From Halobacteriovoraceae bacterium (GTDB taxonomy: Bacteria > Bdellovibrionota > Bacteriovoracia > Bacteriovoracales > Bacteriovoracaceae): a DNA stretch of 54,885 nt. Of this stretch, positions 1 through 54,885 are shown in pieces. The stretch spans positions 1 to 54,885 of the forward strand of contig PAZA01000005.1 of assembly GCA_002715375.1 (NCBI GenBank), in the 5' to 3' direction. Positions within the stretch are counted from its first letter, which is position 1. The number at the start of each line of letters is the position of its first letter. Below the pieces are notes generated by a model. That model ran no database searches. It was not told where the DNA came from and was given only the letters and a program-made list of their open reading frames with translations. The position numbers were made by a program, and so were the translations under genes.

Positions 1-89
1 CAATACAAACAGATGAAATCATGGACCACACCAGAATCACTCAAAAATACGAGAATGGACACCTAATTTTTAAAATCCCAAAAAAATAA
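1..89 (+). CDS. 3' end of a small heat-shock protein (Hsp20/alpha-crystallin family), truncated by the window edge
   Basis: Reading from position 3 gives ...IQTDEIMDHTRITQKYENGHLIFKIPKK then TAA at 87-89. The Y-x-N-G-x-L-x-F-x-I-P-K ending is the typical Hsp20 C-terminus. It is not in the ORF track because it is open at the edge. Confidence 0.4.
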   Translation, partial: IQTDEIMDHTRITQKYENGHLIFKIPKK

Positions 90-141
90 GTGAATTCTTT
101 TCTTTCAGAATAAAAAAACTTATACTTTAAAGAAAAGAGTC

Positions 142-1287
142 ATGAAAAGACCACAAATAGTTCACTTCATTACAATTATATCAGACGATTTTATAAGTCT
201 AAAAGCTGCAATTGGTTTAACAAGAAAAACCACTACACTTCAAGAACCAGGTATCACGCCCATATCAAGTTTAGAAAATGACCTTGCGAGTTTCCCAATA
301 CAATCTTTTAACCTCCTTAATTCGCACAACTTTCAAATTAAAATTATAGGCCTTGATAAAAATCATAAAATATTATTTGAAAAAGAATATGAAACTGATG
401 CTTATGGTAATTTGAACTTCAAAATCCCCCTGACTAAAGATACTTCTAAAATAAAAAGCTTCCAACTTTATGAAACAAGTCGTTTACCACAAGTTGAGCT
501 TCTTCTCGGAAGTTTTATTCCTCTTAAAATCCAAAGCCCTCGAAAAATTGTCATTTGTGACTTTGATAAAACTTTAGTAGATACAAAATATTCTACAACA
601 AAAGAAGTCTATGAATCTTTAACTAAGCCCCTTAAAGACTTTCCAAACGTCAAAAAAAGCATTGAGCTTCTAAAAAGCTATACTAAAAAAGGCTTTCATC
701 CCTTTATTCTTTCAGCATCACCTCACTTTTACGAAAATGCTATCCGAGACTGGCTCTATCAAAATAAAATTTTTACCGCCGGTATTTTTCTTAAGGATGT
801 TCGCCAAGTTTTTTCTCTTTGGGATGGTGATCTAAGTCCTAGAGACATTACTCACCAAGGTCTTTATAAATTAAATCAACTATTGGATATCATAAATATG
901 ACTGATATCCCTGATGAGCTCGTTCTGATGGGCGATAACTTTGAGTCAGATCCCATTATATATTTATCTTTTTCCCAAATGATTCAAAATAAGGAAGACC
1001 CATGGGTTATTTGGAAAAACCTCAAAGAACAAAAAGATTTCTCCATTGGGAGAAAACAAAATTCTAAGTTTCTAAGTAAAATTTTTCAAATTAAAACTCT
1101 TCTTAAAAATAAAAAACAAAAAAACAACCAGTTTCAAATTAAATTAAAAATTTTTATTCGAAAAAAACACACAGAGGAAAAACTTAAAATTCCATCGGAT
1201 CTAAAGCCTGAAGTAACCAACATAGAAACTTACGCAACAGAGACATCAGCTGTGGAATTTCATTCAGATAATGGCCGACCAAAATAA
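142..1287 (+). CDS. App1-like / DUF2183 HAD-superfamily phosphatase (possible phosphatidate phosphatase)
   Basis: DxDxT motif (VICDFDKTLVDT), SASPHFYENAIRDWL and LMGDNFESDPIIY. These match the App1/DUF2183 pattern (DIDDT ... GDSGxxDPEIY). The C-terminal tail is K/Q-rich. Confidence 0.5.
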   Translation: MKRPQIVHFITIISDDFISLKAAIGLTRKTTTLQEPGITPISSLENDLASFPIQSFNLLNSHNFQIKIIGLDKNHKILFEKEYETDAYGNLNFKIPLTKDTSKIKSFQLYETSRLPQVELLLGSFIPLKIQSPRKIVICDFDKTLVDTKYSTTKEVYESLTKPLKDFPNVKKSIELLKSYTKKGFHPFILSASPHFYENAIRDWLYQNKIFTAGIFLKDVRQVFSLWDGDLSPRDITHQGLYKLNQLLDIINMTDIPDELVLMGDNFESDPIIYLSFSQMIQNKEDPWVIWKNLKEQKDFSIGRKQNSKFLSKIFQIKTLLKNKKQKNNQFQIKLKIFIRKKHTEEKLKIPSDLKPEVTNIETYATETSAVEFHSDNGRPK

Positions 1288-1500
1288 GGTCTCAATAAAA
1301 AATAAAACGAGATAGCCAATAGCTAGAAATAGCCCCAGCCGATGAAAACGCTCAAGCTTTCCCTCATTCATGCTCATCGATGTTAACATCTTGCCCAAAG
1401 GTAAGTTGCTAAAATTTAGAGGCAAAAACTCCAAAAAAACTCTAAGAAATGATAGGATCAAAACACAATATTCCCATTTTTGCTCTAGGGAAAAAGACAT
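1264..1500 (-). CDS. small predicted membrane protein (78 aa, two hydrophobic segments)
   Basis: ATG at 1500-1498 is preceded by a perfect AGGAGG (reverse complement of 1510-1515) at 9-nt spacing. It has two hydrophobic stretches (WEYCVLILSFLRVFLEFLPL; LGLFLAIGYLVLFFIETLFW). No family recognised. Confidence 0.35.
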   Translation of the reverse strand: MSFSLEQKWEYCVLILSFLRVFLEFLPLNFSNLPLGKMLTSMSMNEGKLERFHRLGLFLAIGYLVLFFIETLFWSAII

Positions 1501-1556
1501 TAGACTTTGCCTCCTGTGGCGTTAACGTTCACAGCATAAAAAGGACTTATTATCCT

Positions 1557-3239
1557 ATGAACTTCATTCATCTTATCGGTGATCCAGAGGAAACCTTTTA
1601 TCAATTAGGTCTAAAGGACAAAAGTACCTATAGACCTCTTTATGATCAATTAAGAAAGCTTACTCACTTAAACTCTAAGGTTCTAGACAAGTTAATGGAT
1701 GAAATATTTAACTGGGGTGGCTACGCTTTAACTCTAAAATCTTCTAATTTTAGAAAAAAAGTCAAAGCATATAATGAGGCCATTGGGCTCAAAGAAAGAG
1801 AAATTATAACCTCCTTCATTATACCAGAACTTCTTTCTTGTTTATCTAAATGGATTCCAGGCTTGCCTCCCCAACTATTTGGTTGCTCAAGCTACTTCAT
1901 GTTAAATGAGTTAGGCCAGACCCTACATGGAAGGATTTTAGATTTCCCTTTGGTTGGAACATATGAAAATGAAGAAAGGGCAATCAGGTGGGACATCCCA
2001 AGTATTAACAATCAAATCTTCTCTTACTCTTCTTCAGGGCTCCCTTTTTCTTCTTTAACTGCAATGAATTCATATGGAGTTTCAGTCGCTCTTCACCAAA
2101 AGTATACTGATCATTTTAATATTAAAGGAACACCAATTTTTGAAATTGCAGAGGAAATGCTTTTAAATTGCGGCGATAAGAAATCAGTTCTAAGTTTTTT
2201 AAAAAATAGTGAAAGTTTAACAACATGGGGGCTTTATATTGGTTTTGCTAGTGGGGAAGTTTTAGAGGTTGACCTAAGAGGAAAAGAAATATTCATTAAT
2301 GAATTTCAACTTGAAGAGAATAAAATCCTCTATTTTAACAACGTTAATCTAGGGAATTATACAGAAGAAGAGAGCTGCTATTTCATGCCTTATGGCGTAC
2401 CTTCTTTTTGCCAAATGAGAAAGGAAACAGCTGAAGAGGAAATTCAAAATTTTTTCAAAAGTAAAAAAGAAAAGAATTCTTTAAATCTATTAAAACTAAT
2501 GAGTTTTCCTAAAAATCAAAAAACTAATTTAAAAGACTGGAAGCTAAGCCCGATTACACAATCAAGCATTTCTTGCTCAACCTTTAATTTAAATAATGAA
2601 GAATCTTTATTCATACCAGGACCAGCTCCAAAATATATTAGAAAAGATATTTCTCAATTTAAAAATATTTGGTCTCGAAGACCGTCCCAAGAAATAGTTA
2701 CCTTAAAAGAAAATAAAAATTTATCCTTTATAACTAATAAATACCACCAAGGTATGAAAGAGTTAATCTTAGCGCAAACTTACTATGACAAACACAATTT
2801 CCATATGGCCTATCATTTTATACAAGCTAGCATAGAAACTCTAGACAAACTGCCTGAGAAATTTATTGCTAAATTCTTTTTTGCTGTCTTTGAATTTATC
2901 CATGAGCCACACACTAAGGCAAGAGGCCTTATTTTACAGGAATTTAAAGAGTTGAAGGGAAAACTTCCATCCTATCTAAATGATCATTGCTTAATCTTTA
3001 TAAACAGGCTTCAAGTTCTTATCTCTGGTTATTCAAGTCTTTCACCGATGAGAATCAATCATATTGGCTTAAGAGAAGTTTTTTACTTTGAAAGAAATAT
3101 TCCAAGGATTCTATTATACAAAACAATTGCACCCCTTATGAGGCCAAGAATAGAAATTTTAGATGTTATTTATGGTCATATATCTCCCCCCATCAAAATC
3201 AGGAAACCTAAAATTGATGAAGGGAGCCTTTCTTTATAA
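1557..3239 (+). CDS. peptidase C45 / acyl-CoA:6-aminopenicillanic-acid acyltransferase-like Ntn hydrolase with a roughly 250-aa helical C-terminal extension
   Basis: The family-typical N-terminus is MNFIHLIGDPEETFYQLGLKDKS (compare hl.G.pye.G.q.G). A candidate nucleophile Cys lies in QLFGCSSYFM. I moved the start from 1449 to the ATG at 1557, because the family N-terminus begins there and the 1449 start overlaps the SD-preceded ORF on the other strand. Confidence 0.5.
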   Translation: MNFIHLIGDPEETFYQLGLKDKSTYRPLYDQLRKLTHLNSKVLDKLMDEIFNWGGYALTLKSSNFRKKVKAYNEAIGLKEREIITSFIIPELLSCLSKWIPGLPPQLFGCSSYFMLNELGQTLHGRILDFPLVGTYENEERAIRWDIPSINNQIFSYSSSGLPFSSLTAMNSYGVSVALHQKYTDHFNIKGTPIFEIAEEMLLNCGDKKSVLSFLKNSESLTTWGLYIGFASGEVLEVDLRGKEIFINEFQLEENKILYFNNVNLGNYTEEESCYFMPYGVPSFCQMRKETAEEEIQNFFKSKKEKNSLNLLKLMSFPKNQKTNLKDWKLSPITQSSISCSTFNLNNEESLFIPGPAPKYIRKDISQFKNIWSRRPSQEIVTLKENKNLSFITNKYHQGMKELILAQTYYDKHNFHMAYHFIQASIETLDKLPEKFIAKFFFAVFEFIHEPHTKARGLILQEFKELKGKLPSYLNDHCLIFINRLQVLISGYSSLSPMRINHIGLREVFYFERNIPRILLYKTIAPLMRPRIEILDVIYGHISPPIKIRKPKIDEGSLSL

Positions 3240-3250
3240 ATTTATAATAA

Positions 3251-4978
3251 TTAATTTCTTAAACTATCAAGCCGCAGAGAGGGATCTCCTAAAAGATGGT
3301 ACCATTTCAAATTGTCCACTACCTCTTTTTTGGTCGAATGCTTTTTAAAAAGTTCCATCTGTCCATTAAAAAGAAGTTTCCCTAGGTATTCACTTTTACC
3401 TTTTCCTAAAATTTGGTTGATTATAACCGCCATTTTAGCAGGTGGATGCCAAGAAATATCAACACTCCCACCGTAATAAGCAACAGCTCCAATTAGAAAG
3501 TCTTCTCCCTTTGTTTCATTAAGAAACCTCTCACCTAATCTATTATCAAAAGAAAAACGTCCGTTCTGGCAAGCAACATCAATGATAATAGGTTTAACCA
3601 CTCCTTTTCCGTTAATACTTTTTATATCATCAGAATGATAACTTCTTGAATGGAGGCTAGGCCAAGTACTTCCTTCACCGTGCCCAATATAATTAAGCCA
3701 AACAGCTCCTTTATTTAATACCCTATTAATATTTTCTGGAGTTGAGTTTATTTTTTCCTGCAAAAATTTGTAGGACCGAATTCCAAAAGCTTTCTCAAGC
3801 GGATTTTGCATAATTTTTAAATACTCTACATCCGTAGGATCATAACCTTCATCAGATGCAATACCTATCTGCCTTTTATAGCCTGATTTATTACCATAAG
3901 CTCCTTTCTCAAATTGAATTGTTTTAAGAACCTGTACTTCAAGATCTTGGGGACTATCAACGACAAACCGACCGTAAAAGACATCAGGAATATTGTCCCT
4001 CAATCCTCCCATAGTAAAATAATCCAAATCAGAAGGGGTCTTATCATGAGAGTCAGTTTTAACATAATTAGTAGGCATAATCTCTTCATGACCTAAAAGA
4101 AGCGCCCAGGAAAACGCATCCCTTTTATATTCACTACGAAAAAAAGACTTTATATCCTTAGCGGCTTGACCCAAACTCTCTAAAGAAACTAATTTAACTT
4201 CAAATCCTTGCTGTTCTTTCCATTTCTTCCAAGGATCAAGAGCTTCAAAAAACCTTTCAGGACCTAAAACAACAAATTTTTTGTTTATAAGAGGATCCAT
4301 CGTTAACAAGTCTTTAACTTCATGTGTGGCCATAATATCTTTTGATCTATCAAAGATGGAAAATTCTATTTTAGGGTAAACAATTAATTCTTTACTTCTC
4401 CCGATATACCGAGAAGGATATAGCTTTACTCTAGAGATCTCAATTCCTCTAAAATCTCCGAGATAATCAATATCATAGAGCTCTTGTTTTTCATCCTCAT
4501 AGACTCCTCTATCAAGAGGCTCAATATCATCACCCTCTCTTAAGCATCGACATGGCAATTTAAGGTTTGGTCGCGGGAGAATATTTGTTAAAAACTTGCT
4601 TGGACCTTCACGGACATCAATAATAAAGTCTGATGGTTTCCCTTCCATAAAAAGGACTAAATAAGGCAACCTTGGTTTATTAATCTCGTCAGTATTCTTA
4701 AGTCTTGGAAATACTAAATCTGTAAACTTTCCCTCTCCCAAAAATTTATTACTTTCAGAATCTCTCAAGCTTGCGGTTTTAAGAGAAAACCTCACTTTTT
4801 TACCTAAAAAACCTCGGTTCTTTATACTTGAAATAGTCATTCTATTAGTGAGGTCTCTAGATTGATCAAAGTAAACAGTTTCAGGTAAAGCTTGATTAGA
4901 AAGAAGTATTAAGAGAGTAAAAAACTGTAAAAAAAAGCTTGAGGGAAAAAAGCCCCTTAGATAATTCTTTTTTTCCAT
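3251..4978 (-). CDS. secreted peptidase family C25 (gingipain-like cysteine peptidase)
   Basis: N-terminal signal-like segment. Catalytic His block LNYIGHGEGSTW and Cys block IIIDVACQNGRF, then GAVAYYGGSVDISWHPP. These are collinear with gingipain R blocks as I recall them (NYTGHGSETAW / FIFDVACVNGDF / GTVAIIASTINQSWASP). Confidence 0.75.
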   Translation of the reverse strand: MEKKNYLRGFFPSSFFLQFFTLLILLSNQALPETVYFDQSRDLTNRMTISSIKNRGFLGKKVRFSLKTASLRDSESNKFLGEGKFTDLVFPRLKNTDEINKPRLPYLVLFMEGKPSDFIIDVREGPSKFLTNILPRPNLKLPCRCLREGDDIEPLDRGVYEDEKQELYDIDYLGDFRGIEISRVKLYPSRYIGRSKELIVYPKIEFSIFDRSKDIMATHEVKDLLTMDPLINKKFVVLGPERFFEALDPWKKWKEQQGFEVKLVSLESLGQAAKDIKSFFRSEYKRDAFSWALLLGHEEIMPTNYVKTDSHDKTPSDLDYFTMGGLRDNIPDVFYGRFVVDSPQDLEVQVLKTIQFEKGAYGNKSGYKRQIGIASDEGYDPTDVEYLKIMQNPLEKAFGIRSYKFLQEKINSTPENINRVLNKGAVWLNYIGHGEGSTWPSLHSRSYHSDDIKSINGKGVVKPIIIDVACQNGRFSFDNRLGERFLNETKGEDFLIGAVAYYGGSVDISWHPPAKMAVIINQILGKGKSEYLGKLLFNGQMELFKKHSTKKEVVDNLKWYHLLGDPSLRLDSLRN

Positions 4979-5223
4979 ATAATGCTCCTTATATATCTTG
5001 AAAAGGCCCGAATTTTCATTTCAAAGCCGAAACTGAGTCCTCCATCGATTTCTCGGATAAAAAAAATAGTAGGGTATGAACTTTTTTTCCGTAGGTGAAA
5101 ATTTTTCCTCTTAAAGCAAAAAATCACCTTTTTCTAAGACTTATTTCCTCTAAAAATTTCTGATATTTTGACTTTTTTCGGTATTTTGCATAGGAAAAAG
5201 GTCTATATGAATTGAGGTATTAA

Positions 5224-5979
5224 ATGAATCCAAAAAACCTTTTTTCCCTAGGGGAAAATACTCACATTCAAGGCGACTCCACCTTAAAGAAGCCATATTC
5301 TCAGGTATTGGGTGAAAACAGGGTAAAACTTATTTTAGCCGACCCTCCCTATTGCCTCCTCACGAGAAGAAGAAAAGATGGAAGGTTGAGGGACCCCAAA
5401 AAAGCAAAAATCGAGCATGAAGCTGTTAGGCGGTTTGAAAATGGAAAAGAGTACACAGCTTTCACTCTGGCTTGGATGGAAAAAGCCGCCCCTTACCTTG
5501 ATGAAAGCGGACACTTTATCATTTGGACAAACTTCCTAGGAAAAGCACCTATAATGAAGGTCGCTGAAAGCCTGGATCTTTTTTTTCATGGTGAATACAC
5601 ATGGGCAAAATGGTCAAAAGGGGGAAGTGGTAACGAAAGATTGGCAAGGGCTTATGAAGTCGCGCTTATATTCAGTAAAAGTCCTAATAAAGACCTGAAA
5701 GACACTGACTATTGTCCTCCTAGGTTTTGTATAAATAACTATGATGAGGAACAAGAAGGACTTAAATGGGGTAATCACCCAAATCACAAATCTTTTTCTG
5801 TTCTCGAACCTCTGATTCGCTTCTACACAGCTCCAGGAGAACGTGTTCTAGACCCCTTTACAGGGTCAGGTTCAACCCCCGCAGCTTGCATGGAGCTTAA
5901 CAGACTTATTGCTGGAATCGAGCTAAGGCCAAAATGGGCTGAAATGACTCAATCGAGGCTTAAGAGCTTTCAGGAATAA
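5224..5979 (+). CDS. DNA methyltransferase, beta-class N6-adenine/N4-cytosine type (N4/N6 MTase domain), orphan
   Basis: Motif IV ILADPPY lies N-terminal and motif I VLDPFTGSGST lies C-terminal, which is the beta-class order. DPPY favours m6A. No endonuclease-like ORF on either side. Confidence 0.75.
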   Translation: MNPKNLFSLGENTHIQGDSTLKKPYSQVLGENRVKLILADPPYCLLTRRRKDGRLRDPKKAKIEHEAVRRFENGKEYTAFTLAWMEKAAPYLDESGHFIIWTNFLGKAPIMKVAESLDLFFHGEYTWAKWSKGGSGNERLARAYEVALIFSKSPNKDLKDTDYCPPRFCINNYDEEQEGLKWGNHPNHKSFSVLEPLIRFYTAPGERVLDPFTGSGSTPAACMELNRLIAGIELRPKWAEMTQSRLKSFQE

Positions 5980-6051
5980 CAACAAATTTTATTGGAGAGA
6001 TCAAAAGAAAACCCTTAAAAGCCTGCTTAGACTCGGTTTTTTCTTAATATT

Positions 6052-6079
6052 TTGCCATAAAGGCTCATAATTATGGCAA
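6052..6079 (+). terminator. hairpin downstream of the methyltransferase gene (9-bp stem TTGCCATAA / TTATGGCAA, 10-nt loop, followed by TTTC)
   Basis: Perfect inverted repeat 6052-6060 / 6071-6079. The U-tract is short, so terminator function is tentative. Confidence 0.35.
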
Positions 6080-6259
6080 TTTCATATTGTAAAGATATGA
6101 AAAACAGAGTACCTTCAACCTACCTTTTCGAGGACTCTTTAAGGTTTTAGACAATGAGTCTAAAATCAAGATTTCGTGAAAACTAGGGGTTTGGTTTTAG
6201 ATTCCCATATAATAAGATGATATTTTATAACTAAAAAAATAATAAAAGGAAGAGAGTAC

Positions 6260-6487
6260 ATGAGTTCAGAATCAGCTATTAAGGTTGTCATTGACGGAAG
6301 CCGCTTTGGTGTAGAAGGGTCTTTAAAGAAGTTTAAAAGGCTGTGCGAAGCTGCTGGAGTACTCAAAGAGTATAGAAAAAGAAAAGAGTTTAAAAAGCCT
6401 TCTGTTAGAAAAAAAGAAAAAGTCGAAGCAGCTAACAAAAGAAAAGCTAAAGATAAAGCCAAAGCAAAAAGAAATACCAAAATTTAA
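6260..6487 (+). CDS. rpsU: 30S ribosomal protein S21
   Basis: 75 aa and very basic. GSLKKFKRLCEAAGVLKEYRKRKEFKKPSVRKKEK matches the S21 pattern (ALRRFKR...G...E.R.R..YEKPS..RK.K). The minus-strand ORF 6166-6480 is a shadow of it. Confidence 0.85.
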   Translation: MSSESAIKVVIDGSRFGVEGSLKKFKRLCEAAGVLKEYRKRKEFKKPSVRKKEKVEAANKRKAKDKAKAKRNTKI

Positions 6488-6537
6488 GACTTTCTTATTT
6501 AATCAATTAAATTAGCATTTAGAAAAGGTTCGAATTC

Positions 6538-7122
6538 ATGGGCCTCTTATTTATTATGCCTGTTTCGGAAAAAGAAACCGATAGAGTTTCTATTTCCGAC
6601 AACTCAGGCTCTCCTCCAACGGTAACATTAAAGTCATATGGACTCCCACTAATCTTCTGGGCATACTGCCTAGGAATCTTTATCACTCTCGTAGTGATGT
6701 ATACTGCTGCTTCAGACCCTCTAACTAAACTAGGGAATAATGGAGATATTTATAGCTCATTGATATATTATGCAGTATGGCTTACTTTCACTGCCATTCC
6801 TTTAACCCTCACTATGGCGCTCTTTTATGAAAAGTCCCTTATAAAGTCTGGCCTGTCTCTTTCTATAAAGCATAAAGTTATGGGAATCCCATTCTTTTGG
6901 AGAAAATTAGCACTCCAAAGCTCAGACTCATTCATCGTTGAGCACTATATGGATACTCCCAATATCGCCAGGAAAAAGCAGGTAGCGGAGTTTCGGGCCT
7001 TTCAAAATCAAGGTCACTTCGTACTCAAAGCTCATCTAAAAAATGGAAAGCTCTTACTCATAGATAGGCACGGAAGAAAAGCTGATTTGAAAAAAATAGC
7101 AGCTCTTTTATCAAAGTACTAA
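6538..7122 (+). CDS. membrane protein of unknown function (2-3 TM segments plus a basic soluble C-terminal domain)
   Basis: Hydrophobic segments LPLIFWAYCLGIFITLVVMYTA and LIYYAVWLTFTAIPLTLTMALF. No family recognised, and the start is uncertain. Confidence 0.4.
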   Translation: MGLLFIMPVSEKETDRVSISDNSGSPPTVTLKSYGLPLIFWAYCLGIFITLVVMYTAASDPLTKLGNNGDIYSSLIYYAVWLTFTAIPLTLTMALFYEKSLIKSGLSLSIKHKVMGIPFFWRKLALQSSDSFIVEHYMDTPNIARKKQVAEFRAFQNQGHFVLKAHLKNGKLLLIDRHGRKADLKKIAALLSKY

Positions 7123-7142
7123 GAGAGTAACCTCTCCTCCTT

Positions 7143-7883
7143 CTATTTTTTCTTTAAAGGCTTATTGAATCTTTTTGAATTGGATCGACTACTTTTGGAG
7201 TCTCTTTTGCCTTGAGAATTATCTCTTTCCCTTCGTTCGCCTGACTTCCTAGAGTCTTTTCGAGTTTCCTGGAGTCTATTACTAGAAACATCTTTACCCC
7301 TAGACTCTTCAAAGTCTTCTAACCCTTCAGTTTTAAAACCTTTTGGTCTGCGGTGCCCACCAGAAGAAACTTTAGAAAGAAGCGAAACCTCATCTTCAGT
7401 TACTTCTTTTTTATCATCCCAAGTTCGAAACCATTTTTTCTTATTCTCAGACCTTTTCTGAGCGGACTCATTACGCCGCTGTTCCTTAGTCTCGTCAATA
7501 CTTGTATTTTTTCTTACCCTTGTAGAAGATTTCTTCAGACTTCCTTTTTTCATTTTATTTCTAAGCGCCTCGTTGTCTTTTTCCTTGTTGTGACCAGAAA
7601 TATCGAGAATAACGATTTCATCACCACATATCTTGGTCTGACAAGAAAGCCTCTCTTTTGTAATATGGAAGACATTACCTAATAGTTGGACTTCTTCAAA
7701 AGGAGGGGTTGTCAGAGAATCTTCTCCAGACAATATCTTTACACGGCAATCCGTACAACTAGCGACACCTCCACAACTCGATTTTATATATATCCCCTTC
7801 TCTTTTAAGGCCTCTAGAATAGACTTCTCCTCATCTATTTCTAACTCCTGGCCAGAAGGTTTGATCATTATTTTTTTGGTCAT
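7143..7883 (-). CDS. 2Fe-2S ferredoxin domain (about 97 aa) fused to a roughly 150-aa highly basic K/R/S/E-rich low-complexity tail
   Basis: Cys ligand pattern SSCGGVASCTDC...(34 aa)...LSCQ, i.e. C-x5-C-x2-C...C. The tail (7143-7592) reads ...KKSSTRVRKN...RRNESAQKRSENKKK...RKDSRKSGERRERDNSQGKRDSKSSRSNSKRFNKPLKKK. Confidence 0.65.
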   Translation of the reverse strand: MTKKIMIKPSGQELEIDEEKSILEALKEKGIYIKSSCGGVASCTDCRVKILSGEDSLTTPPFEEVQLLGNVFHITKERLSCQTKICGDEIVILDISGHNKEKDNEALRNKMKKGSLKKSSTRVRKNTSIDETKEQRRNESAQKRSENKKKWFRTWDDKKEVTEDEVSLLSKVSSGGHRRPKGFKTEGLEDFEESRGKDVSSNRLQETRKDSRKSGERRERDNSQGKRDSKSSRSNSKRFNKPLKKK

Positions 7884-7918
7884 AGAGTTTTCTCCTAACT
7901 ATGAAATCTTTCTTAATA

Positions 7919-8203
7919 CTACAACAAATTCCTAAGCCCATCTTCAAGGTCCTTAGAAATCTTTGAACTTAAAGGTTTGAGCAAGAAGGAAAGAGAAATT
8001 TCAACCAAGCACCGATCTTCCTCAAAAATGAAAGATGCCTTAAATCCTTTTCCAATGCCTTCAATAATTCCTTTCTCTTTATTAAACTCAACTTTTATTT
8101 TTAATTTAAATTTGGATAAGAAACTAGGGTCTAATTTTTCTTTAACAAGATCAAAAGCCTCATCACCATTTTTCGCAACTTGATAAGGAATTTCCAACTT
8201 CAC
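7919..8203 (-). CDS. small protein resembling the 'polyhydroxyalkanoic acid system' family (PHA_gran_rgn-like), function unknown
   Basis: 94 aa. The overall pattern (short N-terminal strand, helix, G..G block, then LSFLLKPLSSKISKDLEDGLRNLL) resembles the roughly 90-aa PHA_gran_rgn family as I recall it. Recognised by eye only. Confidence 0.3.
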   Translation of the reverse strand: MKLEIPYQVAKNGDEAFDLVKEKLDPSFLSKFKLKIKVEFNKEKGIIEGIGKGFKASFIFEEDRCLVEISLSFLLKPLSSKISKDLEDGLRNLL

Positions 8204-8217
8204 TCATTCCCCCGCTT

Positions 8218-8685
8218 TTAAAGGTGACCTGTAGAACCGAAGCCTCTGGCGCCTCTTTCTGTCCGACTTAATTCAACATCACATACTTTAAATTCTGCCT
8301 TCCAAACTGGTGCGAGAACAACTTGTGCAATTCTTTCACCATGGGAAATAAGTTCTTCCTTATTGCCGAGGTTACCCAAAATAACCTTAAGCTCTCCACG
8401 ATAGTCAGAGTCGATTGTTCCCGGGGAATTTAAGACCATCAGGCTTGTTTTAAAAGAGAGACCAGACCTAGGTCTTACTTGAATTTCAAAGCCTTCAGGA
8501 ATTTCTAATGAAAGGCCCGTTGGCAAAAGGGCCTTTTCCCCTGGAGCCAAAGTCAAAGACCCTTTATCAGGAAAGGAAACTCGCAAGTCAGCTCCAGCAG
8601 CTTGTAAGCTCTCATAAGTCGGTAGATTTAAACTTGAATCAAAGTGATTCAGCTTTTTAACTTTTACGACAACAGACCTTTCCAT
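8218..8685 (-). CDS. dut: dUTP diphosphatase (dUTPase)
   Basis: Motifs AAGADLR, RPRSGL, GTIDSDYRGEL and RGARGFGSTG. I moved the start to the internal Met (MERSVVVKV..., 8685), because the track start at 8712 lies inside the pnp terminator hairpin. Confidence 0.85.
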   Translation of the reverse strand: MERSVVVKVKKLNHFDSSLNLPTYESLQAAGADLRVSFPDKGSLTLAPGEKALLPTGLSLEIPEGFEIQVRPRSGLSFKTSLMVLNSPGTIDSDYRGELKVILGNLGNKEELISHGERIAQVVLAPVWKAEFKVCDVELSRTERGARGFGSTGHL

Positions 8686-8710
8686 TAAGTGCTTCTCCCC
8701 TTCAAAATGC

Positions 8711-8742
8711 AAAAAGGCGGCCCTAATAAAGCCGCCTTTTTT
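8711..8742 (-). terminator. rho-independent terminator downstream of pnp (GGCGGC / GCCGCC stem, flanked by A5 and T6 runs, so bidirectional in shape)
   Basis: 8716-8721 GGCGGC pairs with 8731-8736 GCCGCC across a 9-nt loop. On the minus strand the stem is followed by TTTTT. Confidence 0.6.
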
Positions 8743-8782
8743 ATTCTCTCATTTAAGGAATCTCTCCTAAATCAACTTTAAC

Positions 8783-10906
8783 TTAGCTCTTTTTACCAAG
8801 CGGCTTAACAGCTTTGGCAGAAAGCTTAATTTTTCCCATTCTATCGACGTCAAGAACTTTAACTTCTACCTCGTCTCCCTCACTCAAATATTCATGAATA
8901 TCGTTAACTCTTTCGTTAGCAACTTCTGAAATATGAACAAGCCCAGAAACTCCTGGAACAATATCGACAAAAGCACCATACTCCTTAAGAGTAATAACTT
9001 TACCGAGGTAATCTTTTCCGATTTCAGGACCTTTAATCTGAAGCTCTATACAGCTTTGGCAATCACTTAAAATCTTATCATCTAAGCCAAGGACCTTTAC
9101 TGTTCCATCTTCTTCACACTCAAGAGTGACATCAAATTTTTCCTGGACAGCTTTAACATTTTTTCCACCAGGTCCAATCAAAGCCCCAATTTTATCTTGA
9201 GGAATTTTGAAAGAAACCATACGAGGCACGCCATCTTTGAAATTTGCTCTGTGCTTAGAAATCGTTTTGGCCATCTCACCTAGAATATGATTTCTACCAT
9301 TCTTTGCCTTATCGAGGGCCTCCACGAAAATTTCCTTAGAAATTCCTTCAATCTTTATATCCATCTGAATCGCAGTGATCCCTTTCGTTGTTCCTGCAAC
9401 TTTAAAGTCCATATCTCCAAGGTGGTCTTCATCACCTAAGATATCAGTTAAAACTTTATAGTCATCCCCTTCCTTAATAAGACCCATAGCAATACCTCCA
9501 ACAGGCTCTTTAAGAGGGACACCAGCATCCATAAGGGCCATAGAACCAGAGCATACAGAGCCCATAGAAGAAGAACCATTTGATTCTAAAACTTCACAAG
9601 CAACTCTCATTGTATAACCAAAGTCATCTTTATTAGGTAAAACAGCTTTTAGAGCTCTTTCAGCAAGGTTTCCATGACCTAGCTCACGTCTAGAAACATT
9701 GAACTTTCCTCTTGCTTCACCAACAGAAAAAGGAGGAAAGTTATAGTGAAGGTAGAAACGATCAAAGTTCTGACCTGAAATTCGGTCCGTCATTTGCTCA
9801 CCTTTCACACCCCCAACAGTGACAGTCGAAAGAACCTGAGTTTCACCTCTGGTAAAAAGACCTGACCCATGCGGAGTATCTAAAACGTTGACTTCAGTTT
9901 CGATTTGACGAACTTCGTCCAATCCACGACCTGCAATCCTTTTTTCTTCCTTCATGATGTCGTTTCTCATCATATGATAGAGAAGCTCATCAACAACACT
10001 ATAGGCTTCTTTACCAAAAGAAACATCAGCGGAAAGCCCAAAAGACTCTGGGTCCTTCTCAATAGTTTCAGCAACTTTCTTTTCAAGACTTTTCACAGCT
10101 TTCTGTCTTTCAAGTTTTGGAACAATATCTAAAACGCTTCTAGCGTCAGAAGAAAAGTCTTCTTTTACCTTATTAAAGAAAGTTTCATTAGGCTGAGCTG
10201 AAACAAATTCTCTCTTAGGTACACCGACCTCTTCTCTCATTTTCTCCATAACATCACAGGCGGTTCTAATGTGCTCATGAGCAAACTCTATGGCCTCCAT
10301 CATTTCACTTTCAGAAAGCTCTTCAGCTTCTCCCTCAACCATTAAAATGGCGTCCTTAGAAGCAGATACGGCTAACTCTAGATCTGAGTTTTCCCACTGG
10401 GCATGGCTTGGGTTTAAAACAAGTTTACCATCAATACGACCAACCTTAGCGGTACTCACAGGACCACCAAAAGGAATGTCTGAAATGCAAAGAGCTGCAG
10501 AAGCTCCCATTCCAGCTAAAACCTCAGCATCACCATTTTCACCGTAAGATAGGACCGTGGCTGCTATAATAGTTTCGAACATATAACCTTTAGGAAACAA
10601 AGGCCTTAAGGGTCTATCAATTAAACGAGCATTCAGAGTCTCACCAACACTTGGCTTCGCCTCTCTTTTAATAAAGCCGCCAAGAAACTTTCCAGCAGCG
10701 TAAAATTTTTCAACATAGTCTACAGTCAAAGGAAAAAAGTCTTGGCCATCCTTCATTTCTCTCGAGGAGCATGCTGTAACAAGGACCTGTGTCCCGTTGC
10801 AGGAAATAAGAACAGAGCCATCAGCTTGTTTCGCTAAACGACCTGTTTCAATAACGACATTCTTCCCTCCGTAGTCAAACGAGTATTCTTTTTTATTTTC
10901 ATTCAT
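8783..10906 (-). CDS. pnp: polyribonucleotide nucleotidyltransferase (PNPase)
   Basis: Full-length collinearity with PNPase: two RNase PH domains (RPLRPLFP, GETQVL, ..RRE.GHG.LAERAL), then KH (GPGGKNVKAVQEKF) and S1 (GAFVDIVPGVSGLVHISE). Start set to ATG 10906, preceded by GGAG at 7-nt spacing. The track start at 10921 is a GTG inside that SD. Confidence 0.95.
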   Translation of the reverse strand: MNENKKEYSFDYGGKNVVIETGRLAKQADGSVLISCNGTQVLVTACSSREMKDGQDFFPLTVDYVEKFYAAGKFLGGFIKREAKPSVGETLNARLIDRPLRPLFPKGYMFETIIAATVLSYGENGDAEVLAGMGASAALCISDIPFGGPVSTAKVGRIDGKLVLNPSHAQWENSDLELAVSASKDAILMVEGEAEELSESEMMEAIEFAHEHIRTACDVMEKMREEVGVPKREFVSAQPNETFFNKVKEDFSSDARSVLDIVPKLERQKAVKSLEKKVAETIEKDPESFGLSADVSFGKEAYSVVDELLYHMMRNDIMKEEKRIAGRGLDEVRQIETEVNVLDTPHGSGLFTRGETQVLSTVTVGGVKGEQMTDRISGQNFDRFYLHYNFPPFSVGEARGKFNVSRRELGHGNLAERALKAVLPNKDDFGYTMRVACEVLESNGSSSMGSVCSGSMALMDAGVPLKEPVGGIAMGLIKEGDDYKVLTDILGDEDHLGDMDFKVAGTTKGITAIQMDIKIEGISKEIFVEALDKAKNGRNHILGEMAKTISKHRANFKDGVPRMVSFKIPQDKIGALIGPGGKNVKAVQEKFDVTLECEEDGTVKVLGLDDKILSDCQSCIELQIKGPEIGKDYLGKVITLKEYGAFVDIVPGVSGLVHISEVANERVNDIHEYLSEGDEVEVKVLDVDRMGKIKLSAKAVKPLGKKS

Positions 10907-11240
10907 AGAAAAAATCTCCACTATTCAAAGTTACAACTCCCCCATACGCGAGCATAGTTATACATATGCAAACTAAGGGAGTTTTTTATTTATTAATTAG
11001 TTAACTATCACTTCTAAAAGTAATTCAACAATCTTTGGTGAACCCAAGATGACCTGAGCTTTCTAAGCTTGCAAAAGTTATAAAAGTTCAGAAAGCTGTA
11101 GAGAGGAATTTAAAAGATATTTCAAAAAAGCTAGTGTTACTATCGTTTTTTCAAATATCCCTTATATTCTCTCTCCCTACAATTTTTATGTCTTTGTTAA
11201 AACTTTTGAAATCTAAAAAACTCAAGCCTCACGGCTCCTA
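10907..11240 (-). promoter_or_regulatory. structured rpsO-pnp intergenic leader (334 nt) with at least three stem-loops
   Basis: Three inverted repeats: 10935-10941 AACTCCC / 10977-10983 GGGAGTT; 11057-11064 AGCTTTCT / 11090-11097 AGAAAGCT; and 11116-11129 / 11146-11159 (13 of 14 bp, AT-rich). Confidence 0.4.
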
Positions 11241-11271
11241 AAAAAAAGGGAGTTCTAAAACTCCCTTTTTT
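11241..11271 (-). terminator. rho-independent terminator/attenuator after rpsO
   Basis: GGGAGTT (11248-11254) pairs with AACTCCC (11259-11265) across a 4-nt loop. It is flanked by A7 and T6 runs, and on the minus strand the stem is followed by a T run. Confidence 0.65.
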
Positions 11272-11284
11272 ATAATTCCAACTG

Positions 11285-11551
11285 TTATTTTCTCAAACCT
11301 AGTGCTTTAATTAAGTCGGTATACTCTGCCGGCTTTTTTCTCGATAGATAATTGAGAAGAGACTTTCTTTTCCCGATCATCTTAAGCAAACCTCTATTAG
11401 AATGATAATCATGACGGTTTTCTTTAAAATGAACCTTCAAGTTCTCGATTCTTCTAGTCAAGATTGCAACCTGAGCCTGAACACAACCTGTGTCCTTCTC
11501 GTTTTTTCCAAATTGATTAATAATTTCTTTTTTTTCTTCTGCAGTAATCAT
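11285..11551 (-). CDS. rpsO: 30S ribosomal protein S15
   Basis: DTGCVQAQVAILTRRIENLKVHFKENRHDYHSNRGLLKMIGKRKSLLNYL matches S15. ATG at 11551 sits 5 nt after AGGGGA; the GTG at 11554 is too close to the SD. Confidence 0.9.
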   Translation of the reverse strand: MITAEEKKEIINQFGKNEKDTGCVQAQVAILTRRIENLKVHFKENRHDYHSNRGLLKMIGKRKSLLNYLSRKKPAEYTDLIKALGLRK

Positions 11552-11632
11552 CACTGTCCCCTTTAACTTACAAAATCTCCAAGCTCTTATAAAAACCTGA
11601 AAATATGCGCATACACTAACAATTACCGACTT

Positions 11633-12787
11633 TTATCGAATAAACTTTGACATGTAAACCCTTAAATTCTTCAGGAGGCGCTCCTCTATTTGCCGTATTC
11701 TTTCCCTGGAAACACCATAAGAGTCCGCAAGGGTTTGTAAAGAAGGGGGAACTTCCTCAAGTAGCCGTTTTTTAAAGATTTCTAGGTCTCTCGGTTTTAA
11801 AGTTTCCATAAACCCCCCTAGATTCTCTTTAAGAAGATCGACCTCCTGACTCGCAGCAACAATATTTTCCAAGCCACCGTCATACTTTGTGTCAACAAGG
11901 TTATCTCCTAAAGTTCCCTTTTCTGAGTCATCAAAGAGTGGCTTATCGATACTAACTTCCCCGCCCTGGTCGCTAAGCCTTTGATCCATAACAACCACGG
12001 CTTTTTCAGATACCCCCAGATTCTCGGAAAGTGTCTTCGTATCAGGGTCTATTCCCATACTTAAAAGCCGGTTCTTTTCTTTCATAAGATTATAAAAAAG
12101 CTTCTTTTGTTCGTTTGTTGTCCCAATCTTTATTAAACGGAAGTTATCTAAAATAAACTTGAGAATGTAAGAACGAATCCACCAACTAGCATAATAAGAG
12201 AGTTTGGCACCTTTAGAACGGTCATACTTTGAAACGGCCTTCATAAGACCAATATTTCCCTCTTGGATTAAATCCATAACATTTTGGTGAGCAGACCGGT
12301 ATTCCATAGCAATTTTAACAACCAACCTTAGGTTAGCGAGGACTAGTTTTCGAGCGATCTCTATATCACCAGTTTCTTCTAAAGCCTTCGTTAAAGCTTG
12401 CTCTTGCTCTATGGAAAGAAGGTCATAACGATTAATTTCTCTTATATAGACAGTAAGAGGGTCACTGACTTTATCTGGCTCATAGAGCGCAACCTCTTTA
12501 GAGGGAGAAAACTCTTTGCTCGAAGCCCCTTTCTCTAAGGCATTTTCTTTACCTTTCTCACTAGAGGTTCCAACAACTTCAACCACAACATCACTTGCCG
12601 ACTCTTTCTCAACCGAGGGATCATAAATATTTTTTATTGAATCAACTTTGGCCCTGACCACTTTGACCTTATCATTGGACACCTCGAGGGTTTCATCAAT
12701 TTTTGGAGAAACCTTCTTCTTTCTTGTCGAATTAGAAGTGCTTTTCTTTTTGCCATTTGATGAGTTTTTGGAATTCTTTTCTCTCAT
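11633..12787 (-). CDS. rpoH: RNA polymerase sigma factor, RpoH (sigma-32)-like, with a roughly 108-aa K/S/E-rich N-terminal extension
   Basis: Region 2 reads DLIQEGNIGLMKAVSKYDRSKGAKLSYYASWWIRSYI. It is followed by an RpoH-box-like segment FRLIKIGTTNEQKKLFYNLMKEKN (E. coli: [20 protein letters not shown]). Region 4 reads YGVSRERIRQIEERLLKNLR. Confidence 0.75.
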   Translation of the reverse strand: MREKNSKNSSNGKKKSTSNSTRKKKVSPKIDETLEVSNDKVKVVRAKVDSIKNIYDPSVEKESASDVVVEVVGTSSEKGKENALEKGASSKEFSPSKEVALYEPDKVSDPLTVYIREINRYDLLSIEQEQALTKALEETGDIEIARKLVLANLRLVVKIAMEYRSAHQNVMDLIQEGNIGLMKAVSKYDRSKGAKLSYYASWWIRSYILKFILDNFRLIKIGTTNEQKKLFYNLMKEKNRLLSMGIDPDTKTLSENLGVSEKAVVVMDQRLSDQGGEVSIDKPLFDDSEKGTLGDNLVDTKYDGGLENIVAASQEVDLLKENLGGFMETLKPRDLEIFKKRLLEEVPPSLQTLADSYGVSRERIRQIEERLLKNLRVYMSKFIR

Positions 12788-12960
12788 TGATCTTAAGTTT
12801 TTCCCTTTATTCCATAAATATTTACATGAATACTTTCATTCAAGCCTTTAAACGGACCTAAACAGCCCCAAGATAACACAATTTTAAAAAAAGAACATCC
12901 TGAGTGGGTATTTTACACTTCAAAAACAATGCAAAACAACAAACGGTCCAAAAACCTAAG

Positions 12961-14616
12961 TTATAAATTCATAAGTGAAACCCTATGCTTATAATGCATG
13001 TACCTAAGAGCATAAATACCGTAATAAAAGTCTATGGGTAAAGAAAGAATTTTTGGGTGGTCTTTTTCAAAGAAATCTCCTCTATAAGCCTCTAGCTGTC
13101 TAAGTAGCTCCCTAACAATTAAAACTTCAAGATTTTTCCGCCATGGTGGAAGCTTCCAAAGGTTTCTTTTAGATATAATTTGATCTTTTATTTGAACTGT
13201 AAAAAGCTTTTTTAATGACTTTATCTTTTTCTTATTCCCAAACCTCTGAGCTTCAAGCAATTCTTTTCTAACCCAACTCAAAAAGCTTTTTGACACTTTT
13301 ATTGTAATGGTCGTCTTCAATTTACCCAACATGCTGACAGCTCGATCCAGTTCACCAAGATTTACATCAAGTTTTACCCCAAATTCCGGATCTAAATTAT
13401 TAAAGTAGAGGTCTTTCCGAACAGGTTCTATTATAAAGGACTCTTCAAAAAGAATTTCTTCATTAAAATGATCATTCTGCTTTTTCGCCCACCTTCTCCA
13501 AGACCTCTCCATGGAAGCCTTTGTGAACTCTAATCCATCATTTAATTTTTTCGCGCCTACCAAGAAGTCAGGGATGCCAGTTATAAGTGCAATCATTTGA
13601 GAAACCATCAAATGATCCTCAAACAAGTCTTTTTTTTCTATTATTTTCTTTACTCGCGGCTCTTGATTTTTATATGTATAACCTGCCTCAAGAAAATCTT
13701 CACAGTAAAGGTTTTCAAGATCTCTTTGGAACGTTTTGGAACCTATTGACTTCCAGTGGAGATTATTAAATTTCTTATGCCCTACACGCCTGCAAATAAA
13801 TTCCTCGCACCAAACCTGGACTGTTTTCAGATTGGTTTTAAGAAGAGCTTTGTTTTGAATCGGGTCCCAAATAAGTCCCTTATTAGTCAATTGTCTTATG
13901 ACAAAAGCCATTATAGAAGGGTGCTTCACTAAAGGGACTAGGAGTCGTAAATTTTGAGCATCATTTCCCCAAGAACAAAAAGATCTAAATAGTTTAATCG
14001 AATACATAAATTCCTGCTCAAGTCTTTCTCTGTCTTCATTAATTTGAAGAAGACTCCTTGGAAAGAAGGGGTTCTTTTCAATATTGGGTATTTGAACTTT
14101 TTCACCACCAGAGCTAAATTGAAGTTGAAAGTTTTTTTTCAATTGCCTCTGACTAATAATTGTCATGTTTTTAGAGCAAAAGTTATTCGTTACATTTTGA
14201 ACTAAATTGTTGAAGTCACTTTTTTTTAATTCAATTTCTTTTGAGTAATCTGAAATCGCCCTTAAAGTGAGGTCAATTCCAATATACTGAAGAGTTGCTA
14301 GTAAAGATCTTTTAGTCTCAACCCTTTCTTTGTAGGTCGAGTACCTAACCTTTCTACCAACCTTGCAATAGTTTTTGAGTTTTTGCCCCTCCAAATAAAA
14401 GCCTCTAAAATATCCTAATTGCCTTTTAAATCCTCTATTGTCCTGACTCATTCTTAAAGGATCTTCACGTCTAAAGATATATTCTAAGGGGTCACTCTTT
14501 TCTCTTTGATATAAGGAGGAAAAGTCTCCTAAAACAAGGCTCTCAATTGGTATAAGAGCATGCACTTTGAAAACACAAAGGAAAAGAAAAAATGATATGG
14601 AGGTTATTTTTTTCAA
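12961..14616 (-). CDS. secreted protein of unknown function (551 aa)
   Basis: N-terminal signal-like peptide MKKITSISFFLFLCVFKVHA, and a long uninterrupted ORF. No motif recognised. Confidence 0.5.
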   Translation of the reverse strand: MKKITSISFFLFLCVFKVHALIPIESLVLGDFSSLYQREKSDPLEYIFRREDPLRMSQDNRGFKRQLGYFRGFYLEGQKLKNYCKVGRKVRYSTYKERVETKRSLLATLQYIGIDLTLRAISDYSKEIELKKSDFNNLVQNVTNNFCSKNMTIISQRQLKKNFQLQFSSGGEKVQIPNIEKNPFFPRSLLQINEDRERLEQEFMYSIKLFRSFCSWGNDAQNLRLLVPLVKHPSIMAFVIRQLTNKGLIWDPIQNKALLKTNLKTVQVWCEEFICRRVGHKKFNNLHWKSIGSKTFQRDLENLYCEDFLEAGYTYKNQEPRVKKIIEKKDLFEDHLMVSQMIALITGIPDFLVGAKKLNDGLEFTKASMERSWRRWAKKQNDHFNEEILFEESFIIEPVRKDLYFNNLDPEFGVKLDVNLGELDRAVSMLGKLKTTITIKVSKSFLSWVRKELLEAQRFGNKKKIKSLKKLFTVQIKDQIISKRNLWKLPPWRKNLEVLIVRELLRQLEAYRGDFFEKDHPKILSLPIDFYYGIYALRYMHYKHRVSLMNL

Positions 14617-14770
14617 TTTGGGACCCTCTAATGGTTATCGGGTACCCCCAAAAAAAATTTATAATATTTAATCTAAAAGAACTTCACAATCTCACGAAAT
14701 AAATTTACCCACACAACATGGTTCTACAAATCTAAATAAGGTTATCTGGCCTCCAACCGATGAACGGTCC

Positions 14771-16186
14771 ATGAAATTGACTTCTTTTTGGAAAGCCTTA
14801 ACCGGTATAATCTTCTCGCTCTTAATTACACCTCTCCACACTCTTGGGGAGGAAAATATTGCCTGGGAAAATATGAGTCAGGGGGATATATTAGATTATT
14901 TTCAAACTATGAAAGAAGAAAAAAGAAAAAAAAATGATTTTCTCCTAAAAAAAGCCAAGTTCAATATTCTAAATGGAAACTTGAAAGCCGCGGAGTTTTA
15001 TTTAAAAAATATATCTACAAAAAATAAAAGAATTTTCTACCCAAAAAAAAGGCTGCAATCTCTTATCTTGTTTCTTAAAAAAGATTATGCAAACTCTCTT
15101 AAAATTCTTGAGGATCCGGAGTTTTCCTTTTTTTCTTTTTATAAAGAAACTTGCCTCATTAAAGTACTAAACTTGATGGCACTAAGCAAAAAAAAGAGAC
15201 TCACAAAAGAAACGGAGGAATGCCAAGAAGCTTCTTCAAAGTATTCTAAAAAAGATCATTTTTGGCTTAAAAATACTGTGAAAGTTAAAAATGGCTCCCC
15301 TATTCAAATAGGGAAGGAGTCCCCCCTCCAACTTAAAAAGCTTTTTGAAGATAAGGAAATGACTACTTTGTGGTTGAAGTTGGCCATTTTTCTCAATAAG
15401 GAAAAAAATATTGTCTCAAAATTATCTGATCTGCCAAAAAAACTTTATCGATCAAAAAAAATAAGAGAACTCATTAGCTTCATTTATTACAGACTCGACC
15501 AAAAAGAGATGGCCCTTGATTTTATTGAGGATATTTCGACAGCGAACTCAGAGAATATTAAAGGAAATTTACGATTAAAAAGCAGAGAATTTGAACTGGC
15601 CTATGGTCATTTTCAACTCGCATTAAAAAATAAAATCAATTCCAAAAATGCTCTTGAAAGGTCACTTCCGCTTTCCTGGATACTCAGAAAGTGGAAACAA
15701 GGTAAAAAACACCTAAATTCGCTTTTAAGCGAAGATATAGACCCTAGAAAAAAGAGGTCCCTAGAAACGGCATTTCTTATCCAAATGGGCTTTTTTAAAG
15801 AAGCTCATCAACACCTTAAAAGACTTAATTATGATTATACCGGGTTTATTCCTCTAGAGATTAACCTCATGAACAGTTATGTTTCAATCATCAACAACAA
15901 TGAAAAAGATCTCGATAGGTTTTCTCATGAAGCTTGTTTGAAATTTGATGGTCTCAACTGCTGGGTCCGTTCTCAATTGCTTACTTGGGAACAGTTTTCC
16001 AAAACTCTAAAAAGAAAGGACCCTATCTACAAAGACGATAGGTTAACGCTTGACTCCTTAACTGAACTTTCGGTTCTGAGACCATTAAAGGAAGAGCTTA
16101 TTGTTGAACAAAAAGATATTGAGGAACTAGATAGTGCAGAAGTCAACCTGCCAAAAGGTCTCCATTACAAAGGTATTTTTGATTAA
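14771..16186 (+). CDS. secreted helical-repeat (TPR-like?) protein of unknown function (471 aa)
   Basis: Signal-like N-terminus (ALTGIIFSLLITPLHTLG) and helical, K-rich repeats. No catalytic motif recognised. Confidence 0.5.
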   Translation: MKLTSFWKALTGIIFSLLITPLHTLGEENIAWENMSQGDILDYFQTMKEEKRKKNDFLLKKAKFNILNGNLKAAEFYLKNISTKNKRIFYPKKRLQSLILFLKKDYANSLKILEDPEFSFFSFYKETCLIKVLNLMALSKKKRLTKETEECQEASSKYSKKDHFWLKNTVKVKNGSPIQIGKESPLQLKKLFEDKEMTTLWLKLAIFLNKEKNIVSKLSDLPKKLYRSKKIRELISFIYYRLDQKEMALDFIEDISTANSENIKGNLRLKSREFELAYGHFQLALKNKINSKNALERSLPLSWILRKWKQGKKHLNSLLSEDIDPRKKRSLETAFLIQMGFFKEAHQHLKRLNYDYTGFIPLEINLMNSYVSIINNNEKDLDRFSHEACLKFDGLNCWVRSQLLTWEQFSKTLKRKDPIYKDDRLTLDSLTELSVLRPLKEELIVEQKDIEELDSAEVNLPKGLHYKGIFD

Positions 16187-16190
16187 TTGC

Positions 16191-16224
16191 AAAAAAAAAG
16201 CACTCCCGTAGAGAGTGCTTTTTT
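16191..16224. terminator. bidirectional rho-independent terminator between convergent genes
   Basis: A9 run, then GCACTC (16200-16205), a 7-nt loop, GAGTGC (16213-16218) and a T6 run. It serves both the + gene ending at 16186 and HU ending at 16248. Confidence 0.65.
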
Positions 16225-16247
16225 CAAATTTCTTTATAAAGATATTC

Positions 16248-16523
16248 TTAAAGAAGATCTTTCCAAGCTTTTCCTGGTCTAAACTTTGGCACATTTTTTG
16301 CCTTAATTTTTAGTTTTTCACCAGTTGCTGGGTTAATCCCTGTTCTAGCTTTTCTTCTTACCTTAGTAAAAGTACCAAAGCCGATCAAAGATACGTCTTC
16401 ACCTTTTTTAACAGCTTTCTTGATCACATCTAAAGTTGTGTTCAAAAAAAGCTCTGCATCTTTTTTTGTCAATTCAAGTCCAGAGTCCTTGGCAACCTTT
16501 TCCAATAGTTCTTGCCTGTTCAT
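16248..16523 (-). CDS. hup: HU/IHF-family nucleoid-associated DNA-binding protein
   Basis: 91 aa. GFGTFTKVRRKARTGINPATGEKLKIKAKNVPKFRPGKAWKD is the HU arm motif (R.gRNP.TGe.i.I.a..vp.Fk.Gk.lk). Confidence 0.85.
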   Translation of the reverse strand: MNRQELLEKVAKDSGLELTKKDAELFLNTTLDVIKKAVKKGEDVSLIGFGTFTKVRRKARTGINPATGEKLKIKAKNVPKFRPGKAWKDLL

Positions 16524-16906
16524 AAATTCCCCTTTTTTGGTTCACCCGAATTAATTTTTATCATAATTCCGGGGGCGATTAATTAGCCTAAAATTAATAT
16601 GTAGCTATTGTAATCAGGACACTCCCCTTATTGCAATACATTTTTTTTTAAAAGTTAAAGAGGTCTTAAAGGAAGGGGTTTTCAATCCTTCCTTAAAGAG
16701 AAAACCTGGAATCGTTCATCAGTAGATCCTCTTAAACAAATCATTTAGATGAAAACCCCAAAGACCTTATCAAATAAAGGCTTTGCCAATTTAACTTTAA
16801 CAAATTATTTTTCTACAATTTCCGACGTTAAATCCGATAAAGGGAGGAGTTTACACCCTACAAACGAACAGGAAAGATGTAACTTTGGTTAAATTGGAGA
16901 TCATTC

Positions 16907-17584
16907 ATGGCCTTTTTTTGGAGAAGAAAGCACTCTATGGGGAGTCATTACAGAGAGCAAATTGTCGCTGCTGCAAGAAGGCTTTACGACAAGAACATCC
17001 TGGCCGCTACTGATGGAAATATAAGCTCAAAAGAAAACGATTCCCAAATACTCATTACACCTTCAGGGAAGCAAAAAGCCTTTTTGCAACCACAGGAAAT
17101 TATTCTCTACAATATTAAGGACAAAAACCCCAAGCAAAAAGTCTCCAGTGAGCTTGCTATGCATCTCCAAATATACAAAAGTTGCCCCAAAGCATCCTTT
17201 GTCATCCATGCACACCCTCCTTCTGCAATCGCATGGACAATTGCATTCCCAAAACTAAAAAACCTCCCCTATGACGTTCTTCCAGAACTTATCCTCGCTG
17301 TTGGCAGCATACCATTTGTCCCTTACGCTCGACCTGGAACAGATGACATGGCAAAAAATATAATGCCTTACTTACCCCATCACAAGGCCCTCATCTTGAC
17401 GAGACACGGAGCAATCAGTTGGGGAGAAACCATGGAAGAAGCGATTAATGGCATGGAAAGAATTGAGCATACAGCACATATTCTTATGATGGCCAAAAAA
17501 CTAAGGGGATTGACAACTCTCCCTCAAGATGAAATTCAATATCTTCAAGAAAAAAGAAAACAAATCGGAGATATTAATTTATGA
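16907..17584 (+). CDS. class II aldolase/adducin-family protein (MtnB dehydratase or Ald2-type 5-deoxyribulose/methylthioribulose-1-P aldolase)
   Basis: SSELAMHLQIY (catalytic Glu region), VIHAHPP (zinc His pair) and LTRHGAISWG. GGAG lies 8 nt upstream of the ATG. The stop overlaps the mtnA start (ATGA at 17581-17584). Confidence 0.7.
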   Translation: MAFFWRRKHSMGSHYREQIVAAARRLYDKNILAATDGNISSKENDSQILITPSGKQKAFLQPQEIILYNIKDKNPKQKVSSELAMHLQIYKSCPKASFVIHAHPPSAIAWTIAFPKLKNLPYDVLPELILAVGSIPFVPYARPGTDDMAKNIMPYLPHHKALILTRHGAISWGETMEEAINGMERIEHTAHILMMAKKLRGLTTLPQDEIQYLQEKRKQIGDINL

Positions 17585-18600
17585 AAGACCTAGAATCGAT
17601 GGCCCTCAAAGTTGAAAATGGAAGGTTATTTATTCTCGATCAACAAATGCTCCCCCACCAAGAGGACTGGATAGAATCCAAGACACCTGAAGAAATGTCT
17701 AAAATAATTCTAGACTTAAAAACAAGGGGTGCACCACTTATAGGTGTCTCAGCAGTTTTAAGTTTGGCCCTTTACGCAGAAAAGGAACCTACCCCTGAAA
17801 AAATCATGGCAAAGGCAGAGCTCCTAAGAAACTCCAGGCCTACTGCTGTAAACCTTATGAATGCTATAGATAGGGTCCTCGAGGTAGGACAAAAAACTCG
17901 ATGGAACACACTTGAAATTACAAAAGAAGCTGAAAATATTTTTGAAGAAGATGTAAGACTCTGCGAAAAAATGGCCACAATTGGATCACAATTAATAAAA
18001 CCAAATGAAAATATCCTTACTCATTGTAATACAGGGGGGTTGGCCACAGTTGGAAGAGGCACCGCTTTAGGAGTTATCTCAAAGGCATACGAAAGTCATA
18101 AAGGGATCCACGTCTACGTAGATGAAACCAGACCTCTCCTTCAAGGGGGAAGATTAACGACTTGGGAACTTGAATCTCTAGAGATTCCGTATACTCTTAT
18201 CTGCGATAATATGGCAGGCCACCTCATGAGCCTTAAGAAGATAGATAGAATTTTTGTTGGTGCCGATAGAATCGCTGCCAATGGAGATTTTGCGAACAAA
18301 ATTGGAACTTATTCCCTTGCTGTTAATGCAAAATTCCATGGGGTCCCTTTTTATGTTGTTGCCCCGTTCACAACATTTGACAAAGACTGTCCCAATGGAA
18401 GTGAAATCCCTATTGAACAGAGGGAACCTGATGAAGTAAGGGGAGTCAAAGGAAGCTTTGGAAAAGTTGTTTGGGGGCCCTCGAAAGCAAAAACCTACAA
18501 TCCTGCCTTCGATGTTACACCAGAAAGCCTTGTAACAGGATATGTATTGGATAAAGGCCTCTTTAAGGCAAACGAACTATGGAAAGCTTTTAAAGATTAA
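17581..18600 (+). CDS. mtnA: S-methyl-5-thioribose-1-phosphate isomerase
   Basis: RGAPLIG, RPTAVNL, THCNTGGLATVGRGTALGVI, VDETRPLLQGGRLTTWEL and VGADRIAANGDFANKIGTYSLAV are all collinear with the MtnA/eIF-2B family. Confidence 0.85.
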   Translation: MKDLESMALKVENGRLFILDQQMLPHQEDWIESKTPEEMSKIILDLKTRGAPLIGVSAVLSLALYAEKEPTPEKIMAKAELLRNSRPTAVNLMNAIDRVLEVGQKTRWNTLEITKEAENIFEEDVRLCEKMATIGSQLIKPNENILTHCNTGGLATVGRGTALGVISKAYESHKGIHVYVDETRPLLQGGRLTTWELESLEIPYTLICDNMAGHLMSLKKIDRIFVGADRIAANGDFANKIGTYSLAVNAKFHGVPFYVVAPFTTFDKDCPNGSEIPIEQREPDEVRGVKGSFGKVVWGPSKAKTYNPAFDVTPESLVTGYVLDKGLFKANELWKAFKD

Positions 18601-18627
18601 CTTTCAAGGTCGTACGAAAAAAGGACC

Positions 18628-19401
18628 TTAGAAAATAAGGTCTTCTTTTCTCATCCAACCCTTTTTATTTTTATCAACCTCTATCTTGACCCAGTTCTTT
18701 TCACTTTTATCTTGTAAATTAACCTCAGCTCCTTCATGAAGGACAAATAACTTCACATTATCTTTGCCAATTCCTGAAAAAACAGAGGCCTTAGAAACTT
18801 TTACAACACCAAAGTCACGTTCCCAAAAAGCATAATTCAAAAAAGGAATGGAAAAAAGTAAAACGAAGAAAAAGGATAAGTTACGAATCCATTTAAATGA
18901 CTCATATTTCAATAATAAATACAAAAGAGACCCTACCCAAAAAAGGACCCAAAAACTCATCAACGAAATGGTTACTTCTTTTTGATTGAGAGGAAAAAGT
19001 CCTCTTGGATCTAAAAAAGGCTTTGCTTCAACTTTATCCTTAGTTTTTGATCTCAGATATTCAAGATTATATTTTACATCCCCATCCCGTGGAAGAACTT
19101 CACTGGATTTCTTGAAGTGAAACAGAGCACTCCCAAGCTCACCTGCTCTAAAGTAGGCATTTCCTAAATTAAAGTGGACCTCTCCCCAACTTCCCTTATC
19201 AAATTCAAGTAAGGCTTTATACTCCTTAATTGCATCCGTGTATCGACCTTCATAATAGGACTTATTGGCCTTTAAAAACAGCTCTTGAACTTTTAAAGCC
19301 TCACCAAAAGATTCACTTACCCCAGAAAAGAGGATCAAAAATGAAAAAAGGGTTGAGGCAAGAATTGCTTTTCCTGTCTTAATTATCGTGAATAGACTCA
19401 T
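18628..19401 (-). CDS. batE: BatE-like protein: signal peptide, TPR repeats, TM segments, C-terminal SH3b domain
   Basis: TPR-like YYEGRYTDAIKEYKALLEF / NLGNAYFRAGELGSALFHFKKS. Two TM segments. The SH3-like end reads NWVKIEVDKNKKGWMRKEDLIF. Last gene of the Bat operon, with a 4-nt overlap with batD. Confidence 0.6.
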   Translation of the reverse strand: MSLFTIIKTGKAILASTLFSFLILFSGVSESFGEALKVQELFLKANKSYYEGRYTDAIKEYKALLEFDKGSWGEVHFNLGNAYFRAGELGSALFHFKKSSEVLPRDGDVKYNLEYLRSKTKDKVEAKPFLDPRGLFPLNQKEVTISLMSFWVLFWVGSLLYLLLKYESFKWIRNLSFFFVLLFSIPFLNYAFWERDFGVVKVSKASVFSGIGKDNVKLFVLHEGAEVNLQDKSEKNWVKIEVDKNKKGWMRKEDLIF

Positions 19402-21287
19402 CTTAATTCCTTTTCCATACTCTTTACGATACTTTTCATTTTAATCATCATTTCTCTTGGACCTTTCTTGGCTTGCCCTCCATATTGTGCACTTTCAAAG
19501 TCCTGCAGAAGGCTCTTTATTTCTTTCAAAGTTTCAGGCCCCAATTGGTGGGGGCTTAAAACTCTATCTAAGTCAAGAGGAGTCAAGGCCTTTCCATCTA
19601 CGTTCACTTTATCTCCAATATAATCTCTAAAGACATTTGAAGCCTCTGTTAAAAAGTTACTGCCTTCATTCACACCTTTAAGACCCTTATTAAACTTTTT
19701 CAAGGCTTGTTCCTGCCTTCTTAAAGCTTCATTTCCTTTGAGCCTCTCCTTCTTTTTTTGCCAAAAAAAGGAGATCATAAAAAGAAGAGGTGAAAGTAAG
19801 AAGGTTATCCAAACAATGCTTTTTTCACTTACAGTAAGACTACCCAAAGTTTTCTCCACATTCCTCTTTATGGGCATCAAGTCTTTAGCTTCAACCTTTA
19901 TCTTCTTTTTTAATTTCATGGGTGACTGACTCGATGAGACAAGGTTAACGTTCTCTTCATCGCCAGACTTAGCTTTTAGAATATTTACTGAAAGAAGCCT
20001 TGTTGAAGTCACTTTATAAACCCCTTTTTTTGGGTCAAAATAGCTTAGGCTAAAGGAAGGTATCTGTTTATTTCCCACATCCTGAGGAACTAAAGCCATT
20101 TTGAAAACACGTTTTCCAAAGACTCCATTTTTGTTTCTCTGAATTTTTAAAACCGGTTTATCCTTATAAATTTTAAACCCCGGTATGTCCTTCTCCTCAA
20201 TTTTTGCGTCAAAGATATTCCCACTTCCTTGGACTGATAAGGTCAGAGTTGTTGACTCCCCTTGCCTGAGAGAATCTTTATCGATACGAGAAACGATTTT
20301 AAAGTCACCAACAAGCCCACTGAAGCTGTCAGGCTTCCCCTCTTCTAGTAAAGGCTTCGCTTTGATTTCTAATTCTTTAGTACGGAGTGTTACCTTTTTC
20401 CTTCTACCAAACCCTCCTCCAAAAAAAGGATCATCAAACATATCAAATAGAGAGCCAGAACCCCGTCTTCTTCCTGATCCATCTCGGATGTAAATATCTC
20501 CCGCAAAAGTTGATTCAGAAATATTTACTTTTCCAGGCTTTGTTGGAAAAAGAGCATAATTCACTTCATAAACTCTCCACTCCTTACCCTTAATAACTTT
20601 TCTGTATGAACGTCCCTCACCAAGCTCTTCTTTCCAAAAGCCCTTAAATTTAGGCAAACTTACTTTTGGATTACTAATTTCAACACGGTAATAAAGCCTA
20701 AAAGTATAGATAATTTGCTCTCCAACAAAAGGGTTCTTTTTATTAACGAAACCTTCTATCAAAAAGTTTTTATCCCTTTTTTCCTTGGAAGGCCCCTTAT
20801 GGGTCTCATCAGCAGAACCACCTTTTCCCTGGTTAACATTTGAGTTCGCAGAAGCAGCATCGGCCAGAACCTTCAAATTGAGGACATTACTCCTATATTC
20901 TTTTCCATCAATTAAAGCAACGACAGGGCCTACCTTAAAAGAGCCCTCTTTTTTAGAATAAAGAGAGTAATTTATAGTCTTGCTTGTACTCGCTTTGCCG
21001 TTAATAATTTGGACTGATGTAGAAGTTCCTCTATTGGAAAGTGAAAACTTATCCGCATTTTCAATTTGAAGGGACTCAACACTTTGAGAACCTTCAATCC
21101 GAATTTGGATAGAAAACTCCTCCCCTAAAGATATAGTGCTTTCATCAACGGTTAAACCAATCTCTATAGCTCCAACCAATGAGGATTTCATCCCCAAAAA
21201 AGCCAGGAAAACCCATAGGGTTACAATTGTTTTCAAGGAGGAGAAATTACCCATCTTATTTTTCAATTCCTTACCAATCTTTTTCAA
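19398..21287 (-). CDS. batD: BatD-like 'oxygen tolerance' protein (repeated beta-sandwich modules, one TM, cytoplasmic tail)
   Basis: 629 aa. Signal peptide, repeated modules of the type ...GESTTLTLSVQGSGNI..., a TM segment IVWITFLLSPLLFMISFFW, and a tail ending ...ESAQYGG. Position follows batB as in Bat operons. Confidence 0.65.
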   Translation of the reverse strand: MKKIGKELKNKMGNFSSLKTIVTLWVFLAFLGMKSSLVGAIEIGLTVDESTISLGEEFSIQIRIEGSQSVESLQIENADKFSLSNRGTSTSVQIINGKASTSKTINYSLYSKKEGSFKVGPVVALIDGKEYRSNVLNLKVLADAASANSNVNQGKGGSADETHKGPSKEKRDKNFLIEGFVNKKNPFVGEQIIYTFRLYYRVEISNPKVSLPKFKGFWKEELGEGRSYRKVIKGKEWRVYEVNYALFPTKPGKVNISESTFAGDIYIRDGSGRRRGSGSLFDMFDDPFFGGGFGRRKKVTLRTKELEIKAKPLLEEGKPDSFSGLVGDFKIVSRIDKDSLRQGESTTLTLSVQGSGNIFDAKIEEKDIPGFKIYKDKPVLKIQRNKNGVFGKRVFKMALVPQDVGNKQIPSFSLSYFDPKKGVYKVTSTRLLSVNILKAKSGDEENVNLVSSSQSPMKLKKKIKVEAKDLMPIKRNVEKTLGSLTVSEKSIVWITFLLSPLLFMISFFWQKKKERLKGNEALRRQEQALKKFNKGLKGVNEGSNFLTEASNVFRDYIGDKVNVDGKALTPLDLDRVLSPHQLGPETLKEIKSLLQDFESAQYGGQAKKGPREMMIKMKSIVKSMEKELR

Positions 21288-23193
21288 CTTGATAGCTCCT
21301 TCTTCCCCGCATTTTGCGTTTTAAATACTTTTTCCTTTCATCACTTAAAGAGTTTAACCACCTTAAAGCTTCAGCTTCACTCATTTTTTTACCACGACTT
21401 CCCTTTTTCGTCTCAGGGTCTTGATTCTGAATTGAGGAAGCCTGACTCTTTACCTGGTCCTCTTTATTTTTCTCTTTCCCATCTTTTTCATCTTCATTAG
21501 AGGCTTTGGCGACACCTTCTGACTTCTTATCTTGCTCTTTTTGATCCTCTTTCCCTTTATTACCCTTTTTTTCATTCTCGTTCTTGGAAACCTTATTTTG
21601 ATCATCATTATTAGTACTATTTTGATCACCAGACTTTTGATTTTCAGCCTGTTGTTTCCCTTGTTGTCCTTTCTGATCTTTCTGGTCTTTTTGCTTATTT
21701 TGACCTTTCTGGTTCTTTTGACCACTTTGATTTTTTTGGTTGGCCTGTCTTTTTTTCTCCTCTTCAATTCTTCTCTTAATTTCTTTCCTTACAAAATTCA
21801 GGTTATGCTTAGCATCCTTATCATTAGGGTTTATTTCCAAGGTCTTTTTATAGTACCCAACAGAGTCCTTCAGCTTCCCCATTTTGTAAGCAGTATTACC
21901 CAAATTATAGTAAGATTTTGCGCTTAGGTCCTTGTCTCCTTTTTTGGCCGTAGACTCAAAAAGCTTAAAGGCCTTATCATATTCCTTCATTTTATAATAA
22001 GAATTTCCCGTATTATATTTTAATTCCAAATCTTTAGGTTCTTTTACCTGAGCTTCAAGAAAACTTTTTAAAGCCTTGTTATAATTCTTATTTTGATAAT
22101 CGCTTTCCCCATTCTTTCGTTGGGAATCCCATGGGGCAGCTTGAACCTCCTGCAAAGGCAAAGTCGTAAGTAATAAGAAAACCATAATTCCTAGAACAGT
22201 TTGACTTCCTTTACGCTCCTTAACAAAAACCTCTAAAATCAAAAGCAAAAGGGCCACCATAAGAGGCCACTGAAACCTCTCTTCAAACCGCTTCCTCTTC
22301 CCACTTACAAGTTCTTTAGACTCAACTTTTTTTGTAATATCATTATAAATTTTTTCCAAATCCAGGTCGCCAGTTATAGACCGAACATAACTTCCCCCGG
22401 TATCAAGCGCTATTTTTTGAAGAGTTTCCTCATCCAATTGAGTCGTTACAACATTTCCTCGAGAGTCTTTTTTGAACCCTCCTCTTTTCCTATCAGGAAT
22501 GGGAGCACCCTCTTCCTTACCAATCCCTATCGTATAAATCTTAATCCCTTCTTCATAGGCCATCTTGGCCATTTTTATTGGCTCCCCATTATGATCTTCT
22601 CCATCAGTAATTAAGATAAGCACTCGTGACTTTTTATTTTGGGTATCAAAAGCACTGATTGACTTTTTTATGGCGTCTCCAATAGCCGTTCCAGGAACTG
22701 GAATAAGATCTGTATCCAATTCATCTAAAAAAATTCTTACGGCACCATAATCCAGAGTAAGTGGGCTTTGAAGAAAGCTCGTTCCAGAAAATGCTACCAA
22801 TCCCACTCTATCGCCCTGCATCATATTAAGGAGGTCAATAATTTCACGCTTGGCCCTCTCTAAACGATTAGGAGAAACATCTTCCGCCAACATACTTTCA
22901 CTAACATCTAAGGCCAGAATAATATCAACACCTCTCCGATTCACTTCCTCCCATTGAAACCCCCATTTAGGTCTTATTAAGGCAAGCACGCAGAAAAAGA
23001 AGGCAAAAATTAAAAGAAAAGCCTTTACCTTCTGCCTTTTCGCAGAAAAACCCTTAAGCAATTTACCTTTTAATTCCTCACTAACAAAAAGTTCCAAAAG
23101 CCTTTTTTTCTTTTTAAAGGCCCAAATATAAAATAAGACAAGTAAGGGAATGATGATTAAGCACCATAAATATTGAAGGTTTGCAAACTTCAA
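21271..23193 (-). CDS. batB: BatB-like VWA-domain membrane protein fused to TPR repeats (BatB+BatC-like) with a 130-aa Q/K/N/D/E low-complexity region
   Basis: N-terminal TMs, MIDAS motif LDVSESM, ITDGEDH, TM, TPR (YNTGNSYYKMKEYDKAFKLFE; YNLGNTAYKMGKLKDSVGYYKKTLEINP), then QKNQSGQKNQKGQNKQKDQKDQKGQQGKQQ... Confidence 0.7.
   Translation of the reverse strand: MKFANLQYLWCLIIIPLLVLFYIWAFKKKKRLLELFVSEELKGKLLKGFSAKRQKVKAFLLIFAFFFCVLALIRPKWGFQWEEVNRRGVDIILALDVSESMLAEDVSPNRLERAKREIIDLLNMMQGDRVGLVAFSGTSFLQSPLTLDYGAVRIFLDELDTDLIPVPGTAIGDAIKKSISAFDTQNKKSRVLILITDGEDHNGEPIKMAKMAYEEGIKIYTIGIGKEEGAPIPDRKRGGFKKDSRGNVVTTQLDEETLQKIALDTGGSYVRSITGDLDLEKIYNDITKKVESKELVSGKRKRFEERFQWPLMVALLLLILEVFVKERKGSQTVLGIMVFLLLTTLPLQEVQAAPWDSQRKNGESDYQNKNYNKALKSFLEAQVKEPKDLELKYNTGNSYYKMKEYDKAFKLFESTAKKGDKDLSAKSYYNLGNTAYKMGKLKDSVGYYKKTLEINPNDKDAKHNLNFVRKEIKRRIEEEKKRQANQKNQSGQKNQKGQNKQKDQKDQKGQQGKQQAENQKSGDQNSTNNDDQNKVSKNENEKKGNKGKEDQKEQDKKSEGVAKASNEDEKDGKEKNKEDQVKSQASSIQNQDPETKKGSRGKKMSEAEALRWLNSLSDERKKYLKRKMRGRRSYQVEKDW
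21385..21774 (-). repeat. imperfect short tandem/low-complexity coding repeats inside batB (encode the Q/K/N-rich segment)
   Basis: The DNA shows reiterated CTTT(C/T)TG(A/G)TC-type units (e.g. ctttctgatctttctggtctttttgcttattttgacctttctggttcttttgacc). This region generates the shadow ORFs 21450-21767 (-) and 21532-21927 (+). Confidence 0.55.
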
Positions 23194-23217
23194 GGGGTTC
23201 TCCTCGTTCTTTCTCTT

Positions 23218-24207
23218 TTAAGGAATTCTTCTCAACTTTGTTTGCCCCAAAAATATTTCCAAAAGCAAAATGAAGAGTCCTGGAATTAAAAAATGGGCAA
23301 ACATTTCATTGTACTCCGTATACTTTTTAACCTCTATTTTTGTTTTCTCTAACTTATCAATAAGGCCATAAATATTTTTAAGTTCATCGGTATTAGTCGC
23401 TCTAAAATATTTTGCTCCTGTCTCTGAAGCGACTTGCTTAAGAGTCGTTTCATCTAAATCAACTTCTTGATAAATATAACGTTTTCCAAAAAGTGTATCT
23501 GCTAAAAAAGGAGCCTTCCCTTTAGTTCCAACCCCAATCGTATAAACCTTAACCCCATAGTGATCTGCAAGTTTTGAAGCCTGTAAGGGACTTAAACGTC
23601 CTACAGTATTCCTTCCATCGGTCAGAGCAATCATTATTTTTGACTTGGACTTTAGATCTTTCATTCGATTCACACCAATTCCAATGGCTTGTCCCAAAGC
23701 TGTAGCAGATCCGGCCATACCGATTTTAATGTTATCGAGAAAATCCATAACGATGCCATGATCTAGAGTTAAAGGGCATTGAGTAAAAGCTTCCTCTCCA
23801 AAAACAACTAATCCAATCCTGTCATTGGGTCTCTTTTTAATAAAATCTCTTACAACTTGTTTAACAACCTCGAGGCGGTTAACCCTTTTTCCTTCCCTTT
23901 TGAAATCTAAAGCCTTCATACTTTCAGACGTATCAAGGACGAGTAATATATCGACCCCCTCCGAATTTGTTTTTGTAAACTGCCTTCCAGACTGTGGTCT
24001 AGCAAGGGCTAAAACAAGAAGGATGATGGCCAAGGATCGAAGAATGAGGAGAATTAATTTAGGATTATTTTTGGCCCTCATATTCATTGACTTCAAGAGG
24101 TCAATACTCGAAAAGCGGATCTTTCCTCCACTTTTCTGTCCCCAAACAAAAATAGGAATAATGAATAGTAACAAACATAGAAACCAAGGGTAAGCCAGAC
24201 GGATCAT
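23218..24207 (-). CDS. batA: BatA-like VWA-domain membrane protein
   Basis: Two N-terminal TMs, MIDAS motif LDTSESM, LTDGRNT, YTIGVG and a C-terminal TM. Typical BatA architecture. Confidence 0.75.
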   Translation of the reverse strand: MIRLAYPWFLCLLLFIIPIFVWGQKSGGKIRFSSIDLLKSMNMRAKNNPKLILLILRSLAIILLVLALARPQSGRQFTKTNSEGVDILLVLDTSESMKALDFKREGKRVNRLEVVKQVVRDFIKKRPNDRIGLVVFGEEAFTQCPLTLDHGIVMDFLDNIKIGMAGSATALGQAIGIGVNRMKDLKSKSKIMIALTDGRNTVGRLSPLQASKLADHYGVKVYTIGVGTKGKAPFLADTLFGKRYIYQEVDLDETTLKQVASETGAKYFRATNTDELKNIYGLIDKLEKTKIEVKKYTEYNEMFAHFLIPGLFILLLEIFLGQTKLRRIP

Positions 24208-25271
24208 AAAACCGAATCCTCCTCTTTTTCTTTCTCATCTTCTTTTTTTGGCATTGTTTCCAAAACGAATTTTTTTGCATCTTGCAAAAGGACTTCTCCT
24301 TCCTCTTCACTTTTCTCTATATTGGCAAATTTAACAAGGTCCGCTTCTTTTAAAATTCCCAAGAAAACTTTTTGCTGAGGAGGTTTAACAGAGTTTAAAA
24401 GGTCAATATCTCTTCGAATTTCTTCTTGTGTCCGCTCTTTAGCTGGGAATTCGTAACTATCTTCTACGTATGAACGAACAATATCTGAAAGAGAAAAATA
24501 AAAACTTTTCCTTTGAGAATAATCTGACAAAGATGGAATTCCTTTTTTTAACTTTTCTAATTCAGAAAGGGCCCTTTCATGAGGAGGAGTTAAAGGAAGA
24601 GCTTCACTTTCAGCTCCCTTCCTTTTAAAAAAGTAATAGATCAAAAAGCCTAAAACACCGAGTATCAAGATTCCCCCGGCAATATAAGCAAGAGTTTTAG
24701 ATGGAGAAAATGTCAAAGGTTTAATATCTCTTAGTCCTTCTTCTTTGCCCTTTAAGCCTTCCGACTCAGACCCGTTATTTTTTCCTTTAGAAGCCTTGAC
24801 GTCTTCATTTTTTACTTCAACAAAAATTTCAGGAGAACTTAAACGAACCTCTTTCCCATCTTTATTTTTAAAGGCCAATTTCAAAGAAGGAAGGATGTAA
24901 GAACCAGTTAGGTCTGCTTCTAATTTATACCACCTCTCAAAAACCCATTCTCCATCTTCTTTAACCGGACCTTCTTTACCAAAGTCTACAATCCTAAAAC
25001 CTTGGATTTTATCACCACTTTCAGGGAGAAAAAGAGGTCCTTCCTTAAATGAAGAAAAAGCTCTAAGGCGGAAAGTAACTATTTCACCAGGTTTGATAAT
25101 GGCCTTGTCAACTTCGGCCTTTAAAAAACTAGTCATCTTATTTGTATCTGCAAATACATTTTGAAGAGGGGCATAATAACAAAAAAAGAGGACCAAAAAG
25201 ATAGAAAGCGAAAAAGGAGCCTCTTTCAAAAAATTAATAGACCTATTGCGTGTTTCAGTTCTCATTTCCAC
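24204..25271 (-). CDS. membrane protein: periplasmic BatD-like beta-sandwich module, TM, then a DUF4381-like cytoplasmic domain
   Basis: The N-terminal module reads KPGEIVTFRLRAFS...LTGSYILPSLKLAF. The TM is LAYIAGGILILGVLGFLIYYFF. The C-terminal part PPHERALSELEKLKK...FYFSLSDIVRSYVEDSYEFPAKERTQEEI resembles DUF4381, which usually precedes batA. Domain calls by eye. Confidence 0.5.
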   Translation of the reverse strand: MEMRTETRNRSINFLKEAPFSLSIFLVLFFCYYAPLQNVFADTNKMTSFLKAEVDKAIIKPGEIVTFRLRAFSSFKEGPLFLPESGDKIQGFRIVDFGKEGPVKEDGEWVFERWYKLEADLTGSYILPSLKLAFKNKDGKEVRLSSPEIFVEVKNEDVKASKGKNNGSESEGLKGKEEGLRDIKPLTFSPSKTLAYIAGGILILGVLGFLIYYFFKRKGAESEALPLTPPHERALSELEKLKKGIPSLSDYSQRKSFYFSLSDIVRSYVEDSYEFPAKERTQEEIRRDIDLLNSVKPPQQKVFLGILKEADLVKFANIEKSEEEGEVLLQDAKKFVLETMPKKEDEKEKEEDSVL

Positions 25272-26503
25272 CTTTCCACAAAAAGCTGTACATTTTCGTT
25301 TTTAAATGATTCTTGAACAAGTTTCTTATAGAGCCCTTGGCCTTTTTCTACTTTATAACTCTGCTTAACAACCTTTTTAATGTCATCATAAGCATATTCT
25401 TGAGGACGAGTTTTTCCGGTTACTATATACATTTTATAGGCTCCAGATTTTAAAAAAGGCCCACTCCATTCCCCCTTCTCCTTTTTAAACAGATTATTCA
25501 TCTGAGAAGGGTTCAAATCTAAACCAGGTGATGGAAGGCCTTTTGTAAGTGTGATCCCTTTTTCAAAAAGAGCAGAAGGAACCCTTTTTTTAATTTCAGT
25601 TATAAGGTCTTTTGTTTCTTTCTTCCTTCCTTTTAAATAGGCTTTTATCTTTTGGGAGTGATCCTTTCCTTTAAACTCAATTTTTGTAAGGGTTATCACT
25701 GACTTTTGAGAAAATTTACTCCGGTTGGCCTTAAAATAATTTTTAAGGTCGACCTCATCAACCTTAATCTTTTTTTCAACTTCATTTTTAAGAAGTCTTT
25801 CAACAAGGAGCTGCTTTGTAACATTTTCTAGTTTTTTTATAAATGATGGGTCTTTTTCTAAGCCTAGTCTTTTTGATTTCTGCCAAAGAATTTGGTTGAT
25901 GACATATTGCTGAAGTAGTTCCTGTTTAACTTTATGAGATTTCAAATTTTCCTGTCCTTTACGATCAAAGGAATCCACGTACTCATTTAACTGATAATCG
26001 TAAATGTTCTGATCTCCTACCTTAGCGACAATAGCTGCCCCTTTTCTTTTCACCGCCCCCTTATCTGTTGAAAGAGTTGTTTTATCCTTAATAAAAGCTC
26101 TCGCGGCACCAAACTTTTTAAGCTTTTCTAAAAGGGTTACGATCCTCTTATTAGCTTCAGTTACATAAGTTGATTGAGGGTCCAACAATTCGACTTTATA
26201 AAACCAGCTGATGGCCTCTTCCAAATGCCCTTCCTCTTCATATAATTCACCAAGTGAATAGGACATTTTTGCTTTTACTTTGGCATCAACCTTTCCCTTC
26301 TCAAGGTATTTTTCATACTGTCTGGCCGCTTGATTCACAAGTCCAGCAGCATGTAACTTCGAAGCAACATCCTTGAAAACATCAACACCTCCTTGATCGG
26401 AGGTTTTTCCACTTTCAAAGTTTTGGAAGACTAAAACACCAAGCAAGATACCTAATACACCTTGACTAAAAAAAAGAATCATAAACCTTGTGTCTTTTTT
26501 CAC
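25262..26503 (-). CDS. membrane-anchored TPR plus SurA-N/PpiD-like chaperone plus parvulin-like (possibly inactive PPIase) protein
   Basis: N-terminal TM. TPR-like YSLGELYEEEGHLEEAISWFYKVELLDP. The SurA/PpiD-like segment is IVAKVGDQNIYDYQLNEYV...QELLQQYVINQILWQKSKRLGL...KNYF. The parvulin-like end is GEWSGPFLKSGAYKMYIVTGKTRPQEYAYDDIKKVV. Confidence 0.5.
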   Translation of the reverse strand: MKKDTRFMILFFSQGVLGILLGVLVFQNFESGKTSDQGGVDVFKDVASKLHAAGLVNQAARQYEKYLEKGKVDAKVKAKMSYSLGELYEEEGHLEEAISWFYKVELLDPQSTYVTEANKRIVTLLEKLKKFGAARAFIKDKTTLSTDKGAVKRKGAAIVAKVGDQNIYDYQLNEYVDSFDRKGQENLKSHKVKQELLQQYVINQILWQKSKRLGLEKDPSFIKKLENVTKQLLVERLLKNEVEKKIKVDEVDLKNYFKANRSKFSQKSVITLTKIEFKGKDHSQKIKAYLKGRKKETKDLITEIKKRVPSALFEKGITLTKGLPSPGLDLNPSQMNNLFKKEKGEWSGPFLKSGAYKMYIVTGKTRPQEYAYDDIKKVVKQSYKVEKGQGLYKKLVQESFKNENVQLFVERWK

Positions 26504-27393
26504 CTTTTTCTTTCCCTTTCTCTAAAAAATTTAATGAGAGTGTCAAAATAAGAACTGTCTGTTCTCACATCAAGAAAGTCTATTCCATTTTTTTGGAAGA
26601 ACTTTTTTTTCTCTCTTAAAGCCGTCTTCGCTTTTTTTGAAAAAGACTGTACACCACTTAAATCACTTGTATTAATAAGAAGAGACTCTCCAGTTTCTGC
26701 ATCCTCTAGTTCAATGTAGCCAATATTAGGGATTTCTATTTCTCTAGGGTCAGTAACGGAAATGGCCACAAGGTCATGCTTTCTTGAAAAACTTCTCAGT
26801 TTATTTTCAAACCCTTCACCTTGAAAGTCAGAAATTAAAAAGGTAATGGCCTTTTTCTTCATGACTTTATTCATAAAATCAATCGGAACAGAAATGTCCG
26901 TTCTTTTGGCCCTCGACTTAAAAGAAAGGATGTCTCGGATAAGGGACCAAACATGACCCCTCCCTTTTTTTGGAGGTATATAATGCTCAACGTGATCAGA
27001 AAAAATGATGAGTCCAACCTTATCATTGCTTCTTAAAGCGGTGTAGGCAAGAAGGGCAGTAATTTCAGCAGACACTTCATTTTTAAATTTTTTCTGAGTT
27101 CCAAAATGAGAAGAAGCTGAGACATCTACAAGAAAAAAAACGACGAGCTCCCTTTCATCTCGAAACGTCTTTATATATGGTTTTTGACTTCTTGCAGTTA
27201 CATTCCAATCAATATTCCTTATATCATCACCTGGAACATACTCTCTAACTTCCTCAAATTCCATACCACGGCCTTTGAAGACGCTTAAATACTCTCCTGC
27301 AAAAGCGTCGTTGACCATATACTTGGCCTTAAACTGAATTTTTTTTACTTTGGCCAATAATTCATCATCAAAAAACTGTGTCGGTTCGTTCAT
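26500..27393 (-). CDS. DUF58 (VWA-like) protein, MoxR partner
   Basis: GEYLSVFKGRGMEFEEVREYVPGDDIRNIDWNVTAR is the DUF58 signature, followed by VDVSASS. It sits directly after moxR. Confidence 0.8.
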   Translation of the reverse strand: MNEPTQFFDDELLAKVKKIQFKAKYMVNDAFAGEYLSVFKGRGMEFEEVREYVPGDDIRNIDWNVTARSQKPYIKTFRDERELVVFFLVDVSASSHFGTQKKFKNEVSAEITALLAYTALRSNDKVGLIIFSDHVEHYIPPKKGRGHVWSLIRDILSFKSRAKRTDISVPIDFMNKVMKKKAITFLISDFQGEGFENKLRSFSRKHDLVAISVTDPREIEIPNIGYIELEDAETGESLLINTSDLSGVQSFSKKAKTALREKKKFFQKNGIDFLDVRTDSSYFDTLIKFFRERERKR

Positions 27394-27407
27394 TTTATTT
27401 CCATGAC

Positions 27408-28397
27408 TTAAGGTACATCAATTTTGTCAAAAACCTTTTGAATAATATCTGTTGAATTCAAATCCTGTGCTTCTGCTTCATAGGAAATGAGAATTCTATG
27501 CCTTAAAACATCGGGTCCTATAGTTTTTATATCTTGAGGTGTCACATAACCTCTCCCATTAAGAAAGGCTTGAGCTTTTGCTGCTTTGATAAGATTTATA
27601 GAGGCCCTAGGAGACCCACCATACTCAATCAAATGTTTCAAATCTTTAAGGCCAAAAAGCTCAGGGCTTCTTGTGGCAAATACAAGGTTGGCAACATAGT
27701 CATATAATTTATCATCAACAAATATTTGAGAGACAAGCTGACGAAGCTCAAGGATCTTTTCTGGCGTCAATATTTTAGCGATTGTTGGTTGATGAACACC
27801 TTCCATTCTTTTCATTATTGAAATTTCTTCATCTTTACTAGGGTAATCAACAACAACTTTGAGCATAAATCGGTCTACCTGTGCTTCAGGTAGCGGGTAA
27901 GTTCCTTCTTGCTCAACCGGGTTTTGAGTTGCCATAACAAGAAATGTCTCAGGGAGTTTAAAGGTTTCATCCCCAATCGTTACCTGCTTTTCCTGCATGG
28001 ACTCCAAAAGAGCACTTTGAACTTTGGCAGGCGCCCTATTGATTTCATCTGCCAAAACAATATGAGCAAAAAGAGGCCCCTTTTTTACGTGGAAATTACC
28101 TTCCTTAGGGGAATAAATTTGAGTTCCTATAAGGTCAGCTGGAAGAAGGTCTGGTGTAAACTGAATTCTACTAAACTCAGCTTGCATAACCTCGGCAAGA
28201 GTTTTTATGGCCGTTGTTTTAGCAAGTCCTGGAACACCTTCCACTAAAATATGTCCATCAGAAAGAAGGCCTATAAGTAGCTTTTCTGTCATATTTCTTT
28301 GACCGACAAGAACTTTACTTACTTCCTCACTGACTGCAGCTATAATGGGAAACTCCCTTTCAATTTTTTGAGTTATCTGTTCTACTGATTCACTCAT
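27408..28397 (-). CDS. moxR: MoxR-family AAA+ ATPase
   Basis: Walker A GVPGLAKT, Walker B VLADEINRAPAKVQSALLE, ATQNPVEQEGTYPLPEAQVDRF and GGSPRASI are all typical MoxR motifs. Confidence 0.9.
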   Translation of the reverse strand: MSESVEQITQKIEREFPIIAAVSEEVSKVLVGQRNMTEKLLIGLLSDGHILVEGVPGLAKTTAIKTLAEVMQAEFSRIQFTPDLLPADLIGTQIYSPKEGNFHVKKGPLFAHIVLADEINRAPAKVQSALLESMQEKQVTIGDETFKLPETFLVMATQNPVEQEGTYPLPEAQVDRFMLKVVVDYPSKDEEISIMKRMEGVHQPTIAKILTPEKILELRQLVSQIFVDDKLYDYVANLVFATRSPELFGLKDLKHLIEYGGSPRASINLIKAAKAQAFLNGRGYVTPQDIKTIGPDVLRHRILISYEAEAQDLNSTDIIQKVFDKIDVP

Positions 28398-28463
28398 TTA
28401 TGTCCTCCCTCTTAATATTTCCTATTTTTTAACCAAGCTTTTTTATTCTTCTATTTTCTTATA

Positions 28464-29819
28464 TTAAACAAATTCTTCTTTTTTAACTTCCTGTTCTAAT
28501 CTTTTTTCTAGAAATCGAACCTTCATTTCATCAACGGCTTTTCCCCCACCATATTTGTGAGCTTCAAGTAAATCTTTCTCTTCCTTCCCATCCAAACCTT
28601 TCTGAAGGGAAAGTCTTCTATTAAGTTCAATAAGCTTCAAAACATACTCTTTTTGCTTACCTTCCATTTTCATCCTTTGAAGCTCTTCAAAAAGCGCCTC
28701 ATTGATCCAGGAAGAGCACTCTTCACCAGAGCTAAAAACCTTCTTTCCTTTTTTCTCTCGCTTCAAAAATAAAATTAGTACCGAAATAGACAAAAGACAA
28801 ACAACAAAACCTAACTCCTTCCACCCTAGTCTTCCCCACTGGTCAATAACATTCAAAGAAATGCCAGGGTGCCTGGAGAATCTTTCAGGGCCACCGCTTC
28901 TTGGACTGTAGGAAAGCTCAATAGGTCCTATCTGAAAATTTCCTTTTTCACGTATTTCAAAGGGATAGTGATATTCTAAAACTGATTGTCCATCTCTAAG
29001 ACCTGTTGTGGACCTAACTCCCATAGACTTTATACCTTTTGGAAACTTTACTTTTGGCACTTTTATCAGGTAGCGTCTTGAATCACCTGGCCAAGTAACA
29101 GCTAATTTTAAAGTGTGGACACCACCGGTTTTAAAAATACTATCTTCAATTTTTAAAGGACTTACCTTCATAACAGGGGGTAGGAGGTCTTTTGGAAATG
29201 AGAAGTTCTCTTTATTCCCTCCAAAATCTTTACCGCCATTTAAATCTGCAAGTGTTTTATACTGAGCTAACTTTTTTAGCTCATTAAAAACCTCCTGAGT
29301 TTCCCAACTCTTTCCTCCCCTAAAGACTCCTGCCAAAAAACCATCTGGAGAAATCATATAAACGCTAGGGATGGCCGTCGCTTGATAAATTCGAGAAACC
29401 TCCGACTGATAATCATGAAAATTAGGAAAAGTTATACCAGTTTCTTTAAGATACTTTTTAACCAACCCTCTCTTTCCTTGATCAACAGAAACACCGACAA
29501 CTTGAATATGAGAATTTTGAAACTCTTGAGCAACACTCTCTAGAGTTGGCATCTCCTGCCGGCATGGCCCACACCAAGTGGCCCAAAAATTAAGAAGGAC
29601 CCACTTCCCTCTGTAATCACTCAAGCTGCCTTTAGAACCTTCAATATAAGGAAGAATAAAATCCTTGGACTTAATCTGAGTTAGTCTAAAACCGAGGCGC
29701 TTAAGAATATTATCTTGGGCCTTTAGGGGCTCTGCAAAGGCAACTGATAATAGGATACTTAAAAAAAGAACCTTTAACCGACATACACTTACTAGAAACT
29801 TGGATTTAGTTTTTAACAT
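28464..29819 (-). CDS. TlpA/ResA-like periplasmic thioredoxin domain fused to a BatD-like module, a TM segment and a cytoplasmic tail
   Basis: Signal peptide. The redoxin motif is KWVLLNFWATWCGPCRQEMP (C83/C86, DNA about 29562-29573). The middle module reads GVHTLKLAVTWPGDSRRYLIKVPK...GNFQIGPIELSY. The TM is LGFVVCLLSISVLILFL. The tail contains ...EAHKYGGG, like the BatD tail ESAQYGG. Confidence 0.6.
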   Translation of the reverse strand: MLKTKSKFLVSVCRLKVLFLSILLSVAFAEPLKAQDNILKRLGFRLTQIKSKDFILPYIEGSKGSLSDYRGKWVLLNFWATWCGPCRQEMPTLESVAQEFQNSHIQVVGVSVDQGKRGLVKKYLKETGITFPNFHDYQSEVSRIYQATAIPSVYMISPDGFLAGVFRGGKSWETQEVFNELKKLAQYKTLADLNGGKDFGGNKENFSFPKDLLPPVMKVSPLKIEDSIFKTGGVHTLKLAVTWPGDSRRYLIKVPKVKFPKGIKSMGVRSTTGLRDGQSVLEYHYPFEIREKGNFQIGPIELSYSPRSGGPERFSRHPGISLNVIDQWGRLGWKELGFVVCLLSISVLILFLKREKKGKKVFSSGEECSSWINEALFEELQRMKMEGKQKEYVLKLIELNRRLSLQKGLDGKEEKDLLEAHKYGGGKAVDEMKVRFLEKRLEQEVKKEEFV

Positions 29820-29946
29820 GAATCAAAAAACCTTTATTTGCTTCTATCTCTTAAAGATCAGAGAAGATCTTTTTTGGTGCTCTCTACCTTGATGATTATG
29901 CAAAAAGCCTCATCTCAAATCAAGAAAAAGATGTATAGGCCCGCTT

Positions 29947-30744
29947 CTAAGCAACCTTTTTAAATACTCTAAAAAGAATGGGAGAAAAGTTTCCAATACC
30001 TGAAGGCAGTGCTTCATTAAAAAACTCTAAAAATAATGTGTTCTTCCCAACTCCTCCCTTAGGCTTCACTGCACCAGAAAAAATCCGGCTCAGATAAAAA
30101 TGTGTCGACAAATAATTAGAAGGCCAAATACCTTCTATTTCTTTTAAGCCCATTCTATCTAAAACAGAGCTTAGCTTATCACTTAAATAGCGGTTGTGTG
30201 GAGAAATAGGAATTTCATCCATTAACATTTCTTTTCTTCCCTTATTAAGTTGAATCCAAGGGGTCCTAAAACTCTCACTCATCAAGTAAAGTCCACCTTC
30301 ATGGAGAAGGTCCGCAATATTTTGAAAAGCTTTCGACTGCTCCTCCCAACTTAAGAGGTTTATAATGACTCTCTCAGTTATTACAAGGTCAACTTTATGA
30401 GGCCAGAATTCCTTTTCTCTGCAATCACCCTGCTTAACAACCGCTCTTTCCAGACCGCGATTTTTAGCAATTTCAAAAAGGTGGGGTGAAAATTCAAGAC
30501 CACCTAGAGTGTAATTGGGGAAAGACTTTTCCAAAACTTCTAAAAGGTATCCATTTCCACATCCAACGTCTAAAATTTTTGAAGGCTTACTCTTGCTCTC
30601 GCAAAAACGAGTAATTTCCTGAGTGAAGAATTGAATTTCTTTTTGCCTTATCACTTGGTCCTGCATTGTACAATGAGGACCCTCACCAAAGCTTTTGGCC
30701 AATTTTTCATAGTGATTAAGAATTATATGATCGCCTTTTCCCAT
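29947..30744 (-). CDS. class I SAM-dependent methyltransferase
   Basis: Motif I ILDVGCGNGYLLE, with post-I and motif II-like segments (VDLVITERVI). Substrate unknown. Confidence 0.7.
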   Translation of the reverse strand: MGKGDHIILNHYEKLAKSFGEGPHCTMQDQVIRQKEIQFFTQEITRFCESKSKPSKILDVGCGNGYLLEVLEKSFPNYTLGGLEFSPHLFEIAKNRGLERAVVKQGDCREKEFWPHKVDLVITERVIINLLSWEEQSKAFQNIADLLHEGGLYLMSESFRTPWIQLNKGRKEMLMDEIPISPHNRYLSDKLSSVLDRMGLKEIEGIWPSNYLSTHFYLSRIFSGAVKPKGGVGKNTLFLEFFNEALPSGIGNFSPILFRVFKKVA

Positions 30745-30783
30745 GGGCGTTTTTTATCAATTGGAAAACAAAAAGACAATGTG

Positions 30784-31167
30784 TTACTTTGCAGCATCAG
30801 CAATTGGTCTTGGCTTTCTATCTTCATCAATGGCCACATAAGTAAAAATCCCTTCGGTGACTTTAAAACGACGAAAATTCCGGCTTACCCATGCTTCCAC
30901 TTTAACACTAAGAGATGTATTCCCTGTTTTCATATTTTGAACATAGCAACATAAAATATCTCCTACCAAAACAGGTCTATGAAAAGTCATTGCGTCAACG
31001 GCCACCGTAACAGTTCTTCCCCTTGCTAACGAGCTTGAAAAGACTCCTCCAGCAATATCCATTTGGCTAAGGACCCAACCACCAAAAATATCACCGCTAG
31101 GGTTTGTATCGGCTGGCATGGCCTGAGTTCGTATTGATAATTCGCCCTTTGGTTCTTCATCTGACAT
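30784..31167 (-). CDS. yciA: acyl-CoA thioesterase, YciA-like hotdog fold
   Basis: TQAMPADTNPSGDIFGGWVLSQMDIAGG ... VTVAVDAMTFHRPVLVGDILCCY closely parallels E. coli YciA (LAMPADTNANGDIFGGWLMSQMDIGG ... MTFLRPVAVGDVVCCY), as I recall it. Confidence 0.75.
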   Translation of the reverse strand: MSDEEPKGELSIRTQAMPADTNPSGDIFGGWVLSQMDIAGGVFSSSLARGRTVTVAVDAMTFHRPVLVGDILCCYVQNMKTGNTSLSVKVEAWVSRNFRRFKVTEGIFTYVAIDEDRKPRPIADAAK

Positions 31168-31240
31168 TTAAGCCTCCCTCTTTCATAAACCGCTATTTTA
31201 TTGTCGAAAAGAAAAAAAGAAAAGAAAAGAGAGAAGGTGA

Positions 31241-31855
31241 TTATCTGTGATTAAGTAATTTACCAAAATCCGATCGCTCCTGCTTTCCCAAGAGCACCTG
31301 TCCATCGAAAGTATACCCGGGGGAAACAAAAACTCCAGACTTATTGGCCAAAACCTCATTTTGCCGAAGTTGTTTTTCCAGCAGTGATGATTTCAGTCCA
31401 GACTCAAATTTAATAAAGTTTATGCCCAAGTCAGTTATAACATCTTTTAGAAATGTTTCATTTATTTCACCATTTAAAGTCTGCTCAAAGACTCTTTTAT
31501 GAAATGTTTCGGCCAATTTTTTATTTTGCTTTAAAAGAGCATGGTAATACTTACCAGCAATCCAAGATAATCCTCCTTCAGAAAAAGCAAGACTCCTTCT
31601 TATAACAGAAACATGACTTCCTATTTGGTCTTTAAAAGAGTTAAGAGATTTTGAACTCTGCGCGCTCAGAGGACAAGAAAAATCAAAGTACTCAATGAGA
31701 GTTATAGTTTTTGCCTTTTCAACTTTCTTAAGTCCTCCGCTTGCTTCCGAAAGAAAAAATGGAAGCCCGAAAGAAGCTATGAGTAAGTGAAAAGTAAATG
31801 ACGTCCTAAAAATACATTGAAGGAAATGACAAAAACCTCTTAACCTTGGCATCAA
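31241..31855 (-). CDS. DsbA-family thioredoxin-fold protein with a monothiol CPLS site
   Basis: Signal-like N-terminus. ITLIEYFDFSCPLSAQS occupies the position of the DsbA F-x-x-x-C-P-H-C motif, but the second Cys is Ser (C61 at 31673-31675, S64 at 31664-31666). Confidence 0.5.
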   Translation of the reverse strand: MMPRLRGFCHFLQCIFRTSFTFHLLIASFGLPFFLSEASGGLKKVEKAKTITLIEYFDFSCPLSAQSSKSLNSFKDQIGSHVSVIRRSLAFSEGGLSWIAGKYYHALLKQNKKLAETFHKRVFEQTLNGEINETFLKDVITDLGINFIKFESGLKSSLLEKQLRQNEVLANKSGVFVSPGYTFDGQVLLGKQERSDFGKLLNHR

Positions 31856-31953
31856 AATTCCTTTTTTTATAGACTAATTTGTCACATGGACAAAAGATCA
31901 TTGTCAGGAATCTGCCAAGATTAAGTTAGACTACACACCAAAATACTAAGTTT

Positions 31954-32622
31954 TTATATAGGTTTAAGTCTATAGCCAATACCACGCATGGTTTCAATCA
32001 TATCTTCCGAAATTTTTTGCCTTAACTGAAGAACATGTGTATCAACCGTTCTTGTCGAAGGGTAGTTTTCAAAACCCCAAACCTTATTCAAAATTTCTTC
32101 CCTCGAAAATACTCTTCCAGGTGATTCAGCCAATAATCTTAAAAGGTCATATTCCATTTTCGTCAATTCTAGGGGTTTATCGGCGAAAATAACATCGCGC
32201 TTCTCTAAATCAATTTTCAGCGAGTGGACCTCGATCACTTTGATTTCTTTTTCTGAGGTGCCTTTGTTCTCCCTTAATTGAACCCTTATTCTTGCAATCA
32301 GCTCTCTTGGTTCAAACGGCTTAGTAATATAATCGTTGGCTCCAGATTCAAGACCTAAAACTTTGTCAATGAGCTCAGTTTTTGCAGTAAGCATAATAAT
32401 AGGCATCTGAGGATGCTCTCCTCTCATTTCTTTTAAAAAATCAATCCCTTGTCCATCGGGAAGCATCCAATCAAGTATGACTAGAGAAAATTCACCATCT
32501 TTTAAAGCTCTCGCATGTTTAAGGCTTCCGGCCAAAGACACACTGTATCCTTCATCTTCCAGGTGTTTTTTGAGTGAGATCCCCAAGTTTTCATCGTCTT
32601 CAACTAGCATCACTCTAGACAT
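31954..32622 (-). CDS. OmpR/PhoB-family response regulator
   Basis: Receiver (MLVEDDENL, LVILDWMLPDG, LTAK, KPF) plus a winged-helix output domain (LTKMEYDLLRLL..., VDTHVLQLRQKI, RGIGYRL). Confidence 0.85.
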   Translation of the reverse strand: MSRVMLVEDDENLGISLKKHLEDEGYSVSLAGSLKHARALKDGEFSLVILDWMLPDGQGIDFLKEMRGEHPQMPIIMLTAKTELIDKVLGLESGANDYITKPFEPRELIARIRVQLRENKGTSEKEIKVIEVHSLKIDLEKRDVIFADKPLELTKMEYDLLRLLAESPGRVFSREEILNKVWGFENYPSTRTVDTHVLQLRQKISEDMIETMRGIGYRLKPI

Positions 32623-32658
32623 AATTATTTCCTTTTTTCATATAAGAATCTTAAAAAA

Positions 32659-34257
32659 CTATTTTTTCAATCCTTTAGTTCCCACTTTCTTTATTTTCCA
32701 TGGAATTGACAACTCAAATTTTGTTGGGTTTTTTGAAAAAACAAGCTGTCCACCCATATCCCTTAAAACTTTTTTAACAATATTAAGACCTAAACCAGTT
32801 CCTGAGCTTTTTTCACCTTTTACAAACTCAGAAGTTATTTCCTCTAGGGAGGAAAAAGCACATTCTCCGCAGTCCTCAATAGAAACTTTCCAGAACTCCT
32901 CGCTTTCATGCATTTTAATTGTTATTGGAGGCGTTCCATGAGCTTTGGCATTTTCTAAGATATTCTTAATACAAATACTAATCCAATAGGGATCAAAAAG
33001 TGCCCCCTTATCTTCTTTTAATCCTTCAAAGTGCCCTTTTTCATCTTGAATATAAATATCAATTTGCTCTTGAATAAACTCATTTAAAGAGGGTACGTCA
33101 TCTTCCTGCTTTTGCAAAAGTCCCTCTGGATTTTCCATTTTTAAATAATGCCTACTTGTCTCAGTCAGTCTCTGTAATCTGAAAACATCATTACTCAACC
33201 TTAAAAAGGACTCTTGAAGATCTTCATTCAATGTTAAAATATTTTTTTGAACCCGTTCCACCTGAAGAAGCATACTTGCAATGGGAGTTCTAAACTCATG
33301 AGTTAAAACTTGAAGGGCAAGCCTCTTCCTTTGCTCCTCTGTTCTTTGCTGACGGATTTTATTGAGAAGGATAAAAATGACTAGAGATATAATGAGTAGA
33401 GAACCAAGAAAAAAGTTAATTGTTGAAAAGCTCGTGATCTCCAAAAAGTGCCTTACATTATACTCCCAACATAATTCACCATCTTGAATAAAGCACCTTT
33501 TGTCCTTGCTGTAGTTTTTAACTATATAGGGCGAATCTTTAATATAGTTCTCAAGGTCCTTTCTCGTATAGAGACCATACTCTAAACCCATAACCTTTCC
33601 AAAATGCTTGATTTTTGAAAAAAGGTACTTTTTACTTAAAACAAACTCATTACCTTTTACCAAAGCATCGAGAGAGTTATTCGCAAGCTCTGAAAGAATT
33701 TCGAAAACACCACCAATTTCAGATAAATATGACTTTAAATGTTTAAACTCAGAAACATGAAAATAAAAAAGGTGCTTCTTGACCCACAAATCTGAAAAAT
33801 AAGAAGGTTTTTTTAGCTTGAAAGCCAGATAGGCATAACTTTTACCACTTGGATGCATAAAGGGGGGGTTTTTGAAGTAGTCTCTTGGCAAACGTCTTCG
33901 ATCTCCACACCGAAACTCCTCCCAAACCAAGACCTTTTCATAGTTTACAGAGTTAAGAATGCTCGAAATATTTGTATAACAATTTTTTGAAGACTCATAG
34001 ACATTCTCCTCTATTAAATTCTCCTCTCTATTATAAAAAGGATTCATCAATTGAAAGTGATCTCTGGAATAATAGATAGAGTTCAGATTAACAACCATTC
34101 GAGGTACGTATTGTTTTTTAAAATCTTGTTTTAGTTTTTCTATTTCAACAAGGTCTCTCGGACGAGATTCATAGGGTCTTTGAAGAAAAAGTGCAAAATA
34201 GCCTGTCACAAAGGCCATAATAACTGCTGTAAAAATCAACGTATAATATAATTTCAT
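32659..34257 (-). CDS. sensor histidine kinase with a roughly 260-aa periplasmic domain
   Basis: TM1 is YTLIFTAVIMAFVTGYFALF and TM2 is INFFLGSLLIISLVIFILL. H-box LTHEFRTPIASM, N-box IKNILENAKAHG and G2 box GTGLGLNIVKK. It lies upstream of the OmpR-type regulator. Confidence 0.8.
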   Translation of the reverse strand: MKLYYTLIFTAVIMAFVTGYFALFLQRPYESRPRDLVEIEKLKQDFKKQYVPRMVVNLNSIYYSRDHFQLMNPFYNREENLIEENVYESSKNCYTNISSILNSVNYEKVLVWEEFRCGDRRRLPRDYFKNPPFMHPSGKSYAYLAFKLKKPSYFSDLWVKKHLFYFHVSEFKHLKSYLSEIGGVFEILSELANNSLDALVKGNEFVLSKKYLFSKIKHFGKVMGLEYGLYTRKDLENYIKDSPYIVKNYSKDKRCFIQDGELCWEYNVRHFLEITSFSTINFFLGSLLIISLVIFILLNKIRQQRTEEQRKRLALQVLTHEFRTPIASMLLQVERVQKNILTLNEDLQESFLRLSNDVFRLQRLTETSRHYLKMENPEGLLQKQEDDVPSLNEFIQEQIDIYIQDEKGHFEGLKEDKGALFDPYWISICIKNILENAKAHGTPPITIKMHESEEFWKVSIEDCGECAFSSLEEITSEFVKGEKSSGTGLGLNIVKKVLRDMGGQLVFSKNPTKFELSIPWKIKKVGTKGLKK

Positions 34258-34320
34258 ATTCCAGTCACTAAATTACAAAAAATAACTCTTATTTCAAAAA
34301 ATAAATAATTTTCATTCAAA

Positions 34321-34935
34321 TTATTTAAAGCTTTCTTCCAATATATCTTTTAAAGAAACGTAATCCTCGAAGACAAAGTCGGCTTTTTCAATCCAATTCT
34401 TTATATCAGCACTTCCATTATTAAATAGATATGTCCGAACCCCTGCACTATTGCCCGTTAAGAGATCATGTAAATGGTCACCAATAAAAATTATATCACC
34501 TTTACCTGCTTTAAAAAATTCACTTACAATTTCTAGGCCCATTGGATCGGGCTTGGGCTTTTTAAGGTTATCTCTATTGAGAATTAAACCAAAATTCAAA
34601 TTAAATTTTTTAAGAACAAACTCGGTAACCTCTTGGGAGTTTCTAGTCAACAAAGCTCTTTTAAAGCCCTGTTCCTCGCAAAACCCCAAGAACTCCAAAA
34701 CCCCCTCATAGAGTACAGACCGCCTTGCTCCTTCCATTTCAAATTCATTGAGCTGGTTCAATAAGCTTTTTTTCTTTTCTGGGTCCGTCACCTCTTCCAA
34801 TGCTTCCAAAACATAAGAGTCTTCAGAAAAGCCCATTTGTTTTTTAAGGGCCTTAAAATCTAAAAAAGATTCTACAAGAGTTCCATCCATATCAAAAACG
34901 ACGACCTTAGGCTTTTTAAAGACTTCTGGTTTCAT
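34321..34935 (-). CDS. HAD-superfamily hydrolase (phosphoglycolate phosphatase-like, subfamily IA)
   Basis: Motif I VVFDMDGTLVES, motif II LLTRNS, K at KKPKPDP and motif IV FIGDHLHDLLTGNSAG. Confidence 0.75.
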   Translation of the reverse strand: MKPEVFKKPKVVVFDMDGTLVESFLDFKALKKQMGFSEDSYVLEALEEVTDPEKKKSLLNQLNEFEMEGARRSVLYEGVLEFLGFCEEQGFKRALLTRNSQEVTEFVLKKFNLNFGLILNRDNLKKPKPDPMGLEIVSEFFKAGKGDIIFIGDHLHDLLTGNSAGVRTYLFNNGSADIKNWIEKADFVFEDYVSLKDILEESFK

Positions 34936-34955
34936 AAATAAACTCTCTTTACAGA

Positions 34956-35243
34956 ATGCATTATATTTACTTGACCCAAATAAGAATGAGGTTACAATAC
35001 TTGACTATGGCACTCAACATAAAACCTATTATGCCCCTTGATCACCCCAGGGCCCCTGAAAAAGTAAGAAGGGCCATGGTCAAGAAGTGCTCTCCTCAAA
35101 CTATTGAAGTACAGGCATACGACTTTAACGAAAAAGCTAAGAGAAATGAAGAACAGTTTGCAAATTCAAAAAAACAGCTCAAAAAAAGAGAGATTATTGG
35201 AAAGAACAGATTCCTAATGCTTAAAAAGCTAGACATTATCTAA
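34956..35243 (+). CDS. hypothetical small basic protein (doubtful)
   Basis: ORF only. No motif and no clear SD. An internal Met (MALNIKP...) is an alternative start. Confidence 0.2.
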   Translation: MHYIYLTQIRMRLQYLTMALNIKPIMPLDHPRAPEKVRRAMVKKCSPQTIEVQAYDFNEKAKRNEEQFANSKKQLKKREIIGKNRFLMLKKLDII

Positions 35244-35294
35244 TTTAAAGAAAGCGGTCAGGCATTAAACTAAAAAAAAATTTTTTGGGATGTA

Positions 35295-35672
35295 TTAAGA
35301 TCTTTTCTCAACAATCCTTCTTATGGTTTCTTTTAGTTTATCCACCTTAAAAGGCTTCAAGAGCCAGGCCATAACAACTCCGACCTTTTTCGCCTCTAAA
35401 ATAAGTTTTGGATGGCTTTCTGTAGTACACATAACAGTCGGAATTTGCTTATACTTTTCATCTTCAGCTTGAACTTTTATAAACTCCATTCCGTTCATTT
35501 CAGGCATGTTTACATCAAGCAATATAAGGTCAAACGTATCTTTTTCCTTAAGCTTTTCCAAAGCATCATAACCATCAACGGCTTCCACAATACTATGGTC
35601 AGCAGCAGTCAAGATATTTCTAAGAGTTGTTCTTACTGATTCCGAGTCATCTACAACTAAAATATTGGCCAT
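35295..35672 (-). CDS. stand-alone CheY-like receiver protein
   Basis: Complete receiver residue set: VVDDS, LILLDVNMPEMNG, MCTTE and LLKPF. No output domain. Confidence 0.8.
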   Translation of the reverse strand: MANILVVDDSESVRTTLRNILTAADHSIVEAVDGYDALEKLKEKDTFDLILLDVNMPEMNGMEFIKVQAEDEKYKQIPTVMCTTESHPKLILEAKKVGVVMAWLLKPFKVDKLKETIRRIVEKRS

Positions 35673-35762
35673 AAAAATCCTCTACCTTCTTATCAGACAT
35701 TAAGTCTTCTTTTGATCTATCATAACTCGGAAAAGGGCCAATTATTGAATGACGGAAAATTA

Positions 35763-35798
35763 TTCCAAAAAAGGGCTTTTTTAGGCCCTTTTTTGGAA
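35763..35798. terminator. strong bidirectional terminator hairpin downstream of the glutaminase gene
   Basis: Perfect 14-bp inverted repeat TTCCAAAAAAGGGC (35763-35776) / GCCCTTTTTTGGAA (35785-35798) with an 8-nt loop. The GGGC/GCCC core is flanked by A6/T6 runs. Confidence 0.7.
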
Positions 35799-35809
35799 TC
35801 TTTGGTCAA

Positions 35810-37375
35810 TTATCTTTTTGAAGCTGACTTCTTTGGTAACTTATACTTTTTTAACAAGACTTCAACTTCCTTATGACCTTCTCTTTCAGCATCATTTAAA
35901 GGAGTTCCACCCCATCGATCCTTTGCTTGAGGATCAGCTGAGTGACCCAATAAATACTCAACCATTTCTTTTTTGCCTTCGGAAGAAGCCAGGTGAAGGG
36001 CTGTTCTTCCATCATAGTCTGCTTGGTTTATATCAAAGCCTCTTGCAAGAAAAGCCTGAACTTCCCTAATAGAACCTTTTGAAGCTGCCCATAACAAAGA
36101 CTGAACATCATCACTAGACACCTGGTTTAGGTTAACTCTTGGGTCCATTTTCTTTGAGTGCCCCGCAATAAGGCTATCAAAATTGTGAAAGTTGAAATTC
36201 CCCACAAGCCTTTCACAAAAGTCGATTCCTCTAACTGAGTTACCCATCTTATCTAATGGAGGAGACCAAACACAAATGCCCATAAGGTTTGGAATAACAA
36301 TCAATAAACCACCTCCAACACCACTTTTTGCAGGTAACCCTATAGTGAAAGCAAACTCCCCTGAAAAGTCATACATACCACATGAAGACATGAGAGAGAG
36401 GCAATTCTTAACAGTATCAGGAGCGAACAGTTTATCCTGAGTAAGAGGACAAATGCCACTATTTGCAAGAGTTGCAGAAACTGTCGCCATCGACTCAGCT
36501 GTTAACTCAATTGAGCAACATTGAAAGTAAAACTCCAGAGTCTCAATAAGCTTCGTATTGGCTGGGAAAGAATTATTTTCCCTCATGAAGTAACCTAGAG
36601 CAAAGTTCCTATCTGCCGTCGCTCTTTCAGATAAATAAACCGCATTATTAAAGGAAGGTTGATTTCCACCAGCCGCTCTTTTCCACATGTCCAATACATA
36701 ATCAAAACGCTCAGCCGGCTCAAGAGATGGTTTAACCATAGAACTTGTCATGATGGCACCAGCATTAATAAAAGGATTATGAGGTCTCTTTTTCGGGTCG
36801 AGGGTAATCTCATTGAAACCATGACCACTTGGTTCACGACCAACATGAGTATGAACCTTATCTTGGCCAAACTCCTCCAAGGCCAGACAATAATTCAATG
36901 TTTTTGAAGTTGATTGAATACTAAAATGCTGATCACATTCACCAGTTGAAAAAATCTGACCATCAATTGTACAAATTGAAACTCCAAAATTTTCTGGAGC
37001 CACTCTTTTTAGCTGGGGAATATAATCCGCAACCTTACCACCATCATTCTTCTTAACTTCCTCATATATTTTTTCAATTTCTTTAGAAAAGCGATCAAAC
37101 TCGGGAATGACCATTTGATTTTGAAAAACTTTATCAAAGAGTATCGTTTGGTCCTGTATCAATTTATCAAATTCCTTATGGGTAAGTTCACTCACCCCAT
37201 TCAACTGATTAGTTTTTTCATAAAAGTTCTTCAGGCGTGGGTCTTTTTTAGAAAGTCCACTTTTTTTAAGAACATCCAAAATCTCGCGAAGATTCACCCG
37301 CCCCTTTCCTTCCTTATCAAGAGACCTAAAAGACTGACCTAAACTGGTAGCTTCAGCATTATGACTTTCTAACAC
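35810..37375 (-). CDS. glsA: glutaminase with metazoan GLS-type architecture: EF-hand-like N-domain, glutaminase core, C-terminal ankyrin repeats
   Basis: Core motifs are [20 protein letters not shown] (Ser-x-x-Lys), [23 protein letters not shown] and [15 protein letters not shown]. The N-terminal part reads [19 protein letters not shown]...[18 protein letters not shown]. The C-terminal ANK repeats read [24 protein letters not shown]...[19 protein letters not shown]. Confidence 0.9.
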   Translation of the reverse strand: [521 protein letters not shown]

Positions 37376-37476
37376 AACTCCCCCTTAGTTTTATATTTTC
37401 CTATTCTGAAAGTTAATAATTCAAAACCATTTTTCGCACCTAAGAGCTTTAAGGCTCAAGTGCTCAAATACGCAAA

Positions 37477-37500
37477 GGGGGGAGCAACATGGCTCCCCCC
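37477..37500 (-). terminator. GC-rich hairpin between GSII and glutaminase genes (probable terminator/processing site)
   Basis: GGGGGGAGC (37477-37485) pairs with GCTCCCCCC (37492-37500) across a 6-nt loop. On the minus strand only TTTG follows, so the U-tract is weak. Confidence 0.45.
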
Positions 37501-37527
37501 TAAAACATTTCGCTATTTTCTTAAATA

Positions 37528-38574
37528 TTAAAGATTGCAGACCGTCTTCATAAGAAGTTCTGCAACGATATAAGGATCAGAATTGGCTCCAGGTCTCCTA
37601 TCTTCAATATACCCGTAGCCCTTCCTTGTTGTGGCCATAGGAATTCTTATCGAAGCTCCTCTATCTGAATTTCCAGAACGGAATTCATTGATACTACAAG
37701 TCTCATGAAGACCTGTTAGTCTTTCAGCAAGACCTGAACCATAGTTTTCAATATGGAGTTGATGCTTTTCTGCCAAGTTGTTAACAGCAGATTCAATGGC
37801 CCCCATTCCTTTGGACTTGTCTCTCATATCCTTTGTAGAAAAGTTTGTATGCATTCCTGCACCATTCCAGTCACCCTTAATAGGCTTATTCTCAAAAGAA
37901 ACTGTCACATCATATTTTTCAGAGATTCTTTGGAGTAGAAAACGCGCTAACCAAACATGATCAGACATTGTTAGAGGGTCAGCAGCTTCGCCATCAAAAG
38001 CTCTATAACCGATTTGGAATTCCCACTGACCAGGCATAACTTCAGCATTTGTCCCATAAATATTTAAACCTGCATCCTCACAAGCTTTTGCGTGCTCATC
38101 ACATATGTCACGACCAAAAATATTTGAAGCTCCTACGCCACAATAGAATGGTCCTTGTGGAGCAGGGTAACCGCCCTCTGGCCAACCTAATGGACGACCT
38201 GATTTATTGAAAAGTGTATATTCTTGCTCAAAGCCAACATAAGCATCTTGCTCATTGCCACCTTTTTCCATAACTTCTACAAGTGAAGCTCTCTTGTTAG
38301 TCGCATGAACAGTTCCATCAGCATTAAAAACTTCACAAAGCGCTAAAAAGTAACCTTCACCCCTTAAAGGATCCTTAACAACTCGAACTGCTTTTAATTC
38401 GCAATCTGAATCATTTCCTGCGGCTTGATTAGTAGAAGAACCATCAAATCCCCACTCTGGAAGATCGGAAACGTTTAACTCTCCCTCAAAAGGCACTAGC
38501 CTGGATTTTGAGCGAAGGGCCTGGGTTGGCTCAGCACCATCTAACCAAATGTATTCTACGAATGCTCTTTTCAT
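37528..38574 (-). CDS. glnII: glutamine synthetase type II (eukaryote-type GSII)
   Basis: 348 aa. VEYIWLDG...LRSK; GWPEGGYPAPQGPFYCGVGASNIFGRDICDEHAKACEDAGLNIYGTNAEVMPGQWEFQIG; NGAGMHTNFS; RGASIRIP. This is collinear with plant/animal GS and bacterial GlnII, not the dodecameric GSI. Confidence 0.9.
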   Translation of the reverse strand: MKRAFVEYIWLDGAEPTQALRSKSRLVPFEGELNVSDLPEWGFDGSSTNQAAGNDSDCELKAVRVVKDPLRGEGYFLALCEVFNADGTVHATNKRASLVEVMEKGGNEQDAYVGFEQEYTLFNKSGRPLGWPEGGYPAPQGPFYCGVGASNIFGRDICDEHAKACEDAGLNIYGTNAEVMPGQWEFQIGYRAFDGEAADPLTMSDHVWLARFLLQRISEKYDVTVSFENKPIKGDWNGAGMHTNFSTKDMRDKSKGMGAIESAVNNLAEKHQLHIENYGSGLAERLTGLHETCSINEFRSGNSDRGASIRIPMATTRKGYGYIEDRRPGANSDPYIVAELLMKTVCNL

Positions 38575-38901
38575 TTTTAAACTCCTCTCCTGCCCGGAAA
38601 ATTAAAGTAGTGGGCAAAAATTTATACTGAAAATTAAAAGAAATGTTTCTAACACAAATAAAAAGACAATAATATTTGGGATCTAGCTGACAGCACAAGT
38701 AGGACTTAAATAAGTTTTTATACTTTTTCTCGCTCATATTGTAAGATACCACCTACACACGACATATCAATACATTTAATATACAAAAAAAAGTAAAAAG
38801 AAAACGTACTTCGAAAAAAAAGATAAGCCCTTTCCAAATTAAACTGTAAAAAATATTTTTTTATGAGAAGAGCTATAACTATACAAATAAAGGTTAAGTT
38901 T

Positions 38902-39618
38902 TTACTTAGGTCCTTTTAGGATATTTTCTCTTATCGCATAAGAAACCATTTCCGCGTTATTTTTAAGGTCAAGCTTTTCTAAAATGCGGTTCCTGTAAGT
39001 AGAAATTGTTTTTGAGCTTAAATTGAGGTCATAGGCGATTTCTTTGGTCAAACGCCCCTGAGCAAGGCCCATAAAAACCTCTCTCTCTCTTTTAGAGAGG
39101 ATGGCCAGCTTATTTAACTCATTTCCTGCATTTATATCTTCGCTTTTCAATGAACTTCTTAACTTATCATGTTCTTTTAAAAATCTATCTTCCTCATCAT
39201 CGAAAAACTGCAGAAGCAAGTTCCCACCAAAATAACGCCTACCTGCAAAAACTTCTTGAAGAGCAAAAGCCATTTGATCAATTGAACTATCTTTTACAAT
39301 GTACCCAGCAGCCCCTAGCCTCACTGCAAGCTTAACGTAGTCTGAGTTTGAAAACATCGTTATGAAAAGGACGGAAAGGTCTGGGTAAAGCAACCTTACT
39401 CTTTTAAAGACCTCTATGCCACTTTCCCCAGGAAGAGATATATCTAGTAGCAACATATCAACAGAGTTGCGCTCTAACTCAACAAAGGTCTCAGCACCGT
39501 TGGAGCACTCGATCAAATCTGCGTCAAAAGGGGATTCGTTGATCATTTCAACAACCCCTTTTCTGACAATCTGATGATCATCCGTGATTATTATTTTCTT
39601 TTTTCTGTTCAAGGTCAT
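38902..39618 (-). CDS. NarL/FixJ (LuxR-type HTH) response regulator, no cognate kinase adjacent
   Basis: Receiver (IIITDDHQIVRKG, MLLLDISLPGESG) plus a LuxR HTH (LSKREREVFMGLAQGRLTKEIAYDLNLSSKTISTYRNRILEKL). Confidence 0.85.
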   Translation of the reverse strand: MTLNRKKKIIITDDHQIVRKGVVEMINESPFDADLIECSNGAETFVELERNSVDMLLLDISLPGESGIEVFKRVRLLYPDLSVLFITMFSNSDYVKLAVRLGAAGYIVKDSSIDQMAFALQEVFAGRRYFGGNLLLQFFDDEEDRFLKEHDKLRSSLKSEDINAGNELNKLAILSKREREVFMGLAQGRLTKEIAYDLNLSSKTISTYRNRILEKLDLKNNAEMVSYAIRENILKGPK

Positions 39619-39782
39619 ACTTTCCTAAATACGTATAATTACTAGGTAATCATGATTTTAGAAGTTGAGCACATTAACTTTTACTAAATAGATTTTCAAT
39701 ACATTTTCTAAGAAAATAAACGCTGTCTAGTTTTAAATTAAGTTTATAAAAAATAAGAACTTTGTCCTTATAACAAAAAAAA

Positions 39783-41255
39783 CTAATGACCAATAGAGTC
39801 TTCCTCTTTTTGTAAGTCCTTTCCTGCATTTACATGTTTTAAATTATATTTTGAACGGTGCTTAAGAGGATCCTTTTTTCTTGTATAAAAAGGCGTTTCC
39901 CCATCATAACCTCTATCGAAGCCTAGAAATGATTCAGGCGTAAAACAATAAGCACTTTCGTGGTGCTCTCCCATGTCTAAACCTTCCTTTTCTTCTTTTT
40001 TAGAAACTCTAAGTCCGACAGAAAGATCAATTAGTTTAAAGATCACCCAAGAAACACCAAAAGCCGCTAAAGCGATAATGAATATTCCTTTTAATTGTGA
40101 AAAGATTTGCCCAAATGAAGCTAGGTTACCAAAAATACCTACTGCTAGAGTACCCCAAATTCCACAAACCAAATGAACTGAAATTGCCCCAACTGGATCA
40201 TCGACCTTTATTTTGTCGAAAAACTTTATCGAAAAAACGACCAAAACCCCTGCTATAAAGCCGATAAGGAGGGCCTCATTAAAATTCATCTGGTCAGCCC
40301 CCGCCGTAATCCCTACAAGACCAGCCAAAGCTCCGTTTAGCGTCATGCCTAAATCGGGCTTCTTCGATATTCTCCATGAAACAATCATAGAAGCTAAAAG
40401 ACCTGATGCACCTGCAAGAGCTGTCGTCATAAAAACAAGAGATAGCTTATCAGGAGCTGCTGAAAGGACAGAACCTCCGTTAAAGCCAAACCATCCAAAC
40501 CATAAAAGAAAAACACCGATTGTTGCCAAAGGATAATTATGGGGAACAAGCTTCCTTTCCCCCTCATATTTGCCTAAACGTGGACCTAAGCAAATAGCAC
40601 CTGCCAAAGCAGCCCATCCTCCTAATGAGTGAACAATACTCGACCCTGCAAAGTCATAAAAAGGTATATTCAAAGTTTCTAAAAAACCTCCTCCCCACTT
40701 CCACATGCCGATAATAGGATAAACAACTGCCACAAAAAGGGTCGAGAAAATTAAAAATGAAGAGAGTTTTATTCTTTCACAAACAGCTCCACTTACAATT
40801 GTTGCCGCAGTGGCAGCAAACACCGCCTGAAAGATAAAGTCTGTGTAATAGGTATAAGAAGCATTATAATCCGATGTAAGGCCACTAGGGCCTGGGTCTA
40901 TTCCAAAACCGCCAAAGCCAAAAAAGCTCCCCGCAAAATCTGCCCCTGGATACATCAGGTTAAAACCACAAAAGGAATAAGTTAAAAGGCCTATGGCCAT
41001 AATGGCAGAGTTTTTAAAAAGGATATTAACTGTATTTTTAGACTGAGTCATGCCTGCTTCAAGACAGGCAAACCCAAGATGCATAACAAAAACCAGCCCG
41101 GTCGCCAATAAAATCCAAAGATTATGAGTGGTAAATGATAAATCTGCTAGAGTCTTTTCCGAGCCCAAGGAGCTTGACCAAGAAGTTAAAGCAAGAAAAA
41201 CAAAGATCATCTTTTTAAATCTTAAGAGTTTAATATACTTATTCATAAAATTCAC
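39783..41255 (-). CDS. amt: ammonium transporter (Amt family) with signal peptide and a roughly 70-aa C-terminal extension
   Basis: WILLATGLVFVMHLGFACLEAGMTQSKNTVNILFKN, DFAGSSIVHSLGGWAALAGAICLGPR, WFGWFGFNGGS and VHLVCGIWGTLAVGIF are typical Amt motifs. Confidence 0.9.
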   Translation of the reverse strand: MNFMNKYIKLLRFKKMIFVFLALTSWSSSLGSEKTLADLSFTTHNLWILLATGLVFVMHLGFACLEAGMTQSKNTVNILFKNSAIMAIGLLTYSFCGFNLMYPGADFAGSFFGFGGFGIDPGPSGLTSDYNASYTYYTDFIFQAVFAATAATIVSGAVCERIKLSSFLIFSTLFVAVVYPIIGMWKWGGGFLETLNIPFYDFAGSSIVHSLGGWAALAGAICLGPRLGKYEGERKLVPHNYPLATIGVFLLWFGWFGFNGGSVLSAAPDKLSLVFMTTALAGASGLLASMIVSWRISKKPDLGMTLNGALAGLVGITAGADQMNFNEALLIGFIAGVLVVFSIKFFDKIKVDDPVGAISVHLVCGIWGTLAVGIFGNLASFGQIFSQLKGIFIIALAAFGVSWVIFKLIDLSVGLRVSKKEEKEGLDMGEHHESAYCFTPESFLGFDRGYDGETPFYTRKKDPLKHRSKYNLKHVNAGKDLQKEEDSIGH

Positions 41256-41384
41256 CTTGATAAATTCATTTTTAAAAATGACAAATGAAATTTATTAGGG
41301 AACCTTAGTCAATATCAATACTTCACTTCCTACAATCAATTTCTAGGCTCCTTACAGTGACCTTATGGATTGTAGGTAAAAAGT

Positions 41385-43490
41385 CTAATGGACCTTACCA
41401 TTCATGAATTTCTTAAATATTTTAAAACTTGATGTAGGATATTTGCATACTGAATTCTGACAGACATAAACTGTTGTTTTTCCATCAATCATTTTCTTAT
41501 TAACAACAGGTTCTGGAACAAAATAATTAGGCTTATCCTTATCAACTTCTTTAAAATAAACCACATTATTTGGTGAAAAATTTTCTTTAAAATAAGAGAG
41601 AAATTGCTTTGTTAGGCCATTGGCCCTGTTTCCTACTATAACAACCTCTTTTGAATTATCTAAAAAGTAATTTGAAGCCAATAGCCCTTGAGAAAAGCCT
41701 AAAGGATAAGTGGATGCACTTTTTGATATAACCTTTAAAATACTTGTTGCTTTTTTTAGAAAGCCTTGGTCGTAAGTAAATCCATAAATCTTCAAAAGGT
41801 TAAGAGCACTGACTGAATTGGAATTTGGACGAGCATTATCTGCCAAATCAAAAAGCTTAAAGGGAAAATCTTCCTTAATAATAGAAAAGTAATAAACACC
41901 GAGGTTTTTAGACCACAAAAGTTTATCCTGATCTTTTTGCAAATCAATCGCCCATTTTAAGATTTTTGAATCTAGATCAACCTTATAGAGATGAAGTAGG
42001 CCATCAATTAGGTAGGCATAATCATCTAAAAGCCCAAAGTTTTCTGTCTTTTCTTTGGTATAGCGCCTATAAAGCTTTCCTTTATCATAGAGTCTCTCTT
42101 TCAGAAAAAGAGCAGCTTTTTTGGAGGCCTCCAGAAACTTTGGCTCTTCTAATATTTCTGCTCCCCTTGCCAAAGCACCAATCATTAATCCGTTCCAAGC
42201 CGTTAAAAACTTTTTATCCTTAAAAGGCTTCACTCTTTTATTTCTTTTTTTAAAAATTTTATTTCTAATGTAATTAAGCTTGGGTTCAAAACGATCTAAG
42301 GTAGCTTTATTTGAGGAAAGAAGGTTGAGATGGTTTGTTTCATTTTCAAAATTGCCCTTTTTGGTCGTCATGAAAAAACTTTGAAAGTATTCAAACTCCT
42401 TGGGTTTAAGAATTTTTTCTAATTCACTTTTTTTCCAAATATAAAATTTTCCCTCCTCACCTTCCGAGTCGGCATCCTCAGACGAAAAAAAGGGACCCTC
42501 TTTAGAAGTCATATCCCTCATAATATAATTCAGGATTTCTCGAGCTATTTCCGCATAAACTGGTTTTTTGAAAAGTTGAAATGCTTCAAGATAAGTAAGA
42601 GCAAGAAGAGCATTATCATAAAGCATTTTTTCAAAATGAGGAATTAACCACTTTTTATCAGTTGAATACCTGGAAAACCCACCACCTATATGATCATAAA
42701 TCCCACCTCTAAACATTCCTAGAAGTGTTTTTTCAATCATAACCTTTAAACTTTCCTTCTTTTCTGGGTTGGAAACTCTCTTGTAAAGCCTTAAAAGAAG
42801 CCTAAGTCTCATTGGTGACGGGAATTTAGGTGCTGGACCAAAGCCTCCATATTGTTTATCAAATGTTTTTTCAGCAATCGCACAAGCTTTTTGAAGAAGC
42901 TTCTCGTTTACAGGCTCTCTTCCAAGCTCTCTTTTATTTAAAGAGTCTAAATACTTCCCTATTTCATTTCCTGCTTTTATAAACTCTACTCCTCCTTTTG
43001 CCCATCGATCTTGAAATCCCTTAAGAATCTTAATAAGTTGATCCTTTGGAAGATAAGTTGCTCCCCAGATAGGCTCTAACTTAGGAGTTAAAAACATCGT
43101 TAATGGCCATCCCCCTCTCTTTCCAAGAAGATGAAGTGCATTCATATACCTTTTATCAACTTCAGGTCTTTCTTCCCGATCCACTTTAATAGAAACAAAC
43201 GACTTATTTAAAATATCAGCGACTTCTAGTGTTTCAAAACTTTCTCTCTCCATGACATGGCACCAGTGGCAGGTCGAGTACCCTATTGAGAGAAAAATAA
43301 GTTTGTTGTTTTTCTTTGCATAATCAATAGTATCTTTACTCCAAGGCTGCCACCATATTGGGTTTTGGCTGTGCTGAAGAAGATAAGGGCTCCTTTGGGA
43401 GTTAAGACGATTTGATTGGTGATTAGGTTGGCAAGACCACAAGAGACAAATTAGGATAGTCACCCAAACGAATCTTTCACTTAATTTCAA
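41385..43490 (-). CDS. thioredoxin-domain (DUF255) plus six-hairpin-barrel protein, YyaL/SPATA20-like, probably exported lipoprotein
   Basis: TTG start. Signal plus possible lipobox (TILICLLWSC). SPYLLQHSQNPIWWQPW, intact CXXC in IGYSTCHWCHVMERESF (C74/C77), [25 protein letters not shown] and [12 protein letters not shown]. Confidence 0.75.
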   Translation of the reverse strand: MKLSERFVWVTILICLLWSCQPNHQSNRLNSQRSPYLLQHSQNPIWWQPWSKDTIDYAKKNNKLIFLSIGYSTCHWCHVMERESFETLEVADILNKSFVSIKVDREERPEVDKRYMNALHLLGKRGGWPLTMFLTPKLEPIWGATYLPKDQLIKILKGFQDRWAKGGVEFIKAGNEIGKYLDSLNKRELGREPVNEKLLQKACAIAEKTFDKQYGGFGPAPKFPSPMRLRLLLRLYKRVSNPEKKESLKVMIEKTLLGMFRGGIYDHIGGGFSRYSTDKKWLIPHFEKMLYDNALLALTYLEAFQLFKKPVYAEIAREILNYIMRDMTSKEGPFFSSEDADSEGEEGKFYIWKKSELEKILKPKEFEYFQSFFMTTKKGNFENETNHLNLLSSNKATLDRFEPKLNYIRNKIFKKRNKRVKPFKDKKFLTAWNGLMIGALARGAEILEEPKFLEASKKAALFLKERLYDKGKLYRRYTKEKTENFGLLDDYAYLIDGLLHLYKVDLDSKILKWAIDLQKDQDKLLWSKNLGVYYFSIIKEDFPFKLFDLADNARPNSNSVSALNLLKIYGFTYDQGFLKKATSILKVISKSASTYPLGFSQGLLASNYFLDNSKEVVIVGNRANGLTKQFLSYFKENFSPNNVVYFKEVDKDKPNYFVPEPVVNKKMIDGKTTVYVCQNSVCKYPTSSFKIFKKFMNGKVH

Positions 43491-43492
43491 TG

Positions 43493-43870
43493 TTAAAACC
43501 CTTCGCCGGTCACCTTTTTGAGGATCATCATTAATTCACTGATAATGATAGGTTTATCGGCAAAATAGACTTTTTGAAATGGCCCACTAGATTTCTTGGC
43601 CTTGGCCACATCCTTTGTAACAAATAGAATGGGTACTTCCCTATTAGGGCAGTTTTCGTTCCGAATTTCTTTTAGGAATTCAGAACCTTTCATAACAGGC
43701 ATTTCAAAATCTGTGACAATAATACTAAAAAGAGAACTCTTTAAAAGACTAACTCCCTTGTAATGACTATCTGGAACGACTACTTCGAAAACATCGCTAT
43801 CGGAAAATATATTGGCGACAACACCACCTGTCCCATCGTCATCATCAAACACAAGAATTTTTCTTTTCAT
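43493..43870 (-). CDS. stand-alone CheY-like receiver protein
   Basis: VFDDDD, IIVTDFEMPVMKG, FVTKD and ADKP. Its stop is 2 nt from the YyaL-like TTG start. Confidence 0.7.
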   Translation of the reverse strand: MKRKILVFDDDDGTGGVVANIFSDSDVFEVVVPDSHYKGVSLLKSSLFSIIVTDFEMPVMKGSEFLKEIRNENCPNREVPILFVTKDVAKAKKSSGPFQKVYFADKPIIISELMMILKKVTGEGF

Positions 43871-43963
43871 TAGAAAATTATAGTTCTTAACAAAAGCCTT
43901 TTCAACCTAGGGTAACTTTTCGTTTCTACACTAAAAGTATAATCGTTTTATAAAAGTAAGGTT

Positions 43964-44797
43964 TTAAAAAAAGGTTCCATTATGAGAAATAATTAAATGC
44001 ACTTCTTCCAAAAAAGAGTTATGAAAACGCCAAAAAAGGCCATCTTTATTCAAAAGAGGAGTAGCTTCACGACCTAATTGATCAGAACCTTTAACAAGCG
44101 ACTCGAGGTTAGTATAGGTTTTTCCAGGCAACCCACAAGGATTTACAAAACTTAGGGCCTCAACAACTTTTGGGTCATAATTAATGTTAAGGGCCATTCC
44201 ATGATAAGTCACATAGCGGGTTACCGCAATTCCTATGGAAGCCAATTTTTGATTCTCATGCCAAAGTCCTAAAAGCTCTTTTTCATAAGATAAGCTTTGA
44301 ACTCCAAAAACCTTTTCGATGGCACTTTTGGATTTTTCCAAAACCCAATTCATAACCTTATAAACGTCCGTTTTCCTACTCACAAGGTTTAAGATGGGAT
44401 AAAAAACCCATTGACCAGGGTAGTGAAATGTAAGTCCTCCTCCCCTCTTTATCTCGTATAAAGGAAAAGGCAACCTTCCCTTTAAATTAGGATCGAAGTC
44501 TATAAGATCTAAGTCTTTTGGAATCTTATGCTTTTGAAGACCTCTTCCTAAAGTAAAACAGTGAGGGTGAGTACAAAAAATAAGGATGAGAATGCTTTTA
44601 TTCTCTTTAATAAATTGAGTTGCTTTCCATTGGAAATCATGGGCCTTTTGATAATCCCAACCCCACTTCTGAATAATCCAAACACTTTCTGAGGGAAAAC
44701 TAAAATTTTGTGATGTAAGATCAAATTCACTAAGAACTTCATCTCCGAATGACTCGGAAAAAACCTCAGGTCTAAGGTTATCGCGATCGGCTGTCAC
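43964..44797 (-). CDS. lipB: octanoyltransferase (lipoyl(octanoyl) transferase) with a roughly 35-aa N-terminal extension
   Basis: KRGGGLTFHYPGQWVFYPIL, KLASIGIAVTRYVTYHGMALNIN and NPCGL (catalytic Cys). The GTG start overlaps the lipA stop (GTGA). Confidence 0.8.
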   Translation of the reverse strand: MTADRDNLRPEVFSESFGDEVLSEFDLTSQNFSFPSESVWIIQKWGWDYQKAHDFQWKATQFIKENKSILILIFCTHPHCFTLGRGLQKHKIPKDLDLIDFDPNLKGRLPFPLYEIKRGGGLTFHYPGQWVFYPILNLVSRKTDVYKVMNWVLEKSKSAIEKVFGVQSLSYEKELLGLWHENQKLASIGIAVTRYVTYHGMALNINYDPKVVEALSFVNPCGLPGKTYTNLESLVKGSDQLGREATPLLNKDGLFWRFHNSFLEEVHLIISHNGTFF

Positions 44798-45681
44798 ACT
44801 GAAATTCCTTGATCATTCAAAAACTTCAGATAATCTGCAGCTTTATAAGAACTTCTTACTAAAGGCCCTGAGGCAACAAATTTAAAGCCCTTTTGATAAG
44901 CGATTCTTTTGAGCTCAGCAAACTCTTCAGGCTTATAATACCTCTCGACCTTTAAATGCCGCTGAGTAGGCCTTAAGTACTGCCCAAAAGTAATAATATC
45001 CACTTTAACTTTTCTAATATCGTCCATAGCTTCAAGAAGCTCTTCCCAAGTTTCACCAAGTCCTACCATCAAGGATGTCTTCGTGGTTATGTGAGGGTAG
45101 TGAAGCTTATAAAACTCCAAGCAATCAAGGGATTTTTCATATCCGGCCCTCCTATCCCGAACTGGATAAGTCAGCCTTTTAACTGTTTCAACGTTTTGAG
45201 CAATTACAAAAGGCTCACTTTTGGCAAGAGTGTGCATATGCTCTGGTTTCCCATCAAAATCGGGAATCAAAACTTCAACCTTTGTTCTTGGACTATCTTC
45301 ACGAATTCTCTCTACAACTTTTGCAAAGTGTGAGGCTCCAAAATCATCGAGGTCATCCCTATCCACACTTGTCACAACCATATAATTGAGCCCCATAATT
45401 TGGGCCATTTCAGCAGTCTTTTTAGGCTCTTCCAAATCCAAAAACTTTTTGGGGTTTCCGGTCTTCACGTTACAGAATTTGCAGGCCCTCGTGCAGGTCC
45501 CTCCAAGAATCATCACAGTTGCTGTTTTTGCTGCCCAGCACTCAGATAAATTAGGACATGCCGCCTCTTCGCAAACCGTATAGAGGCCTTTTGTTCTAAG
45601 GCTAGATTTAATTTCCGTGTAATTTTCACCCTTTGGAAGGGGAACCTTAAGCCAGGATGGTTTCCTTTCAAGTTTTGTCAT
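44794..45681 (-). CDS. lipA: lipoyl synthase (radical SAM)
   Basis: Auxiliary cluster CEEAACPNLSECW, radical-SAM motif CTRACKFCNV and the C-terminal RSSYKA motif. Confidence 0.9.
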   Translation of the reverse strand: MTKLERKPSWLKVPLPKGENYTEIKSSLRTKGLYTVCEEAACPNLSECWAAKTATVMILGGTCTRACKFCNVKTGNPKKFLDLEEPKKTAEMAQIMGLNYMVVTSVDRDDLDDFGASHFAKVVERIREDSPRTKVEVLIPDFDGKPEHMHTLAKSEPFVIAQNVETVKRLTYPVRDRRAGYEKSLDCLEFYKLHYPHITTKTSLMVGLGETWEELLEAMDDIRKVKVDIITFGQYLRPTQRHLKVERYYKPEEFAELKRIAYQKGFKFVASGPLVRSSYKAADYLKFLNDQGISV

Positions 45682-45790
45682 TTATAGACCCATTTTCAGA
45701 CATGCCATTTAATTATAGATCACTTTTAGCGAACTTTTACTTCATGTATTTAGGTTTCGTCAAAAAACTAGGGGTGAGAGTAATAAAACG

Positions 45791-46183
45791 CTAAGCAGCA
45801 ACAGGAGTGGACTGAAACAGCTCCCATCGCTCCTTGGCCTTATGAATGGCCATAACTAGGTGATCTTTTATTTGATCTTTTTCTAAGAAGGCATCATACC
45901 TTGGAGCGCTCTCCCAAATCATTTCGTCTCTCTTCCTACCACTAATCAGAAGAACTGGGTAGCGCCCATTTATAAATTCGCAAAAATCAAGTCCACCCAT
46001 CCTAGGCATAAAAACATCCACAATCAGAAGGTCAAAACCACCTTTCGTCGATATTAACTTCTTTGCCTCAATACCATCAGAAGCCCTTACCAGGTCAATG
46101 TTTTCTTTTTTCAAAAGAAAGGAGAGCATCTGAAAAACCTGGTCATCATCATCGACGAGTAAGATGTTTTTCATAAATTCCAT
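45791..46183 (-). CDS. stand-alone receiver-domain protein
   Basis: LLVDDDD, LLIVDVFMPRMGG and LLISG. No output domain. It lies upstream of lipA on the same strand. Confidence 0.7.
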   Translation of the reverse strand: MEFMKNILLVDDDDQVFQMLSFLLKKENIDLVRASDGIEAKKLISTKGGFDLLIVDVFMPRMGGLDFCEFINGRYPVLLISGRKRDEMIWESAPRYDAFLEKDQIKDHLVMAIHKAKERWELFQSTPVAA

Positions 46184-46491
46184 TCCTCCTTTTTCCTAAA
46201 AAAATAATCCTCACGTTTCTAAAATTATAGGACGGTCCAATAAGTCCTTAGACCTCAAGATATGCTTAAGATTAAAGTGTGTTGAAAGTTTAAAAGTTAA
46301 GCTCATAAATTCTTGTAAATAAAAACTTCAGTCACAAAAAATAAAATTTGTTCAATCCAAAAACACCCTTTCCCAAATCTTTGAAAGGTCAATTTTTCCC
46401 TCTCTACTCCTCTTCTGGCCAAAATAGTTGCAAAAAACCTGATCTATTTTTTTTTTATTAAACCTTTTTTTTTTGGACCGATATACAAAAT

Positions 46492-47292
46492 ATGAAGGCA
46501 AAAAGAGTAGAAATAGGAAAAAAGGCCGACAAAAAACAAACTATATTGAGGGGGAAGCTCATTGCCTCGGGTCTCCTTTTGCCTTTGCAACCGGCCCTAG
46601 CTTCCGAAGTTTTTTACCAAGTTCAAAAGGGCGATAGCCTTTCAAAAATAGCCAAAAAGGTACCTTTTTCCCACGGTAAATTAAACCCCAAAGAAAAGTT
46701 TAATCTTCTCGTTAAGGTCAATCCACAAATTAGGGATATCAACCTTATTTACCCTAACCAAAAGATTAACTTACCCGTAAAAAACGAAATCGAAGAATTT
46801 TACTCAAGAAAAAGCAGCCTAAAAACTGTTAAAATATTGAGTAATCAAGTATCTGAATTTGAGACAAATAAAGAACGTACTTATATAGTAAAAAAAGGGG
46901 ATACCCTTTCAGAGATCGCTCAAAACCTCATTGGTGACCCTGTTTTTCAAAAAGGAAGAGGGTCTTTAAAATTCCTCCTCAACTATAATCCACATATCTC
47001 AAACCCCCACAAAATCAAAACAGGAATGAATATTCAGTTACCTCCTCTGGAAGAAATATCAAACCGTTTTGCATTGAACTCCCCTCCAAAAGAAAAGAAG
47101 TTTCTAAAAAGTAGAACACCAACATCAGTTTCTCAAAATAATAACTCAAGTAACTTGAGGCTTTGTTTAACAACTTCAAAAAATAGTTTTTCAAACTTGA
47201 ACTTCAACAAAGATTACCCTTTTGCAGAATGGAAAAATGGCCTCGAAAAAGATGAAGAAGGAAAACTTTCATTTCATGAAGGCTGTATTTAA
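46492..47292 (+). CDS. secreted protein with two LysM (peptidoglycan-binding) domains
   Basis: YQVQKGDSLSKIAKK...IYPNQKINLP and YIVKKGDTLSEIAQN...IKTGMNIQLP are two LysM signatures. Signal-like LIASGLLLPLQPALA. Confidence 0.7.
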   Translation: MKAKRVEIGKKADKKQTILRGKLIASGLLLPLQPALASEVFYQVQKGDSLSKIAKKVPFSHGKLNPKEKFNLLVKVNPQIRDINLIYPNQKINLPVKNEIEEFYSRKSSLKTVKILSNQVSEFETNKERTYIVKKGDTLSEIAQNLIGDPVFQKGRGSLKFLLNYNPHISNPHKIKTGMNIQLPPLEEISNRFALNSPPKEKKFLKSRTPTSVSQNNNSSNLRLCLTTSKNSFSNLNFNKDYPFAEWKNGLEKDEEGKLSFHEGCI

Positions 47293-47379
47293 ATTCATCG
47301 AATATTTTTCACTCCACTCTTTAGACATCACCTAGTCCTAGGCATATAATGATAAAAGAATTTTTGAGGAGTCCATGAG

Positions 47380-48882
47380 ATGCAATTTACAGTTGGAAAC
47401 TTTATAGATAATCAAATGATCCTCCCTGAAAATGGAAGGAAGGCCCCTATTTACAACCCAGCTATTGGAAAAGCAACGGGAGAGGTTATACTTTCAAATT
47501 CTGAAGAAACAAAAAGGGCCATTGGTGCAGCCTCAAAAGCTTTTAAGGAGTGGTCTGAAACTCCTCCCCTCAAAAGAGCTAGAATTTTATTTAAGTTTAA
47601 GGAACTACTCGATCAGTATAAGGAAAGGCTTGGAACTTTTATAACCAATGAGCATGGTAAGGTTTTAAGTGATGCTGCTGGGGAAATGCAAAGAGGTATC
47701 GAAGTTGTCGAATTTGCTTGCGGTATTCCTCATCTGCAAAAAGGAGAACACTCAAGTAATGTTGGTAGCGGAGTGGATAGCTTCTCTCTTATGAAACCTG
47801 TAGGTATCTGCGTAGGCATTACTCCATTTAATTTTCCTGCAATGGTGCCTCTATGGATGTTTCCCATAGCACTTGCATGTGGAAATACTTTTATTTTAAA
47901 GCCATCAGAAAAAGACCCCTCGGTTTCTATGGAAATGGCCTATCTTCTTAAAGAAGCGGGACTCCCAGAAGGAGTTTTTAATATTGTCAATGGAGGAAAG
48001 GAAGCTGTCGATACGCTTTTAACAGACCAAAGAGTAAAGGCTGTAAGCTTTGTTGGTTCAACGCCTATCGCTCAATATATATATGAGAAAGCAAGTCAAA
48101 ATGGAAAAAGGGTTCAAGCTCTTGGTGGGGCGAAAAACCATATGGTGATCATGCCGGATGCCGACGTTGAGCAAGCTGTATCAGGACTTATGGGGGCTGC
48201 CTATGGTTCAGCAGGAGAAAGGTGCATGGCGATTAGTGCTGCCATAAGTGTCGGTCCTGTTGGAGATATCGTCATTGAACAATTGAAGGAAAAAGTTGAA
48301 TCTCTTAAAATAGGTCCTGGCTTTAATAAAGACCTTTCTCCAGATATGGGGCCCCTCATTACAAGAGAACATAAAGAAAAAGTTGAAAGCTACATAGAGA
48401 TTGGAGTTTCTGAAGGAGCAACTCTCGTTACTGACGGAAGAAAGTTTATACCCAAGGGCCATGAAGAAGGTTTTTTCCTCGGTGGAAGCCTTTTTGATCA
48501 TGTTAAAGAGGGAATGAAAATACACCAGGAAGAGATTTTCGGTCCCGTTTTAGTTCATTTAAGGGCCTCAAGCTATGAAGAAGCCGTAGCTATAATAAAC
48601 AATCATGAATACGGCAATGGTACCGCTATTTTTACAAGAGATGGAGACACTGCGAGAAGATTTACGGAAGATATACAAGTAGGAATGGTTGGAATTAATG
48701 TTCCAATTCCAGTGCCTATGGCCTTTCATTCTTTTGGTGGATGGAAGCGTTCTCTATTTGGTCCGCTTCATATCCATGGCGTGGATGGCGTGAGATTTTA
48801 CACTCAGATGAAAACAATTACATCAAGGTGGCCATCAGGCCAAATAAAAGGTCCAAATTTTAATATGCCTACCATGAAATAG
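47380..48882 (+). CDS. mmsA: methylmalonate-semialdehyde dehydrogenase (CoA-acylating), ALDH family
   Basis: 500 aa. [35 protein letters not shown], catalytic Cys in GSAGERCMA and EEIFGPVL. The overall pattern is typical of MmsA/IolA. Confidence 0.85.
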
Positions 48883-48901
48883 TTATGGAAACTCTACTCA
48901 A

Positions 48902-51010
48902 ATGAAAAAAAAGGCCAATTTACTTATTGATGAAACTTCTCCGTACCTCCTAATCCATGCCCATAATCCAATTCAGTGGCATCCATGGTGTCAATCGGCA
49001 CTTGAAAAAGCAAAGAATGAAAACCTTCCCATTTTTCTTTCTATCGGTTATCACGCTTGCCATTGGTCTCTTGTGATGGAAAGAGAGTGTTTTAACGACG
49101 ATGAAATCGCGCTAGAGCTAAATAAATCGTTTGTCTCTATTAAAGTCGATAGGGAAGAAAGGCCTGATTTAGACGATATCTACATGGCATCCCTTGAAGC
49201 TATCACAGGCCAAACCGGATGGCCGATGAGCCTCTTCCTAACTCCTTCTGGGTACCCTTTTTTTGCAGGGACAACCTTTTCAAAATATGACTCTCCCCAA
49301 AGACCTGGTTTTTTGACAGTTGTGAAAAGTATCGCAAAAGCATGGAAAACGAATCAAAAAAGTTTAATTATTCAAGGTGAAGCAATAATTAATCAAATTA
49401 AAGAATTAATAAATGAAAAACAACCAACCGATTCTTTTCCCTTTGAAGTTTTGGATTGGTCTCTAGAGGCACTAGATCAAAAATTAGACTCAAAAGAAGG
49501 AGGTTTTGGAGCAGCCCCTAAATTTCCTGGAGCTCTTAAACTGGACCTTTATATTGAATATCTCAATCAAAACCCATATCAAAGAAAAATTAAAAGAATA
49601 AATAATCACCTGGAAACTTCGCTTACAAAAATGGCCTTCGGGGGGATCTACGACCAACTTGGAGGAGGATTTCACAGGTACTCTACTGACGAAATCTGGA
49701 TGGTCCCCCATTTTGAAAAAATGCTTTACGATAATGCCCTTTTAGCAAGAACATTCTTTGAAGCATCTCAACTAAAAAATAGGGACTTTTATGAAAGAAT
49801 TGGTAAGGAAGTTTGCAATTTTATTCTCTTAGAAATGACACATGAAAATGGTGGCTTTTACTCGTCAATATCTGGTGATAGTGAAGGCATTGAAGGAAAG
49901 TACTTTTTATGGGATCGAAGTGAAATCATAAAAACGCTAGGAGAGAAAGATGGCGAAAGTTTCTGTCAAATTTTTGATGTAATAGACCCCTCAATTAATT
50001 GGGATCAACTTTCCTTTAAAAATGGCTCCCCTCCTCACGATTGGTTTTACGGAAAGATACTTCACTTAAAAAAGGACCTCACTAAATCCCTTTTGGAAGT
50101 GGAAAAGACACAAAAAGATTTTGAAGGTTGGAAAAATAAGTTACTCCAAAAAAGGCTCCTAAGAGTTTCTCCTTCCAAAGATAAAAAAATTATTACTTCC
50201 TGGAATTCACTTATGTGCGAAGCAATGGTAAAAGCCTACCAAATTACAGGAGTTATTAAATATTTAAAGGCTGCCCAAAAAAACAATTCATTTATTTGGA
50301 ATAACCTCCAAACAAACGGAAGAATCAAGACATCCTGGAAAGATGATAAAACTAAAAATGATGGCAATCTTGATGATTATTCTTTTTATGCTAAAGCTTG
50401 TCTGGAGCTTTATAAGGTTACCTCTGACCGCCTTTATTTAGAAAGGGCCATTATCACGACAGAAAATGTTCTTAAATTCTTTAAAGACCCGGCAAGCAAT
50501 ACATTTTTCTTTACGCCTTCTGACGGAGAAAGCCTTATTTACAGATCAAAAAGTATTGGGGATAGCTCAATTCCAAATGGCAACTCCATTCTCGCAGGAG
50601 TCTTAATAAGGTTAAGTCATCTACTTAAGCAAAATCACTTTTTGACCACGGCAAAGAGTATCTTTAACGAGCTTTCTCTAAAAGTAAAAGAGTCTCCCCA
50701 TCTATTTTCTTCACTTATTAGAGAATATATTCTTTTTGAAAACGGACCAAAAGAGATCATTCTAATAAATGGAAATGACGATTTGAAATCCTTTATCTTA
50801 AAGGGATTAAAGCCACAAGAGTATTTTTTAACCGAAAAAAATGAAAATATTCCGGCGCTCAAAGGAAAATCAAAAAACAGAAGCCGAAATAGAAAGTCCA
50901 ATTCACCTCTTCTCTATGAATGCACTGATGGAGTTTGCATTAGTCCAAAAAAGGGAGAGAAGGAAATTCGAGAGTTTTGGGAAAAAACAAGATTCTCCTA
51001 TTCCAACTAA
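48902..51010 (+). CDS. cytoplasmic YyaL/DUF255-family paralogue with degenerate CXXC (CHWS)
   Basis: No signal peptide. [17 protein letters not shown]; [17 protein letters not shown] (C53 at 49058-49060, Ser56 at 49067-49069 where the paralogue has Cys); [14 protein letters not shown]; [10 protein letters not shown]; [12 protein letters not shown]. Confidence 0.75.
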
Positions 51011-51028
51011 ATATGAGGAAAGCTTAAA

Positions 51029-53329
51029 ATGGGAAAATTTACATCAACCATTTGGAAAAATTTCTTCTATTACCTGGGTACAAAAAAAATTAAGTTTAAT
51101 ATTAAAAAAAGAGATCTACCTAAAAATGGTATTAATATTTTTCTTGCAAACCCAAAAAACCCTGTTGAAGAAAAGCTTATTGAGTCAGCTTTATACCACT
51201 CTGGAATCCCAATTCAGTTTGCAAATAAAAAGGTTATTGGAATAACTAAGGCTTCCGACCTTTCTATATCAGACCTAAAAACAGGAAACTTCCTTCTTCA
51301 TATAAAGGATTATAGACATAATGAATCTGGTCACCTCCAAGCACTTGAAGAAGTTTTAAGCCACGCAGGAAAAGAAAAGATTCCTTTGACTTTGACACCT
51401 CTTTTTTTATGGTGGCACCCCCGAAGAGTTTTGGAGTACTTAACAATAAAAATAATTAACCTTACTCAAAGTGTTTCTCTTATTAGAATTTTGGGAAAAG
51501 AATTTCTCAAAAAAAATCTTGTTCTTAAAATTTTAGAAACGTTAACACTTGATGAAAAACTAATAGCTGAGTTTAATGAAAACGAACTAACAGTTTATGC
51601 GGAAGACTGGATCGATCAATTTTTCGCCCGACAATCAAGAGAAAAAAAGTTAATTTTTGGAGAAAGATCCAAAAGCCCAGAGTTTGTCTTAGATTGGATT
51701 TTAAAACTTCCGGAATTTAAAGAACTTTTTAAAAATTTAAGTCATTCAGAAGCAAAAAAGGCCAAGAAAGATATGGCCAAGATAGTTTCTGAAATAGATG
51801 GACGTCCGCAGCCCTTTATGATTAGAATTTTTGTTACAATTTTAGAGAAAGTTCTAAGAGTTCTTTTTTCAGGCTTTAGTATTTCTAAAGATGACCTGGC
51901 AAAAATAAGTGACCTCTCCAAAAAAAACACCCTCATTTTTGTACCAAATCACCAGAGTAACTTTGATTTTCCCACTATATTTTACCTTCTCTATAAAAAT
52001 CACCTTGCAACTCCTTTCATCGCAGCAGGAATAAATATGAACTTTTGGCCTTTGGGGCCTATCTTAAGGCGGTGTGGAGCTTTTTTTCTTAGAAGAAAGT
52101 TTAGCGATGATGACCTCTATCTTCTTATCTTTAAAAACTATATTAACTTTTTAGTCACCCATAAGTTTAATATAGAGTTTTACTTTGAAGGTGGGAGAAG
52201 TAGAACTGGGAAGCTTCTCCCTCCTCGATATGGAATGCTCTCTTGGATACTTGAATCATCTCTTTACCAGGGAAAGTATCCTGTGGTCTTTCTTCCTCTT
52301 TGTATCCAATATGAGCAAGTTATGGAAGGAGCACAATACGTTAGAGAACTTAAAGGTGAGAAAAAAGAAAAAGAAAGTTTCTTTACTTTCGTAAAAGCTG
52401 CCAGAGTTTTCAGGAGACGGTTTGGAGGAGTATCAGTTAGCCTGGGAAGTGAAATTTACTTAGATCAACACACTGAAAACCTTTTGGATAGAGAGAGTCT
52501 TAGTAAAGGTAAAAAAAGAGAAATTCTTCAAAAGTTGGCATTTGAAATCGGTCACGAAATAAATAAAGTAAGAGAAGTCAATATGATTTCCTTGATTAGT
52601 TTGTGTCTTCTCGATTGCCCAGAGGGGGAACTTTCCCAAGATGAACTCACGGATTATATTAAGAATGAAATTGATTACTTACAGCAAATTAATGCTCCTT
52701 TAGAAAAAAAATTAATAAACAGTTTCGAACTGGTTCTCTCAGATTCTCTCTACGAATTGGCCAAACTTAAAGTTATTCAAAGAAATTCTGAAAATAATAA
52801 ACTATTTGTTCCCTTTGAAAAAAGAGGAATCGCAACCTACTACAAAAATACGATCCTTCATTTCTTTTGTGTCGATGAAATACTGGAATTAGGAAAAGAT
52901 AGCTACCAGAGTGCGCTTGACCTTTTTAACCTCCTTAAATATGACTTTTACTTTCATAAAAAAGTAAAAAAAGAAATTACAGGGGAGCTAGGTCAACAAA
53001 AAAAGGAAAGGAAATTAGCGGGAAGGTCTATTTTTTATATACTAGAAACTTACTACCATGGTCTTTCTATTTTAAACGAAACGAAGCCTATCAATTTACC
53101 AAAAGAAAATTCCAAACTTCCTTCATTCTTTAAAAAAGAACTTAAGAAGAGGGCGTCGGAAAAACTCGTCACCCTTCCTGAGTCACAGTTTATGAGTGCC
53201 TTTGAAGGGCTTACAGAGATTGGGAAAGGCCATCGAGATCAACTCTACCCCCAGGAAAAAATAACCTCAACACTCAAAATTCTTCAAACTCTTAAAGATA
53301 ACTACTCTTTTAAAAGAATCGATGGATAG
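51029..53329 (+). CDS. plsB: glycerol-3-phosphate acyltransferase, PlsB type
   Basis: H-x4-D block FVPNHQSNFDF, FYFEGGRSRTGKLLPP and PLCIQYEQV, in the order and spacing of E. coli PlsB (VPCHRSHMDY / YFVEGGRSRTGRLL / ISIGYE), as I recall it. Confidence 0.8.
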   Translation: MGKFTSTIWKNFFYYLGTKKIKFNIKKRDLPKNGINIFLANPKNPVEEKLIESALYHSGIPIQFANKKVIGITKASDLSISDLKTGNFLLHIKDYRHNESGHLQALEEVLSHAGKEKIPLTLTPLFLWWHPRRVLEYLTIKIINLTQSVSLIRILGKEFLKKNLVLKILETLTLDEKLIAEFNENELTVYAEDWIDQFFARQSREKKLIFGERSKSPEFVLDWILKLPEFKELFKNLSHSEAKKAKKDMAKIVSEIDGRPQPFMIRIFVTILEKVLRVLFSGFSISKDDLAKISDLSKKNTLIFVPNHQSNFDFPTIFYLLYKNHLATPFIAAGINMNFWPLGPILRRCGAFFLRRKFSDDDLYLLIFKNYINFLVTHKFNIEFYFEGGRSRTGKLLPPRYGMLSWILESSLYQGKYPVVFLPLCIQYEQVMEGAQYVRELKGEKKEKESFFTFVKAARVFRRRFGGVSVSLGSEIYLDQHTENLLDRESLSKGKKREILQKLAFEIGHEINKVREVNMISLISLCLLDCPEGELSQDELTDYIKNEIDYLQQINAPLEKKLINSFELVLSDSLYELAKLKVIQRNSENNKLFVPFEKRGIATYYKNTILHFFCVDEILELGKDSYQSALDLFNLLKYDFYFHKKVKKEITGELGQQKKERKLAGRSIFYILETYYHGLSILNETKPINLPKENSKLPSFFKKELKKRASEKLVTLPESQFMSAFEGLTEIGKGHRDQLYPQEKITSTLKILQTLKDNYSFKRIDG

Positions 53330-54003
53330 TCTGTACATATATAGTCAAACCCCATTTTTTGAAAAGCCTCCTTTTCAGAAACAGAGTTTGCATTCCACAA
53401 AGTGATTTCAATACCAGCTTGATGGCACTCTTTGGCCAAATTATCATCCACAGTTTCATTTGAAATACTTAATCCATCAGCTTGACAAGCTCTTACAATT
53501 TCAACAGGGTTTAATGGGCGTCCATAGAGAAGACAATGAGTTTTAATTTTGGGATTAACACTTTTTATCATCTTAAGAGGCAGGTGATGAAAACACTTCA
53601 CAATGGCGTTAGACTCCATTTGGGTTTTCTTTAATAAATCTATAACTTTTTGTTCACAACCTGGAGCTTTTATTTCAACAAATATGACTCTTCCTTGAAA
53701 ACTCTTCACAAGATTCAGAACTTCTTCAAGAGAAGGTATTTTTTCACCATTTCCAGCATCAAGCTTCCTCAAATCATCAAATTTTTTTTCTTTAACCAAA
53801 CCTTGTTCTTTTGTGGTCCTCATCAATGTTGAATCATGAATAACAACTAGTTCACCATCTAAAGAAAGATGGACATCAATCTCCACACCATCACAGCCTT
53901 TTTTTAACGCCAACTCAATGGAACCTAAAGTATTTTCAGGGTACTCTCCCTTTGCCCCACGGTGTCCTATAATTTTCGATTTAAAAGCCCCTTCCTTTGG
54001 CAT
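53302..54003 (-). CDS. ugpQ: glycerophosphodiester phosphodiesterase (GDPD family)
   Basis: IIGHRGAKGEYPENTLGSIELALKKGCDGVEIDVHLSLDGELVVIHD is the GDPD signature. Its 3' end overlaps the plsB 3' end by 28 nt (convergent). Confidence 0.8.
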   Translation of the reverse strand: MPKEGAFKSKIIGHRGAKGEYPENTLGSIELALKKGCDGVEIDVHLSLDGELVVIHDSTLMRTTKEQGLVKEKKFDDLRKLDAGNGEKIPSLEEVLNLVKSFQGRVIFVEIKAPGCEQKVIDLLKKTQMESNAIVKCFHHLPLKMIKSVNPKIKTHCLLYGRPLNPVEIVRACQADGLSISNETVDDNLAKECHQAGIEITLWNANSVSEKEAFQKMGFDYICTDYPSILLKE

Positions 54004-54149
54004 AAAATATTTCCTTTTTTGAAGTAAAAATGCCTTAAGTTCTTTAAATTCTCTAAAAACTTACATTAGATTATTAGTGCATTTTCAATAAAGTAAAATG
54101 ATAATAAAAAAGAAAGTAATGATAAAGGTTCAATTAAGGATAAAAACAA

Positions 54150-54671
54150 ATGAAAACATTTCTAGCTCTTTTCCTTTTTTTCAATTTGTCTTTAGCATGG
54201 TCTTCGTGTTGGGAGGACAAAGAGCATCCGGGAGAGCGGCAACTTTTCTTCAAAACTTTTTTTGATAAACCTAAAGAGGAGCTTTTTTTCTGGCTTGTTG
54301 ACCCTTCAAAATTAAAAAGTTGGCTAGGACCATTTTCCAATCACAAATCATCTAAAGAGACTAAGAATCCTTTTGGAATAGGTCATGTCAGGCGTGTTAG
54401 CGCCCCCATTTTGGGTTTTAAAGTTATCGATGAGAAAATCACCAAGTATGGCCCCCACAATCATATTCAATATAAAGGCTCTCCCTCTCCTTTTATGAAA
54501 GATCATATAGGAGACATGTGCCTCAAAACAGTTTCACAATCAAAAACAATGCTTGAATGGCGCATAAGTTTCAATAGTAATTTTTTGACGGCCAAGTTCA
54601 TTCAATTTTATATTAGGTTTAGCCTTTGGCGGCTTCATCAAAGTCTACCAAAGGTGACAACTCAAAAGTAA
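54150..54671 (+). CDS. small lipoprotein, possibly SRPBCC/START-like fold
   Basis: Signal plus lipobox-like LSLAWSSC. The size and alternating beta pattern suggest a ligand-binding SRPBCC-like protein. This is a weak call made by eye. Confidence 0.3.
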   Translation: MKTFLALFLFFNLSLAWSSCWEDKEHPGERQLFFKTFFDKPKEELFFWLVDPSKLKSWLGPFSNHKSSKETKNPFGIGHVRRVSAPILGFKVIDEKITKYGPHNHIQYKGSPSPFMKDHIGDMCLKTVSQSKTMLEWRISFNSNFLTAKFIQFYIRFSLWRLHQSLPKVTTQK

Positions 54672-54702
54672 AAATATCCACTAGCTAAAAAAGGATATCC
54701 TT

Positions 54703-54885
54703 GTGGCGCGAAGAATTTTTGTTTTTTGCATGTTAGGCCTCGTAAAAACCATAGGTCATCTATTTTTTTCATTCGATAAGAAAACAACTGATGGGAAAGA
54801 AACTGACTGGAGTTCCGTCAATGTCATTGCCTGGATTAACCACACCTCTCTTTTTGATCTTTTTCTTATTTGTGTTTTTCCCTAT
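54703..54885 (+). CDS. 5' part of a PlsC-like (lysophospholipid) acyltransferase, truncated by the window edge
   Basis: The ORF is open from the stop at 54682-54684 to the window end. GTG 54703 lies 6 nt after AAGGAT; ATG 54730 is an alternative start. The translation ...SSVNVIAWINHTSLFDLFLICVFPY contains the acyltransferase N-H-x-S-x-x-D (H-x4-D) block. Not in the ORF track. Confidence 0.45.
   Translation, partial: MARRIFVFCMLGLVKTIGHLFFSFDKKTTDGKETDWSSVNVIAWINHTSLFDLFLICVFPY

What the first reader, a model, noticed from the sequence alone, without database searches (positions are those of the whole stretch)
35810..37375. Bacterial glutaminase with the complete three-module architecture of animal kidney-type glutaminase (GLS)
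Ordinary bacterial GlsA proteins are about 300-aa catalytic cores. This 521-aa ORF is collinear with metazoan GLS/GLS2 through three modules.
- (1) An N-terminal helical EF-hand-like domain: [19 protein letters not shown] and [34 protein letters not shown]. As I recall human GLS, it reads LKSTGLRTSDPRLKECMDM and [34 protein letters not shown].
- (2) The serine-lysine glutaminase core, including the post-core segment [31 protein letters not shown] (human [31 protein letters not shown]).
- (3) C-terminal ankyrin repeats: [24 protein letters not shown]...[19 protein letters not shown] (human [24 protein letters not shown]...DRWNNTPMDEALHFGHHDV).

By eye, the similarity to the animal enzyme looks much higher than is typical between GLS and E. 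coli GlsA. This points either to inter-domain gene transfer or to a bacterial lineage that retains the ancestral form of the animal enzyme. In animals the ankyrin and N-terminal modules mediate regulation and filament formation, so their role in a bacterium is open.
Basis: partly seen in the sequence, partly recalled or inferred. Interest (0 to 1): 0.7.

Follow-up and report, generated by a model that had tools for sequence, protein, structure and literature searches.

The report
Bacterial kidney-type (GLS-like) three-domain glutaminase
This marine predatory-type bacterium (Bacteriovoracaceae) encodes a glutamine-splitting enzyme with the same three-part build as the human kidney enzyme, but the build is common across many bacterial groups and I recall it as already published, so this gene is an ordinary member of a known family.

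Summary
ORF 35810-37375 (minus strand, 521 aa) has three modules: EF-hand_14 (res 16-91), Glutaminase (113-399) and three ankyrin repeats (427-510). It aligns end to end with human KGA (514 bits, 46% identity over 497 aa; core 54%). E. coli GlsA1/2 match only at 35-37%, over the core. An AF2 model superposes on human KGA (TM 0.84-0.87).

It is not exceptional. The top 120 database hits carry glutaminase plus ankyrin domains, and nearly all also EF-hand_14. They span Bdellovibrionota, Myxococcota, Planctomycetota, Cyanobacteria, Bacteroidota, Ignavibacteria, Margulisbacteria and Gammaproteobacteria. NCBI names those that carry a name "glutaminase A". As I recall it, Pasquali et al. 2017 (JBC) already traced the animal architecture to bacteria.

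Codon usage is native. A sister MAG has the same gene order. The sampled bacterial proteins form one clade (85%) apart from animals. A recent transfer from a eukaryote is therefore disfavoured; the direction of the deep event is unresolved here.

All catalytic residues are kept, so this is most likely an active cytoplasmic glutaminase. Three points are new here:
- The gene sits in a conserved nitrogen cluster (amt, glnII, gls).
- The mammalian filament-interface residues are kept, but the phosphate ligands R317 and K320 are not.
- Some bacterial members have a canonical Ca2+-binding EF-hand loop.

Interest is low.

The parts
35810..37375 (-). GLS-type (kidney-type-like) three-module glutaminase gene, 521 aa, GTG start
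   Evidence: ORF; Pfam; NCBIfam TIGR03814 'glutaminase A', 324 bits against a 255 cut-off; 514 bits to human KGA; AF2 model pLDDT 86.7; Foldseek TM 0.84/0.87 to 8gwr_B
37103..37330 (-). N-terminal EF-hand-like helical module (res 16-91). Loop 1 is D20[11 protein letters not shown]31 and is non-canonical (Glu at loop position 3, Lys at position 5).
   Evidence: PF17959 EF-hand_14, E 7e-12. The model shows two helix-loop-helix units with paired short strands at 26-28 and 63-65. Loop comparison.
36179..37039 (-). Serine-lysine glutaminase catalytic core (res 113-399). Y118, S155, K158, N204, E250, N257, Y283, Y335 and V353 match human Y249, S286, K289, N335, E381, N388, Y414, Y466 and V484.
   Evidence: PF04960, E 2e-113; residue mapping on a 129-sequence alignment; rmsd 1.5-1.7 A to GAC crystal structures
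35846..36097 (-). C-terminal ankyrin module (res 427-510; three helix pairs at res 416-512 in the model)
   Evidence: Ank_2 E 9e-14 and Ank_4 E 2e-14; 39-41% identity to the KGA/GLS2 ANK regions; helices
37378..37386 (-). Shine-Dalgarno-like purine run AAGGGGGAG just upstream of the GTG start
   Evidence: Read directly from the sequence
35762..35799 (-). Intrinsic-terminator-like hairpin (15 pairs) plus T run, 11 nt after the glutaminase stop codon
   Evidence: sequence
37477..37500 (-). 9-bp G+C hairpin (GGGGGGAGC-CATGTT-GCTCCCCCC) between glnII and the glutaminase gene. Possibly a weak terminator or attenuator for glnII.
   Evidence: Read from the sequence. It was not called by the consensus scan because the T run is interrupted. 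Its function is inferred.
37528..38574 (-). glnII: type II (eukaryote-type) glutamine synthetase, 348 aa, directly upstream on the same strand
   Evidence: Gln-synt_N and Gln-synt_C. NCBIfam GlnII model 449 bits, below its 500 cut-off. Best PDB match is 4bax (I recall Streptomyces GlnII), then entries I recall as yeast, human and plant GS.
38902..39618 (-). NarL/LuxR-type response regulator between amt and glnII
   Evidence: Response_reg and GerE. A gene with the same architecture lies beside the Nannocystis cluster.
39783..41255 (-). Ammonium transporter (Amt), 490 aa, at the head of the cluster
   Evidence: PF00909, E 4e-116
35295..35672 (-). Single-domain CheY-like response regulator downstream, beyond the terminator. 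Whether it belongs to the unit is uncertain.
   Evidence: Response_reg, E 3e-24; 99% conserved in the sister MAG L001

Best explanation
The ORF is a native, chromosomally inherited, cytoplasmic L-glutamine amidohydrolase (glutaminase) of the GLS type, in a marine Bacteriovoracaceae (Bdellovibrionota) genome. It belongs to a large multi-phylum bacterial family whose members carry an EF-hand-like N-terminal module, a serine-lysine catalytic core and C-terminal ankyrin repeats, as animal KGA/GLS2 do.

Mechanism:
- Shown by residue conservation: Ser155 attacks the glutamine amide, assisted by Lys158 and Tyr335. Tyr118, Asn204, Glu250, Asn257, Tyr283 and Val353 hold the substrate. The products are glutamate and ammonium.
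- Inferred from homology to KGA/GLS2 structures: the enzyme forms a tetramer (Asp255, Phe263 and Arg265 correspond to human D386, Y394 and K396). The ANK module sits between the N-terminal domains of a dimer and damps activity, as reported for GLS2.
- Inferred: the lateral surface that mammalian enzymes use for filament stacking is conserved, so substrate-driven higher oligomers are possible.
- Inferred: the mammalian phosphate switch is absent. R317 is Gly186, K320 is Glu189 and E325 is Pro194, so activation is not phosphate-dependent in the mammalian way.
- Inferred: the EF-hand loop is non-canonical, so Ca2+ control is unlikely in this member.

Physiology (inferred from gene context): the gene lies in a nitrogen cluster, amt, NarL-type regulator, glnII, gls. 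It probably provides the catabolic arm (Gln to Glu plus NH4+) opposite the GlnII synthetase. The extra modules may help restrain futile cycling.
For: - Architecture and collinearity.
- Structure: AF2 pLDDT 86.7. Foldseek gives TM 0.84/0.87 to human KGA 8gwr_B over 506 columns, and rmsd 1.5-1.7 A to GAC chains.
- Catalytic residues are invariant in the window protein and in 118-121 of the 121 bacterial three-module homologues.
- Native status: GC3 is 0.310 against a window mean of 0.319. The synonymous codon distance has z -0.26.
- A 92%-identical gene with identical neighbours occurs in an independent Bacteriovoracaceae MAG. Its 90% cluster holds several separately recorded 521-aa members, one of them seen on 7 contigs (Tara Oceans among its sources). 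The flanking genes are ordinary bacterial housekeeping genes.
- Family breadth.
- Bacterial three-module proteins are monophyletic at 85%, and window plus P0001-3 at 100%.
- Nitrogen-cluster linkage: glnII is adjacent in 6 of 14 independent lineages. amt lies within 6 kb in 8, and either gene in 9.
- Filament interface: F224, F242, N244, Y247, E281 and Q285 match human F355, F373, N375, F378, D412 and Q416. They are kept in 93-98% of bacterial members and are largely different in E. coli GlsA1/2. The residue list comes from PMC13142944 and PMC10912226.
- The phosphate ligands R317 and K320 are not kept. Glu occupies the K320 position in 99 of 121 members.
- There is no N-terminal hydrophobic or presequence-like segment (sequence).
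Against: - No biochemical data exist, to my knowledge, for any bacterial three-module glutaminase. Activity, oligomeric state and the roles of the ANK and EF-hand modules are all inferred.
- The AF2 model is a monomer, so the ANK placement in a tetramer is untested.
- The activation loop is poorly modelled (pLDDT about 60 around res 181-190).
- glnII and gls are separated by a 152-nt spacer with a G+C hairpin, so co-transcription is not shown.
- The linkage is absent in 5 of 14 lineages, including a Halobacteriovoraceae relative.
Confidence: 0.85

Rival explanations
1. The gene was acquired recently by this bacterial lineage from a eukaryote (animal or protist). This would explain the animal-like architecture.
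For: - EF-hand and ankyrin modules are more typical of eukaryotes.
- Identity to human KGA is 46%, similar to the 50-53% to homologues from other bacterial phyla.
- The core-only NJ tree is unresolved.
Against: - Codon usage and GC3 are indistinguishable from the neighbouring genes.
- There are no introns, and the gene has a bacterial SD-like run and terminator.
- The closest relatives (57-93% identity) are all bacterial.
- The activation loop is of the bacterial consensus type (FNEIT/FNELT), not the animal LRFNKLF.
- The full-length NJ tree puts the protein inside a bacterial clade (85%) that excludes animals (100%).
- The operon context with amt and glnII is shared across phyla.
Confidence: 0.03
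2. At family level, the three-module gene arose in an early eukaryote. It passed once, anciently, into bacteria and then spread by horizontal transfer. On this reading the window gene is a descendant, not a retained ancestor of the animal enzyme.
For: - In the full-length NJ tree rooted on E. coli GlsA, protist sequences branch basally and the bacterial clade is sister to animals. Supports are weak (19-45%).
- The distribution is patchy across phyla.
- The domain types have a eukaryotic flavour.
Against: - The sister of the whole three-module clade is a bacterial (cyanobacterial) core-only glutaminase, at 99-100%.
- Canonical Ca2+-type EF loops occur in 19 of 121 bacterial members, across several lineages. 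None of the 4 eukaryotic sequences examined has one; theirs are degenerate. This fits bacteria holding the less derived state.
- The family is deeply diverse in bacteria.
- The nitrogen-operon context is conserved.
- As I recall the abstract, Pasquali et al. 2017 concluded that the origin was bacterial.
- The basal position of long-branch protists may be a rooting artefact.
Confidence: 0.15
3. The protein is a secreted or injected ankyrin-repeat effector of a predatory bacterium that depletes glutamine in prey. It would not be a housekeeping enzyme.
For: - Bacteriovoracaceae are predators.
- The ANK region gives weak NCBIfam similarities to Legionella Ank effectors (E 5e-8 to 2e-4, far below the cut-offs).
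Against: - There is no signal peptide or hydrophobic N-terminus.
- The same architecture occurs in free-living cyanobacteria, myxobacteria, planctomycetes and Woeseiaceae.
- The gene is linked to amt and glnII, not to secretion genes.
- The ANK similarity is highest to the KGA/GLS2 ANK module.
Confidence: 0.03
4. Assembly chimera or contamination: a eukaryotic gene mis-binned into a bacterial contig.
For: None beyond the eukaryote-like architecture.
Against: - The ORF is continuous and flanked on both sides by bacterial genes on the same strand.
- Independent assemblies give the same arrangement.
Confidence: 0.01

Closest known systems
Human kidney-type glutaminase KGA (GLS; PDB 5UQE, 8GWR) and liver-type GLS2 (8SZL)
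   Same: - Same three modules in the same order, with no large insertions. Identity is 46% to KGA and 44% to GLS2.
- All catalytic and substrate residues are shared.
- Three ANK repeats, with a C-terminal tail of similar length (119 aa against 111).
- The tetramer residue D386 and the filament-interface residues F355, F373, N375 and Q416 are kept, with conservative F378Y and D412E.
- Predicted fold TM is 0.84-0.87.
   Different: - No mitochondrial presequence or long N-terminal extension; the protein starts at about KGA residue 128.
- The activation loop is [11 protein letters not shown] instead of GLRFNKLFLNE. The phosphate ligands R317 and K320 and the R317-E325 salt bridge are missing, and F322 of the BPTES pocket is Thr.
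- The EF loop keeps a partial D..G..V...E pattern, whereas the human loop is fully degenerate.
- The gene is in a bacterial operon context.
Bacterial multidomain 'glutaminase A' proteins (e.g. Nannocystis radixulma P0021, Leptolyngbya sp. Heron Island J P0098, Ca. Uabimicrobium amorphum P0078, Halobacteriovoraceae MAG P0056, Ignavibacteria/Kapaibacteria P0053)
   Same: - Same family and architecture, at 50-61% identity.
- Same bacterial-type activation loop.
- Often the same amt and glnII neighbourhood.
   Different: - The window protein belongs to the short class (C-tail about 108-136 aa, 3 ANK, as in animals). About two thirds of sampled members have a tail of about 222-267 aa with extra ANK repeats.
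- Cyanobacterial and Halobacteriovoraceae members have a canonical EF-hand Ca2+ loop. The window protein does not.
Core-only bacterial glutaminases: E. coli GlsA1 (YbaS, 1U60), GlsA2 (YneH), B. subtilis YbgJ (1MKI)
   Same: Same Pfam Glutaminase fold and the same catalytic Ser-Lys-Tyr machinery.
   Different: - Only 35-37% identity.
- No N-terminal EF-hand-like module and no ANK module.
- The filament-interface and dimer-dimer residues are largely different.
Leptolyngbya core-only glutaminase (L013 9574-10602, 342 aa)
   Same: 48% identity to the window core. It is the sister of the whole three-module clade at 99-100% bootstrap.
   Different: It lacks both flanking modules and most interface residues.

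Membership tests
Glutaminase superfamily (Pfam PF04960; serine-dependent beta-lactamase-like amidohydrolase) | Full-length match to the glutaminase domain above the curated threshold | tested here: met
   378.6 bits against a cut-off of 27, profile positions 1-286 of 286. TIGR03814 gives 324 bits against 255.
Glutaminase superfamily (Pfam PF04960; serine-dependent beta-lactamase-like amidohydrolase) | Catalytic Ser-x-x-Lys plus Tyr, and the substrate-binding Tyr, Asn, Glu, Asn, Tyr and Val | tested here: met
   S155, K158, Y335, Y118, N204, E250, N257, Y283 and V353 align with human S286, K289, Y466, Y249, N335, E381, N388, Y414 and V484.
Glutaminase superfamily (Pfam PF04960; serine-dependent beta-lactamase-like amidohydrolase) | Hydrolysis of L-glutamine to L-glutamate and ammonium | not testable with these tools
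   Needs an enzyme assay.
GLS-type (KGA/GLS2-like) multidomain glutaminase | N-terminal EF-hand-like helical domain (PF17959) directly preceding the core | tested here: met
   EF-hand_14, E 7e-12, 46 bits against 23.7. 30% identity to the KGA N-terminal domain. The model shows a helix-loop-helix pair.
GLS-type (KGA/GLS2-like) multidomain glutaminase | C-terminal ankyrin repeats homologous to those of KGA/GLS2 | tested here: met
   Ank_2 and Ank_4 above their cut-offs. 39-41% identity to the KGA/GLS2 ANK regions, E 1e-24 to 1e-26. Three helix pairs in the model.
GLS-type (KGA/GLS2-like) multidomain glutaminase | Overall fold superposable on full-length KGA | tested here: met
   Foldseek to 8gwr_B: TMq 0.84, TMt 0.87, rmsd 3.6 A over 506 columns. 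To 5uqe_B: 0.82 and 0.85.
GLS-type (KGA/GLS2-like) multidomain glutaminase | Groups with GLS-type proteins, apart from core-only GlsA, in a phylogeny | tested here: met
   NJ trees: the clade of three-module proteins plus the cyanobacterial core-only enzyme separates from E. coli GlsA1/2 at 99-100%. Support for the three-module clade alone is weak (28-69%). The bacterial three-module proteins form an 85% clade in the full-length tree. These are NJ trees only; no ML tool was available.
Phosphate-activated, filament-forming mammalian glutaminase (regulatory type of GAC/KGA/GLS2) | Activation-loop phosphate ligands Arg317 and Lys320, and the Arg317-Glu325 salt bridge | tested here: not met
   Gly186, Glu189 and Pro194 occupy these positions. 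Glu occupies the K320 position in 99 of 121 bacterial members. The residue roles come from PMC13142944 and PMC10912226.
Phosphate-activated, filament-forming mammalian glutaminase (regulatory type of GAC/KGA/GLS2) | Lateral filament-interface residues (F355, F373, N375, F378, D412, Q416) and the lid/activation-loop Tyr249-Phe318 lock | tested here: met
   F224, F242, N244, Y247, E281 and Q285, plus Y118 and F187. This is sequence conservation only.
Phosphate-activated, filament-forming mammalian glutaminase (regulatory type of GAC/KGA/GLS2) | Actual filament formation coupled to catalysis | not testable with these tools
   Needs negative-stain or cryo-EM of the purified protein with glutamine, with and without Pi.
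Phosphate-activated, filament-forming mammalian glutaminase (regulatory type of GAC/KGA/GLS2) | Mitochondrial targeting presequence | tested here: not met
   The protein begins about 20 residues before the EF-hand-like domain and has no extension.
Canonical Ca2+-binding EF-hand proteins | 12-residue loop D-x-[DNS]-x-[DNS]-G-x-[ILV]-x-x-x-[ED] | tested here: not met
   The window loop is [12 protein letters not shown], with Glu at position 3 and Lys at position 5. 19 of 121 bacterial homologues meet the pattern, e.g. DTDGSGTITREE in cyanobacteria. EF-hand_7 scores 18 bits, below its cut-off of 30.

The most novel reading that the evidence does not exclude
Bacterial GLS-type glutaminases would be a regulated, filament-capable enzyme class in their own right.
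- They keep the mammalian filament interface but use a Glu-containing activation loop in place of the phosphate switch.
- In some lineages they use a functional Ca2+-binding EF-hand.
- They work together with GlnII and Amt in a conserved amt-glnII-gls module.

That module, pairing the two 'eukaryote-type' enzymes of the glutamine/glutamate cycle, would be the prokaryotic source of both eukaryotic GS (type II) and GLS.
Probability: 0.15. Interest if true: 0.55.

Novelty: new member of a known kind. Interest (0 to 1): 0.22.

Why it matters
The finding adds little as stated. The architecture is common in bacteria and its link to the animal enzymes is, as I recall, published.

It could matter as a tractable model. 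A small, presequence-free bacterial orthologue of a cancer-drug target carries all three modules. It keeps the filament interface but lacks the phosphate switch. It could therefore be used to separate the contributions of the ANK and N-terminal modules, and of filamentation, to catalysis.

The recurrent amt-glnII-gls linkage suggests a physiological setting. The setting is control of a glutamine synthesis and hydrolysis cycle, where those modules would act. My literature searches found no description of this linkage.

Tried and rejected
- **Literature.** Pasquali et al. 2017 (doi 10.1074/jbc.M117.787291, PMC5500818) is not held. Its content is therefore cited from memory and through a review. 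Searches for papers on bacterial EF-hand/ANK glutaminases, or on glnII-glutaminase-amtB clusters, found nothing relevant.
- **Core-only NJ trees** (129 and 75 taxa). The backbone is unresolved (supports 3-30%). The position of animals and protists relative to bacteria cannot be read from them. No ML program was available.
- **Compositional evidence for transfer.** None found.
- **RNA elements.** Rfam gave no match at gathering thresholds and ARAGORN found no tRNA. There is no glutamine riboswitch in the long AT-rich leader of glnII.
- **Promoters.** The sigma-70 consensus scan found no more sites than in shuffled sequence. No promoter is assigned.
- **Ankyrin effector idea.** The NCBIfam hits to Legionella Ank effectors and MzaA are generic ANK similarity, far below the cut-offs.
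- **Canonical Ca2+ binding** in the window protein. Rejected on the loop sequence.
Full report
**1. The observation**

A purine-rich Shine-Dalgarno-like run (AAGGGGGAG, 37378-37386) precedes the start. A 15-pair hairpin plus T run (35762-35799) follows the stop. All peptide strings quoted for the ORF are in the translation.

Pfam finds three modules, all above the curated cut-offs:
- EF-hand_14, res 16-91, E 7e-12.
- Glutaminase, res 113-399, E 2e-113, covering the full profile.
- Ankyrin repeats: Ank_2 at 427-510, E 9e-14, and Ank_4, E 2e-14.

Against the PDB, the best matches are human KGA (5uqe and 8gwr, 514 and 512 bits). Query residues 21-513 are collinear with KGA 148-644. GLS2 scores 480 bits. 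E. coli YbaS scores 188 bits and B. subtilis YbgJ 158 bits. With the catalytic core alone the contrast remains: 400 bits against 189.

BLASTP gives 46% identity to KGA over 497 aa (N-terminal module 30%, core 54%, ANK 39%). It gives 35% to GlsA1 and 37% to GlsA2, over the core only.

An AlphaFold2 model built on a 48-sequence alignment has pLDDT 86.7 and pTM 0.77. It shows an EF-hand-like pair of helix-loop-helix units, the core, and three ANK helix pairs. Foldseek places it on near-full-length human KGA (8gwr_B) with TM 0.84/0.87 and rmsd 3.6 A over 506 columns.

**2. The organism, and whether the gene is native**

An uncultured Bacteriovoracaceae MAG (L001) carries a 92%-identical gene. It has the same neighbours: amt, a LuxR-type regulator, glnII, gls, CheY, a HAD hydrolase and a histidine kinase. 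The 90%-identity cluster of the closest hit (P0001) holds several separately recorded 521-aa members. One of them was seen on 7 contigs with Tara Oceans among its sources, and another member is named 'Bdellovibrionota bacterium'.

The rest of the window is an ordinary bacterial chromosome. It encodes PNPase, an RpoD-like sigma factor, dUTPase, the BatA-D/DUF58 operon, methionine-salvage genes, LipA/LipB and two-component systems.

The glutaminase gene has GC 0.391 and GC3 0.310, against a window mean GC3 of 0.319 (z -0.24). Its synonymous codon usage is as close to the window average as that of a typical gene (z -0.26, rank 16 of 41). Nothing indicates a recent arrival or an assembly chimera.

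**3. How unusual the architecture is in bacteria**

It is not unusual. All of the best 120 proteins (50-93% identity, 93-100% coverage for all but two) carry Glutaminase plus Ank domains, and nearly all also EF-hand_14.

Those that carry names are called 'glutaminase A' by NCBI. They come from Nannocystis and other Myxococcota, Halobacteriovoraceae, Planctomycetota (including Ca. Uabimicrobium), Cyanobacteria (Leptolyngbya and others), Dadabacteria, Ca. Thiodiazotropha, and Ignavibacteria/Kapaibacteria. The genome scan adds Saprospiraceae, Marinamargulisbacteria and Woeseiaceae.

In the exhaustive search of 50%-identity representatives, most of the best 150 clusters match the query from about residue 15 to 510.

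Two length classes exist among the 121 bacterial sequences I aligned:
- About one third have a C-terminal tail of about 108-136 aa, with three ANK repeats. The window protein (119 aa) and human KGA (111 aa) fall in this class.
- About two thirds have a tail of about 222-267 aa, with additional ANK repeats.

As I recall its abstract, Pasquali et al. 2017 (J Biol Chem 292:11572) concluded that the multidomain architecture of human glutaminases was inherited from bacterial ancestors. I could not open the paper. [quoted passage not shown]

**4. Phylogeny**

Only neighbour-joining was possible; no ML tool was available.

On the 303 core columns the backbone is unresolved. Only three results are robust:
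- Window plus P0001-P0003 form a clade (100%).
- Animals form a clade (99-100%).
- All three-module proteins plus a cyanobacterial core-only glutaminase separate from E. coli GlsA1/2 (100%).

On 490 full-length columns the picture is clearer. Eukaryotes were identified through cluster look-ups (Rhodelphis, Palpitomonas, Rigifila, Diphylleia, Pyxidicula, Drosophila, Penaeus, Halocaridina, Salvelinus and human).
- All 57 sampled bacterial three-module proteins form one clade (85%).
- The window protein sits in that clade's short-form subclade, near Halobacteriovoraceae (weak support).
- Animals form a separate clade (100%).
- Protists are unresolved at the base (19-45%).

The gene is therefore not a recent import from an animal or protist. 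The root, and so the direction of the single deep inter-domain event, is not resolved here.

Two observations lean towards a bacterial origin:
- The sister of the whole three-module clade is a bacterial core-only enzyme (Leptolyngbya, 48% identical to the window core).
- Canonical EF-hand Ca2+ loops occur in 19 of 121 bacterial members. Examples are cyanobacteria (DTDGSGTITREE), Halobacteriovoraceae (DLNQDGQINKWD), Ignavibacteria and Nannocystis. The four eukaryotic sequences examined at this site are degenerate there.

**5. What it does and how**

Every residue known to act in catalysis or substrate binding in human GLS is conserved. Y118, S155, K158, N204, E250, N257, Y283, Y335 and V353 correspond to human Y249, S286, K289, N335, E381, N388, Y414, Y466 and V484. 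I therefore take it to be an active L-glutaminase. It has no signal peptide or presequence, so it is cytoplasmic.

The residues that build the mammalian tetramer are conserved or conservatively replaced: D386 is D255, Y394 is F263 and K396 is R265.

So are the residues of the lateral six-helix filament interface. Those residues (F355, F373, F378, D412, Q416, and GLS2 N308 = GLS N375) are listed in PMC13142944 and PMC10912226. In the window protein they are F224, F242, Y247, E281, Q285 and N244. They are kept in 93-98% of the bacterial three-module proteins and are largely different in E. coli GlsA1/2.

By contrast, the activation loop reads [11 protein letters not shown] instead of GLRFNKLFLNE.
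- The 'lock' Phe (F318, here F187) is kept.
- The phosphate ligands R317 and K320 are Gly and Glu. Glu occupies the K320 position in 99 of 121 bacterial members.
- The R317-E325 salt bridge cannot form.

My inferences are as follows:
- The enzyme is a tetramer, and possibly a substrate-driven higher oligomer.
- It is not switched by phosphate in the mammalian manner.
- Its ANK module probably restrains the N-terminal 'scissor' movement, as proposed for GLS2.

These steps are inferred, not shown. The statement in the review that bacterial glutaminases 'lack a conserved filamentation interface' rests on core-only enzymes such as B. subtilis GlsA1. By sequence, it does not hold for this family.

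**6. Gene context**

On the minus strand the order is:
- amt, 39783-41255.
- A NarL/LuxR-type response regulator, 38902-39618.
- glnII, 37528-38574.
- A 9-bp G+C hairpin, 37477-37500.
- The glutaminase gene, followed by its terminator.
- A CheY-like gene, 35295-35672.

The glnII product is a type II glutamine synthetase. Its best solved relative is 4bax, which I recall as Streptomyces GlnII. Entries I recall as yeast, human and plant GS follow. It scores 449 bits on the NCBIfam GlnII model, just under the 500 cut-off.

The linkage recurs in unrelated lineages:

| Lineage | Arrangement |
|---|---|
| Woeseiaceae, and an unnamed MAG | glnII-amt-gls |
| Marinamargulisbacteria | gls-glnII-amt |
| Nannocystis | amt-glnB-gls-glnII, with a NarL-type regulator and kinase next door |
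| A short-form relative (P0093) | glnII-gls |
| Ignavibacteria/Kapaibacteria | amt-gls |
| Saprospiraceae | gls-amt |
| Leptolyngbya | amt 4 kb upstream |

Five lineages show no linkage. In total, 9 of 14 lineages have glnII and/or amt within 6 kb. That is far more than expected for genes present in a few copies per genome.

This places the enzyme in nitrogen metabolism, as the hydrolytic counterpart of GlnII. I did not find this linkage described in the papers I could search.

**7. Verdict**

The sequence observation is right and the 'GLS-like' label is right. This is one more member of a populous bacterial family that NCBI already annotates and that, as I recall, is already tied in the literature to the origin of the animal enzymes.

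The residual interest lies in three side points:
- The conserved amt-glnII-gls module.
- A conserved filament interface without the phosphate switch.
- Canonical EF-hand loops in some bacterial members.

All three are testable but modest.

Noticed in passing
window 37528-41255 (-); also L003, L004, L005, L012, L017, L018: The three-module glutaminase gene is recurrently linked to a type II glutamine synthetase (glnII) and an ammonium transporter (amt). The linkage crosses phyla: Bdellovibrionota, Myxococcota, Gammaproteobacteria, Margulisbacteria, Ignavibacteria and Bacteroidota. Of 14 lineages, 9 have one or both genes within 6 kb. I found no paper describing it.
   Followed up: partly
window 36790-36822 (-), res 185-195; alignment of 121 bacterial homologues: Bacterial GLS-type proteins keep the mammalian filament-interface residues (F355, F373, N375, F378, D412, Q416 equivalents) in 93-98% of members. 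They replace the phosphate ligands R317 and K320 with Gly/Ser and Glu. The protists Diphylleia and Pyxidicula also have the bacterial-type loop (FNELA). The Lys/Arg phosphate switch therefore looks like a later innovation on the animal lineage.
   Followed up: partly
P0063, P0075, P0079, P0084, P0087, P0098, P0118 (cyanobacteria); P0050/P0056 (Halobacteriovoraceae); P0053/P0099; window res 20-31 = 37283-37318 (-): 19 of 121 bacterial three-module glutaminases have a canonical 12-residue EF-hand Ca2+ loop in the N-terminal module, e.g. DTDGSGTITREE. The window protein ([12 protein letters not shown]), human KGA and GLS2, and two protists are degenerate at this site. Ca2+-regulated glutaminases may exist in cyanobacteria.
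   Followed up: partly
P0163 (Rhodelphis marinus, 1027 aa), P0164/P0312 (Palpitomonas bilix, about 1170-1200 aa), and P0165-P0177: Many top-scoring 50%-cluster representatives are proteins of about 1000-1300 aa with two or three matched stretches. Those checked come from protists. They look like tandem-duplicated GLS-type glutaminases in one polypeptide, or fused gene models.
   Followed up: no
L013 6001-8010 and 9574-10602 (Leptolyngbya sp. Heron Island J): One cyanobacterial locus holds a three-module glutaminase and, 1.5 kb away, a 342-aa core-only glutaminase. The core-only enzyme is the NJ sister of the whole three-module clade and is 48% identical to the window core. An amt gene, an adenylate/guanylate cyclase and a cNMP-binding MscS-like channel lie upstream.
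   Followed up: no
L003 6001-7796 (Marinamargulisbacteria MAG): The reported match range contains 6 stop codons in frame 1. A second ANK-like segment (7512-7748) lies in another frame. This is a frameshift, an assembly error or a separate small ANK ORF after the glutaminase gene.
   Followed up: no
window 38575-38901 (-): The intergenic leader upstream of glnII is 327 nt, very AT-rich and T-tract-rich. It has no Rfam match (no glutamine riboswitch) and no convincing sigma-70 promoter.
   Followed up: partly
L012 2289-4040, L017 2390-3756, L018 2163-4391: Histidine kinases with an N-terminal PilJ-type sensor domain (PF13675), plus a response regulator, recur next to the amt/gls/glnII clusters in three unrelated lineages. 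This may be a dedicated nitrogen-sensing two-component system. The window has a NarL-type regulator inside the cluster but no adjacent PilJ-type kinase.
   Followed up: no
window 19398-27393 (-): A complete Bat/MoxR-type operon: DUF58, BatA-like VWA, VWA-TPR, BatD and a TPR protein. It is an ordinary bacterial feature and is unrelated to the finding.
   Followed up: no
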